From assembly GCA_028534125.1 (NCBI GenBank), contig CM052816.1, positions 56,918,001 through 56,982,000 of the forward strand: a stretch of 64,000 nt of DNA. Direction: 5' to 3'. Both the position numbers and the translations under genes were made by a program. The notes under the pieces are model-generated. The model was not told the DNA's origin and ran no database searches. It was given only the letters and a program-made list of their open reading frames with translations. Shown here piece after piece: positions 1-64,000 of this stretch (its first letter is position 1; each line of letters starts with the position of its first letter). Origin of the DNA: Lama glama (lineage: Eukaryota).

Positions 1-734
1 CTCAGTGACTATACATCGTGGAGTTCTTCCTTTTTTTAGAAATTTTAAGTATAATAATGAAATTTCTCTTGAAATTACATTAAGATCCATAGGAAAGTGC
101 CTGTGATTACCTTACTGAAAACTCATTTTAAAACAATAGTAAGTGTTTGAATAACAGATGTACTTAAAATCTATGCTTTGAGAGTTTGCATTTATTGAGT
201 TCATGTCTTGACAATCTATATTTGGGGAAAAATCAGTAATTCTTATTTCTTAACACTTGTTACAAAGATCAGGATCCAAAAATTATACGTTGACCTTAAG
301 TCCTAGTGATACTGAAGCAAAGGAAGTCAGTCCATAGTCTATACACTTTATTTTTCATAAAAACCTGTATTAAGTTGCTACCACTTGATATGAACAAAAA
401 CTGATTGATAAATGTATCTTAACCAAAGCTATGTAAAGCCTTTCGGTATCCAGGAATCACATGGGTGTTGCTGATGGACTTGGGTACTACATGAGTTCTG
501 TCTTTTCTTAAATTCATACCGAGAGCCACTTATAAACAGCATGTTTATAAATGAACCTCAGGTAAGAGGTTAAAGTTTTTACGTGAAAGTTTATTTTTGT
601 TGTTAGCCTGATTTTTTAAAAAATCCATTTGGCAATATTCAGGAATAGGAAAGAGGAGAAAAGTGGGTAACTAAAACTTGCTGGAACCTAGTAATGGAGG
701 TGAGGATGTGACTGTATTTCATTTGGTCTTTGCC

Positions 735-870
735 AGGATCCTGTGAGGTGTATCCCCATTTTACCAGCGAGACTGAGGCTCAGAGACATCATAACTTGTA
801 CAGATTCACACAGGTAATAAATGGCGAAGCTTGGATTCATACCCAGGTTTCCCTACCTCTCAACATTGCT
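735..870 (-). mobile_element. MIR SINE fragment
   Basis: ccccattttac...actgaggctcagaga resembles the reverse-strand MIR core; boundaries approximate. Confidence 0.6.
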
Positions 871-1081
871 TTCTGTTATATATAGGTGCTTATAAGAGCA
901 CTATTTGCATACTTGATTGAAAATGACTATTTTATGTACATTAAGTTGATATAACACTTTTAATCTTTTTCTTTCAGACTTTTTAATACCCAAATTCCAA
1001 GAATACACTGTGTACTGCTCTTTTAAAACCCAGAGGAAATCATGAAGAAATGTTTTAATTGTTGAAACTACAGTTGAAATC

Positions 1082-1370
1082 ATGGCTACATCAGCAAATC
1101 TGGATATTGGAGCCCAGCTGATAGTGGAAGAGTGTCCCAGCAGCTACAGTCTAACTGGCATGCCTGACATTAAAATAGAACATCAGCTGGACTCAAATGC
1201 AGAAGAAGGACCAGCTCAGGGTGTTGCCATGGGAATGAAGTTCATACTGCCTAACCGATTTGATATGAATGTTTGTTCTCGGTTTGTGAAGTCCTTAAAT
1301 GAAGAGGACAGTAAAAATATTCAAGATCAGGTTAACTCTGACCTGGAGGTGGCATCTGTTCTATTTAAAG
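1082..1370 (+). CDS. ANKRA2: ANKRA2 first coding exon (MATSANLDIG...VASVLFK); 5'UTR part starts at 978 after the ctttcag acceptor
   Basis: Translation matches the ANKRA2 N-terminus; donor AAAG|gttgaa. The eight exons sum to 942 nt = 313 aa + stop. Confidence 0.96.
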
Positions 1371-2013
1371 GTTGAAAGTTATGGTATAAATATCTGCATT
1401 TGTTTTGTTTCTGTTTATTTGGGGTTTTTTTTTCCCCTTTCGGATCATGAGATTTTGAGTTTGGGGAAGAGAGTTTGGAAGTCATCTTATAATATGATTT
1501 TCTAGAATCTCACAGAAACCAAAATGAAATAATTTCGTGTTATGTAATGTCCATAAGTACATTTTTTAAAAAATTTCTTTCTTGACCTTTGTTTGTTTAC
1601 AGATTCTCTAATAAAGTTCCCTATTGTACCTTTTAAAATTATAGGGAAAAAATTATTTGTGCCTTTTAGAAACAAATATTTTTAATATTCTCTATACCAC
1701 AAATACGTAATTGGCATTAGTTTCTTATGCTTTAACGCAGTGAAGTTTGTCATCATATTGTAGATTTACTTTTATAACAATCTATTGAATAACAAAACTA
1801 ATCTCTGGATAAAATTGCTCAAGATTAATACAGATTTTTTTCTGGAACTTTCACTAGTACAGACTTTTTATGCCAAAAAATAATATCACAGGAGAATCAG
1901 TTGAAGATATTATACATCATGTATTTCTTTTTTAATGTAAACATTGGCCTAGAACTTTGAAATGCTTTGTTGTTAAAATATTGTTTTAATGTGTTTAAAT
2001 TAATTTTACTTAG

Positions 2014-2172
2014 CTGAATGCAATATCCACACATCTCCTTCTCCGGGAATTCAAGTAAGGCATGTCTACACTCCCTCTACAACAAAGCACTTCTCACCCA
2101 TAAAACAGTCAACTACTTTAACCAACAAGCACAGAGGAAATGAGGTCTCGACCACACCTCTGTTAGCAAATT
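2014..2172 (+). CDS. ANKRA2: ANKRA2 coding exon 2 (AECNIHTSPSPGIQVRHVYTPSTTKHFSPIKQSTTLTNKHRGNEVSTTPLLAN)
   Basis: tag|CTG acceptor, TT|gtaagt donor, 159 nt, phase 1-1. Confidence 0.95.
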
Positions 2173-3540
2173 GTAAGTATTTCCCACTGATGTATTAAAA
2201 TAATCATATGACTAATGGTATCAAGAGTTTGGCTTTGAAACATTGTTTTCATTAAGTGCATATTCTATTTTGGAAACCTTAAGTAATGTCCTGATAGTTT
2301 TAGTAATTTAAAACTTTTTCACTTATTGCATATTCAAATATTTCATGTTTTATGTTTTTCTGTTGAGAACAAATACAGACTAAAATAGTAATTCTTAAAA
2401 CCTTCATAGTTTTACTATAAAAACAAGAGTTATTCTGAACTTTGTGTGAGGTAAGACATTGTGAGTGTTTCTGTGTTCTTGGAATGCATTTTACTTATAA
2501 ATTAGATCACTGATCAACAAGTGATCTGTAGTAAAAGCTGAGTAATGTCTACTGTAATTTTGAATCTGAATATAATATGCATATGAAACCACCTTTTAAA
2601 AACTTTGAATTCACAATTTTTTTAATGCAGAATTATTCTAGAAGAAATAAAATGAAGGTTTTTTATATAAGCTAGAAAATATTCTATATAGTATGGGTTT
2701 CTCAATTGAGAGAAAAAAAGTTAGCAATTTGATGCTGGGAACTATATTTGAGAATACAAGGTAAATGCATCTCTATTCTAAAGCATGGTGAAATATATGT
2801 CTTTATTTTGGAAACACTGTGCCCTCCTGATTTTAAATCGTATGTTATAGAAGTTAAGCCAGAAAGAGTTCATGACTCCGCCCAAAAGCCGTTTCTGTTT
2901 TATTTCCGTAAGTGTGCACGTGCGTCCCAGTTGCTTTCCTTTCTGGATTAAGGCCATGCAGTCATATCACCTGAAATCAAGGATCAAGTGATTGCTAATT
3001 TTTAAGGTGAACTGTCACAGAACAGTGCCTGTTCGGCTTTGTTTTAAAATGAAGAGATTGTCTTAAAATATTCCAACCATAGGATTTTTGAGCTAAAAAA
3101 AAAAACAAAACCCTAGAAATCCTGTGGTTCCACATCCCTCATGTTACAGGCAAAAATGTTTAACCAGTTTTCCAAGGTCACAAAAAGAAGAAAGGGTTTT
3201 TAAGACTCAACTTCCTTACACTTCCTTATAAGTTTGGATGACAATATAGTTTTAAAAATTAAGTACATAAACCATTTCTTGTTAATAATTGACCAAACAA
3301 TTTGCATAACCATTGATAATAGCACTTTGCAAATGTCCGAATTACCTTAAACATGTAAGAGTCAATTCTCAGATACAGAATGGCTGCTTGTAGTGTTAGG
3401 ATATATTTTGGGTTAGATTTTTTTAACAAGAAAATGATGGCTTGTGTTTTGAAAAGACATTTGCTGCACAAACATGAGCAATGAGGTGATGAAAGTGTAC
3501 CCTGCAGATACACATGAAGCTTTCTATGGTGTTGTTTCAG

Positions 3541-3606
3541 CTTTATCTGTTCACCAGCTGGCTGCTCAGGGAGAGATGCTGTACCTGGCTACTCGTATCG
3601 AACAAG
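3541..3606 (+). CDS. ANKRA2: ANKRA2 coding exon 3 (SLSVHQLAAQGEMLYLATRIEQ), start of the ankyrin repeats
   Basis: tttcag| acceptor, CAAG|gtac donor, 66 nt. Confidence 0.95.
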
Positions 3607-3899
3607 GTACTAGCCTATTTTAAAAATATTTGAAACAAATTTAATAGGTTTATTAGATTTTTATTATTTTATTTTTATACAAGAAAGTATAAAGACAAAA
3701 AAAAGTTGGATAATCTCACCAAGAAGATAACCCAATAGATACTTAAAAAAAATAGTAAGATAAAGTATAAAAGTTAATACAGCTTCCGTTAACACCCTAG
3801 CCTGTTCTCCAAAATCAAACATTGTAAGTTTCTTACATTTTCGGAAGACTTTTCTGGAAAATATTGCTATTTGTATTTGGGGTTATATGTGAGAATGTG

Positions 3900-4790
3900 T
3901 ATGTATGTTTTTATTTACACAAGAGCAAAAATATACACACTGCATTGCAGTTTACTTTTTTCATTTAAAATTTTAAGATCTTTCTGTACAGGCACATGAA
4001 GATCTATTTCATTCTTTTAATAGGTCTGTAATTTTGTGTTGTATTGCATATGCATACACTCTGTTATTTTTTAACTAGCCCCCTGGTGGTAATTGATTCC
4101 AGTTTGTTGCTATTAAATAAACGATATTGTTGGCATTCTTTTGAAGTATACCCACAGGGTAAATTCCTACAAGTGTATTTGCTGGGTCAAAAGGCATATG
4201 GATTTTTATTTTTATGCATATTGCCAGATGTCTGTCCTGTCCTCATACCAGTTAGAGTTTCTGTTTTCCCATTCCCTCACTGACACAATATCATCAGACT
4301 TTAATCTATGCCAATCTCATGGGTGGAAAATGGGATCTCATACTGGTTTTGTTTACCTTTTTAAAATTATGGTCTATTTGAATTTCCTTTTGTGTGAACT
4401 GCCTGTTGTATATTGATTTATTTGAACTCTTATCGAAGTTAAAGAAATTCACTTTTTATTGTTTATGTTGCATATATTTTTTCCCAGTTTGCCATTTTTC
4501 CTTTGACTTTATGATGTTTTCAAACAAAGGCTTAACATTTTTAAGTAGTAAATTTTTTTTTTCTCGGGACTTCTGAGTTTTATATCTTGCTTAGAAAAGA
4601 TTTCCTACTGCAAGGTTATAAATAAATTCACTCATACCTTATTCTAGAACTTCTGTGGTTTCCTTTTTTACATTTCAATCTTTGACCCACGTGGAATATG
4701 TTCTGGTGTAATGGGGTAAAGATCGAGCTTTACTTGTATTTTCATTTTTCAAATAGTTAGCCAATTGTCCAGATTTATTGATTGAATACA
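3900..4790 (-). mobile_element. Old L1 (L1ME-like) fragment in an ANKRA2 intron
   Basis: T-rich stretch with degenerate antisense L1 3' motifs (ttttcccagtttgcc..., tgagttttatatcttgcttagaaa); boundaries approximate. Confidence 0.5.
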
Positions 4791-5598
4791 GGACATACCA
4801 TCAGAGCGCTTTTTTTTTTTTGATCATGTCATTCTTTTATAAGAAAGACTGAACTTCATCATTATATTTCTATTTGTTTATAAGTACTTGAAAGTTCTAT
4901 TCTCCATCTACTAAATAAATTTAGGAAAAAACCTACGGACTTAATAACTAGTAGGCTAAATCTAGGGAACAAAATGGGTTTTGAGGTAGAATTGCATAGT
5001 ACTGCATCTCATATTATTCAATCTTCATTCACATTATACTATGTTATGTTAGCAAATCACCAAAAATGAAAGAAACTCAAAGGCAGAAATGTCAGCTAGA
5101 GAGTAGAAAATAGCTTTAATGAGATTTTGGACTTTGTATAATACATAGCTATGTAATGCCAAGGGCTATCATATAACCATATTTTTATTGTGGTCCTCCC
5201 AACTCTACATGGAGATAAGCAAAGCAGTATTCTGGATATTGGAGAAATTGAGTGACATGCCCAGAATCATCACTGCTAGGAAGTGAGAGAGTCAGGATTC
5301 AAACTCTGGTCTCCCGATTCTGAATCCAGTGTTCTCATACCTAGCATTATGTTGTGTCTGGTAGTTTACACTTTAAATAACATGCGATTTGAACTCAGCC
5401 ATGTACACTGAGGCACATTGTAATACATTCAGACTACAAATTGCAGCAGCACATAACAGGACTTCAGTGAACACAAGTCAACACAAAGCGAGCCTTACTG
5501 AGTAATATAGTCAACTTTTTAGAATGCCAGTATATTCATAGTAATATTAATATGCGGTTGTTAAATTAGATCACAAAAATTGCTTTTCTTTTAAATAG

Positions 5599-5696
5599 AA
5601 AATGTTATCAATCACACGGACGAAGAAGGATTTACTCCTCTGATGTGGGCTGCAGCACACGGGCAAATAGCTGTGGTAGAGTTTCTACTTCAGAAT
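5599..5696 (+). CDS. ANKRA2: ANKRA2 coding exon 4 (ENVINHTDEEGFTPLMWAAAHGQIAVVEFLLQN)
   Basis: Ankyrin GxTPLxxA motif; aatag| acceptor and |gtaagg donor. Confidence 0.95.
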
Positions 5697-6201
5697 GTAA
5701 GGAAAATGCCTCAGACAATGTCTATGTACATTAACTTAAGTCCAGTTAAGTATTTAGTAAAGTTGCTGTGTCTCCAGCCAGTTAGATTTAATGGGAGAGG
5801 ATCGAAAACATTTTAAGTGCTCTTCCTGTTCCTGTGGAATGTGGATCCAGTTGAGCAGGCAGTCTGGTCATACATGAAGCAGTGAGAGGGAACTGAATGC
5901 CCAGCCCCCTCTAAGTGCCATGGGGACAGGAGTACTGTCAGCCCTGTAGGAGAAGCTTCCTGGAGGAGATGCCATTTGACTCCAGAGTGACAGGAGTTAG
6001 GACTGAGGTAGAGGGAGGAAGGAAGGCATTCGGACAAACCTTGATGACAAAAGCATCCATGAGTAGAAGTTTGTGTTATTTCTTTATGAACCCCAGAACG
6101 CTACCTGACCTAGGTGTTGAACTGTAATTATTATTGACAGAAGTAACAGTATTCTTGTTTTCATAAACTGAAAAGTCTTTTATCTCCGTTTCCCATTCCA
6201 G

Positions 6202-6327
6202 GGTGCTGATCCCCAGCTGTTAGGGAAAGGTCGAGAAAGTGCACTGTCATTGGCCTGCAGTAAAGGCTACACAGATATTGTCAAAATGCTGCTTGATTGT
6301 GGAGTTGATGTAAATGAATATGATTGG
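6202..6327 (+). CDS. ANKRA2: ANKRA2 coding exon 5 ([42 protein letters not shown])
   Basis: ttccag| acceptor, |gtgagt donor, 126 nt. Confidence 0.95.
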
Positions 6328-6635
6328 GTGAGTCTGTAATGCTGTTTTTTAAATTACTGAAACAAACGCTAGGATTTATTTGGTTTGGGAAGACCGAATA
6401 CATTTTTTTAAACACGTGGAAGAATAATTAATTACTTTAGTTAATTGAACACTTAGAAGAGAATCTTAATGTCCTAAACTCAATTATTAGTTCTGATTTA
6501 AGTATTCTAAAAAAATATTAAAATTACCCTAAACTACTTTCACATGCCCAATTCTTAGTAAAGCTTCTCACAGCTGCATTAAATTATTTGAATCTTGCTC
6601 ACCTTGAAAAGCTAAATCACCTTTTCCTTTTGCAG

Positions 6636-6702
6636 AATGGAGGGACACCTTTGCTTTACGCTGTACATGGAAATCATGTGAAATGTGTAAAAATGCTCCT
6701 AG
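6636..6702 (+). CDS. ANKRA2: ANKRA2 coding exon 6 (NGGTPLLYAVHGNHVKCVKMLL)
   Basis: ttgcag| acceptor, AG|gtaagc donor; ankyrin repeat. Confidence 0.95.
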
Positions 6703-7210
6703 GTAAGCAGATAAAAGTGGAAATATTTAGAAAATGCCACATGAAGACTTTTTTTCCCCCACAAACTGGCCTCGGGAGCATCAGGAAGTATTATTAAATA
6801 CATGATTCCCCCTGGAGCGCCTGCTGCCCGAAGGCTGCCCGTGTAAGCAGCATCTGCATCACACAGCACGCTTGCAGCTGGAACATCTGTCCTTGTGGCC
6901 TTCCTTTTAGGGGTCACATGTGAATCCACAGCCGTTGTCTCTTCCGCAGTATCTTTATGCCTAAGCTTTGTCTGTAGTTTTTAGAAGTTCCAGTTACTCT
7001 AGAGGATACCTGTTTGTTTTGAAGTGTCTTCCCTCCAACCCACCAAAGTGAATTCTGTGCACTCCGTGTGTCCTGTACTTTGTCAGACCAGCCTGAAAAG
7101 ATCTTCCAAATTTGCTGAAAATCTGTCTCAGTTATTGCACATGAGCCAGTCAGAGACATATTCTCATTTTCATTTTATTTATGTAGATTTTTCTATTTTT
7201 TTTGTTATAG

Positions 7211-7291
7211 AAAATGGAGCTGACCCAACCATTGAAACGGACTCTGGATATAATTCTATGGATTTAGCTGTAGCCTTGGGCTATAGAAGTG
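7211..7291 (+). CDS. ANKRA2: ANKRA2 coding exon 7 (ENGADPTIETDSGYNSMDLAVALGYRS)
   Basis: ttatag| acceptor, G|gtaagt donor, 81 nt. Confidence 0.95.
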
Positions 7292-7873
7292 GTAAGTATT
7301 TTAGAACTCTCAGGTTTCATTTTAGTAAAGCTGTTAAATAATATAAACCAGTGGTCCAAACAGGTATCATCACCTACAATCCTAGAACATGCATGTTATC
7401 CTAACTCCTAACATATACTTTTAACCATGGGCAAAACCAACAAAGTCCTGCAAAGTCTAGAAATGAGTTTGTTACTTTACTTTTCACCAGCCCACATAGT
7501 TAGTTGCTGGAGGATAAGTGCACACCTGTTTACAAGATGTATTTAACATTTCATAGCAAACTGCTTATAAAATGCTCTATAGTTGACCTTTCTCTGTTCC
7601 ATAGAACAGCCTTGTACTCTAGACTCTCCTTCAGTTTCAAAACCTGGAAACCAAGAACAGAAAATCCAGTAGCTTGGACAGCTGCTAAAGTCAGTGACAG
7701 ATGAAGTTTTAAGTATTTAGGTATCGCACTGTAAACTTATCACCCTCAGACTATGTGTATATCCTAATTAGAGATTATTTTAGGAGAAAGTTGGGGATGG
7801 TAAGTTGAATCTGATAGTTTTTTAACAATTTTATAATCAACATGCCATGGTCTTGATCACCTGTCTGTTCTAG

Positions 7874-7929
7874 TTCAACAGGTTATTGAGTCACATTTAC
7901 TGAAACTGCTTCAGAACATCAAGGAGTAG
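7874..7929 (+). CDS. ANKRA2: ANKRA2 last coding exon (VQQVIESHLLKLLQNIKE*)
   Basis: ttctag| acceptor; TAG stop at 7927-7929. Confidence 0.95.
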
Positions 7930-8050
7930 ACATAGTCACCACGAAGTGGTGGCTGTCCTTCGGTTTACTTTCAGCCCTTACAAATGATAGTTTTGTTTAC
8001 TTATAAATTTTTACCTCAGTTGCAATATTTACTGATTTTTAGTAAGTTTT

Positions 8051-8378
8051 AATAAATATTCCTCTGAGTAATTCACTGGTTTTAATAAAATTAATGTTAA
8101 TGCTTTTTTTAATAAGTGTGTTTTACTGTATATTTAAAATGATAAATGAATGTTTCTTGGCATGTACATTTTTATGGTACAGATAGTTATCTGTCTTTGT
8201 ATCAAGTGCTGTAATTTAACATTTTCAGAAATTATTCTACGCTATTCATCTTCACTCTTACATTAACTCATTGACTTTATATAGGGTTTGCTATAAATCC
8301 ATAGGAAAAAGATTTGTTCTTATTGAATTTTAAATGCACAGTGTGATTGTTTACAAAATGATGTTATAAATGAATAAA
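8051..8378 (+). terminator. ANKRA2 3'UTR with candidate polyadenylation signals
   Basis: AATAAA at 8051, 8084 and 8373 in an AU-rich 3'UTR. Confidence 0.6.
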
Positions 8379-11300
8379 ATACTTTTTTCTGCTAGTTTGC
8401 ACGCTAGTTTTTTTTTTAATTACGTAAAATTATTAAGGGATTTCTTTAGGATTTTTAGTTTAACTCTATGTCCTGCCAGGACACTCCATTAGTTCAAACA
8501 ATATAATTAAAATAAATTCAGTGTCAGTCAACAAAATCTTATTGATTGTTATTTCTAGAAGTATACCGAGACTATCTTTCTCTTGTCAGTGGGTTTTCCA
8601 GTAGGAAAATTTCTCTGTGAAAGAGAAGTCAAGTCGTCAATAAAAGTCAGGTGCTCTTTAATTCCACTACAGGGGCACTATAAACAAACCCAAATCCTAT
8701 TTTAAAAAATTAAATGTATATTTGTATCATACTCCATATTGATAAACCAAGAGTAAAGACATATAGATATTATTTTTTAAAACAAGAATTATTAAACCAA
8801 GCTAATCTGTTCAAAGAGTCACCTTCATTATGTGAACTTTAATTCTTTTTCTTAAAAGCCTAGGACACAAAGCACTGGAGGAGGTGTGGTTTCTGTATTT
8901 TGGGGAAATTGAGAGAATATTTGATTCATTTAAGTGATTATTTATCTTTATAAACCAATCAGAACAATGCTCCTTTAATTTAAGGGATAGTATAATCTAG
9001 TTTTTTAATACCCTCCAGTGTTAGGAAACTATTTCTGTTACACAATGAGAGGTAAAGACCTTTCTCAATTATAGATGTGGGCATAAATATAACCTTTCCA
9101 CAGCATGTCCTTGGCCTTTCTGGGATACCACAATGATATTCTGACTATTCTGATGCATACACAACATGAAATACTGTTTCATCTATAGATTCTTTTATCT
9201 CACTAACAGCAGTAATATTAATAATTTTCATCATAGAAGAAGCATTTGAACAGACAGAAACACCTGGAAAGCTTATAGCTTTGTTAGCTACAAATCAGAA
9301 GTAAACCAGAAACACAAAACCTCAGTCATTTTTCTTCCTAGTGAGCATGTAATTGATCTTAATTGACGTGAGTTTGAAAACAAACAGATCAAAAGAAAAA
9401 AGAAAAAAATGAAAAGAAAAGGAAAGAAGACTACTAAATTGGATTCTCTGTCGTCTCCCACCCAGCAGAGAACAGGTCTTCATTACACATCCAACAGAGA
9501 TTACCGAATAGACTGTAAGAGCAAACCCCAATCATTGCTGCCAGCACTTGGGACTAACTTATTGAAGGTGCACTAACCAAAAGAAAGATGCATAGTATCA
9601 GTAGGAAAAAAAAAAGGAGTAGAGAGTCAGAAAAGTTAAAGTCCTGTTGCCACCCGGGGTTCACTTCAGAAGACAAGAAAATACGTGTGGGCAAGTTGGT
9701 TTAATTTGCCTCCACTGGGTTAACCCCCTCAAACATCTCAGTGGAGGACCTTCAAAACTGGTAAAACACAATTTTCAAAAGGTTACATGATGCTGTCATA
9801 CAAATAGAATGAACAAATGTGACAGATTTTATTCCACTTACTAACGAGGAAACCAGGAAGTTATGCAAACTGGCTCCAAGAGCATTTGAAAAGTTGGGCA
9901 TTTTTAGTAGCATTAGGATAAAAATGCTGGGTTATATACAAATCTGCTGTTGTCTGACAGGGACGGAAATTGTCACTTGCGGGACCTTTCCCCCAAGACA
10001 GAAATTGCTTGTTTCTCTAGAAGACAAATATCCAAATTAACATGCAACTTCACTAAGTCTGGGACCTTGAATAAATTAGTAAACAGTGAATCAAATTACA
10101 TCTCTAGGTGATCCTTGGGTGGCCTTCATCTCATATGACATTGAAAGGACATGTGGCCACGACCCTTTTTAGTACTTCAGTGAAAGCCAGTGTGGGGTTA
10201 AGGTAATCGCCCTCCTATCATCAGCTGAGAGGTAATCTAATATAAGCATCCTAGTGTTGGTGACAAAGTCTCTCACATCCCCTCCTGACTAGACGACAGC
10301 TCATTCCACGGTGAAAGAAGTTGTGAACTGGAGAGCTGAATGAAGAGGTTAGTCATTTCAATAGCCTCGAACTTTAAAAAAGAATATTGCCAGTAACTTG
10401 AAAAAGTACATGTTTTTAATGAAAATGTAATGGATGATGTTAACTAAACTATAGATTTTTAAAGTTTAAAAGCTTTGAATTTTCTCTAACATGCCAGTTA
10501 GCCTCCTGATTTTTAGGAAACAGTATGATTTCATTACCATTTCATGTCTCTTTATTCACACAGAAAGTTAAAACTTTGAATTCTTTTGTTAGAAGAAACT
10601 GGCTCTATATGCCTACACTTTCTATATTTACATGTTTCATATTCAATGATTCAATCATTGAATATTCATATTTCCAGTAGGGAGCACTGAGTGTTTCATA
10701 TCTGTTAGGTGATTTCCTGTGTGATAAGTGGTTACAAATCTGATAGTTTTAAAGTGAATAAAAATAGAATGAAAGGCAGGACAAACTCTGGCTGTTATAA
10801 AATCCTTTAAGTCTTCCTTCCCTTTATAATATTCAATTTTTTTTCTGTGACAGTGCTTCTCAGATTTACATACTTAGTAAGAACTTCAAAAATGTACCAC
10901 CTTACTCCTCTGTAGGAGGGACTACTTATAAAACTCAGAATGGTAACAGTAACTTTTCACATTTTTTGCTGTTTAGAAGTTTTTTACAATAGGATAGATT
11001 GGTTTTAAAATAACAGAAGATATGAAAAAGGACCATAACATGATACTTTTTTATGTGTGTGTTTAGATAGGAAATGCAATCATTAAGAAAAGGGGTACAA
11101 TCTACAGAGATTTGTGTAAATAATCTTGGATTAAAGTAAACTTGAAAAGTTTATATAGATTTTTGTATGGATTTTCCTCTTCAGACAGTAAAGTCTTTTC
11201 TGAGCTGTGTTGTAGGAGCTGGTGCACAGACACACAATCCACCTGCATTATTATCAGGTCAATGTCTGGAAGCAAGAAACTTTATTTCTGGTGACTTTAT

Positions 11301-13160
11301 ATTCCACGGAATTGAAATTACAATTGGATATGTAATTATTGCACTGAGAATAGACCACCCCAAACTCACTGTCTGCTGTGTTCTCCTCTCTATGAAATGG
11401 AGACCATTATATGATATGTTTCATGTGTTTTATTTTTTATTCGTAAGTTCAGTTAAATTGTTCTCCATTCAGACAAACTTCCTCGTGTGTGTTTATAAAC
11501 CTGGGAAGTATCTTAAATTTGTAGATGTGTCTGTTATTTTCCCTCTTCATATCCACTGAGGACAGTCAGGCTGATGTACATACCCCAGAATCAATTTATG
11601 GGAAGCGTCATAAATATCTTCTATGTGCTTAGCTGATTTTCTGTTCACCATCCTCTCTCCAAAAGATTAAACGTCTGAAACAAGAAATTTCCTCTAACAG
11701 TTATTCAATCCTTCGACACACATTTACGGAGCCCACACTCTGTGCTGATTTGGACCGGACCCTGGGGATGCAGTGGAGACCCACATAGACCTGGTGCCCT
11801 GCCCTGCCCCACCCTGCCCTGCAGATCTTACGCAGTGAATCTGCATACCCAGTGAGTGTGGCTTTGCTCAGAATTATCTCCCCTCATCCCATACATCCTG
11901 AAGACAAGTTAAAAATGTCATGTACTAACTGAGGTGTGTTCACGGCTCAGCAATGTCTGCTTTGGGTTTCTCAAATGCCACTTGTTTTGCTGTATCAAAA
12001 CATCCGCACTCCTATTGACACAACTAGAAACCTCCATGTCCTCGGGGCAACCAGAGGGCTGAGAAACTCAGAGCGGTGGAAGGAAGCTCCACTCCAACGG
12101 CACCTAGTTCTCTGTTGCCACAATAGAATCAACAGGAGAGGTTAAGAAAACACTGGGGACTTGCCCCTTGTCCTCCCACACCGGAAGTTCCGATTTACTA
12201 GCCGAGAATGCCATATAGAGATGTAAAATAGCTTTCTAGATGATTTGAATGTACAGTCAAGGTGGAGAACCACCGCTCTGGGGCGATTAGCTCCAGGCTG
12301 GTGGAACCAGTGTACTCCACACCACATCCTAATATCTGTCTCTCTCATTGCCACCTTGTCTACAAAAGAACCTTACGAAAGAACCTAGTTCATTCTTTCT
12401 CTCTGGCCTGTCGGTACTTGCTCTGATTCTTTTCCAAAGATAAACAAACATGTTCCCTTTTAAACCTAGGTGACAAAGAGTTTTGAAACTCAAATCTTAC
12501 CTTTTGTAATTCACCTGTCACTCCACGAGTTGTTAGCTGTGACTCAGCATTCTTCATTCATCTGTGTTTCTGAAAGGCAGAGCCCACATCTGATGTCACG
12601 TGATTGCTCACTTACTTTGCTTACCTTCTGGATTAAAGAGCTGCCCTGAACATTCAGGACAGCGATTCATACCAACAAACACCAAAGAGCTTATCGTGTT
12701 ATTCCCTCATTCTAGGATTTCCTTGTGGAGCGCAGGCACTGACTGAAGCACTGGACTCCAGAACTCATGTCTGCTCACAGGATTCACCCACGAGGCCAGG
12801 TAACCCCTCCTCCATGATGCATGTCTGTTATGAAAATGTCTCTCTCCTCTTACTTGGCCGTCCTGGTGTTTGCCCCGCTGCCAAGGAGACTGTCCACGAG
12901 ATTAAGTCAACTGCCTCAGCCTGTTTCAGTGAGCCCCTTCCTCAGAGGCCCCTCAGTGGCTTCAGGAACCGGTTGTCAGTCTTTATGGAAGAGCCCATCC
13001 CCCTAGCTGAGCCAGAGTTTGGCCTGACTGCCCTCGCCAGAGAATAAACCACTCTTTCTGTGCCATTTAAAGATAATGTTGCCTTGTCCATGTTGATGAG
13101 ATGTTGGAGGGCCCTCCCCAAGACAGCACTGTGTACTTGGTCAGCTTTCGCATAGCCTCC

Positions 13161-13660
13161 NNNNNNNNNNNNNNNNNNNNNNNNNNNNNNNNNNNNNNNN
13201 NNNNNNNNNNNNNNNNNNNNNNNNNNNNNNNNNNNNNNNNNNNNNNNNNNNNNNNNNNNNNNNNNNNNNNNNNNNNNNNNNNNNNNNNNNNNNNNNNNNN
13301 NNNNNNNNNNNNNNNNNNNNNNNNNNNNNNNNNNNNNNNNNNNNNNNNNNNNNNNNNNNNNNNNNNNNNNNNNNNNNNNNNNNNNNNNNNNNNNNNNNNN
13401 NNNNNNNNNNNNNNNNNNNNNNNNNNNNNNNNNNNNNNNNNNNNNNNNNNNNNNNNNNNNNNNNNNNNNNNNNNNNNNNNNNNNNNNNNNNNNNNNNNNN
13501 NNNNNNNNNNNNNNNNNNNNNNNNNNNNNNNNNNNNNNNNNNNNNNNNNNNNNNNNNNNNNNNNNNNNNNNNNNNNNNNNNNNNNNNNNNNNNNNNNNNN
13601 NNNNNNNNNNNNNNNNNNNNNNNNNNNNNNNNNNNNNNNNNNNNNNNNNNNNNNNNNNNN
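13161..13660. other. Assembly gap (500 N)
   Basis: Run of N. Confidence 1.
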
Positions 13661-16600
13661 TGGCTTTCAAAGCCTGATGCTTTTCCTAAAAAGAGGCAGC
13701 TTTTAATCTCTCAAAATCTTGAATGCTGGCTGGTGGTCATGGATAACTGTATTTGCATTGAGATTTGTAACTCTAGAAAATATCACCTACCACCCTTCTT
13801 TATTAAATACAAACAGTCTTAGAACTTTCCCTTCCCCTTCTCTCCCTTTGTAGGAAAGGTAAGTGAGTAGATGACTGGTTGATTCATCTTAAACAAGGTG
13901 TTCCAGGAAGTTTATTCTGACAATCAATTTGTCATTGTCTTTCAGCTTTATGCTAACTTTTCCAGAGCAGGCATATTTTATTTTTTGTGTAGTTAACTTC
14001 CCCGGTGTGCTCCTAAAACAATATCTCAAATCACTTCCCTTTAAAGAAGCCAAAAAGCCCAGGTGCTTCCTTTCCCAGCTTCTCCTTTACCCAACCTCCC
14101 CACGCCCAGCCTCCCTTGCAGCTAGAATGCAAGTATGTGATAGAGGTTTAATCACTCAGATGCTCCCACCCCAGATTTTTCAGTCGGTGCCTCCTGACAC
14201 AAAGCAGTAAAAACAGTGGCGCTCATAGCAGTGACGGCAGTGACCACAGCAATACTTAGTTGCTGGGAGCAGCAGATATTGTACCAAATGTCACAGCCAT
14301 GTCCTCACTAACAAGATGTTGGCTGTGGCCCTGTAGCTGCCTGGTCTTCTTGCCCTAGCCTTCTTCCAGCCTGCTTCTCAAGACTTTCTGGTATTTTTGT
14401 CAACAGACAGTTTTCCAGTCCATTCCTTTTCTGTTTAACCAGAGTTGGTTTCATGCTAAGAATTTTGACAGTTATAAGGTAACAAGGAGAATCTCCCTCT
14501 CCCAGACTCTGTCCCACTTTGCCATCTGAGCACTGGGAGTCCACCAGTGAAAACAGCTCCTTTAGTCCTGGTCGTGTTTGCTCTCCCTCCTCTCCCCTCC
14601 TCCCATCTCTCTAGGGCTCAAGTATGATTGCAGATTCCGGGGACCAGCCCAGCAGCCAGCATCAGAGATGCTCACCTCACTCTCTCTCCATCCCTCACTG
14701 CCTCAACCTCCTCCACAAACCTTCCAGGAGAAGAGCCTTCACCCCGTACAACACAGCTCCTATAAATAGATTCCTGCAGCTGCTGTTCCACTAACTCATC
14801 CATCCTGCCCAGACAAGCCCGACTGCCTGGTTAGGATACAGCTTGTGCCTGGCTCAGAACCCCTGCATATTGAGAAACTGGCTACTTTGGGAAATAAATT
14901 GTCCTTTTTCTAAAAATATTCTTCTAGGTTATTTCTAGCAGGACTAAGTTATTCCTGTTGAGCCTGACACCTGCTTCCTCAAAGCCCGGACCCTGCCAAT
15001 TCCCTCCCTCTCTCCCTCCCTCTCTTCCACCAGCATTCACTAAGCACCCCAAGAATTAGACAAGAGGACAGAGCCTCAGCTCAGCCCTCCCTCAGAGAAG
15101 CCTCACTGCACTCCAGTACATTCTGGAACCCAAAGTAAGTCCTTGTACATCAATATAGTCAAGGCTGTTCCTTCTCTTGTAGGTGACAGAAGTCTCTCCT
15201 CTTTCCATGGCAAAGGAAATACCTTCAGCTCTGAATCATAAAAAGGTGATATTTCTACTTTTTTTCAAAAATAAATTAAATGGCTCTGCAAAACAGGAAT
15301 GCATTCAGTCGTGTCCCAGGAGCCAACCAATAATGCCTTCTCTGTGTTTAAGCCAATGGCTTCAGGGCATCTAAAAAGTCAGTAGGCATTTCCCAGACTC
15401 TGGCTCCTGGAAAACTTTACATGGAGGGTAGTTGCAGGTAAATTCTGAGTAACCAAGCTGGTAGGGGCAAAATCACCTGCCTATGTCACACTTCGTCCCT
15501 CAGGGCTCCCAGAAACCAAAGATTATGCACAAGAACCACTCAAGTACATCCACTGCCAAGCACTTCCAGTCACTGACTTTCCATAAATGTCAGTATGCTT
15601 ATGTTGGCATATGCATATATGATACATATAATATACACACATATATACAACAGTTTCATTATAAAGATATTTTAATAAAGTTAACTACCTACATAAACAC
15701 ACATGGTAGCCAATTAAAATATACAGTTTAACTTTAAATTTTTTGCCCTGAAAGTTATATGTAGGCTGAACTATTTACAAAATAATAAAAGCCAGTGATA
15801 ATTTCCATTCCTGCTGAAGATGATCACGACCTAAGATCTTTCACAGACCCTGGGACCTTGAGGGTCAGCTTTTCTACATCTCCAGGTACCAGCATCATAC
15901 ACACAAGTTTTCTGTCAGAGATTTAGCCAGGACCTGGAAAGGATTATTCCAAATCGAGGCCAGCAAGAGGAAAGGTGAGAGCAATCCCCAAGTGACAGAC
16001 CCACGGAAGAATTCAGGAAAGCTTTTGTCTTCACCTGCATTGACTTGGCCTGGGTCTGCTCCCCACATAGTCCCCAAGCTCATTTTGGAGACTGCTGGAG
16101 GCTCTGAGCTTTGGCTGCCTAAACAGGGGGGTTCACGCTCCAGCTCTGGAGGCCCCCACATACCTGCCAGGTAAACATGCGCCTGGGAGAAAGTCGAGGC
16201 TGCTCTTGGGTGGGCTGCCCAGCAAGCTGTGCACCAAACCCACGTCCACTCACTGAGCGGGACCTGAACGTCATTGCTGGGGCCAAATGGTGGTCCTGAA
16301 AGCTAACAACTTGTCATCATTTTTCAGCCTTAAAATAGGCCAAATTCTTTACAACACAGAGACTTAGATCCAACCCTTTGATTTCATTCAAAGTCTTAAA
16401 AGTAAAAAAATTTTTAGTTGTAAAGATCTGTTTCCCACCACAGATACTTGCCAAAACACTCCCCAAGTACTGTTTTAATGATTCTCATCATCCATTGGTG
16501 AAAAGCTTTGAATAGTTACCAAAATGCTTCCTCCTACTGTCTCATTTGATTCCCCCAGGAGTCCCTTCGAGCTGGAAGGACTATGTCCATTTAACAATCA

Positions 16601-17119
16601 AAGAAACTGACACCCAAGGAGGCATGAGACTTGCAGAGCTAATAAATAGTAAAGGAGCCAGACCTTCTAAGCTTGTGCTCTTTGCATGTTCAAAACAGAA
16701 CTACACAGAGGGCTGTCCCTTGCTATTTTTCAGACTAAAACACTGAGGCCACAAAAAGCACCACCTATCTTACAAGGTCTACTATTAAGGTTGTTTAATT
16801 TGAAAGAGAAGAAGCTGACTGTGAATAATTTTCTATCTACATTTCCCAAAAGGAAACAGAGAGAGAGAAAAAGAAAGAGGATCAGGACTAAATTATGTAC
16901 TGATATAAGAGCAGAAAATAAAAGGCAGGCAACAAGCATAGCTTCTGCGAGGCTGCACTGCCCGCTGTCTCCTACTTTGTGCAATACTGACATTTCATCA
17001 ACATGAGATTTAGCAAATCAATTTTTTTGGTTTAAAAAACAGTCATTATTTAAGGACCGACTATGAGAATATTATGTAAAATAAAGAATTAGTCCCTAAT
17101 ATTTCTTTTATGCATATAT

Positions 17120-17335
17120 ATCCTGATTCAACAATTCTAAAGTGCACTCTATTTTTTTCTCCTTTAACCTCTCTAAAATCAGCAGACATCTCTGAAAGCA
17201 GGATGTGGTCAATGTGTCATAAAATAACTGTCCGCCAGGTGGCAGTCATGATGTGGTGATGTGAAATTTTCCATTTGCACCTTCCTTTCAAATAGAGTCG
17301 TCAACCTCAAAAGCACCTTAGATTTCATGAAATGC
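17120..17335. mobile_element. TcMar-Tc2-like (MER104/Kanga-like) DNA transposon remnant containing a CTCF-like motif
   Basis: Ends resemble ...attctaaagtgcac...aacctctctaaaatc and ...cttagatttcatgaaat; CCGCCAGGTGGCAG at 17232-17245. Confidence 0.45.
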
Positions 17336-18849
17336 ATAAATAGCTTGCTTGAAGCAAGAAACAGCTACAACAAGTGTTGGTTTTAAAAGGGGATTAGATA
17401 ATAATACTAGGGTCTAGGTTGTATTCTAACCTTACTTTTAGAATTCACCAGTAGAGTGAATCTGTAAAACCATAGGCACCCACCCTCCACCGCTGAATAA
17501 AGGCAGAACCCCAGGTTCTATGCCCTGAAATGACAACCTAGCTGTGTGACCCCAGGTGTGCTATGTATCCTCCAGGACTTTGGAGTAATAAACTTTGTTT
17601 TTTCAAAGTTCCCTGATACAACCACGTTGTAGCTGAGGTGTGATTTGCAACTATGTTAGGTACCCTAAGGGCAGGTTCCAGCCACAACATTGTTCGGGGA
17701 AATGTCTGTAGGGGTCTTGCCACAAGTAGAACCTGACAAAGTGGGCGCCCCTAGGAGTTCACCATCCACAGTCTAGGACCAGACACAAAACAACTATATT
17801 CTCTTAAATAGCTCACAGTGGTATTTTGTGACCTTTTATAATTTGTGACTTAACATAGAAAATTGCAAGTACACATTTTGCACAAGGCAGATAATTATTT
17901 CCTTCTTCTCCACTCCAGCCTTCTGTCAATCTGTCCTCACTGCATATTTTATAATCACACCAATCAGTATGATAAAAAAAAAAAGGCCCTAAAAAGGCAG
18001 CCAACTTCAAAGAAGCCAGTAAGACGTGACCTATTTCATGAAAAGAAAGGAAAAAAAAAGTTTGTTCAAAAACAACTAAAATGTCAACATGGTTTGAAAG
18101 AAGCCAGTCAGCAATACAGATATAAAGATGCTACGCTTGTAATAAGCTTGATTAACAAAATGATAAAGCCTATTTAAAAATATTAACAAAACATTCTGGT
18201 GTCGAAAGCTTATTTCTGATGAGTTGGAAAAGCAAAGAAAAATAATCCAGAACCATTTCCCAGTTTAGAAAGATTTTGTTTATCCTTCTTTGCTAGAGTT
18301 GGAGCCAACGATTCTGATGGTTTAGATTAGCTCTTAGTATTTCTAGCCATTTAAGCATTCAGATCAATCATTCACTTCTGGGAATAGGCTGTATCACCAC
18401 AAACAGCAGGCTGTGGAACAAGCCTTCTCTCTCCTTTTACCGCTTTGACCAGTGGCCTTCTGTTGAAAATGGGCAAAGGAAAGTCAGTGTCCCCAGGAAG
18501 TCCACACACCCAGGAGGTCTGCGTGGTGCCCATCAGTCTTGCTCCATCCCCAGGGTTTCCAAGTGCCAGCACCCAATTAATCTTTCCTGTAATGCATCTT
18601 AGGAATTTTTTTTTTTAATTACACTATCCAAGTTGAGGCAGTGAAAGTGACAGAGGGAGAGGGGAAGTCAGTGTGGATAAGAGGCTCCTACAATTCTGGA
18701 GACTTACGAGAGACAAGAAGAGTCCTTTCATCTGGAAACCTATTTTAGACTTGAATAGAGTTCACGTGTTCATTTACTCTTTCACTTTATAAACCATTCT
18801 CTCTTCAAACTGCTGTATATAAAATTCACGCCATCGTGACAATCAGCAG

Positions 18850-19050
18850 TTTTAGAATCAAATGGACCCAGATTCAAATCCTGACTTTCAACAACGTTTT
18901 TTCCTAAGCCTCCGTTTCCTCACCTATAAAGTTAACATCATAATACCACCTTTGAGGGTTTTTCTAGGGATTTGAAATAATATTTGGATTTGACACAAAT
19001 GAAGTGATTTGAAATTACTAGCACATAGTAAACAATAAATGAGAGCTATA
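18850..19050 (+). mobile_element. MIR SINE fragment
   Basis: cagattcaaatcctgac...gcctccgtttcctcacctataaa...gagggtt core. Confidence 0.6.
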
Positions 19051-19225
19051 GTTACTACTATTTTGTTATTATTGCCTCTGTTAAGCAGTAAAAGCCCCCA
19101 GTTCAATCCCCCGTGTTTACTACCTGAGGATGAATCTTCCTCTCAGTTCTTTAGCCTGAAGGAGAGAAATGCACATTCCTTCCAGCTTTTTCTTAACTCA
19201 TCTCAACCATGGTGGTTCTCAGCCC

Positions 19226-20740
19226 TTAACAGAGACTTCTTCCTTGACCAAACCTTAATCAGGCTCCGCCGGTTACCAAGTAAGGGCTCATTGCCTAACG
19301 TGTATAGAAGCCAATACTACAGTACCAGCTTTTGAGGAAAAATAAAAGCTTTATTGTGAGGCCAACTGGCAAAAAGACAGGAAACCCAGCTCAATTCTGT
19401 CATCCTCAAACCAGGGTTCAGGCAAAACATAAGGGATTAGGGGAATTTCAAGCTCAGAGGCTGATTGGCTAGTCTTGAATCAGTCGATATAAGCCACACG
19501 TGCTGCTGGAAGCCAGCTTTTCCCTATTGAAGGTCTTCTCAGTTAGTAAAGGGCTCCAGTGGCAACATTCCTATTCTTTGAGTTCTGCAGACCGAAGATT
19601 CTTGGTTCTGGGGTCATCCTGGAGATGCAGGTTCCCGTTTTGCATTCATGCAGCGCTGTCTCTAAAATAACTCAAGGTTTGATCCATCAATCAACCTATT
19701 CAAGGAGGCAAACCCAGTTTAAACTGGTCCACATTTTATGTGCTGTTTCACTCTCAGCCCTCTTCTCTTTTTAAAATGTTATTTTTATTTATTTTTTATT
19801 GAAATGTAGTTGGTTTACACTGGTGTGTTAATTTCTGGTGTACAGCATAGTGATTCAGTTTTACATGTATATGTATTCCTTTTCATGTTCTTTTTCATTA
19901 TAGGCTATTAAAGGTATTGTATATAGTTCCCTGTGGTATACAGTGGGACATTGCTGTTTACCTATTTTATATATGGTACTTAGTATCTGCAAATCCTGAA
20001 CTCCAGTTTATTCCTCCCAGCTCCCCACCCCACTTTCCAGAACCACAAGTATGTTTGCTATGTCTGTGAGTCTATTTCTGTTTTGTTAATAAGTTCATTT
20101 GTCTCATTCACTTTTTCTCCCCAGATTCCACATATAAGTGATATCATATGGTATTTTTCTTTCTCTTTCTGACTTGCTTTACTTAGTATGACAATCTCCA
20201 GGTCCATCCATGTTGCTGCGAATAGTATTTTATTCTTTTTATGGCTGAGTAGTATTCCACTGTGTGTGTCTCACAACTGCTTTATCCAGTCATCTGTTAA
20301 TGGACATTTAGGTTGCTTCCATGTCTTAGCTATTGTATATAGTGCTACTATGAACATTGGGGTGCATGTATATTTTCAAGTTAGAGTTCCCTCTGGATAC
20401 ATGCCCGGGAGCGTCTGCACTTTTCTTGACATGACCTTGGCCTGCTAGGCCAAGTCTTGGCACACATCCTTCTAACCCAGTTTATTGAGACTCCCCCACC
20501 CTTAATAGCTAAGTGCTTTAGCAAGAATCCAGTCTACCAAGAATCCCCCTACCCTTGATGTATAATCAAGTTCCTCTTAGTAACTTTTCATCCACTGACT
20601 CCCTCAATCTGTTGGCCATAAACCCCCAGTTGCCTTTGCGGTATCAGGAGCTGAGTTCATTCTCTCTCCCCTCTTGCAAGAGTCTCAAATGAAGTCTTCC
20701 TTACCAGTCTAACAGGTGTCAGAGTAATTTTTCTTTTACA
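19226..20740 (+). mobile_element. MER31-like ERV1 solo LTR interrupted by a second LTR (~19271-19750) and an L1
   Basis: Starts agagacttcttccttgaccaaaccttaatcaggctcc, resumes ctctcagccctcttctc at ~19751 and again at ~20420, ends ...cttttaca. Confidence 0.55.
19775..20410 (-). mobile_element. 5'-truncated LINE-1 3' end, antisense
   Basis: T-rich tail then typical L1 3'UTR text (gattccacatataagtgatatcatatggtatt..., ccatccatgttgctgc, atgaacattggggtgcatgt). Confidence 0.85.
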
Positions 20741-23700
20741 CTCCTCCTCTCTGCACGTCTGTTTCTGACTAGAGGGTGTCACTGCCCATAAAGCCACAAA
20801 TTGGCATTTGGCCTCCTATAGAGTCAGGTCATGCCACCAGAGGGACCAGCTGATTCCTCTGAAGCAGGGCTACCTCTGATCTCTGGGCCGTACCGGACAC
20901 TCATCTTCTGAAATAGAACCACAGAGCTGGCTCCACTCAGAGCCCTGCAGGCAGTGAGATGGTCCACTCCAGGCTCCGGCCTCCCCTAGGTGTTGAACCC
21001 CAGCCACTCGGAGACCCACACTGCTGCTCTCCAGGACTGCCTTTGCCTCTCCTCAGAGGCCTACCTTTGCCCTCTCTCAGTTAATTCCCCTGATTAAAAC
21101 TCACCCATCTCGTTTCCCCAGTTCCTCGGAGCCACATTAAGTGACTCACTGATGATACTGTTAGGAGTGAGCCGCTGGGGCTGATTCTGGGTTCTTCCCC
21201 TCAGTCATACTTGCAGTGTGTCCGGGCTTTCAATGACTCAGCATTTGAGAGCCGGCAGAGGCCTCAGTGCTCAGCAAGTCCTGTGACTTCCTGCTGACAA
21301 CAGTGAGCTGAGGCCCCTGTTAAATACAGGTTACCAGGCCTCTGCACCTGGATATTCCAAATCTGGGTGGGGGTCCAGGAATGTGGGTTTTTAAGGAACA
21401 CTCCAAGGGATCTTTATCATCACGGAGGATTGGGATATAGATACTGAAATTCTACCATAACCCTGATTATTTTACAGAAGAGGAAGCTGAGACCTGCCTA
21501 GGGGGAATGGCTCCCCCAAGGTCACCCCCTCCTCCTCAGCAGGTCCAAGTCCAGGGTCAGGTTTGCTGACTCCAGTGCAGTGACCGTGCCCTTCAATCTG
21601 CAGCCTCTGCTCAGGAAAGCAGGAGGCTCAGGTTGGGAGTCTGGGCACCACATTGGCCAGTGGGTGAGCAGTCCACTGCACCAGTGGTGACCCTGCTCCT
21701 AATGCCCTGTGTCATGCCTGCAGTCCTTCGGCTTCCCACTTAAAGCAGGAAATTAGCAAGCCCATGGGAATAATGACTGCTGCTCCCTGCCCCCTTTTGC
21801 GGGATCTGTTTCCTGGGCTCAGAGTCAGGAGAGCCGGCTGCAGTCTCTGGTGACCTTGAACTAGAGCCACTTTCTCCATCTGGGCCCCAGTTTCCTCACG
21901 AGTAAAACACAGTAACTGAACTAGATTAGGGCCTCAGAACTTTTCCCAAGAAGGAGAGTCCCCTGGTGGGCTCCGGAACTGAGAGGGGACTTACAGTAAG
22001 AGTTGGGGCTGATATTAGGGAAGAAGACAGAGGAGGAAAACAAATCTGAGCAGCTCTCCAAGGTGAGACATCCCAAAGTGGGACGTTCCTCAAACCAGGT
22101 CACAAATAGACCCCTTCACATTCTTGGGAAATTATTATAGATTCCCAACTCTTTAATTTTATTATAATATTATTTTAATATATAAACCATGAAACAATTA
22201 TAAACTCCATGTTTATAGATGACTATGTAATTGCAGGATAAAAGTGAAATCAAATACCATAAAGCTAATAAAATTTAAATTTGTGATATTAACTTAATGT
22301 GATAGGTAAGTGAATGGTATTGCCTTGCAGAAACTAAATCGCCAGTTTGGGGTTCATAGTAGAAAAATGTTAACTCAGGTCTGGTCATTTATTTATTCTT
22401 TTTCTATACTGTGAGTTTGAAAATACAACTCCCAAGAACGTCTGTTTGCACACATAACAGAAGAATGAATGCCTCGCAGCCTTCGCTTGCAGTTTAGAAG
22501 GAGGAGACCTTTCACTTAACTGACACTCTGTAAGTGAGCACTGCAGATGTCACTTGATAACTCTGTAAAGCTCTCTCTTTCATTTGAAGATATTCAACTG
22601 CATTCAGTGGGCAACTAATTCAATTATTGTTGCACTCCAAAACAGAACCATTCTTCAAGGCATTCTTACTACTAAAATTATTGCTAATTGAATGGCTGAA
22701 AATTGATATTTTCAAAGACTGAGAACACAGAGCACATCTACTGGAAATGTAAACACGGACGTTATGAGGCAAGTTTCTTTTTAGTCTGACATGCCTGTGC
22801 TTTGTGAGTCCTGAGATGATTCAATTCTCCCACATTTCTGTGTTCAGTGATAGGATATACCAAGAAGCTATATTAAGTGAAATTCAACTGACTGGATTTC
22901 ACTTGGTATAAACTCAGAGATAAACACAAATCAAAGGATAAACACAGGGATTCTGATGCTCCATGCCACTGCTTCAGTGTGGTCATCCAGACGATTCAGG
23001 ATCTGCTTAGAATAACTGTTACAGATTATTGTCACCATGAAGACAAAAATTTAAGTGCTTATAGAGAATCTGCAGATTCTTGAGAAATTGTCCAACTCTG
23101 AGAAAGGGAAGTTTAGCAGGAAAAGTTAAACTCTATTTGCTTTTAGGAGACTCAATTCCAAGTCCGACTCTGTCACCAGCCAGCTCTGGAAGGCTGGACA
23201 GGTGCTCACATCTTTAGGCATCTGTTTCCTCATCTAAAAGACAGTCTTACAAATGCCACTCACCTCACAGGCTCACTCTGAAAGTGAATGAGGCAGTGGA
23301 TGTGAAGGGGCTTAAACAAACCTCCTCCTGCGTAATTACCAATGGAGAACACAGTCACAAAGGGCAGGGGCTGAGTGGCTAGAAATTGACCTCTAAATGC
23401 TTTGAAATGTCCTGGCCAGTCATCCCTGAGTAGCATGGGACAGACATGGGTCCCTCCTGGCCCTTCTGGTCCTTCCTATCCAGTTCACTCCGGAGCAAGG
23501 AAGAGTGATTGTTATGGATTAGCTTTCTGAGGGAGTCTAGGAGTGAGGGCTCGTTCTTTGCTCTCTACTGCCCTCTTCAGTACAGAAATTGACCTTGCCT
23601 CCGACGGGTTCTCAGCAGCAAGGGAGGAAACACAGCGCAGGCCCAAGCCTCATTGCCCTCCGGGTGCCTCAGCTCAGCATTCCAGACCCTTCTCGGGACC

Positions 23701-26328
23701 CCACAGCTCCAGCCTGGCCCTGATCCACTGCAGGCCTCAGGCCCCCAGGCCTCGGGTTCATTTTTCAGTCTGCACAATTCCTTCCACCCCCTACCTCCCA
23801 CCACCTTGGTTTTTATTTTTATGGCTTAGTTAAGATGAAGTTTAGGGCCCAGAGACCCCATAACATTTCCTCAGGTCTGTTGATCCACAGTGGAATGATT
23901 TCCAGCTACATGTTAGCCACTGAGGTAGTAAAGACATGCTTTGTGGCTCTAATCCCATTTTAATGTCACAGGGCTGTTTGAATGTCTGATTCTGTTTTAA
24001 TGATCAGTGTTTACACTGGCCTCTTGAACACACCCTTGAGGCTGTGGCACTAAGTAAGCAATGACTTCTTACAAGCAGCTTTCTCGTTTGCCACTCAGCC
24101 TCATTAACCTTTAGAGAAGTGATCGCCACGTGAGCCACACAGGACTCACAAGAGGATCCAGTGGGGTCAGGGAAGAAAATATTAGAACTTTTATTTTTAT
24201 ATAGTATGCTTCATTTCACTCTTCTTAGATTTCAACCTCAGACAATGTTTAACAATATACAAAATATACTGGTGGACAAGTACAGGCATAGAGTTTATAA
24301 ATATTTGTATATTGTGGGGGAATGCTAATTTTATTTGATTTATTTGTTTTGTTACTGAAGGGATATACAATGAAAAAAGCTTGCAGATGTCTATTCTAGA
24401 AGAGTATTTATCATTCTGGCTGTTTCAGAATCACTAAGGGACCTTTTTTAAAAAAGCATATTAAGCCCTAGCCCCATCCTAGACTCAGTAAACCACCATC
24501 TTCAGGAGTGAAGCATGCGGTATGCGAATTTTTTAAAAGCACCCCCTGGTGATTCTGACACAAACCCCTCAGCTAAAAATCGCATCGTTCTCCAGGCAAT
24601 CAGCTCACTGAGGGCAGACTGCATCCATCTCTCTTGTTCACCACTGTGTCTGTGGAGCCCAGCACACTGCCTGACACGGGTGTTCCGTGCATATTTGCTG
24701 AAGGAATGAATGATGAACCAATGAACCACAATCCAGAGACGGCCACTGCTAGCTCCCCCAGCCTTTGTTTTCATACTTAGTGCTTCTATATGATTGTTTG
24801 ACACGACCGTGAACCCATCACATATATGCTGAGTAGTTTATTTGATCGCTTTAGTAAACAGGTTTCACTATTGAAAGTGATACATGTTTTAGCATAGTTT
24901 AGCATTTAGCATCTCCTGTTACAAATAAGACTATGTAAAAAAATCTTTTTACATAAAGCTTTCTTCTATATATCCAATTGTATGCCTAGGATAGAGTGCC
25001 GGGGTGGGATTTCCAAAGAGTGGGGAACATTTTACAGGCTGCAGCTGCTGTGGGAAGCACAAATTAACACTGACCGCAGAGCAGGAGATGCTGGTTTCAG
25101 GGTGTTTGTGACCCAGCAGAGGGAGGAGCTCTGTGGTTCTGCAAAAAGACTTGGAGGCTCTGACTGCATTCTAGTCCCTGTTTCTACCACTTACTGGCTG
25201 TGACACTTAGGTTCTTTAAAGCTAAGTTTCTTCACCAATTATGTGACTATTCATAGCCACATTGGGCTGTTGACTCTGAAGCACTCTTAGGTGTTAGAGA
25301 TAAAAGAATTAATTTTTATACTTGTCAAAGGGACAAAAGAAAGCCTTGGAGTCTAGGAGTGGTTCCCATGGAAAAGTGCCATCCTGTCTCTCTTCTGTGA
25401 CAATGTACTGTTTACCCAAAAGAGGGTTTGACTGCAGACTCCAGGCACTGAAGAAGGGTCAGAGATATTAGGATCTCCAGCCAATGGGCCACCTCAGAAA
25501 TATCAAGGATGAGTCTTGTTGTTTGCGAAAAGCAGTGACGCTGGACTCTGAGGAAAGATCAAGAGCAGTCAGAGCACTGTTTTCCTCCTCATGCTGTGCC
25601 AGTAAAACCAGTCAGGCAAGTTCCCGTGGTGCCAAGACGCTCTAAAGGGAAGCAGCTCCCCTCTCCTGCTCTTCAAGGACTGCTCATTCCAGAATCCACC
25701 AAGCAATGTCCTTCGGAAAGTCTGGTTGGAACTCAAGGCCAAGGTCTGCATTTCATCTTTGGCACAGGGCTGTAGTTCCCAAATGTTCGTATGTATAAGA
25801 GTGACCAGGGGTGCTCAAAAAATATGCAGCTCCTCTGCCCCACCCCCTAGAGATTCGAATGCTGGAGGTCTGGGGTGGGCTCAGGAACCTGCATTTCCTT
25901 CCTGAATTCTGATGCAGGTAGCCTGAAAGCCAGGTCTGGGGAAACAGCGGCACAGGAGACCCAGCCCTGGGAAGGGAACCAGAGAGCTGAGTTTGAGGTG
26001 AGATCGTTCCACTCACCTCAGCATAAGCCTCAGGAGTCATTTCACCTCACTGGCCCTGCTGTTTCATTTTAAAACTTCATTTTCACAGCAGAGGGAGCAA
26101 TACCTGTTTGTCAAAAGGCTTGCTGCTGAGAGATTGAATTAGACATTGTAGACGGGAAAAGCACCACTACCACTCAGAGCATACACGTAAGGTCCTAAAT
26201 GTTGTCCCCTGCCTTTCGCACTGAGATCAACACGGACAACACTGGCTAGTTTACATCGTATCCCCAAGACAAAGCTCTCACTGAGACGGAGACTTGTTCT
26301 CCTGTGTGTTTGGGCTTTGTTGTTACAG

Positions 26329-26451
26329 AGAGGTGCCGGTCTCCCACCAAGCAGTGTCTCTGGGTTTCCTGCATGGCGTTCCTTGTGCTCGGGGTTCTGG
26401 CTGCTGTGATCAGTCTCGGGATCACCTTTGGGATACCTGTAAAACCTGCAA
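26329..26451 (+). CDS. LDLRAD1-like gene, transmembrane exon (RCRSPTKQCLWVSCMAFLVLGVLAAVISLGITFGIPVKPA)
   Basis: ttacag| acceptor, GCAA|gtacgt donor, 123 nt, phase 1-1; Cys/basic cluster followed by a hydrophobic helix ending G-I-P. Confidence 0.8.
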
Positions 26452-27764
26452 GTACGTGTCTCCCCTAGGTGATGGACCTGCCAGTCATTCACTCAACCAG
26501 CAGGAGTATATTTGTCCCCCATGTATTTCCAAAATGGGTGAGTCTCTTCCTGATAGGGTGAGATGGGGAGTCTACTGATAATGGGTGGCTGGCACATGGT
26601 CTGTGCCAACAACCATTGCTCTGGACACTAACACATCTCATCTTGATTTCATGCTTTTCAACCACCTTGTGAGGTGGTTATTGTTATCACCATTAAGAAC
26701 AGAGACTTGGGGAGGTTAGGTGACTTGCACAAGATCATATGGATGGTAAATCAACAAGCCAGTGCTCTAATCCAGGTCTGCCCAGCTCTGAAGCTTACAC
26801 AGGACGTGGTTTGTATCTTTAAGGAGTTTCTGCCATATTTGGAGAGACTAGGGAACCAATGATGAACAATGCAAGAGAGCGTATCATTCAGTATTAAATG
26901 AGGTTGGGTGGGGTGATAAATACTGTTAGCAATTCAAGGGAGATCAGCCACAATCGTTGTGCCAAGCACCTCATGGATTAAGGGATACACACAGCGGTGT
27001 TACCTGCTTCTTAATTATCAACCTAGTCCAACTGCAAAACTTTCAGGATGCAAAGCACATCTTCCTCAAGCTCTCACCAACTCTAACTTAGGTATCTAAA
27101 ATGTTTCCTGTTTACTACCCCACACACTAAGCCAGAATTTTCTGGAAAGACATTATTTTAGGTGTAAATATGGTTGACATGTGTGTTACCAGTCTGCTAT
27201 TTACCTCTTAGCTTCCATCAAAATTTTATAGTACTTAAAATTTAAAAAATATGTATCACAGCATTATTTTGATAAACTCCCACTCATTTTTGAGTGAGTA
27301 GATTAATTGCATTTAAACAATGATCTCAGTTTAACCCACAGAGCCCCCTTGAGGTTGGCCTAGCATTTTATCTGTGTTCTCAATTCCAGTTAAGAAAAAT
27401 CACAGAGGGGAAATTCACAAACACGCAGAACCAATCTGTGGAGCAGCTCAAGCCAGATCCCAGGCTTCTTGGCCCCTCCTAGTCACCTTCAACTCCTTCT
27501 CAGGCAGGAGTGTGTATACACTCGTTTACCCAGATGCCAGTGGTATTGCAAGCAATGCAAGCTAAGCTGGCCTAGAGAGTTTGGGAGCATGGGGGAGAAA
27601 AAGAAGTAAAAGGGAAAGAAATCATGGGGAAAAGAACAACGGAAAGAAGCAGACGGGGAAGAAGGAAGCAGAGTATTACAGACAAGTATTACGCTTTTCA
27701 AGATTGACATTCATGGTCATGATGCATGTGTCAACATCCAGTACCTGTCTTATAAATCTTCCAG

Positions 27765-27908
27765 ATTTGCTGTATCAACCATGTAAAACAGCTTCACGGC
27801 AGCTGGGCTTCTTGTGTGAGGACCTCACCACTTGCTTGCCACCCTCCCTGCTTTGTAATGGCAGGCTGGACTGCAGTCACGGGGAAGATGAGTCTGCTAC
27901 CTATTGTG
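27765..27908 (+). CDS. LDLRAD1-like gene, LDLa module 1 (NLLYQPCKTASRQLGFLCEDLTTCLPPSLLCNGRLDCSHGEDESATYC)
   Basis: ttccag| acceptor, G|gtgagg donor, 144 nt, phase 1-1; six Cys and a C-x-G-x-x-D-C-x-x-G-x-D-E LDLa signature. Confidence 0.88.
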
Positions 27909-28035
27909 GTGAGGTGGACAAACAATCCAAATTAAAAAGCAGTCACCATCATCTAATAACTAAAATTCAGAACTAGAATTAAAATTATCAATGCACGAAT
28001 GTTTCTGTTAGAAATAATGCTGTTGTCAAATACAG

Positions 28036-28158
28036 GCCAAGTGCCCAGCAGTCTCCCACAAAACTTGATATTCAAGTGTCCCAACCAGAGGACTTGGTCA
28101 TACATGGACAAGGTGTGTGACAACAGAAATGACTGTGGGGATTGTTCCGATGAATCAG
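28036..28158 (+). CDS. LDLRAD1-like gene, LDLa module 2 (GQVPSSLPQNLIFKCPNQRTWSYMDKVCDNRNDCGDCSDES)
   Basis: atacag| acceptor, CAG|gtaaag donor, 123 nt, phase 1-1; CD-x-x-NDCGDCSDE motif. Confidence 0.88.
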
Positions 28159-29152
28159 GTAAAGATGAAGCTATGTAATATAATTAATGTTTTAATGGGT
28201 TCTTGAAGTTGCTACCCTTACATTTCAGTCATACAAATTAACTCAAACTCAAAAAACTTCCTAAGGATATTTATATTCACAATAAAGCAATTCTATCACT
28301 ACCAGTAGTTTGCATTTTTAAAGTAGGTGAGTTCTCTGGCTAAGAAGCAAATTAAGCCAGTTTTGCAAAGATAAATAAAGGAAATCATCTTGATGGGCAA
28401 CTCTTGTCTATTACCAAATTTCTTTTTGATTTCTTTGAAAATTTTGGTAAAGATCAAAGAAGTTTGTTGAATGACTTTCAAAGATAGTTTTGTTTATTTA
28501 ACCTTTGGCATTTCCTTGTCCCTCCTCCCCCACTCTCTTCTCTGCCTCCCACAGTGTTCTCTATGGTGGTTTGACACTGTGCAGCACCCCTGATCACTTA
28601 ACAATCTGGTGTGGCTGGATTACTCAAAAACTATGGTGGTAGATACACTTCCAATATGGCATGGTCCAAGGAAGCATGTAAAAGACTTACTGGAATTATA
28701 TTACACTATTTAGGTCATATCCTGCCTTTTGTCTGGTCATCATGGAAGGCAGAAACAGAAATGCTTCCTAGGAGTTGCATGTTATCTAACAATGTGTTGA
28801 CAACAAAAGACTGAAAATACAAACAGATCTTTCTTACTAGCTGCCAATTAACAAATACTGAGTCTCTTCTCTGCTAATGGAACATACAAAATCCTATGGA
28901 CTCTTGCTGTGTATGCAGTATGTCAGTATGCTTATTCTCAAGCTGATGGAGAGAGGTGGTACTCTTCCTGGCTTTTTAAAGTACACATTCTTTCACCCAA
29001 ATATGTAGAATCTTAATAAATGTCTGCAACATATCCCTTGGACAGTTTCCACTAATATTTTAAAAATCCAAACTTTTTTTCCAATAGGATCTTTTCCAGT
29101 CCACTTTGACATTTTAACAGTTGTGGTTTTAAAAATAAATAAAACTGTCTAG

Positions 29153-29289
29153 TTTTACAGTGCCCAAAGTGTTCAGGCTGGAGGTGTGATACTGTTTTCT
29201 TTGCTGACTGTGCCTGCATTCCCAGAACTCGCTGCAAAGATGGCATTCAAGACTGTGCTGACTGGAGTGATGAAAATATATGTGAATAG
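29153..29289 (+). CDS. LDLRAD1-like gene, last exon, LDLa module 3 (VLQCPKCSGWRCDTVFFADCACIPRTRCKDGIQDCADWSDENICE*)
   Basis: ctag| acceptor in phase 1; C-x-DG-x-x-DC-x-DWSDE motif; TAG at 29287-29289; AATAAA at 29573. Confidence 0.85.
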
Positions 29290-31576
29290 AAGATTTTTCT
29301 ATTGTTTGTCTTGTTACCAGTTCCCTTAAGATTTCTCTCCCCACAAAGTGACATACGTATCTTAAGAGTATGTGTAGGAGTAGGGAAGCTACTAAAGCAT
29401 GAATCCAGTGTTATGTAACAGAGAAAAAAATGGTTAGTAGAAATCAGACCCAACTTTAAGTGGCCTTCAGCGAATTTTAAACCTTGTTTCCAAGTTTCAG
29501 AATATAGCTTTCTGCCTTGTACACCACAGGGTTATTATGGGGATGACACAAATGTACTGTTTTGATTATTTCAATAAAGGGTTTTAATCTTAACAATTTT
29601 CCATTCAAAATCGCTGTCTACATCTTCATTAGTGTAGCTCTGGTTCAGATCCAGCTGAAAGCTAGTTTGGCTTAGGGCTAAAAAGCACTGCACAAAAGCC
29701 AGCAAATAGTGACAAAAGCCAAAAGATCAACCAGATCAGAATTATCTGCCCATCCAGCCTTCCAGTGTAGGTACTGAGGTCAAAAGAGCAGATCTGGGTT
29801 TCAATCTCACCCTACCACTTGAGGGGCTGTGTGACCTGACACAAGCAGATTTAATGGTTTCCTTATCTGTATAATGTGTATTTTGGGGGGAGACTGTTAT
29901 GACAATCAATGAAATGATATAAAGAGTTGTACAGTGCTTAATATACAATAGCAACAGGAATTGTGGGCAATTAAAAGAAAAATTCTAAGGATATGGTAGA
30001 TTGTATTATTGTTAAAAATACCTGCTATCCTGCTCTGGGAGAGGATTATACTTCCCTCAATCCTCAGGGCCATCAGATTTCACTATGTACATGACTTGTT
30101 CTGGCTTTTGACATTTGATTGCTTAACGATGTGCATCACTCCCCAGTGTAAGTCTGAAGAGCCAGCTCATTGCCATCTCTCTTCCCTGTCCTGAGACTGG
30201 AAATGTTCCAATGAGAGGTTAGAGTCACAGGCAAACCACAAATGTCAAACCTGACAAACCAACCTTTGTAGCAATTAAATTTTTTAATCATTTGTAACTG
30301 TAGCTTAACCTTGCCTATCTTGATGCTGAAAATGTTACAAGAAAAATCTTTCTTACTATATCCACTGACACAGATCAGTTTAAATAATGGACCAGAGAAG
30401 TAACATTTTTAGAGGCTGCTGGGGAGTAAAAATCTCCAAGTACAGGCAAAACAGGATTAACCTTAGCCAGCATCTGCTATGAGAAGCCAGTGTCCCTTTT
30501 CTGTACAGACCTAAGGCAAACAACCAGAAGGATATTCAGATAGTGGCATCTTCACATGCTCATGTCAGCTTTTCACTGTCATTCCAATCTCTTGGAATGA
30601 GTTGAGATAATCTCTAATTGTGCTACTCCAAGCATCACTGCTGGAACTCCATCAGCATTACCTGGGAGCATATCAGAAATGCAAATTCTCAGGCCTCACT
30701 CCAAGCCTTTCCAATCCTCTGCCCTACAGGTTAGCCATTCCATTTGCTTTGGCCACTTACATACAAGAAGTGATACTTGTAACAGCTTTAAGAGTCAGCA
30801 CATGACCCACCAGCTTCTCTTGTCCCAGATAGAGGCTGCTCCATAAGCCTGGGACCTGGACTATGTAGCGGAGCCTAACCTGACCCACCATAGTCTGGAA
30901 ACCCAAATTTATGTTTTGTAATTTTGTAAACCATTGAGACCTTAGTCCTAGTTACTGTAGCAGTTTACTTTAACAGGACCGATACAAATCCTTTGAAGAA
31001 ATACAATGTTAAGATGTGCAGATACTTTTTGCACAGCATCTCAGACAAGGTGACATCCTAATACAAACACTACATCCCCCCCCCCCAGGTATCTTATAGA
31101 ATATCCTACATAGGAGGGAGTTAAGAGATTAACTACTTCAACTTTTCTCAAGCAACCTCGGTTACATCTGCAAAGTGGAGCCACTAGTCCCTACTTCATA
31201 AATTGAGGACTAAATGAGAGAAAATTAAGTCTGATAATATATATAAGGCACTCAGTATATGTATACAATACAGACAATATGAAGAGAAAAAAACCCTTGC
31301 TCACCCACAAAGGAATATTCTATTCTCATTTTATAATTACACCCATTACATAAACCATGAATGAAGCCCTGAGGACTGAAGAAAAAGGTTTTCAAACGTA
31401 AGAACTTTATACCACCTGTTACATGATACTGTCATTTAAAATCTTTAATCATATTTCATCCAAGATTATTCAGCCACATTACATGCCATGATTAGCTTTC
31501 TATAAACAATTTTGCTTTCTGTGTACAAATCGGTATTAATGAAATAAAAAATAAAACTGTATACTAGGCAAAGAAC

Positions 31577-31604
31577 TTTATTAATCTTTGATTCAAACTT
31601 TATT
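31577..31604 (-). terminator. BTF3 polyadenylation signals
   Basis: Two TTTATT (AATAAA on the - strand) at 31577-31582 and 31599-31604, about 220 nt past the stop. Confidence 0.7.
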
Positions 31605-31817
31605 CCCAGGCTTCTTCAGCTGAATTAGCTGCAAAGAATGAATTGTATATAAGCAAAAACTGAAAAGAGCTGCAGTGTCCAGGGGCTTAGGCTTAAAAAT
31701 GTTAGAGATCTAGATTTTATCAGATCCATAAACAAAATTTTAAAAAGCAGTCATAATATAAAATAGCAGCTCCCAGTAACTTCTTCAAGTTTTATCTTCT
31801 TCAGAATGTGACTCAAT

Positions 31818-31864
31818 TCAGTTTGCTTCATTCTTGGAAGCCTCATCAAAATTCTCCACAAGAT
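31818..31864 (-). CDS. BTF3: BTF3 last coding exon (DLVENFDEASKNEAN*)
   Basis: Matches the NAC-beta C-terminus; TGA stop. The six exons sum to 621 nt = 206 aa + stop. Confidence 0.96.
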
Positions 31865-32788
31865 CTAGATAAAAAATGAGAAAAAAAAAGTAGAATCTCA
31901 GAAAAAACCAAATCTACAAAAATAATCATCAGGTCTTAAAAAGGAGATATGGAAAGTCTCTCAAAATATACCCTAGTGTTAAATCAGAGTATCAATTTAG
32001 ATACCTGTTTGCATTTCCAATGAAACTACTACCTATTAGGCATGCTTTGAACTGCATGTTTTGGCATATAATTAATACAAAGGAAAGAAATTCATTAATT
32101 AGCAGAAGACAAATACTGTGCTTAAAGAGTATGTATATACCCTCCCACTCCCACCCCACCCTAAGAGCTAAAATTAAGCAATGTAGTATTTTAGTTACAT
32201 GGAGGACAGGACCAAAGAACTGCCACAGCACACAATTTGCAGTTTTCCTAGATTCCTAAGGAAACCTGTCTACACAAAGTGGAAATATTTCTGAGTCTAG
32301 GGACTCTACTGCTCAATACTTGTTTTACAGTAAAATAGGTTGTCCAGTAACAAGATAGAAAAATGCCTCATGACTGCCAAAGGAGTTTTTCTGCTGACTT
32401 TAGAATGGTTATATCCCAAGATATTTCAACAACTTCCCCATGCATTCTCACACATTTATGGGTCCCCAAGTAGGAAGCAAGGGTCATGTGATCTCTAAGT
32501 AGTTACTATACTTCGGTCACAACATACATCCCTATTTACTCAATATTTAAGGTTAGAAACCTACAACTTCTTGGGATCCCAAACAGAAAAAAAGCCAAGC
32601 CTATAAACCTAACTCCCAGGTGAATAACACTGCATTTTTTTTTGTCTCATTCTAAGTGAGGTCCAAGTCTCCGTTTGCCCCACTTCACCCTATACCTCCT
32701 CCCCCAAGGTAATTTCTCCTATAGTACAAAGACTCTTCATTCTTCCTTGCTACGATTCTTTAGTTTAACCACAAGTGACGGTTCCTAC

Positions 32789-32845
32789 CTGGAACTTCGT
32801 CATCATCATCCTCTCCAGTAGCAAGTGGTGCTTTTCCATCCACAG
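32789..32845 (-). CDS. BTF3: BTF3 exon 5 (SVDGKAPLATGEDDDDEVP)
   Basis: tcacag| acceptor, CAG|gtagga donor on the - strand, 57 nt. Confidence 0.95.
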
Positions 32846-33938
32846 CTGTGAAAGGAAATGTAAATGTTACACATTTAAGTCTTCAATAAACACTAACCAA
32901 AAGATCAGATGAAAAGTCAAGGGTTGTTACAACTCAAGTTTATGACAACAGTGGCATTTGGGATTTCATCTACAGTACTAGGCATTAACATGATAGTCTG
33001 ATGTCTACAAATGAGTTGGAATACTAGTATCAGTCAACACACCAAAGGGTCCATACCCGTCCTTTCAATCCTTCTGACCTACGACAAGGGACAGGTAAAC
33101 TCACATACCAAAAAAACCTTTACTGGAGCGAAAGTAAAATAATCAGAAAAGTACAAGTGTCTTTGACCAGTTAGCCTCTACTTTCCATTTATTACACAAG
33201 AAAGAACTACACTTGAGAGCTGAGACCTCACAATACTGGCCCTTAGCCTTGTACGATTTTCAGTGGGACCCTTCAAAAGCCCACCTCAGCTCTGGAAGCC
33301 TAAGACTTTCTAGAACCTTTTATGCCTTTCAGCGTGACAAAAACAAAAAGCCCACCAACAAACACAAACTGACTGAAGCAGAGTGAGCCAACACCCAGGA
33401 GAGCATGCATGACTAAGTAACAAGCCCTACAGTACAGCCGACTTGCTGCTACACTTCCATTCGTCAAAACTTCAGAGGGCTTCAGCACAAAGTAGCTATA
33501 TGTACACCTATTCAGCTACACAATTTTCTGCCCTGAACAAAATCCTTATTACCGTATAATTAAAAACACCAGAATCGTGGCAGGCCAATTTTTAAAGACT
33601 ATTGGTAATACCAGTTATAACTGTACAACGGAAGAAGTTTAACAACGTATAGTATGCTTCAATTCTAAACTGTTATTTTAAAAAAAAAACAAACCCAAGT
33701 TAACATTTTCATCATTTCCTGCTAATAAAGGAAAGTTTTTAGTCTCTGATCCAAAACAAGAAAGCTAGTAGAAAACAAATGTTCCACTTAATCAAGTATA
33801 ATGATCAACGTATACTAAATAAACTACTGAACACACCAAGAATACTTGCTTTAAAATCAGTGTAAAAGCATTTTTTACAGGAAAGTTTACATTTCCAAAT
33901 TTAAAGATATTCATATCCACTCTGCACCCTAAACCTTA

Positions 33939-34196
<258 letters not shown>

Positions 34197-34475
34197 CTAA
34201 AAAGAAAAAAAAAATTTAAATTAGCAACACCCACCAAAATCCCATTAAAACCAAACATTTCATTAAGCAAAAGCTAAAGTCTGGCTAGGTAATCCAGTAT
34301 TTCACTATGATACACAGGGAAAATTCTGGCTGGGATGTAGCACAATCTAATCGTTTCACACTTGGCAATCTGCCTGATACCAAGAGTAGAAACACATTTT
34401 AGAGAGCTATGAAATTCTCTGTTGGAAGTAGAGTAAAAAAAATAATCATTTAATGCATGAACATTAACGGTTTCA

Positions 34476-34631
<156 letters not shown>

Positions 34632-35089
34632 CTAAAGTGGGGAGAAAAAGAAAGAACACAGCATGTGTTTATACCATAACAGACATTTTCAAATAGAAAC
34701 AGTTTCTAATTCCTTTCTGACTTGTGAATCTGTATAAGAAAATTACCATATCCACAAACTTTTACGCTGTGAGTAGGCAAGTTAAGGCACTGATGGAAGG
34801 CAAAAGAAAGGAATGAACGGAACTGTCTACAAATCCTCCTCAGCTTCTAGTTTTCTCAGATATAAAGGAATGATCTTTTCAAAGTCCTGCTTTCTACATT
34901 ATCTGTTCTAGAAGTGATCCAAGAGGTGGCATGTGTCAACCTAAATTGAACTTCATTTAGAAACTCCATGTCGAGGACCCTTAACTTTTTCTGTTTTTAT
35001 ATTAAAGAAAAATCAGCATCCATTAATATTCACAGGCAAGATACTATATGACACAAATGAGTCTATATACAGACTTCTACAGCACCCAA

Positions 35090-35465
35090 GAGTAAAGCCT
35101 GAAGTTTTTATCTTAACCTACCAGGCCCCTTACGTGATCTGCCTGCCCCTACTTTGCCACTCTTGACACATCTTCCATCATCTACATGGCTCCCTGCCTC
35201 ACTACAGATCCCTGTTCTTAAGTCACCATATCAATGGCCTTTCCCAACCACCCAATGAGAAATAGCAATTCCCACACTCATCATCTTCTATCTATCCAGC
35301 TTATTTTTCTTCACAACACTTACAAGGGACAAATGTATTTTATTGTTTTCCCTCACGAGAATGTAAACTCCTTGAGGGCTTCTATTCTGTTTGCTGCTTT
35401 AAACCCAGTACTGAGTATAGCCATCTGACTCACTGAAGGCACACAATAACTTGATGAATAAACAG
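35090..35465. mobile_element. L2 fragment in a BTF3 intron
   Basis: gaatgtaaactccttgagggc...tgaataaac, the typical L2 terminal pattern. Confidence 0.55.
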
Positions 35466-37827
35466 AATTTCGGCTTCAGGAAATCTTGTCTCTTGTATAT
35501 ATATGCCAAATCTCCAATCTCCCTCCTCTCAAATATATCCTCTAAACTTTCAAAGCTAGGCAAATGTGATACCCATTTTCTGCTAAAAACTCTTTAGTAA
35601 CACTCTCATGGACCCTCCCATACAGACTAATCCCTTTATGTGGTACATAAGACTCTTCATGGAAAGACTATCACCCACCTACCTCACTGTCCCCCAATCT
35701 CTGCACCAATTTCTATATATCCCTTGAAAATCCTGTTCAAGTCATCATCTCTCCTGTGCTTTCCCTAAACTGCAATTAAAGTCCCCAAACCAAATCATTT
35801 TCATATCTGTATTTTGAAAATGTTTCTGTTGCACTATGTATACTACACTGTGAAACAAGTTTTGTTGTTGTTGTTGTTGTTGTTATTTTAAGATACTTAT
35901 CTCCCCTACTAGCATTAAAGTTCCCCTCTAATGACCTTACACTTCTTAAATTTTATACTCTCAGGATCCAGCATAGTCAAGCCTCAAGTAAAGAAGAAAA
36001 TATCAACAGCTACAAAAAATACTAGTTATAACCCTCCCACCCCAAACCTTTAAGAATAAAGATCTTCAAGTGGTCATGTAGACACCTGGTTTCCAAAGAA
36101 TCCTCTCAAAGACATTCTAAAGAACCACTATAAGATTTTCAAACAAAACCAGCCCACCTTCTATAGATTTCATACACTTCACATTCAATTTTTACTGAAA
36201 TAATTTATTATCAATGCTCTGATCAAAAACTGAAAAAGAACTGGTTTAGATAATTTACCTAAAAACTACCTAACACTTTGCAGATTTCTCCAAGGCAAGA
36301 ATAATTCACCTATTTTCACACCCCACAATCAGGTTTCTTAAGAGGTGAAGAACATGTTTCCATTTTACAAAGATGACAGAAATACTTCCTATGTTAACTA
36401 AACAACGGAAGTTTAATCCTACATCAGCCTTAAGAATCCTAGAACACTTCAACTTTCCTTAACCCTAGAATGTCTTTCACGAGTTAAAAACTAATGATCA
36501 GGGTAACAACAAAAAGATGGCACATAGCACATTATTCAAATTAGTCCTTCTGAAACCTGTACTGAAAGAAATGATGATTAAAAATACCACAATAAAGAGC
36601 ATCCAAACACTGACCCACAAAGAATATGAGTCTTCCTGGCACCTGAAGGCCTCACCTAGCTTCTAACAACTGCTAAAAAGGGCAAGAAACACCTACTGTT
36701 GTTAATGAGTAGGTGTTGATCTTGAAGACCAGCTTGGGGTGGGGGGGCGGTGGAGTGGTGGCAGGAATCAAGCTACTTTCACTGCTGGCAAAAGTCAGTA
36801 ATTAACAGATGTACATCTTATTACTTAAATCTAAGTGCAACTTTTGGCTATTTCACAGTAGACTCTACTTGAAGGTAAATGCTTAACATTGGGGAAAACT
36901 AATAGATAATAAACTTGTAGCATGGACACTTTACAGGTTTTACCAAGTAATGACATGCTCTGTTCCAACAGGCTACCACACCTTGTTAAATACTAGGAAT
37001 CTGCTAACACAGTGCAAAATACAAGGAGGTAGACCTCTGTCTAGAGTGGATTTCTGATTTCAGCAAATTAGAGACCTAAAAACTTACCAAGTTCAAAAGA
37101 GAATCTCCTTAAAGGGGACCAGTAGCCACTAGGAAAAATGAATTTACCAAAACTGGTCATTTAAAACTCACCAATCACTCTCATTCCCTTAGTTTTAGCA
37201 TAACTACAAGGTAAAAATGGGAAGATACCTGCTTAAGCAATATTTTCAAGTCCATAGTCACTGATCTTAAATTCTAAAATATACCCATAAGAATGACATC
37301 TCCAAATATCTTAGAAAATATACAACCACTCTAGATTACATTTAGCTAAGAAAGGATTACAAAAAGGTCTTAATTTACAAGAGAAATGAACCTTCAACTG
37401 TTAAGTACAATGATTATCCAGAATCATAAAGTTTAAAAGGTAGGTAAAACTTCAATTCATGGTTAATTCAGTTATTTTTTAAAATGGGAAGAAAAAAAAA
37501 CCCCACCAAGCACTGACTGTATATAACCGAGGTTATACAACCTTATACAAGTCAAGGATATAATGCCTACAATTGCGATCTAAATGAAGAGACACATTTT
37601 CTTTCTAATTAGGAAACACTTTTGTTCTACTTAAAACACTGTAACACTGAAAACATATCCACATAAAAAGCAAAGTTTGCAGTTCGAGTCTTCTCTTCAC
37701 CTATTATCACTTGCATTTATTTCTTTTAACATACAACTTGCACGTCTCACTGATACACTATATTGTACATCTAATTTTCCCCTGCCACCCCTCCACACGA
37801 TTTGCTAGCTCCGTGAAATGCCCTCTA

Positions 37828-38001
<174 letters not shown>

Positions 38002-38099
38002 CTAGAAAAACAGGAAACCCTCAGCGAGGAAAGGGCTAGTTCACTCTAGCATTCCACGCGTGTTATTTCCCAAGACATCAGCAGAATAAATGACCTACA

Positions 38100-39420
38100 C
38101 AGGCCGAGGCCTGGATCCCAAACCCACCCCGCCAAGCTCCCAAATTTCAGTTTCGAGGGAGCCCAAATAGCACTCGCCTCCCTCCCCCTCCCCCCAAACT
38201 CCCCCCTCTTTGCAGGCCCAGCAAAAGGGCTCTAACCCACCCCCGGCCAGCCCCCCACCCCCCACCCCCGGCCCTGGCCCGGCCTCGGCCTAGCCAGGGC
38301 CTGCCCGGCCCGGCCACTCTCCGCAAGCCTCGCGGTACCTGAGGCTCCTGTCCTCGGGTTCCGCCGCGAGGTGGAGGAAGAGACGGCGTCGCCTCGCCCC
38401 CAGGGCAGCCGCCCCTGGCCCGACCTCGACCCCGAGAGTCAGCCTGAGTGGGTGCGCCTGTCCGTCGCATCGCCTTCCTTTTCTGAGCCCTGTCCCTCCC
38501 TGTCTCGCTCCTTCCGGGCACTTCCCGCCCCCGTTCCCGTCCTCCTCCCACGCAGGCGTCCAGAGCCTTTTTGTACCTTGTTGGAGAGGAAATGGGGCCG
38601 CGCGGGGGACTAGGGTTGGCGCTCAGGGGGGTCTCGGGTAGACCAGCTGAGATAAGGCGCACACACGCGGGGACGCAAGATGGCAGCTAGAGGGAGGTCG
38701 GAAGTGACGCAATGCCACTTCCTCCTAAAGTCAGGAAACGGACTTCGCCGCGAGCTCAGCGTCTGACTGCGCACGCGCGCGCTCTGGCCAGGCGGTCGTG
38801 ACCGTCGCGTGTGGCTGTCCTCCAGTTGCCCAGAACAGGTCGGGTCGAGACCGCACGTCAGACTGGGCTGGAAGCACCGCGAATGGTCCTGGGAAAGGCC
38901 ATGGAGTGGTCAGAGAGCACGGTTCTTTGCGCAGTTAGGGCTGAGTAAGTCGGCCGTGTCTCCATCGGGCCCCAATCGCCAAGTTCTTTACCCCTGGAAG
39001 AAAGGGCCTGTTCACCTTTGCGGAAGCGATTGGGGCGCCTAGATTGTGCTCACCTGTTTAGCCTGCTCTCCGCTGGTTGGGTGGTGTAGATTGGAGCGAT
39101 TATCGGAATGTTTTAGAATTTCCCCTCCCGCCCGAGTGAGCCCTTACCAAGACGTTTTGTGAAAATTTTGCTTTAGTTGGTTTGGTGGTTGCAGGACCAC
39201 GCTTCAGAATTTATGAGGAGCGTGTTCACAGTGCAGACCTGAGCCCCACCTCTCGGCGATTAAGTCTGGCTGAGGATGTGACCGGGTAATCTGCATTTCA
39301 GCAGGCCTAGCCGGCGGCCTTACACCCGTGAACGTGATTACCTCACTTCTTTCGTCTGTGACAGAAAGCTCGATCCCTTGATACCTTTTGGCGTGGGCTT
39401 GACGATTAGCCGTTCACAGT
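38100..39420 (-). promoter_or_regulatory. BTF3 CpG-island promoter
   Basis: CpG-dense; YY1 CAAGATGGC (38676-38684), ETS CGGAAGTG (38699-38706), TGACGCAA, NRF1-like TGCGCACGCGCGC (38768-38780). Confidence 0.85.
38339..38470 (-). CDS. BTF3: BTF3 exon 1 coding part, 44-aa BTF3a extension ([21 protein letters not shown]...GQEPQ)
   Basis: ATG at 38470, CAG|gtaccg donor; matches the BTF3a N-terminus. Confidence 0.9.
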
Positions 39421-41269
39421 TGAACGAACTTTACCTTTCTTAACTGAGTAATTCAGTCAAAAGAGAATTTGTGCCTGTTTGTTTGGGGAGGCTAAACTGG
39501 TATGAGTTAAAATTTTCTAAACGCTAGGACAAGCTTTAAGACAGTCTTAAAACAACTGATACTAAAAATGGCGATTTAAGTCACAATGCTATCTGATTAG
39601 CCTTTTGTGGTCTTAGCTATAAAAAGCCTTTGTATATTCAAAAATGAGTCCGAAATCTAACCTAGAGAAAATACCGTTTTATATAAAGCAAGCAACCTTG
39701 TGTAGGTGCAGATTTATCTCCGATTAAGATGAATGTTTTTGTTTTTGAATACTTAGCTAGTGTAAATTTGTTAAAATTGTGACGACTCTAGGAAAATAAG
39801 TGATGAGGACGCTGTATAACTTTTTAGGATACTGTAACAGTTGATAGTTTCTCAAGAAACAATGTTGCCCTTATTATTAAATATGAGTCAAATTTATTAC
39901 AGAAAAGGAATTTTGTACTGTTAGGCTATGTGGGTCACTGTCCGAATGTTAAAGGTTAAAATGACTGTGCCAACACTATACAGTGCTATAAAAATATTAG
40001 AAAATATATAGAAAGACAGCTCTTTTTGAAAGTGTATCTTTGTTCAGACAATTCCACCCCTACACCTTCCTCTCTGTTACACTGGGTCATTTGAAACTTC
40101 CTAGTCATGCAAGGTTTTCTGAGTATTTACGTAAATACAGGCTTCTACGTAAGTAATCTGCCATCTGATTTACCTCACCTGTTTTCAGGAAATGTTCCAC
40201 GTTTTTATTTTCCTTTGGTTCCCACTTTTCTCTTGTTGTTTTGTAAAAGTTTTGCAAAACTTGCACTATGTTGAAATCACAAAAAATTCCTTAACAGTAA
40301 GAAAAAGTTTTGATTTTGACTCCTGATTATTTTGTGTGTGGTCAGGAAATTCTGATTCTGCTAGTATTTATAATACCAATCTTTCAAAAGAAATAACTGA
40401 AGGGATTTCCCCCAACCCACCCCCACCCCCGCCCAAATATCTGCTAAGTTGCCACCTTAGCTCAGTGATGGCAAGAGAGTAACTCACGTATTACCATTTC
40501 CTATGTGCTCCCATTGTCTATGGCAAATATGGATAATTGGCTTCTACACTTTACTGATGAGCTTGAACAGAGCTAAGAATCATTTACGTAGCACTCAGTG
40601 TGGCCTCTGTCAATAGAGTAGGCAAAAAGGGGAAACCTGCAGTCCTTGGCTTATGGTTTATGGTCTAATCAACATCCATGGATTGTTTTCACCCCTCAGT
40701 TGGACTTCCCATGCATTGCTTCTTACTTCAGCAAGAACTAAAGTATTTATTTTATATTTTGTTTATTTCTTAAGAGCCCCATTCTCACCCACAAGAGGTA
40801 CTGGAAATCACTGAGGATGAGTGTTTCCATTCTTTTAGTTGCTTCATATTCTGGCCCTTGACTGCTAACCACAAGGGACTTTTTTTTTTTTTTTTAGTTT
40901 CTAATACTTAAACTCTTCTTCTAATACCCTCACCTTTATCAAGTTAACATCTATATCTCATCTACCTCTTAGTCTAAGTGTCTCAGGAAAGCTTTCTCTG
41001 ACACCCTCAACCCCATTTAGTTACATCCGTCATATGTATTTTTAGTTGTGGTATTTTACTAAATGCAGAATGAGAGATTGATAACTTTGTTGAGTTAATG
41101 AAGAATTGAACTAGGAGTCTTAATGACAATTATCCACTGGGTTAATATTGAGTGTTGGCTCTTTGACTGTTGAATTCTCACAGCAATCTTAAGAGATAGA
41201 TACTTTCTATATTAACTGATGAGGGAAATGAGGCTTAGAGAGTTAAAGATGTGAAAATCAGCACAACCA

Positions 41270-41960
41270 GCCTCATTGTTCCTCCACCAAATCTGTTCGT
41301 CTGTATCTATCTGAACCTAGAGATGTTGCCTTCCCTCCTGTTACACATGAAAGAAATAGTCCCTCTGCTTGTACTTGTGTTTATTTCATTCAGGACCTTG
41401 ACTCTTCTGTTAGTGTTTTCCTCCCATATCTGTTTTCCCCCTTTCAACTAGATCATCCTTTGGGTACATTAAATATGCCTTAGTATCAGGTATCTTAAAA
41501 GAGAGCAAAACAAAAAACTTTTGACTTCTGTTCCCCTCCAACCACTACTTAATTTTTGTGTTCCCCTTTATAGCAAAATTTCTCCAAAAATTGCCTAAAC
41601 TCCATCTTGACAAATACAAAGGCAAATTCTCAGTTCTCATTTTAGCTTTTAGGCAGCATTTGATGCACTTGGCTGCTTCCACATTTTGGAAACATTTTCT
41701 TCTCTTAGATTCCAGAACCTCCTGGTTCACCAGGCTCACCTTCTGGTTTCCTCTTACTTTACTGGCATCCCTTCAGTCTAATTTGCTTTATCTTCTTCCT
41801 CCGACTTCTAAATATTAGAGATGCTCACATCTTAGTCCCGTGTTCTTTTCTATATATACTCTCTCAACAGTTTCACCCAATCCCATGGCTGTAAATATTA
41901 TCTTTATTTTGATAAGCCCCAAGATTATAGTTCCAACCCTAACTTTGAACACCTGACTGA
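41270..41960. mobile_element. L2 fragment
   Basis: ggcagcatttgatgcacttgg...cttagattccagaac...cccatggctgtaaata resembles the L2 body; boundaries approximate. Confidence 0.55.
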
Positions 41961-42184
41961 ATATTCTTTTTACATTATTATGGAAAACTTCAGGCATATA
42001 AAAATAATATAATGAACCTTCATAGCTTCATCACCCAAGCCTCAACAATTATTAAATTAATACATAGACTCATTATTCTTAATATGGTAGGGTGATTACT
42101 TCTTTCTCATTTTTGAAGCTGATGTATTTGCAGACTTTTATTCCATGTATATTTTAGGTTTTGTTCAATTATTTAAAATTTTAT

Positions 42185-42310
42185 GGGGAGAGGGTATAGC
42201 TCAAGTGGTAGAGTGCATGCTTAGCATACACAACGTCCTGAGTTCAATTCCCAGTACCTCCTTTATAAATAAATAAGTAAACCTAATTACCTCCCCCCCC
42301 CACAAAAAAA
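42185..42310 (+). mobile_element. tRNA-Ala-derived SINE (camelid vic-1-like)
   Basis: ggggagagggtatagctcaagtggtagag (A box)...gagttcaattccc (B box), A/C-rich tail, attttatgggga repeated on both sides. Confidence 0.85.
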
Positions 42311-43784
42311 ACCCATATTTTATGGGGATTGATTGTGTGATTGATTTGGGAAGCTTTTATATCTTTACTCGTTGTTGTATGAGTCTACATTCAGTTGCAG
42401 GAAGTAGGTCTGGTTATTTTCAATATACAGGGATTTAATATAGGGAATTGGTGTTTAGAAAATTGTTTAAAGGTCTGGAGGAGTGGGCTTTAGCCTGGGC
42501 TGTCAGGAACGAGTTCCAGGATAATACTGCCGGTCTGAGCTGTCATGGGAGCTCCTACCACTGCCCCCCCCCAATCAGGACGATGGAGAATCAAGACCTC
42601 ACAACTAGTTACTGAAGTTAAGAATACACTACTGTAGCTACAATTCAAGAATAAAGATGATACTGTAACAAGTACTTAAAGTGAATTACTGTGCTTTAGA
42701 AAGCTGCTGCAGAAAATATTGTTATCTTCACCCCCATGCTTACCAGCCAAAAATCAAAGTAGCAGAAAGAAGGCTTTTGCCACCTTCCAGATCTTATTTA
42801 AGTGTACCTAATTGGCAGAAGTCATTTACTTCTAGAACCCTAACTGCATGTCTAGAAATGTAGTATTTAACTTTTCAAGATTTGTAGGATAAGGAAGCAA
42901 GCTTGAAAGAAGATTGAGTGGATGCTGAGTACCAAACTGCCTTATTCACCCAAATCTTCACATCCATGAACAGAGTGCATCTTTTTAAAAAAAAAAAAAA
43001 ACCTTTTATATATTTTAATAGAGAAAACGTTTTGAAAATTTGTGCATTCTTTGTTATCTGGAGAAGAACTCAGTAAGAGTACCTGGCAAGGACTGAAAAT
43101 GATGGTGTGCTAACAATGGCTAGTGTCTGTATAGCTTTTATATTAAGCATCATTCTTAGTGCTTTTTGTATATTAATCCATTGGAGCCTATGAAGTAGGT
43201 ACTATTAATCCAATTTTACAGAAACAGCAATTTGAGACACAGGAAAGAATAAGTAGTTTTTACCTAAGACCTCAGTGCTGGTAAGTGGAAGGGTGAAATA
43301 TGGACACAGGGAGTCAACTCCACAACCTTTGCTCATAACTATTATACTATGCTGCTGACTACTAGGGAATGTGATCATCTCAACTCTGTACCTGATACCC
43401 AACAAAAATATATTCAACTGCTCACTCATTATCTTTACCTAGATGGCTAACAGACATCCCAAATATACCATGTCTAAGTCAGAACAATATTTCCCAACCA
43501 CTATTAAATCAACACTAAAAGTCATCTCTTTCCTTTTTTCTCCTATGACCTCCCATATCAAATCCATGAGCAAATGTTATCGATCCTGCCTCCAAAATAT
43601 ATCCCAGCTTTGACCACTGACCGTATTTACTGTTGCCACCTTAATCCAAACCACCGTCACTTACCTGGGCTCCTACCAGAACAGCCTCCTAACTTACCTC
43701 CTTGTTCCAGGTTGGCCACCTGCAGTTCATGCTCCACACAGCAGACAGTTTTTTTTAAATAGCAAATATTACTCCCCTGCTTAC

Positions 43785-44130
43785 TGCCCTATACATCTCT
43801 TCCATCTGGCTGTTCCTAAGTAACATCCTTTTATGATAAATCAGTGACCTAGTAAGTAAATTATTTTCCTGAGTTCTGTGAGTTGCTCTAGCAAATTAGT
43901 CGAACCTGAGGAGGGTGTTGTGGTAGCCTCCAATCAATAGCCAGTTGGTCAGAAGTGCAGGTAACAAGCTGGAGTTGTGATTGGCAGAGGCAAGTGGTCT
44001 TCAAGCTCTTAACTTGTGGGATCTGACACTATCTCCAAGTAGATAGTTTGAGAATTGAGTTACTTTGTAGGACACCCGGTCTGTCTGCTGAGCATTGAGG
44101 AATTGCTAGGTAGTGATGGGAAACACACAC
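43785..44130 (+). mobile_element. MER21-like LTR fragment
   Basis: catctcttccatctggctgttcc...ttttcctgagttctgtgagttgctctagcaaatta...gaacctgaggaggg. Confidence 0.65.
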
Positions 44131-47100
44131 TCGGGCTGTCTCTCCAGTTCCCTTGCCATTAGCTCTCAATGGACCTCTAACTGTTCTCTCTGAGCATAAT
44201 CAAAGTAGTTTAACAAATTAAACTTATATATATTCTGCAAAGCACTAGAGTACTATACAATGAGGAATAGCATATAGAAGATGCTTCCTTTTGTTTAAGA
44301 GAAGGGAAAAATAGAAATATGTGTGTATGTTATTTTTGCAACAAAGTAAACACTAGAATAAGAAACCAGAAACTAAGCAATAATAACAACAACAACAAAC
44401 AAACCTAAAGGGTGTGAGCAGAAAGAAAATGGAGAAGTGGAGGGGATAGAAATGGGAGTAAGACTTCTCAGAGTATACCTTTTCAGTTAGTTTTGACTTT
44501 TGAACCTTTTATACATTGAAAAATGTAATCAAGATTAAAAAAAATGAACCCTAAAACTGAAAACAAATGGAAACAAAGGACCCTAACTATATCAAATTGT
44601 CAAAGTTGCCATATAGAGAAAAGAGTTATTTCAAATGACTTTTGAACACAGTAGGAAGATTGTCCAAACTTAATGGAATGTATTTAAAGGAAAAATGAAC
44701 TGGAAAAAATATAAACCTCAGTAGTCTTGTTAGTTGTTATATTGGTATTGTGAATGAGAAAACATTTTCTATATAAGATAAAGCCAAAGAATAAGTATTT
44801 TAATGTTTATAGAAAGTATTTTAATGTTATAGAGAATTTTGGTTTAGAGAAATAGAATCATGAATGCCCCACCTATCACTTTAATACTGCAAAGTGTTAA
44901 AATAATAAATTATATTATTAAAAATAATACTATTAAAATAATCGTTTACTCATTTTTAAACTATTTAATTTATTGGTACTTTTTTCTTCCTAGGAATTTT
45001 TACTCACCCCATAAAGATATTCTCCTTTGTTTCTCATAGATTTTGCTTTCACATTTAGCTCTATGACCCATCTCTAATTTTTGGCTGTGATGTAAGGTAG
45101 ATATCAAGGTTGGGGTTTGGAATTTTTTATTTGTTTTTTTCTCATGTGGATTCTAGAAAGACCCTTGGTAAAAGACCAGAAAGTTTTGAATTGGACTCTG
45201 GCCCAAGCTCAGCACAAACAAGTGGTTGAGATATCTCTGCAGAAAGATTATATAACATAAATTAGTAATATAAAAGTGGATCACTACATCTTAGAAGGTT
45301 CTACTAAATCTGACACAGTGGTATTAAAATGGTAGGTGGGGCATTCATAATTCTTTTGGCTTTTCTAGATCCTCTACTGTCATAGAATTTTATTCTGATT
45401 CATTTGTAAAAATAGCATCAGTAAATCAAAATCTAAACTACTGCCAAGGTCTAGGCTGTAGCATCTGCTTTAGGAAAAAAAGCACCTGTAGAATAACATA
45501 TATATAAGATGTAAATCAGGTGATAGGGAGTAATAGTTTTCAATCTTCTGTAGTTTTACAGAATTCAAAATTTAAAATATTTTACTCCCTCATTGTTTTC
45601 TTGAAGCATACAGTCTGTTTTGATCTCAGATCTGCTGAACACATGAAGTAAATGACATTTACATTAAATCCTAGTTAAATTATAATCATGATCTGTGCTT
45701 TTAAGTATCATGGCTAATTTTCAGACTTCATCTTTCACTGTTGATTCAAACAAATGAGGAATAGGTGGGGAGATATATATATATATATAATCTGTATTCT
45801 ACTGACTAAAACAGAACCATAGCTTCATATTTCCATTATAAGTAAATTTTTCATGTATATTATTAAAGACTAAATTGAAAACCTTCACAAACAATGGTGA
45901 ATTATCCCAGTTTTGCTTTCACTTCAGTCCTTGGACAAATAGATCAATCTCTCTGAACTTGTTTTCTCACCTGAAAATGTTCTCAAACTTGGGTGTGTAT
46001 CATATTCACCTGGAGAGCTAATGAAGCATATAGAGTCCCCAGCTCACTGAAGCAGTTAGGGGCTAGAGCCTAGGTCTCTGTATTTTTACAAGTTTCCCCA
46101 GGTAATTTTGATTACACACCAAAATTTGAGAACAGTTGTCTTAGTATACTTCTATAGATGGATGCGTGGATGGACTGAGTCATGCATTTATTTATTTGTT
46201 TATGCATGTGTATAGCAATAAACTTGTGCTGGTGACTAGGAATAAATGTGTACTCTGTGACTCAGGTACACAGTGCTGAGACCAAGCCCTGCCCTAAAGA
46301 AGTTCTTGGCTTAGTGGAGGAGACAGACAAATAAACTGTTAGTTACAATAGAGTGTTATGTGCTCTGAATTAGGCAGAATGCTGAGGAAGCACAAAGGAA
46401 GGGCATCACCGTTTGCCTAGAATTGCACACCAGGGAAGAGTTCCCTGCATTTTGAAGGGCTGGAGAAATCAAGTGAGTGAAAATTAGAGGAGAGCAGTTT
46501 AGTCACAGAAGAATAAGACATAGAAACTATAAGCAGTTTGAGAAGCTAGTTATTTTCCAAAACCTGGGACACATCACACTGAATGTTCAGATTCTAGGTG
46601 TTTTATCAGGTATGTCACTGTATAGTGGTAGAATCATACTCTCCAATTCTTTTTCACATTTTCTTTTGTAAAGAGAACATCTTTTTGTTTCTCATACGAA
46701 ACATGTTGGTAACACTTGATAGTCTCCTTTTAAAGAGAGAGTAGGCTTAAACTCAGAGGTGCAGCTGGCAGCATCATCCCGGTAGATTCAACAATACTTT
46801 GTAGCAATTGAAACTAACTTGCTATTTTTGTAGAGATACAGTTTCCTTTTTAAAAATCACTTATTTGAGTAATTAAATTGATCCATTTTAAAAGTATTAA
46901 GTAACTAGTTCACTTGGTATTTGAATGTGCCAGAAAATGTGGAGATGGAAGATGAATGACTGAATTTTTGAAGCCTTGCATGGAGGTATGTGGTAGGAGA
47001 TAAAGCTACAAAGACAAAAGACCGATTATGAGGATCCCTGGTTGCAATGCTAAGGACCTTGAGTCTTACTATAAAATAAGTGGGGGAGTCTTGAAGAGTG

Positions 47101-47365
47101 TTAAACAACAGAGAGTTAATCTTGGAAGGAGCCACAAAAAAATAGTGCCAGAATGAAGTGGAGGAGTTGGTGCGGGGTAGGGTGGGTAGAGGGATTCTCA
47201 AAGAAGTTTGGCTACAGACAATCCAAAGCTGTTCTTCTCAATGGGCTTGGTCTATTCATTACATCCATAGAGACTTTTGAAGAGGGTGAAGTAAGTCCCT
47301 TTAAGAGCCTTCAGCCCCATTTTGCTGATAGCCATAGCTTAGGTGTGAACCAAATAGCTAGTTTA

Positions 47366-47535
47366 GGGGGAGGGTATAGCTCAAGTGGTAGAGCACTTGC
47401 TTAACATGCGTGAGGCCCTGGGTTCAATCCCCAGTACCTCCTCTTAAAAAAAAGCCTAGTTATTCACCCCACCCCCGCCAAAATAAAATAAATAATACAG
47501 AAATAAATAAAATATATTAGAAGTAAAATGTTAAA
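47366..47535 (+). mobile_element. tRNA-Ala-derived SINE (camelid vic-1-like)
   Basis: gggggagggtatagctcaagtggtagag...gggttcaatccccagtacctcc; target-site duplication aaatagctag(t/g)ttag at 47352-47366 and 47536-47550. Confidence 0.88.
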
Positions 47536-49299
47536 AAATAGCTAGGTTAGTAATATAAGGTATGACAGCTCCACAGATTATTATTCCATGCTAAAAATGT
47601 GTAAGAAATTTGGAATATAACAAAATTATTGCTTCTCTGTGATAAAAGGTGCTAAAAATATGTACCATTAAAAACAAAACCCAAACCAAAAAACAACCAA
47701 CTCTTCTGCGTAATTTGGGTGAAACACTTTATGCTGCTCTCCACTCCCCCAAATCTGGTTGTACAGCTGCTGTTGAGACCTTGTCCCCCACAGAGACTGG
47801 GCCAGGCGTAGCTGCCAGCTGCTCTAAAACAGTGACCAAACTTGGTCATAGAACCAAATGCCAGACATCTGTCTTCTACCAACTAGGATCAGTATGAAGC
47901 CCTACGCAGTAGATGACAACATACAACATATAACCTAAACAAAAATTGCCGTGTCACCTTTTTAGCAAAATCTCAATTATAAGACTTTCTTTCCCACCTT
48001 CTCAACAGCTGTTGGAGGTACAGGCACTTGCAATACAGTCACATGGCCTTTTGTTCTTTTCTTTGTCTTTTTTCTTCTGCCCTGATGCTGGACTGACTTG
48101 TTTTTTCGAATACCTCTGTAGGCTCTCCTCTCCTAGTCCTTAAAGTTTCTACAGGACCTTCTGCTTTTCTCTTTCTCTTCTCCAGAGAGTCCAGTCATTT
48201 TCTGAGCCTCCACAATCGAGTCTCTGCTGAATTCTGAATCTGTCTTACAAACCCTGGCCCTATGTTCCCAGGCCCATATCTTCAGAGGTCTCCTGAATCC
48301 ACTTGGATGTCCCCAGTGGCTGTGTATCTCAACCTAAATCATCCTAGTGAATTCGGTCTCCTTAACCATCCTGTTTTTTACTACCAGTGACTGAGGCTGA
48401 TGAAATAATACACTACAGGCTGTGACTTACCCTCTCATTGGTGGGTCTGCTGTTCCATGATTTGTGTCCACAGAAAAATGGACAATGTTAACTGTGTACC
48501 CAGAGGATTGAAAACCATCTTTTGTTGCTAGTATCTTTGCCTTATGAATTTCAATTTATTTATTTTTAAAGTTTTTTGAGAAGAAAGTATTTGAGAGTAG
48601 GATTGTTGAAAATCAAGAATTCGCTAAATTTCTGATTATTGTGTACAGGACTATTAAATGGAATACTCTTGAGGAATGCAGAACAGCTTTAGTGCCAGTG
48701 AATACACTAGTTAGAACGTTATGAACAAATACCAAAACATATTAACCCATATACTGTAGTTCAATTAAAATATATATTTGTATTTGCATACTTTGTGATT
48801 ATCAAAATCAGTTTCACCTTCTGCTTATCGGTCATAAATTAACAATAGACATTTTTCATGGAGGTCAGAATAGCATTTCATAAGCACAGATTCATGTTTA
48901 TTTATTTCAGTGTGTAGTACCTTAATAATACATTCTTAATCATAAGTGAGCTGATGATGATAAAAGTCACCTAATTAGTTTATGTGTATTTATCTATATG
49001 GCAAAATTGTGAAGGTGTCAGCAAAAAGGAAATAAAACACATTCTTTCAAATAAATAGTAATTCACAATTTAACCAAGAAATTGAAAGTGGCACCAAAAA
49101 TACTGCTGCAGGATTAGTGTCTGAGATTCAAAACAGTACCAGCAAGAATTGTAACAGTTTCTCTTGAGAGTGGAGTTTGAGAAGGAACAGGTGGTGGGTC
49201 AAGGCTCTAAGTGGGGAAAGCAGCCTTGGATGAGGAACTGAAGAGTGGTCCCAGACCTCCGGACAGAGTTGCTTAATGAGGGAACTAGGCAGAGTCGGT

Positions 49300-49740
49300 T
49301 TAGTAAGTGGAAACCCTTCTGGTTGCTAGTGACAGAGACTTGAGTCCAGTTGGTCTAAGCCACAAAGGACACTAGGGGCCACAGGGATTCAGATGGCTGT
49401 AGGCATGACTGCATCTAGATGCTAAATGATGTCACTGTGCAGTGTCTGTCTCCTTTGGCTCTCTCGCTCTGCTTCCTGCTTGGTTGGTTTCATTCTCAGC
49501 CCGGCTTTCCCCAGGTTATAGCAAAGAGAGACCCCAGCAGCTCCCAGCTCACAACCTGACAAATGTAAACCCTGCAGGAAAATATCTCCTCAATTCCAGC
49601 AAAAGTCCCAGAATTAACTGATTGGCCTGGTTCAGATGACATGTTTCCTGCTGGCCAGGCCTGGGTCACCTACCACAACTGGAGCCAGGGAATGGGATTA
49701 TGGCTCCAAAAGGAAAAGAGTGATTCTGTTACAACAGATG
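49300..49740. mobile_element. MLT1-like (MaLR) LTR remnant
   Basis: ggttgctagtgacagagac...ttcattctcag...ccagcaaaagtcccag...gattggcc pattern. Confidence 0.5.
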
Positions 49741-52700
49741 TACAGTAATTTGGGATGGGAAAAAATAAGAGGGGACATGAAGACAAGGAGAGAATGTGAA
49801 TAGACCCATTCTTATTTTCAAATTTTGGCTGGGTTTCATGTGGCAAACCAACAGCAAAATACTTTCATGCCAAAATGCTTAGATGGCTTTAATTCAGAGT
49901 TTCTAAATTTTAAAAAAATTATCATTTCCCTAAAGAGCCTTTTAAGACCTTTTTTTTTTGCCTTATCACCCTCTATGAAATTTTAATACCACAGATATAC
50001 TGTATGTCTGTTTAGTGACATCAAATACTGAGTCAATCAACAGCATAATTTGGGAGAAAAAAAGACCTTACTACTGATGCTCTCTCTAATGAAGGCAAAA
50101 GAGTGTTTCTGACTTGAATTATTTGGACATTTGGCCCAATCCTTGGCTCAGTGAGAATAGATCTGGCTTATGAGAATTAATTCATACCATTTGGAGGCTA
50201 AAACAGTTATAAAGCTGCTTTGGAATGTCCTAAATTGTGCCTGAGAGACCTGTTTTTGACAGATGTGTTCATGGAGTCCAGTCAAATGGCATATGGAACT
50301 TTTATGTACAAGCGAGTGCAAAAGTTTCAACATGTAACATTTATTAGTGCTTCCACTGGCATGGAGAGACAGATGGTATACACATTACTCTCAGAAGCAA
50401 GCTTTGCAGTTGGTCTTAGAATCTGACTTTGCTCAGTTACTTAGGTCACTTAATTTGCACTCCCACCCGCCCCCGCCCCCCAACTCCCCATACACACACA
50501 TGCACCTCCTGCCCCAGAGTCCTGTCTAGGAATTCTCTCTCAGTTGCTTAACTTAAGATTTCTCTTCTTTCTCAACCCCTTCCTTGACCCAGATCCCCAC
50601 CGTCCCTGTATATTTGCCCCCCTCCAGCTGGTCCAGGGTGAGTTCTGGAGGCTGAGGTAGGGAAGACCACTCCTCAACAGCTGTTCTAAGCCCCCACCCA
50701 CCCCTAATGTTAGTCTTACAGCATCCAGCTCATTTCCCCCACATTGACCTCAGACTCCCCCTCTGTTTAAGTCTCAGCTCCAGCAGTGAAATGTCCAATC
50801 GAGCAAGATTTGCAGATTAATCTTCTGTCCCAGAGCTTCGTAGAGAAACACTGGGATTGGAGAAATATCCACCCTTTTTTTCGGTGCTATCTACATAAAA
50901 TAGCACCAGAGGGGCTCTCAAAGTGGAGCCTTTTTCCTTTTCAGTTCTTACCACTTTTTTTTCCACTGCTAGTAAGTGTACAAACCCTTAAAAAACAAAA
51001 ACAAAAACAAAACCCTTAAAGACCTGTGTGTGTTTTAAGTTTTATCTGAGGCAATAAAAAGCTGAACCTGAATTCTGTTCTTCAGTTGTCCAGAGGAGGA
51101 AGGAGATTCTAATCAGAAGCTCCTAGTGCTTGCAGTGGCAAAGGAAGTAGGTGGGTTGGAGTCCCTGGAGATCCAGCCTTTGAAGATGCATTAGCAGAAA
51201 ACCCCAACAGCCATGATGCCTCAAATTCTCGTTCTACAGAGGTCCACTTCCCCTCAGCCCCACTTCTTTGGTTTCCATCCAGATGCTCACCCCAGGCTTG
51301 TCCTAGCCTCTTTCCTCCTCTCCCAGCCCCATGCTCTGGATGGAGAAGTGTAAAGAAAGGGGACTCCCTATTTCATTACAGTGGTGGGGGGTGAAGGGCA
51401 GAGGAATGATATAACAAAGCTCTAGACATATCTTCTTATAAGTTGAATAGTACTGTTACAACCGCAATGCACAGAACAATTGGGCTTATTCAGTAGGCCA
51501 TAGGGTGTGCCAGAAAGAAAAGTGGTCTAAGAGTCTGAACTTTCCTTCTAGGCTTGGTTCTGTCACCCAGCACTTTGGACAAAACAACCACAGCCAAAAG
51601 ACAGATTGGGACACAGCATCTGTTTATATATGACAAAGGATTAGTATCCTTAGTAAATAAAGAGTTCTGATATATCAGTAAGAAACACTCTCCAAAAGGT
51701 GGGTGAGGAACATGAAAGGGTAATTCAACAAAGAAAAAAAAATTCGAATATATATGTGTTCAACCTCAATTGCAGTTAAGGATGTACCAATTAAAATGAT
51801 GAGATTTTTATTTTTTCTATTTTAATGGCAAAGATTATAAAAGAATACACTGCTCAGTACTGGCAAGGCTGTGGAAAAGCAGGTTCTCTCACCTCAGAGG
51901 AATCATTCACACACAGCTGAGAATTAGGACAGAATGTGGGACAGAGGGGTGGACCAGTCAGAGCTGGAAAGCACAGTGCCCCCAAAAGAGATTGGGTGTT
52001 CTTAGCTCTAGTCTGCTCAGCTGGAGATTTCCTGAAAGCTCTTGATGGGACAGGAAGTTGGACAGCAGGATGGCAAGGGAGAAGCAGGTCCAAGAGGGTA
52101 CCAGAAATAAGGATGGTTTCAATGCCATTACATTTATGTTTTCCTTCATAAATTCTTCTTTGTTCATGCTTTTGATTTTTACAGAGCATCCCAAGAATCA
52201 ACTTGTAAAACCCAGCACATGTTTATACCGGTTTCATTTTAAAATTGTATTCATTTTCAACATTTATTTTCAGGGAGTGCAATGCAGTGGTAGAAACAAA
52301 CTAGGGCTGGCATTTATGCATGGCGTGGAAGGCAAAGGCATCCCCAGATGAGCAGGGTGGGGTAATAGTGACAGCATGAATCTCAATTTACTAACTGGGG
52401 TTTCAGGCACATCGCTCAATCTCTCTGAATTTGTTTCCTGTACGTTTGTGTTTTTGTGAGGAGGAATAATACTAATAACTTCACAGTGTTGTTGGAGGGA
52501 TTAAGTAAAATTGTGTATATAAAATCCTGAGGAATTAATATATGCTCAATAAATTTGGTTCCCTTCCTTGCTGAGAATACCAGCACTTTATTACTTATTT
52601 TACAGGAATCACCGCACATTTCATCTGTGGTCTGATTTCCTTCCAAACAGGCCCTGAGGCCTCATATTGCCTAAGGTTCTTGCTAACCCTTGACAAAGGG

Positions 52701-53289
52701 TTCTTGGCAAAAAAAAAAAAATTGAGCTGTTTCTTATTTTGTTGGCTTCCAGACTGAGGGGAAAGCTCTGGCTTCTGGTTAAGTACTGATAGGTTCAATC
52801 CAGCAGGGCCTTCTTCCAACTCCAGGGCTGCGCTGGCCCACGTGTTGTGGCTTGCATAAAAACTGGAGAGTATGTGACTCCATCTGGTGAGGAAATGGAG
52901 AACAGAAGATGGGATGGCAGCACCCCAATCACACTAGGGTAGCAGTGCCATCTTGGAGGTCTACTAAATGCACATGGCTATCAGAGTTTGGGAATTATCT
53001 GTGGCCATCAGATTTAGGACCTAAAACCACATGTGAAGGCCCAACAAAAAGGTCCCAGATGGAAGCCCATGCCCAGCCAGGATGGTGGAGGTTTGACGGC
53101 TGTCTCTCACTCTGAGACGCCTGGCGTTAAGTCAGGGAGCTACTGGCATGGTGCTGCTGTTGTTGCTGGAGACTTCCTTTTGAGAGGTAGTGTGGTGAGA
53201 GTGCATTGTAAACAAATAAGGAAATAAAGACATGAATCTATATGAGAAATGGAAGCTCCAGATCTTAACTTCCCCACTACTATCTTCCT

Positions 53290-54310
53290 GGTCAGTGGTC
53301 CTCAAACCTTAACACGCATCCAAATTACCTGGAAGGCTTGTTGAACAGATTCCAGGGGCCCCACCTCGGATTTCCGTCGTGGGCCTCGAGGAGGCGCATT
53401 TCTGAGAGCGCTCAGATGATGCTGATGCTGCAGGTCCAGGGACGGCTGTGAGAAGCGCTGCTCCTGGTGAGTTTTAGAGAAGATCTGGCCCCACTGCTAG
53501 CAGATCTGCCTTGAAGATGGATTTATTCCCCTGCTCCCACCTCCACCCAGCTTATTCAGACCAGTGCCTCTAGTTTTCAAAAAATAAAAAATTCCCCAAT
53601 CTCTTTTGTTCAAAACAAGAAGGGATTTATCAACTGGAAAACAAATGACAGTTTATAATACGGGTACATTCAAGTCCAAATTAGTAATCCCCAACACTGG
53701 TTAAACTTTAGAAAAATCTAGGAAACTGGGAAGGAAGGAAAGAAGGAAGAAGGCAGGCAGGCAGGTGAGAAGGAAGAAGGCCCCCCAGGCCTCGGACCCG
53801 GATATTCTGATTTAATTGGCTCGGGGTGGTGTCCTAGCAAGAACATGTTTTAAAAGCTTCCCATGTGCCTCTGATGTGCAACCAGGGCTGAGAACCGCTG
53901 CTCTAGATCACTGGCTCTCGAGTCTGCCTGCATGTTGGAAGCACTTGGGAAGTTTTAAAACTACTGATACCGCCCTCCTACTTTAAAAGATTCTGACTTA
54001 AAATGAGATGCAGCCTGGGCAGCCAGGGTTTTTAAATTTCCCCAGGTGATTCTAATATGCCTAATAGTCAGAATTTTGGGAACCCCTGTTCTAGATTTGG
54101 TGCTCCCCTCCAAATACTCTCTACCACAGTGCTTCTCAAAGTGTGGTCCCTGGACCAGTATTAACATCACTTGGGAACTTTTAGAAATGTGATTTTCGGG
54201 CCACACCTCAGACCCACTGAATCAGCAATTCTGAGGGTGGGGTGTGGCAGTCTGTGTTGTAACAAGCCCCCCAGGTGACTCGGATGTATCCTAAAGTCAG
54301 AGAACCACTG
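53290..54310. mobile_element. Cluster of about four MER5-type (hAT-Charlie) elements
   Basis: Repeated cagtggt(t/c)ctcaaa...gagaacc(a/g)ctg termini with internal ccaggtgattct motifs. Confidence 0.7.
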
Positions 54311-56228
54311 CCGTATTATCATTTCTGTACCTTGAGGGTCCTGATCACCATCCCTGTAGAGACCAGCCAGAGCAAGAAGCAAGGACTTCAGGCCTCTGAA
54401 TTTGGGGTAATACCAAATCCCCAGTTTCCAGATGAGTAATGCCAAAATTCTTAGTGCGACTCAAGTTTTTATACAATTTGTGAAGCTTTTGTTGGCTGGA
54501 AACTGGCGGCATTAAATTGAGAGAATCAGTTACAGGCTGCAGCTGCAACCTTGGCCAAAGTTACAAGCAAGGGAGAGGTAACACAGGGAAGGCAAGGTAA
54601 AGCCAATATCATCCCCTCTTGTCTGGGATGTGAAACAAGAGCACGAAATCCACAGGGAAGGAGGGAAGGCAAGTGTCTGTGCCAGGAGAGGCCAGAAGGC
54701 CTTGATTTGGGAGATTTTCCTTGAGTGCTAATGCCCTTCAAGTTTGTTATAACTGCAGTGAAATCAATTTTCCTGCTTTCTTGCTGAGGGAAGGAGCTAG
54801 TGTGTATTGTGTTAAGCGGTGAAAGAAAATCTCCTTGATCACATCAAAGCCAGGCAGAGTAACAAAACATACCAGCAACTTACATGAAGAAGGAGACAAC
54901 CTGCTTGACAAAAGACTCCTTTGCTTACCCTCATATAACCAGTTTAATTCATTTTGTCCTGGGGTTGGTTCCTGTGAATACTAAGGTGAAGATGGCATGG
55001 AACCTGTCTTTAAGTAGATCACACTCTAGCAGGGGAGAGAGGGGAGCTAGTCTGTTTCTGTACTGTGTGCTGACTGCCGTGGGAACGAGGTGTAGTGGGA
55101 ATGCAGAGGGGAGGATGAATTCAGGATGAGGGTGGAGGTGAGGCAGTCAGGGAAGGCTTCCTTGAGGCAAACCCTGGAGCTGGATTTTGGAGGGAGACTA
55201 GTTCACAGTCCAGATGGGTGGAGGGTTTTCCTGGACCAGGGCCCAAAGGAATGAAGCCACATATTGAGTATTGTGAGCTACTGGTAGTTAGGACTGTTAA
55301 TGGGTAAGTTATGAGATGGAAGTGGCAGGGGATGTGATTGGAGAGTTGAGCAGGGGTGAGGGCTTCTTTAGGCTAAGCCTAAGAAACTTGAATTTGATCA
55401 CATTCATATTTAGTTGGCAAACCTAGCTGATCACCAGAATTACCTGGGCAACTTCCAAAACAAATTCTTGGGCCCCACATCTGGAGGTTCAAATTCAGTA
55501 GGTCTGGGTGTCTGTCCAGGTGGGCAGGAAGGGAAAGGCTGACTGGGAGAAAAGAGGCTGGGGAAAGCAAAAGCAAAACAGCAGAAGTGAGCAATACTGA
55601 AAAGGCAATTTGGAGATTAGCCCAGTGGATTGTGGAGAAACTAGGTTTCTACCCTACTTTTAAAAAGAATGTTCAATTTTCGAGACTGGCTTTTGCACAA
55701 TGTTTTTTTAATGGTTGGTTTTGCAGAACATCTGCTGGTGTGCACTGGGGCCATAAGAGTGCTAACCAATACCAGTCTGGGTTTCGCAGGAGGCCCACCT
55801 AAGTGTAAAGTTTATTTTGCACTAGAAGAGCCATCTCAAGCAGTAACAATAATGGTGACAAATGAGACACGGTAGGATTTATTGTTCCAGTAGGTGCTGA
55901 TTAATATTTATTTTTCTGAAAATTGATAATAATGCATGTTTAAATTTACTTGGCATGTAAAATAAAACCAACAGGGATGAATTCCTCAGAGTGAAGACAA
56001 GATTGGTCAAGACTGAATAATAGGCACTAGTTAGTGAGTGTCTACTACAAATAAGCAAATCAGCAAAAGGGCCCTAAAGTAGAGTGACTCCTTTGGGCCA
56101 GAACAATCGTTTGCTGGCAGTTCTGTTAAGAAGCACTGGCTGTTGAAGCACAGCCTTTCATGCCTTGGGGAAGAGTCAGCCGTAGGGTTTCCAGGTGTCT
56201 TGTCTGGAACCAAACATTTGGTATTTGA

Positions 56229-56728
56229 NNNNNNNNNNNNNNNNNNNNNNNNNNNNNNNNNNNNNNNNNNNNNNNNNNNNNNNNNNNNNNNNNNNNNNNN
56301 NNNNNNNNNNNNNNNNNNNNNNNNNNNNNNNNNNNNNNNNNNNNNNNNNNNNNNNNNNNNNNNNNNNNNNNNNNNNNNNNNNNNNNNNNNNNNNNNNNNN
56401 NNNNNNNNNNNNNNNNNNNNNNNNNNNNNNNNNNNNNNNNNNNNNNNNNNNNNNNNNNNNNNNNNNNNNNNNNNNNNNNNNNNNNNNNNNNNNNNNNNNN
56501 NNNNNNNNNNNNNNNNNNNNNNNNNNNNNNNNNNNNNNNNNNNNNNNNNNNNNNNNNNNNNNNNNNNNNNNNNNNNNNNNNNNNNNNNNNNNNNNNNNNN
56601 NNNNNNNNNNNNNNNNNNNNNNNNNNNNNNNNNNNNNNNNNNNNNNNNNNNNNNNNNNNNNNNNNNNNNNNNNNNNNNNNNNNNNNNNNNNNNNNNNNNN
56701 NNNNNNNNNNNNNNNNNNNNNNNNNNNN
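56229..56728. other. Assembly gap (500 N)
   Basis: Run of N. Confidence 1.
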
Positions 56729-58094
56729 TTTTTTCAATTCTTATATTAGAATTTAAAATACTAAGTATATTTCCAGGAAATTAATTTATTAAACAATGTA
56801 AATAAACTCTAGATGATTACAGAGCCACAAACACGTACTCTTGAGGGTCTTTTATGGAAGGCAACCCACAAATGGAGGAGTTCTCTCTGGGATGGAGTTG
56901 TGTATATTTTGCAATTAAATTCATAATTTTAAAAAACCTTATGAAGTTTTGATTTCGGGGTACAAAATTTAAACGTGTACCACTGCAAACCACTGAGATT
57001 CAGAGCTAAATAAGTCTGTGTTGTGTTTTGAGGGTGGGAGGGCTAGTCCAGGTTAACTGCGGTAATGAAAATTCCTGAGTTAGTGTAAATAATTTTACCG
57101 TTATAAAACACAGATTTAGACCTTTGCTGACATTCTGAATTCTTGAGGATTTCTGAATCCTGCTCAGGCCATGAAGTGCTTGTTCAAGGAGCTGTTGTGC
57201 AGGCATAGACTACCTAGTAAGACCCAGGAGGCCACTGAAATATCTTCTTCATGAGGGAATCACCTCCCAGCTACACTGCCTGAAAATGTACCATTTGAAA
57301 TTGGATTATGGCATGTTATCAACAGAATTCCTGGGTTAAAATGAATCTTCTCTTGGGAGAAGCACCAACTACTGTCAGCTAGCAATACCTTGCCTTGAAC
57401 CTATTTTCAGACTACCTAACTGGTCCTGAAGAAATACATTTGAGGGTTGGAAAGAGCTTGTCCAATGGAATTGGGAGAGGCTGTGTTGGGAGAGACTGCT
57501 AGACCCATGAAGATGGAAGGTTCTGCTCTGCCATCACCACCTACATAAGAGCTAACAGCAATTCTCAGCACCTGCATCCTCAGCCATCCACTTGACCGGT
57601 TTTCGTGACCTTGAAATTAGCGTAGTAGCACGTGTGAACCAACACTTATGGCAGGTAATATTACACCACAAGAGGACGCTGAAGTGGAGGGCCTGCATAG
57701 TCAGAGAAACATTTCCAAGTCATCTTGGGCCCTCAAGGACTTAGGACAGGTAAGAAGGCATAAAACGGATGTAAAAAGTCTATGTATGGGGGTGGGTAGG
57801 CAGGGGAGAAGGGGGATGATCGCAGTTTTGTCAGGAACTAATTCTAGTAGAGTCTTAACTCCTACTTATTTTTACTGAAGATAATGTGCAGAGTGAGTCT
57901 GAATGTCTCTTAACTGTGAGCAAGTTAAGGGTACAAATCCAGAAGGCACAGCAAAAAACAATGGGGATGCTTTGAGGATTTCTGGGATGAAAAAGAAATA
58001 GGAAAATGAATAAATAAACCTTTATTGAGTGCATACTGCATGCAGAGTATTACAAAGAGCTAGGTGAGTGTAGGCTCTAAAACAAACAGAAGAG

Positions 58095-58540
58095 TAGGAA
58101 ACAACCCAAATGTCAATTGATGGATAAATAAACAAAATGTGGTGTATATAATGCACAACAGAATATTATGCAGCCTACAGAATGAAATTCTGATGCATGC
58201 TATAGCGGATGAATCTTGTAGACATTATGTTACTTAAGCACAACAAACCAGACACAAAGGATAAATATTGTACGCATCCACTTATATGAGGTAGCTATAG
58301 AATAGCCAATTTCCTAGAGACAAGAAGTGGAATAGTGGTTGCCAACATGCTGGGGGCAGTGGGGTGGAGGAGGAATGGGAGTTATTCTTCAACTGGTACA
58401 GAGTCTCAGTTCAGGAATGATGGAAAAGTTCTGGAAATGGATAGTGGTTACGGTTGTACCAATGTGAATATATTAATGCCTCTGAACTGTACACTTAAAA
58501 TGACATATTTTATGCTTTATATTTTTTAACCCGCGCACAC
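58095..58540 (+). mobile_element. LINE-1 (L1MB-like) 3' end
   Basis: ggaaacaacccaaatgtc...aacaaaatgtggt...gaaaagttctggaaatggatagtgg...tgaactgtacacttaaaatg. Confidence 0.8.
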
Positions 58541-58829
58541 AAAAATAAACAGAAAACAACGAATGGAGCCCCTTTTGACCTCTAGGCGCTTGAGTTTACA
58601 AAGAGAAGGGAAGATGCTGCAGCCACAAGAAGGATAGCACAGGATGAAAGAATGGAGCCACGGGCATTTCTCGCTTTCGTCTAGAGGTACTCAGAAAGCA
58701 CTTCTCTTTGGGCCTAATAATGATCTATTTACCTTACTTCTCCATGAGACGTGAGTCACACCAGAAAGTTGCGTTTTATTCTTACTCCCTCCAGAAACTA
58801 GAGTGCCAGGCACAAAGTAGCATCTCAAT

Positions 58830-59700
58830 ACAGACGGAGTGGAACGACTCTTGGAGGAGGGACGTGGCCCCAAGTGTCCGCCGAGTTTAAAGACGCGTTG
58901 ACGTTCACGTTCATGGGTAAACGCCTGGGGTGCGCTAGGGGCCGGAGAGAGTAGTCCAGGTTCCCGCCCCGGGAGCTGATGCCCCCAGGTCTGTGCCAGC
59001 CTTCGCCCACCGAAGGAAGCCCCTGGAAGTTGCGGAGCTCGCGGTCCGGGGCCCGAGGGCAAAGGGCTGAGGCGGTGCCTCCCGAGGGTCCGGCTGCCTT
59101 TTCTGCTCCTCCAGCGCGTCATCCCAATACCCCTAGGAGGACTCCTAGAGCGTCCAAACCGCCACAGGAAAAATCCTAAACCTGCAGTCCAGGGAAACGC
59201 CTCCGCATGCGCCCAGTCGCCCTTGAGAAGGCGAGGTGGGTTCGCGAGAAAGAAAAGGACTCGCGGCCCGAAGTCCAGGGGTAAGGAAGCCCGGTAGCTC
59301 ACCGGCCACACTCGCAAAACGACCGCAGTTTCCTGAGCTCCGGCTCGGGGCCAGCCCTGGGCCAACTCCGCGCGGCGCCGCCACCAGGAGGCAGGCCTCC
59401 CCCAAGCGGGCACCAGCCGGCCAGCGAGAGCCACGCGGCTTTCCGCGTCGGCGCGAGCTGGGCGCGCGGGAAGAGGGTCACCTCGTCGTCCCCGCCTGCC
59501 TCACCGAAGTTTCTTGTCCCTGTACTAACTTGAGAGATGGGGGTGGAGATTTCCCAGCCATGGCCGAGAGCTGGGAGCTTATTAGGGCGGGAGGCCCAAG
59601 GATGGCAGACGAGGGAGGCAAAAGAGGGACCCGCGCGGGAAATGAAATTCTTGGGTTTCCATGCTCGGGGAATTTCACGGAGCACGGAGCTAAAAGTGGC
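58830..59700. promoter_or_regulatory. CpG island upstream of FOXD1
   Basis: Dense CpG/GC block separated from the FOXD1 island by AT-rich DNA. Confidence 0.7.
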
Positions 59701-61439
59701 ATACAAACGTGTAGCTTAACTAAAGCAAACAAAGCAAGTGGTATATCCAAATGTGGAGCTTTAGTAAAGCTCACACAAATCTCTGTTAACATTCTCTGTT
59801 CCTGCAGCGCTTCTCCTGGGTTGATCTTCCGCTCTGACCTTCGTAAATCCTAACACTTTCCTAGGAGCGGCCAGAAGATAATTTGCCACGTTTTTAAAGG
59901 GTTTCCAGGGAAAAGCTCTTAACCCTTTGTGGGGGACCTTCGGGCAAAATTACAAACGAAATACAAAGTCAATCTCAGAGCCCTTCTTGGTCAGACAAGT
60001 TCAAGGCAGTGTTAACAGAACCGAATGACTGCTGTAACTGATCACCTAAAGTAACTAATGGTCTGCGAACAAATTCTTCTACGTTTCAACTTTAAATACT
60101 TTGCCACACACCAATCCTCAGTGCAGCGAAAATCTCGTGGTGTTTATTTAAATATCGACTGAGTACTTATAAAGCTTAAACTTTCAAACGTAAAAGTGAA
60201 CTGCTTGGTAAGGACTCCTGGCTACATCAACAAAGTAATGTAATGCCTGATTAATAGTGCTGATTAACGTTGGCTCCGGTTAATGCTGGGCCCATTACAA
60301 TAATTAAATGATGCAGTCATATATCAAATAAGAGTCAATGAAAAATAATTTATTTAGGGTTCTGAGGCATTCCTATGGAATTTTCAAAGACCTAGAACGG
60401 ACTGTATGGGTCATTTGTAACTGTAATTGGTTGATAGCTGTCCTCAGCAACAAAAACTCGATTTAAAAAGAAGTCTTAGATGGGGGAAACAGTTTATTTT
60501 TGAGGCTCTGTAATTGATAAGGGGAGTAATGAAATGTTTGAAAATGTGAAAAGTGCTTGGTCCTTAAAATGATATACAGAAGGGCAGCTGATGATTGTTT
60601 CCACATAAAGCCATTGATTTTTGATTCTCAGTTCTTGTCAAGCGGTCATTTTAGTCAGAAAGCTAAAATTTTGAGGCAAGGTCCCCACTTTGAAGTAAAA
60701 GAGTTTTAGGAAATGCAAAAGTCCAAAAAGTATGGCTACGTGAGTATGAATTCCACAAGCTATTAGGATTTTTCCACTAACCAAAGTAAAAATGAATTGG
60801 TGACAAAGATAGGTGTACTTAAAATGCCATTGTATTTGAATTACTACCACTACCTTGTCATCTGAAAAAGGAAAATTGAGTTGAACAGAACTTGAATCTT
60901 ACTTTTTAAAATTATTTCGTTTCTTTTCACCAGTACCTACTGGAAATATTTAGTGGATTTAAAACAATTTTTAAAAGCTGATGTGAAAGTTTCTATCATT
61001 GTAGTTTTATTATTAAGCCTGGCCATGTAAAGATACGTGTGTATGTTTAGTAATATAAGTATTTTGAGATTACTGTGGAGTGTTGATTAGAACATTCCCC
61101 TTACTGAAAACTATAGAATCTCTCATGCCATTATGAAAGAACTTTTTTGAGTTGTTCCTAGATGCATTTTTTTGGTGTGTATTTGGGTTTTCACTAAAAA
61201 TTTCTATTTCTTCTCTGCGTTCAATGATTACTTTCTTTATTCCCATGAAATTCATCAGATCCTCTCATTAGAGTGCCTTAGTTTAGCTGTCAAGTTTCTA
61301 GGGCTTTCAACTGCAGATAAGTGACTAAAACACCAGCTTAACAGCATTTTTATTAACAGATGGTGGAAAACAGAAGTCTTTGGAGAAGAACCAAAGGGGA
61401 CAGGTTAAAAGGTCAATAAACAATTATTATTGTGCTTAA

Positions 61440-62343
61440 ACCGGGGGATTTCTCATCAGATTCGGTGGGCAGCCGCTCACCCAATCTGGAGGAGATGAAA
61501 CAACCCAGCAGACCTCAGGGCCGTACCCCAGGGACCACCTCAGACGGTGGGGTGGTTATCTCCCGGCTGGATGGCTCCTACCGGCCATCCACTGGTCCAA
61601 TCGTCGCGTCCCGGGAGTGCTCCTGAGGTTAGGGTTGAGAGCTAACTGAAGACAAGGAGGCTGGGAACTCTAACTCGTGCAGCGGCCCTCGGTCAGACCA
61701 CCGTAGGCCTGCGCGTAATTCAGGTCTCAGCCCCCTTGGCAAGGAATGGTGGGGTCCTATCTCCACCCCCCTCTTCTCAGTTGCTGCTCCCTCTTACGGG
61801 TGAACTTTCTCTCCCGAGCTGGGCTGATTTTCTAGGCTTTCTTTCCCTTGCCTCGGTAGCGCTCTGACGTGCACACCATGTGACAGGCCTCCTTGTGCTA
61901 TAAGCCGAGGAAAGGTCCGCCCTCTCCTGGACTCAGCCCTCTCCTCGCCGAGCTCTGTCCCTAGACTCTCACCCGTCCCGCACCCTCCCGGGCTCCCGAC
62001 GTTTTAACTTGCTCGCCCGGGGCCCCGCCACCCCCTCCTCAACTGAACCGGCGAGAGGCGCTGGGAGAGAGGAAGGTCAAGTCCCCCGCCCCGGCCGGGT
62101 GCACGCTGAGCCAAGGGAGCGCGGAGATCCTGGGGCTACCGCGGCGGCGCAGGAGTTACAAAGTCGCAGCGCAAGCCTCCGCCGCTGCCGCCGGGCCGCC
62201 CCGGCGCAGCTTGAGCCGCAGCGGCGCCCCCCCAGCGTGGCGCCCCCGGGCCAAGCCCGCCGCCCGAGACCTGGGCTGGGGCGCGGCGGGAGCCCAGAGC
62301 CCGGCGCCCCTATGGGCCGCCTCGCCGCCGCCGCGCCACAGCT
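61440..62343 (+). promoter_or_regulatory. FOXD1 promoter / 5'UTR CpG island
   Basis: CpG-rich; TGACGT at 61865, TGACAG at 61881, TATAA at 61899; exact TSS not determinable. Confidence 0.7.
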
Positions 62344-63768
62344 ATGACCCTGAGTACGGAGATGTCCGATGCCTCTGGCCTCGCCGAGGAGACAGACATC
62401 GACGTGGTGGGGGAAGGCGAGGACGAAGACGACGAGGAAGAGGAGGACGACGAAGAGGGCGGCGGTGGCGGGCCCCGGCTGGCTGTCCCCGCGCAGCGGC
62501 GGCGGCGGCGGCGCTCGTACGCCGGGGAAGACGAGCTAGAGGACCTGGAGGAGGAGGACGACGACGATGACATCCTGCTGGCCCCGCGGACAGGGGGCTC
62601 CCCGGCACCCCCGGGCCCAGCCCCAGTGGCAGGGGCCGGGGCCGGGGCCGGTGGTGGCGGCAGCGCGGGTGCGAGCGGCGGCGGCGGCAGCGTGAGCTCG
62701 GGCGGCGGCGCCAAGAACCCCCTGGTGAAGCCGCCCTACTCGTACATCGCGCTCATCACCATGGCCATCCTGCAGAGCCCCAAGAAACGGCTGACGCTGA
62801 GCGAGATCTGCGAGTTCATCAGCGGCCGCTTCCCCTACTACCGGGAGAAGTTCCCCGCCTGGCAGAACAGCATCCGCCACAATCTCTCGCTCAACGACTG
62901 CTTCGTCAAGATTCCCCGCGAGCCCGGCAACCCCGGCAAAGGCAACTACTGGACGCTCGACCCTGAGTCCGCCGACATGTTCGACAACGGCAGCTTCCTG
63001 CGCCGGAGGAAGCGCTTCAAGCGGCAGCCACTGCTCCCGCCCAACGCGGCCGCCGCCGAATCGCTGCTGCTGCGCAGCGCGGGGGGCGCGGGGAGCCCAG
63101 GGGACCCCGCCGCCGCCGCCGCGCTCTTCCCACCCGCGCCCCCACCAGCCCCGCACGCCTACGGCTACAGCCCCTACGGCTGCGGCTATGGCCTGCAGCT
63201 GCCGCCCTACGCGCCGCCCTCGGCCCTCTTCGCCGCAGCCGCCGCTGCCGCCGCAGCCTTCCACCCGCACTCACCCCCGCCGCCCCCGCCGCCCCCACCG
63301 CCGCACGGTGCGGCGGCAGAGCTTGCCCGGACCGCCTTCGGCTACCGGCCGCACCCGCTCGGCGCCGCCCTGCCCGGCCCCCTGCAGGCCTCGGCGGCCA
63401 AGGCGGGCGGCCCGGGCACCTCAGCGCTGGCGCGCTCGCCCTTCTCCATCGAGAGCATCATCGGGGGCAGCCTGGGCCCGGCCGCCGCCGCCGCAGCCGC
63501 CGCGCAGGCCGCCGTCACCGTGCAGGCCTCGCCCTCCCCGTCTCCGGGGACGCCGTCCGCGCCCGCGCCCGCATCCGGCGGCGGCGGCGGCGGCGGCTGC
63601 GGGGCTCAGGCGGCGGTGGGACCGGCCGCCGCGCTCACCCGCTCCCTCGTGGCCGCCGCGGCCGCAGCCGCCTCCTCCGTCTCCTCGTCCGCCGCCCTGG
63701 GGACTCTGCACCAAGGGACTGCCCTGTCAAGTGTCGAGAACTTTACTGCTAGGATCTCAAATTGTTAA
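62344..63768 (+). CDS. FOXD1: Forkhead box protein D1, single exon, 474 aa
   Basis: [25 protein letters not shown] start, acidic tracts, forkhead domain [18 protein letters not shown]...RRRKRFKR (~62728-63024), eh1 motif FSIESII, C-terminus [11 protein letters not shown]. Confidence 0.98.
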
Positions 63769-64000
63769 TAACGCTATGTTAGCGCGCTTGAGATGGAGAA
63801 GGTAGGAATCCCGGCTCCTTTTTTCATCTGGGTGGTTTTGTGTTTTGTTCCCGCCTCCCGACGCGGCCCCTGCCGACCTCGCGCCCCCATTTTCGCCGCT
63901 TTGGATTCTCTGAGGAGACTGTTTGGCAACTGCTTGGGCGCGCTTTTTGGCTCTGCAGGTTCCCCTATTTCTGCAAAATCGCCCTATGCTGCAGTCCCCC

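Follow-up and report, generated by a model that had tools for sequence, protein, structure and literature searches.

The window, a stretch of 64,000 nucleotides of the Lama glama genome, contains a gene of the LDLRAD1-like type. It is made up of six coding exons on the forward strand, extends from 12767 to 29289, and lies between ANKRA2 and BTF3 (Table 1). The gene had been placed between these two neighbours by a first-pass annotation made from the sequence alone, and both were confirmed in the window. Four exons, numbered 3 to 6 here, were described at that stage, and the account given of them is reproduced from the sequence in full. They are 123, 144, 123 and 137 nt long (527 nt when spliced), each is preceded by AG (...TTACAG/, ...TTCCAG/, ...ATACAG/ and ...GTCTAG/, the slash marking the splice junction), and GT comes directly after each of exons 3 to 5 (/GTACGT, /GTGAGG and /GTAAAG). 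With their phase-1 joins they provide 174 codons that are open in one frame and end at the TAG stop codon, followed by an AATAAA signal; the remaining two frames contain stops throughout. Proteins from bats, rodents and marsupials match exactly these four exons (tblastn, E-values down to 6e-42) and, taken together with the Pfam matches given below, these results indicate that the exons did not arise by chance.

The four-exon model has no start codon, and two more coding exons were found upstream of it. Exon 1 aligns with the N-terminal 13 residues of its bat, rodent and marsupial counterparts at 67–69% identity, a short match with tblastn E-values of 0.06–0.2, and an in-frame TGA is found upstream of its ATG (12740–12742). 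The corresponding match of exon 2 extends over 21 residues, with 76% identity and an E-value of 2.9e-4.

Table 1. Features of the LDLRAD1-like gene and its neighbours (window positions; a slash marks a splice junction).
Feature	Position	Strand	Description
ANKRA2 ankyrin exons	5595–6794	+	match to the solved ANKRA2 structure (1.4e-26)
Coding exon 1	12767–12799	+	ATG and 10 codons (11 in total); phase-0 donor CAG/GTAACC
Coding exon 2	15183–15245	+	63 nt, 21 codons of the predicted cytoplasmic tail; acceptor TAG/, donor AAG/GTGATA
Tandem acceptor CAG/AG/	26327–26330	+	two AGs, at 26327–26328 and 26329–26330
Coding exon 3	26329–26451	+	basic stretch, then predicted transmembrane segment
Coding exon 4	27765–27908	+	LDLa module 1; six Cys, acidic cluster D-C-x-x-G-E-D-E
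Coding exon 5	28036–28158	+	atypical LDLa module 2; motif N-D-C-G-D-C-S-D-E
Coding exon 6	29153–29289	+	LDLRAD1_C module with eight Cys; stop codon TAG at 29287–29289
AATAAA polyadenylation signal	29573–29578	+	284 nt 3' of the stop codon
BTF3 NAC-domain exon	33939–34196	−	BTF3 match (1.6e-38)

Domains and predicted product

The predicted product has about 206–207 residues, and would consist of a basic N-terminal tail of 40 residues, one transmembrane helix and three disulphide-rich modules of the LDLa type, the last of them an LDLRAD1_C variant. A transmembrane segment with three LDLa-type modules, in a product resembling LDLRAD1, had already been proposed from the four exons, and this is supported by Pfam matches, alignment and sequence. 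Exon 6 matches Pfam LDLRAD1_C (PF25241) with 69.8 bits (E-value 1.5e-19, cut-off 29.2) over profile positions 2–40 of 40, and exon 4 matches Ldl_recept_a (PF00057) with 30.1 bits (E-value 5.8e-7, cut-off 24.1). Against the latter profile, modules 2 and 3 (exons 5 and 6) score 16.2 and 15.6 bits, which is under the cut-off. Exon 5 is 88% identical to the bat orthologue (tblastn), and its motif is invariant across 18 orthologues. A profile built from 33 family members matches LDLa repeats of known structure in the PDB, those of LRP2 (3.8e-57), VLDLR (2.2e-9) and LDLR, and the only cluster returned from the ESM Atlas is that of LDLRAD1 (score 0.95, 116 members). The AlphaFold2 model of the bat orthologue, based on a 33-row alignment, has a mean pLDDT of 54.1 and a pTM of 0.30, and is confident only in the transmembrane helix (residues 39–66, pLDDT 85–94) and part of module 1.

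Among the nine residues preceding the hydrophobic stretch there are five Lys or Arg, and 18 Cys lie C-terminal to the transmembrane segment. From the basic residues that precede the helix, together with the requirement of the modules for disulphides and Ca2+, we infer a type II orientation in which the N-terminus is cytoplasmic and the modules face outwards. By analogy with other LDLa modules, each of the three would hold Ca2+ in its acidic cluster and may offer an acidic pocket to basic side chains of a ligand, and the protein may work at the cell surface as a small binding protein or co-receptor. Its site of action is probably a specialised epithelium, if the sister gene LDLRAD1 in ciliated airway cells can serve as a guide. 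One study names Ldlrad1 as a membrane receptor in mature ciliated airway cells (10.1101/735969), and another source includes it in a list of ciliated-cell genes (PMC12737339). The analogy is weak, since LDLRAD1 itself has no established function, and sequence alone implies no function for the LDLRAD1-like gene. Among 18 listed sequencing runs, the share of sampled words of the last exon and 3'UTR was 0.81 in five runs, all from one organism and with the kind of run unrecorded, and 0.07–0.17 in eight others, the only recorded RNA run (‘reproductive system metagenome’) giving 0.12; these shares are not evidence of expression.

The junction of exons 2 and 3

The exon 2/3 junction is one base out of step, and decides whether the gene is to be called coding or a pseudogene. 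As assembled, exon 2 has a length of 63 nt, while orthologue proteins imply 64 nt, the last base being the G of a split codon. Its donor is in phase 0 in this genome, in contrast to the phase-1 donors of the orthologues and of the paralogue LDLRAD1 in the same genome (GAAG/GTAAAG). The first-pass annotation had described the gene as intact, which is not borne out by this phase-0 end, nor by a model that lacked the first two coding exons. Phase-1 donors past exon 2 were sought, and none had a usable consensus (cgt/GTCCCA and tgt/GTTTAA fail). The upstream AG of the tandem acceptor is that of the earlier model and of the orthologues, and requires one base from exon 2. Joining 15245 to 26329 in the canonical way shifts the frame that starts at the conserved ATG, and a stop follows after 58 codons. 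The downstream AG is the sole acceptor to preserve the frame with the phase-0 donor found here, and splicing through it produces a single open frame of 206 codons. With its GAG context directly after a CAG, it would by standard splicing criteria be the poorer acceptor. As assembled, the conserved ATG reaches the LDLa frame only through this weak alternative acceptor, and the conserved splice sites do not provide a single uninterrupted frame from that ATG through all six exons. Two in-frame AGs, at 26285 and 26291, were considered as alternative acceptors and are without a pyrimidine tract. The internal ATG at 26373 is unlikely to be a rescue start because it sits within the shifted upstream frame. 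An additional exon of a single base would be a less simple account of the missing base than a deletion, as orthologues carry this base at the end of exon 2.

The window copy does not differ at any of the 51 columns that are invariant in 18 orthologues, the Cys framework, acidic clusters and Trp all being kept, nor at any of the 82 columns that are invariant in eight mammals. The retention of all 82 mammal-invariant residues indicates that selection acted on the gene until recently. A reading of the junction that is possible, if doubtful, is that of a very recently disabled unitary pseudogene, in which loss of one base at the exon 2 donor (from ...AAG G/GT to ...AAG/GT) truncates the product after 58 codons. 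The short exon 2, the stop that follows the canonical join and the phase-1 donor of LDLRAD1 all point in this direction, as does the junction residue, which is E, G or D in 16 of the 16 orthologues that cover the site, always with a G-initial codon. Exon-3-skipping isoform models from bat and marsupial (P0008 and P0013) remain in frame and are also in favour, and apart from a decayed dolphin fragment there is no camelid or cetartiodactyl protein on record among the 19 and 33 database matches. The perfect state of the downstream exons could be read as too little time for decay, but with 0 changes at the 82 residues (∼177 non-synonymous sites) a rough estimate (95% level) puts the ceiling at ∼0.017 neutral substitutions per site, corresponding to a few million years. 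Also against a pseudogene is the in-frame AG two bases downstream, and one assembly cannot tell a fixed lesion from polymorphism or error.

A rather low probability attaches to the view that the gene is fully intact, and that the G lacking at 15246 reflects an assembly error, or an indel of one individual, within a short run of G. The true transcript would then be spliced in phase 1 from exon 2 to 26329, like that of other mammals. In favour of this, all other features are perfectly conserved, the sole defect is one base of a GG or GGG run at the edge of an exon, and the assembly is fragmented (1,072,352 contigs). However, the data show no sign of error, and neither LDLRAD1 on its own contig nor the other exons of this gene have such indels. 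When the assembly itself was searched with the DNA of the exon 2 region, there was a single occurrence, at 100% identity, leaving no second haplotig for comparison. When metagenome contigs were scanned for the exon 2 donor pattern, with GG or GGG allowed, there were 0 matches.

It is unlikely, finally, that the splice shift has been compensated, the donor base having been lost and the downstream AG now being used, with a 206-residue protein that is shorter by the single junction residue. This would explain why the join gives one open frame, and is consistent with the perfect downstream conservation and with the clean one-residue gap that this model leaves at the exon 2/3 junction when aligned to the orthologues, but it depends on the acceptor that textbook rules rank lower. 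If true, it would be a natural case of a splice-donor frameshift offset by a tandem acceptor, with the removal of exactly one codon.

Relationship to LDLRAD1 and occurrence in other vertebrates

The same genome carries a true LDLRAD1 on another contig (C9, 25341799–25350569, ∼25.34 Mb), with an identical six-exon order. The last exon of this locus matches 75 of 78 candidates, of which nearly all the named ones are LDLRAD1 (the best is from alpaca, at 98%), and the locus is the LDLRAD1 orthologue. The window gene is neither the reciprocal best match of LDLRAD1 nor the sole copy in the genome. In human, LDLRAD1 is located at 1p32. Identity of the window model to the LDLRAD1-like protein of a bat is 84.5%; it is 71% identical to that of the Tasmanian devil, 67–69% to those of rodents, 59% to that of coelacanth and 54% to that of axolotl, but only 46–48% identical to LDLRAD1 proteins, alpaca included.

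Trees give the same division. In a quick tree (36 rows) the LDLRAD1 and LDLRAD1-like clades are apart, with SH-aLRT values of 100 each, and in a careful tree with 45 rows and a lamprey root, from which the long-branched Lutra sequence was omitted, the split between the two labelled groups is supported at 100/99 and the clade containing the window gene at 95/84. Both trees nest the window gene within the LDLRAD1-like clade of placentals. Bichirs and frogs are each represented once in either clade of the lamprey-rooted tree, in which placental branches are shorter in the LDLRAD1-like clade than in that of LDLRAD1. With LDLRAD1 on another contig and two separate clades, the gene is, by sequence comparison, a paralogue rather than a moved LDLRAD1, and the orthologue of the vertebrate ‘LDLRAD1-like’ gene. 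The proposal of a paralogue, made in the first pass, is supported. That the window holds a translocated LDLRAD1 orthologue, or open frames arising by chance, is extremely improbable, as the domain content is identical to that of LDLRAD1 but a six-exon LDLRAD1 is present on C9, the clades split at 100/99, and E-values go down to 6e-42.

The neighbouring genes show a matching arrangement. The two best non-self matches to the forkhead gene of the window are on C9, at 18.04 and 30.26 Mb, and flank LDLRAD1, as does a 72% NAC-domain match at 26.85 Mb, and the C9 block mirrors the window order of forkhead, BTF3 and LDLRAD1-like. The BTF3-like and FOXD-like neighbours were probably duplicated along with LDLRAD1 and LDLRAD1-like, in a split that came after the lampreys and before the jawed vertebrates radiated. 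Older than this radiation, LDLRAD1-like survives in sharks, bichirs, coelacanth and amphibians, and among mammals in marsupials and some placentals.

The family is already predicted in many vertebrates by the pipelines of NCBI, Ensembl and UniProt, as ‘LDLRAD1-like’ or ‘Predicted gene 21976’ (the name in Ensembl-derived records of mouse-group species), and its last domain has a Pfam family of its own, so that the gene is not the hidden one it was first taken to be. It was also called uncharacterised, which agrees with a literature search for the LDLRAD1-like (Gm21976) gene, where no paper was found. The window gene is a fresh member of a predicted, unstudied family, and not a new kind of gene. 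The 19 and 33 database matches include no protein of the LDLRAD1-like clade from camelids, ruminants, pig, horse, cat or apes, and likewise none from human. In camelids, ruminants, pig, horse, cat and apes the gene may lack annotation, have been labelled a pseudogene, or have been lost. Partial models from other mammals differ at mammal-invariant columns (5 of 73 in dolphin, 7 of 38 in raccoon-dog and 4 of 48 in colugo), including losses of Cys and Trp. A family-alignment search for related loci returned 12, all of them distant LDLa proteins (29–61%, over short parts), with no orthologue among them. This patchy placental record makes LDLRAD1-like a candidate for repeated gene loss, in a pattern that could link to a tissue or ligand, and for annotators the ANKRA2–BTF3 interval is worth checking for a six-exon gene.

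Overall, the gene in the window is probably an LDLRAD1-like orthologue of six exons that encodes a small type II LDLa membrane protein and stems from an ancient duplication of LDLRAD1. It may tentatively be seen as a sister of LDLRAD1 from the early vertebrate genome duplications, decayed in some placentals, and here either just beginning to die or saved by a move of the acceptor by two bases. Provided that the gene is functional, mammals have a second, slowly evolving surface protein of the LDLRAD1 type, for which no publications were found.

Comparison with known systems

The predicted LDLRAD1-like proteins of bats, rodents, marsupials, amphibians and coelacanth are similar to the window gene in length (∼207 aa), with identities of 54–85%, and have the same layout of tail, transmembrane segment, LDLa, atypical LDLa and LDLRAD1_C. 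The window gene differs from them in that its usual splice sites leave no codon for the junction residue (E, G or D). LDLRAD1 shares the six-exon order, the domain set including LDLRAD1_C and the predicted type II layout, and its neighbours, one NAC-domain gene along with forkhead genes of the FOXD type, are paralogous to those in the window. However, the ectodomains are only 46–48% identical, and the window gene belongs to a separate clade that predates the jawed-vertebrate radiation.

The window protein has the Cys framework and the putative Ca2+-binding acidic cluster in common with the ligand-binding repeats of LDLR, VLDLR and LRP2. It falls outside the core LDL receptor family, which is marked by an EGF-precursor/YWTD propeller region and an NPxY-bearing type I tail, as Pfam finds no EGF or beta-propeller domain and the tail sequence is without NPxY. 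Its transmembrane segment is N-terminal and the predicted topology type II, whereas the LDLR family is type I. Within the modules themselves, the second carries Cys at the site where Gly/Ser is usual in the LDLR family (D-C-S-D-E), and the third has eight Cys.

Gene structure and neighbourhood

The LDLRAD1-like gene comprises six coding exons spanning 12767–29289 on the forward strand (table below). The first-pass annotation described the last four, and that part of its model stands: AG precedes each exon, GT follows the first three, and the phase-1 joins give 527 nt and 174 codons ending in TAG, while the other two frames are stop-rich. The AATAAA that it reported is also present. As a gene model it was incomplete, since two coding exons lie upstream and its ‘exon 1’ is exon 3. 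In a tblastn search of the window with six LDLRAD1-like proteins the four exons were matched with E values down to 6e-42, and the two upstream exons have proper splice sites, hence the count of six. An in-frame TGA lies nine codons upstream of the exon 1 ATG.

Features of the window, in order of position
Feature	Position	Strand	Details
Ankyrin-repeat frames (n = 3)	5595–6794	+	frame 6172–6336 matches solved ANKRA2, 1.4e-26
Coding exon 1	12767–12799	+	ATG and 10 codons; donor CAG/GTAACC; 69% tblastn identity to bat N-terminus, short match, E 0.18
Run of exactly 500 N	13161–13660		inside intron 1
Coding exon 2	15183–15245	+	21 codons; acceptor TAG/, donor AAG/GTGATA; 76% tblastn identity, E 2.9e-4
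Coding exon 3	26329–26451	+	
Coding exon 4	27765–27908	+	Ldl_recept_a, 30.1 bits (cut-off 24.1)
Coding exon 5	28036–28158	+	weak Ldl_recept_a, 16.2 bits (below cut-off)
Coding exon 6	29153–29289	+	TAG at 29287–29289; weak Ldl_recept_a, 15.6 bits (below cut-off); PF25241, 69.8 bits, E 1.5e-19
Frame 0 of exon 6	29153–29326	+	open for 58 codons
AATAAA	29573–29578		
NAC-domain frame	33939–34196	-	matches BTF3, 1.6e-38
G+C peak	38001–40000		52.7%
tRNA-model match (Rfam)	42190–42262	+	31.3 bits
tRNA-model match (Rfam)	47370–47442	+	48.5 bits
Run of exactly 500 N	56229–56728		
Long overlapping open frames	58694–59850	both	269 and 208 codons; no Pfam match; 51% G+C
Forkhead frame	62215–63765	+	517 codons stop-to-stop; forkhead domain 3.3e-38; DNA 72.7% G+C

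A Pfam scan of 126 stop-to-stop frames gives the order ANKRA2 (+), LDLRAD1-like gene (+), BTF3 (-) and forkhead gene (+), in agreement with the earlier placement between ANKRA2 and BTF3. Lying upstream of BTF3, whose exons are on the minus strand, the G+C peak probably marks the CpG-island promoter of that gene. The forkhead frame is probably a single-exon FOXD1-type gene, which we take to be FOXD1 from human synteny. The two tRNA-model matches could be tRNA genes or the heads of tRNA-derived SINEs.

Joining exon 5 to an internal acceptor of exon 6 (TTCCCAG/, near 29222) gives the tail E-L-A-A-K-M-A-F-K-T-V-L, which also ends the horseshoe-bat (P0021) and pangolin (P0032) protein models. The sac-winged-bat model (P0023), without part of exon 5, reaches it via the other frame of exon 6. 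Either a recurrent isoform that omits the LDLRAD1_C module or an annotation artefact common to these models could explain the shared tail.

Relation to LDLRAD1

All 19 candidates in a protein search with the last exon were matched, full-length forms having ∼207 residues. Where named, the matches are mostly ‘low-density lipoprotein receptor class A domain-containing protein 1-like’, ‘LDLRAD1-like C-terminal domain-containing protein’ or ‘Predicted gene 21976’. The gene had been called hidden and uncharacterised. The first is wrong, as many genomes already have predictions of it and Pfam a family that includes it; the second holds in the sense of unstudied, as no paper was found on the gene names. 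The literature search found no paper naming Gm21976, and among the matches listed there was no mention of ‘LDLRAD1-like’ or ‘LDLRAD1L’ and, by title, no functional study of LDLRAD1. The window gene is thus a further member of a known, predicted family, for which no published study was found. As for the sister gene, one report names Ldlrad1 as a receptor in the membrane of mature ciliated airway cells (10.1101/735969), a list in another includes it among ciliated-cell genes (PMC12737339), and a third lists it among expressed LDLR family members (PMC13402676).

The claim that this is a paralogue of LDLRAD1, which lies elsewhere, is upheld by both genome and trees. In the 2.35 Gb assembly, where the window occupies C1:56918001–56982000, the bat protein matches the window exons and, less strongly (31–51% identity), a second locus on another contig, C9. 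Of 78 candidates, 75 were matched by the last exon at this second locus. Nearly all that carry a name are LDLRAD1, alpaca LDLRAD1 being the best (98%; human 80%), which makes the genome camelid-like, and the alpaca protein maps to C9:25341799–25350569 in six exons of the same order. Among LDLRAD1-like proteins, identity to the window model falls from 84.5% in the bat through 71% in Tasmanian devil and 67–69% in rodents to 59% in coelacanth and 54% in axolotl; LDLRAD1 proteins reach only 46–48%.

In a quick tree (36 rows) the LDLRAD1-like and LDLRAD1 proteins form distinct groups, with SH-aLRT 100 each. A profile of 18 LDLRAD1-like clade members, searched over 1.84 billion representatives, gave 1404 matches at E ≤ 0.001 and 36 at E ≤ 1e-30; ten short full-length matches were identified (lamprey, two kinds of bichir protein, elephant shark, parrot, platypus, frog and others). 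The careful tree (45 rows, lamprey root, window model with the 26331 acceptor, long-branched otter P0055 left out) has an LDLRAD1-like clade (95/84) of coelacanth, salamanders, frogs, elephant shark, one bichir copy, marsupials, placentals and the window, and an LDLRAD1 clade (100/99) of mammals, platypus, parrot, gecko, a frog copy and the other bichir copy. With bichir and frog copies in each clade, the tree indicates that the duplication predates the jawed-vertebrate radiation, on a single lamprey root and with long shark, platypus and bichir branches.

The surroundings of the two loci are also alike. Self-matches aside, the forkhead frame matches best at 18.04 Mb (64%) and 30.26 Mb (52%) of C9, on either side of LDLRAD1 at 25.34 Mb, and a NAC-domain match of 72% lies at 26.85 Mb, 1.5 Mb from LDLRAD1. 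This mirrors the window order forkhead–BTF3–LDLRAD1-like, and the loci look like a pair of duplicated blocks, which would fit the early vertebrate whole-genome duplications.

Coding constraint and the exon 2/3 junction

At the 51 alignment columns in which at least 15 of 18 orthologues do not vary, and at the 82 that are constant in 8 mammals (leave-one-out counts for these mammals: 0–11 differences), the window shows no differences. All 18 ectodomain cysteines are present, and the end branch in the careful tree (0.13) is similar to those of beaver and blind mole-rat. Together these point to purifying selection on the coding exons until recently. By a rough count the 82 codons hold ∼177 non-synonymous sites, and zero changes there allow at most ∼0.017 neutral substitutions per site (95% level). 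Partial models from dolphin (P0007), raccoon dog (P0015) and colugo (P0002) have 5/73, 7/38 and 4/48 invariant columns changed, with loss of invariant Cys, Trp and acidic residues (including Asp), and look like decayed copies annotated as proteins by pipelines; in some other rows the differences come solely from models that extend into introns or switch frame.

The claim that the gene is intact is not supported by the sequence as assembled. Exon 2 (63 nt) ends ...AAA AAG/GTGATA in phase 0, and its join to the canonical acceptor (CAG/, 26327–28) shifts the frame, with a stop after 58 codons. Skipping exon 3 is no rescue, as exon 4 is then read in frame 0 to a stop in exon 5 (phases read by hand), and apart from the AG at 26329–30 no other usable donor or acceptor is found in the sequence flanking the junction. 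The junction residue of orthologues is E in bats and marsupials, G in rodents and D in amphibians, all with G-initial codons, and exon-3-skipping isoform models (P0008, P0013) stay in frame; exon 2 of those species therefore ends in phase 1, with an extra G. LDLRAD1 on C9 likewise has a phase-1 donor after exon 2 (GAAG/GTAAAG), in contrast to the window gene.

Three explanations remain. The missing base may be an indel in the G run at the exon 2 donor, arising from the assembly or the single animal. Alternatively, a fixed one-base change there may be compensated by the +2 acceptor at 26329–30, the only AG that keeps the frame: joining to 26331 gives 206 open codons and drops the junction residue alone, but an AG in a GAG context directly after CAG is a weaker acceptor by the usual rules. 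Finally, the gene may have been inactivated very recently. Proteins of this clade from camelids, ruminants, pig, horse, cat or apes are absent among the protein-search matches, which, as an absence only, leans towards the gene not being annotated as coding there. The junction and this patchy retention among placentals are the main points of interest.

The predicted protein

The Pfam matches of the spliced exons, which bear out the LDLa assignment, are far above chance level; PF25241 is the ‘LDLRAD1-like, C-terminal domain’. Module 1 combines the six-Cys spacing with a D-C-x-x-G-E-D-E cluster; module 2 carries the invariant motif N-D-C-G-D-C-S-D-E, and module 3 contains eight Cys and a C-terminal D-C-x-D-W-S-D-E. 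In a structure model of an orthologue, the hydrophobic stretch is a confident helix (residues 39–66, pLDDT 85–94). Five of the last nine tail residues before it are Lys or Arg, and Cys-rich modules require an oxidising, Ca2+-containing compartment, which argues for a predicted type II membrane protein with three extracellular modules.

Classical endocytic LDL receptors have EGF and propeller parts and an NPxY motif. The Pfam scan finds neither EGF nor propeller in the window protein and its tail has no NPxY, so it is not a receptor of that type. The family profile does match the ligand-binding repeats of LRP2 (3.8e-57), VLDLR and LDLR, whose Ca2+-holding LDLa modules bind ligands at basic side chains, and by analogy the modules of the window protein may do the same.
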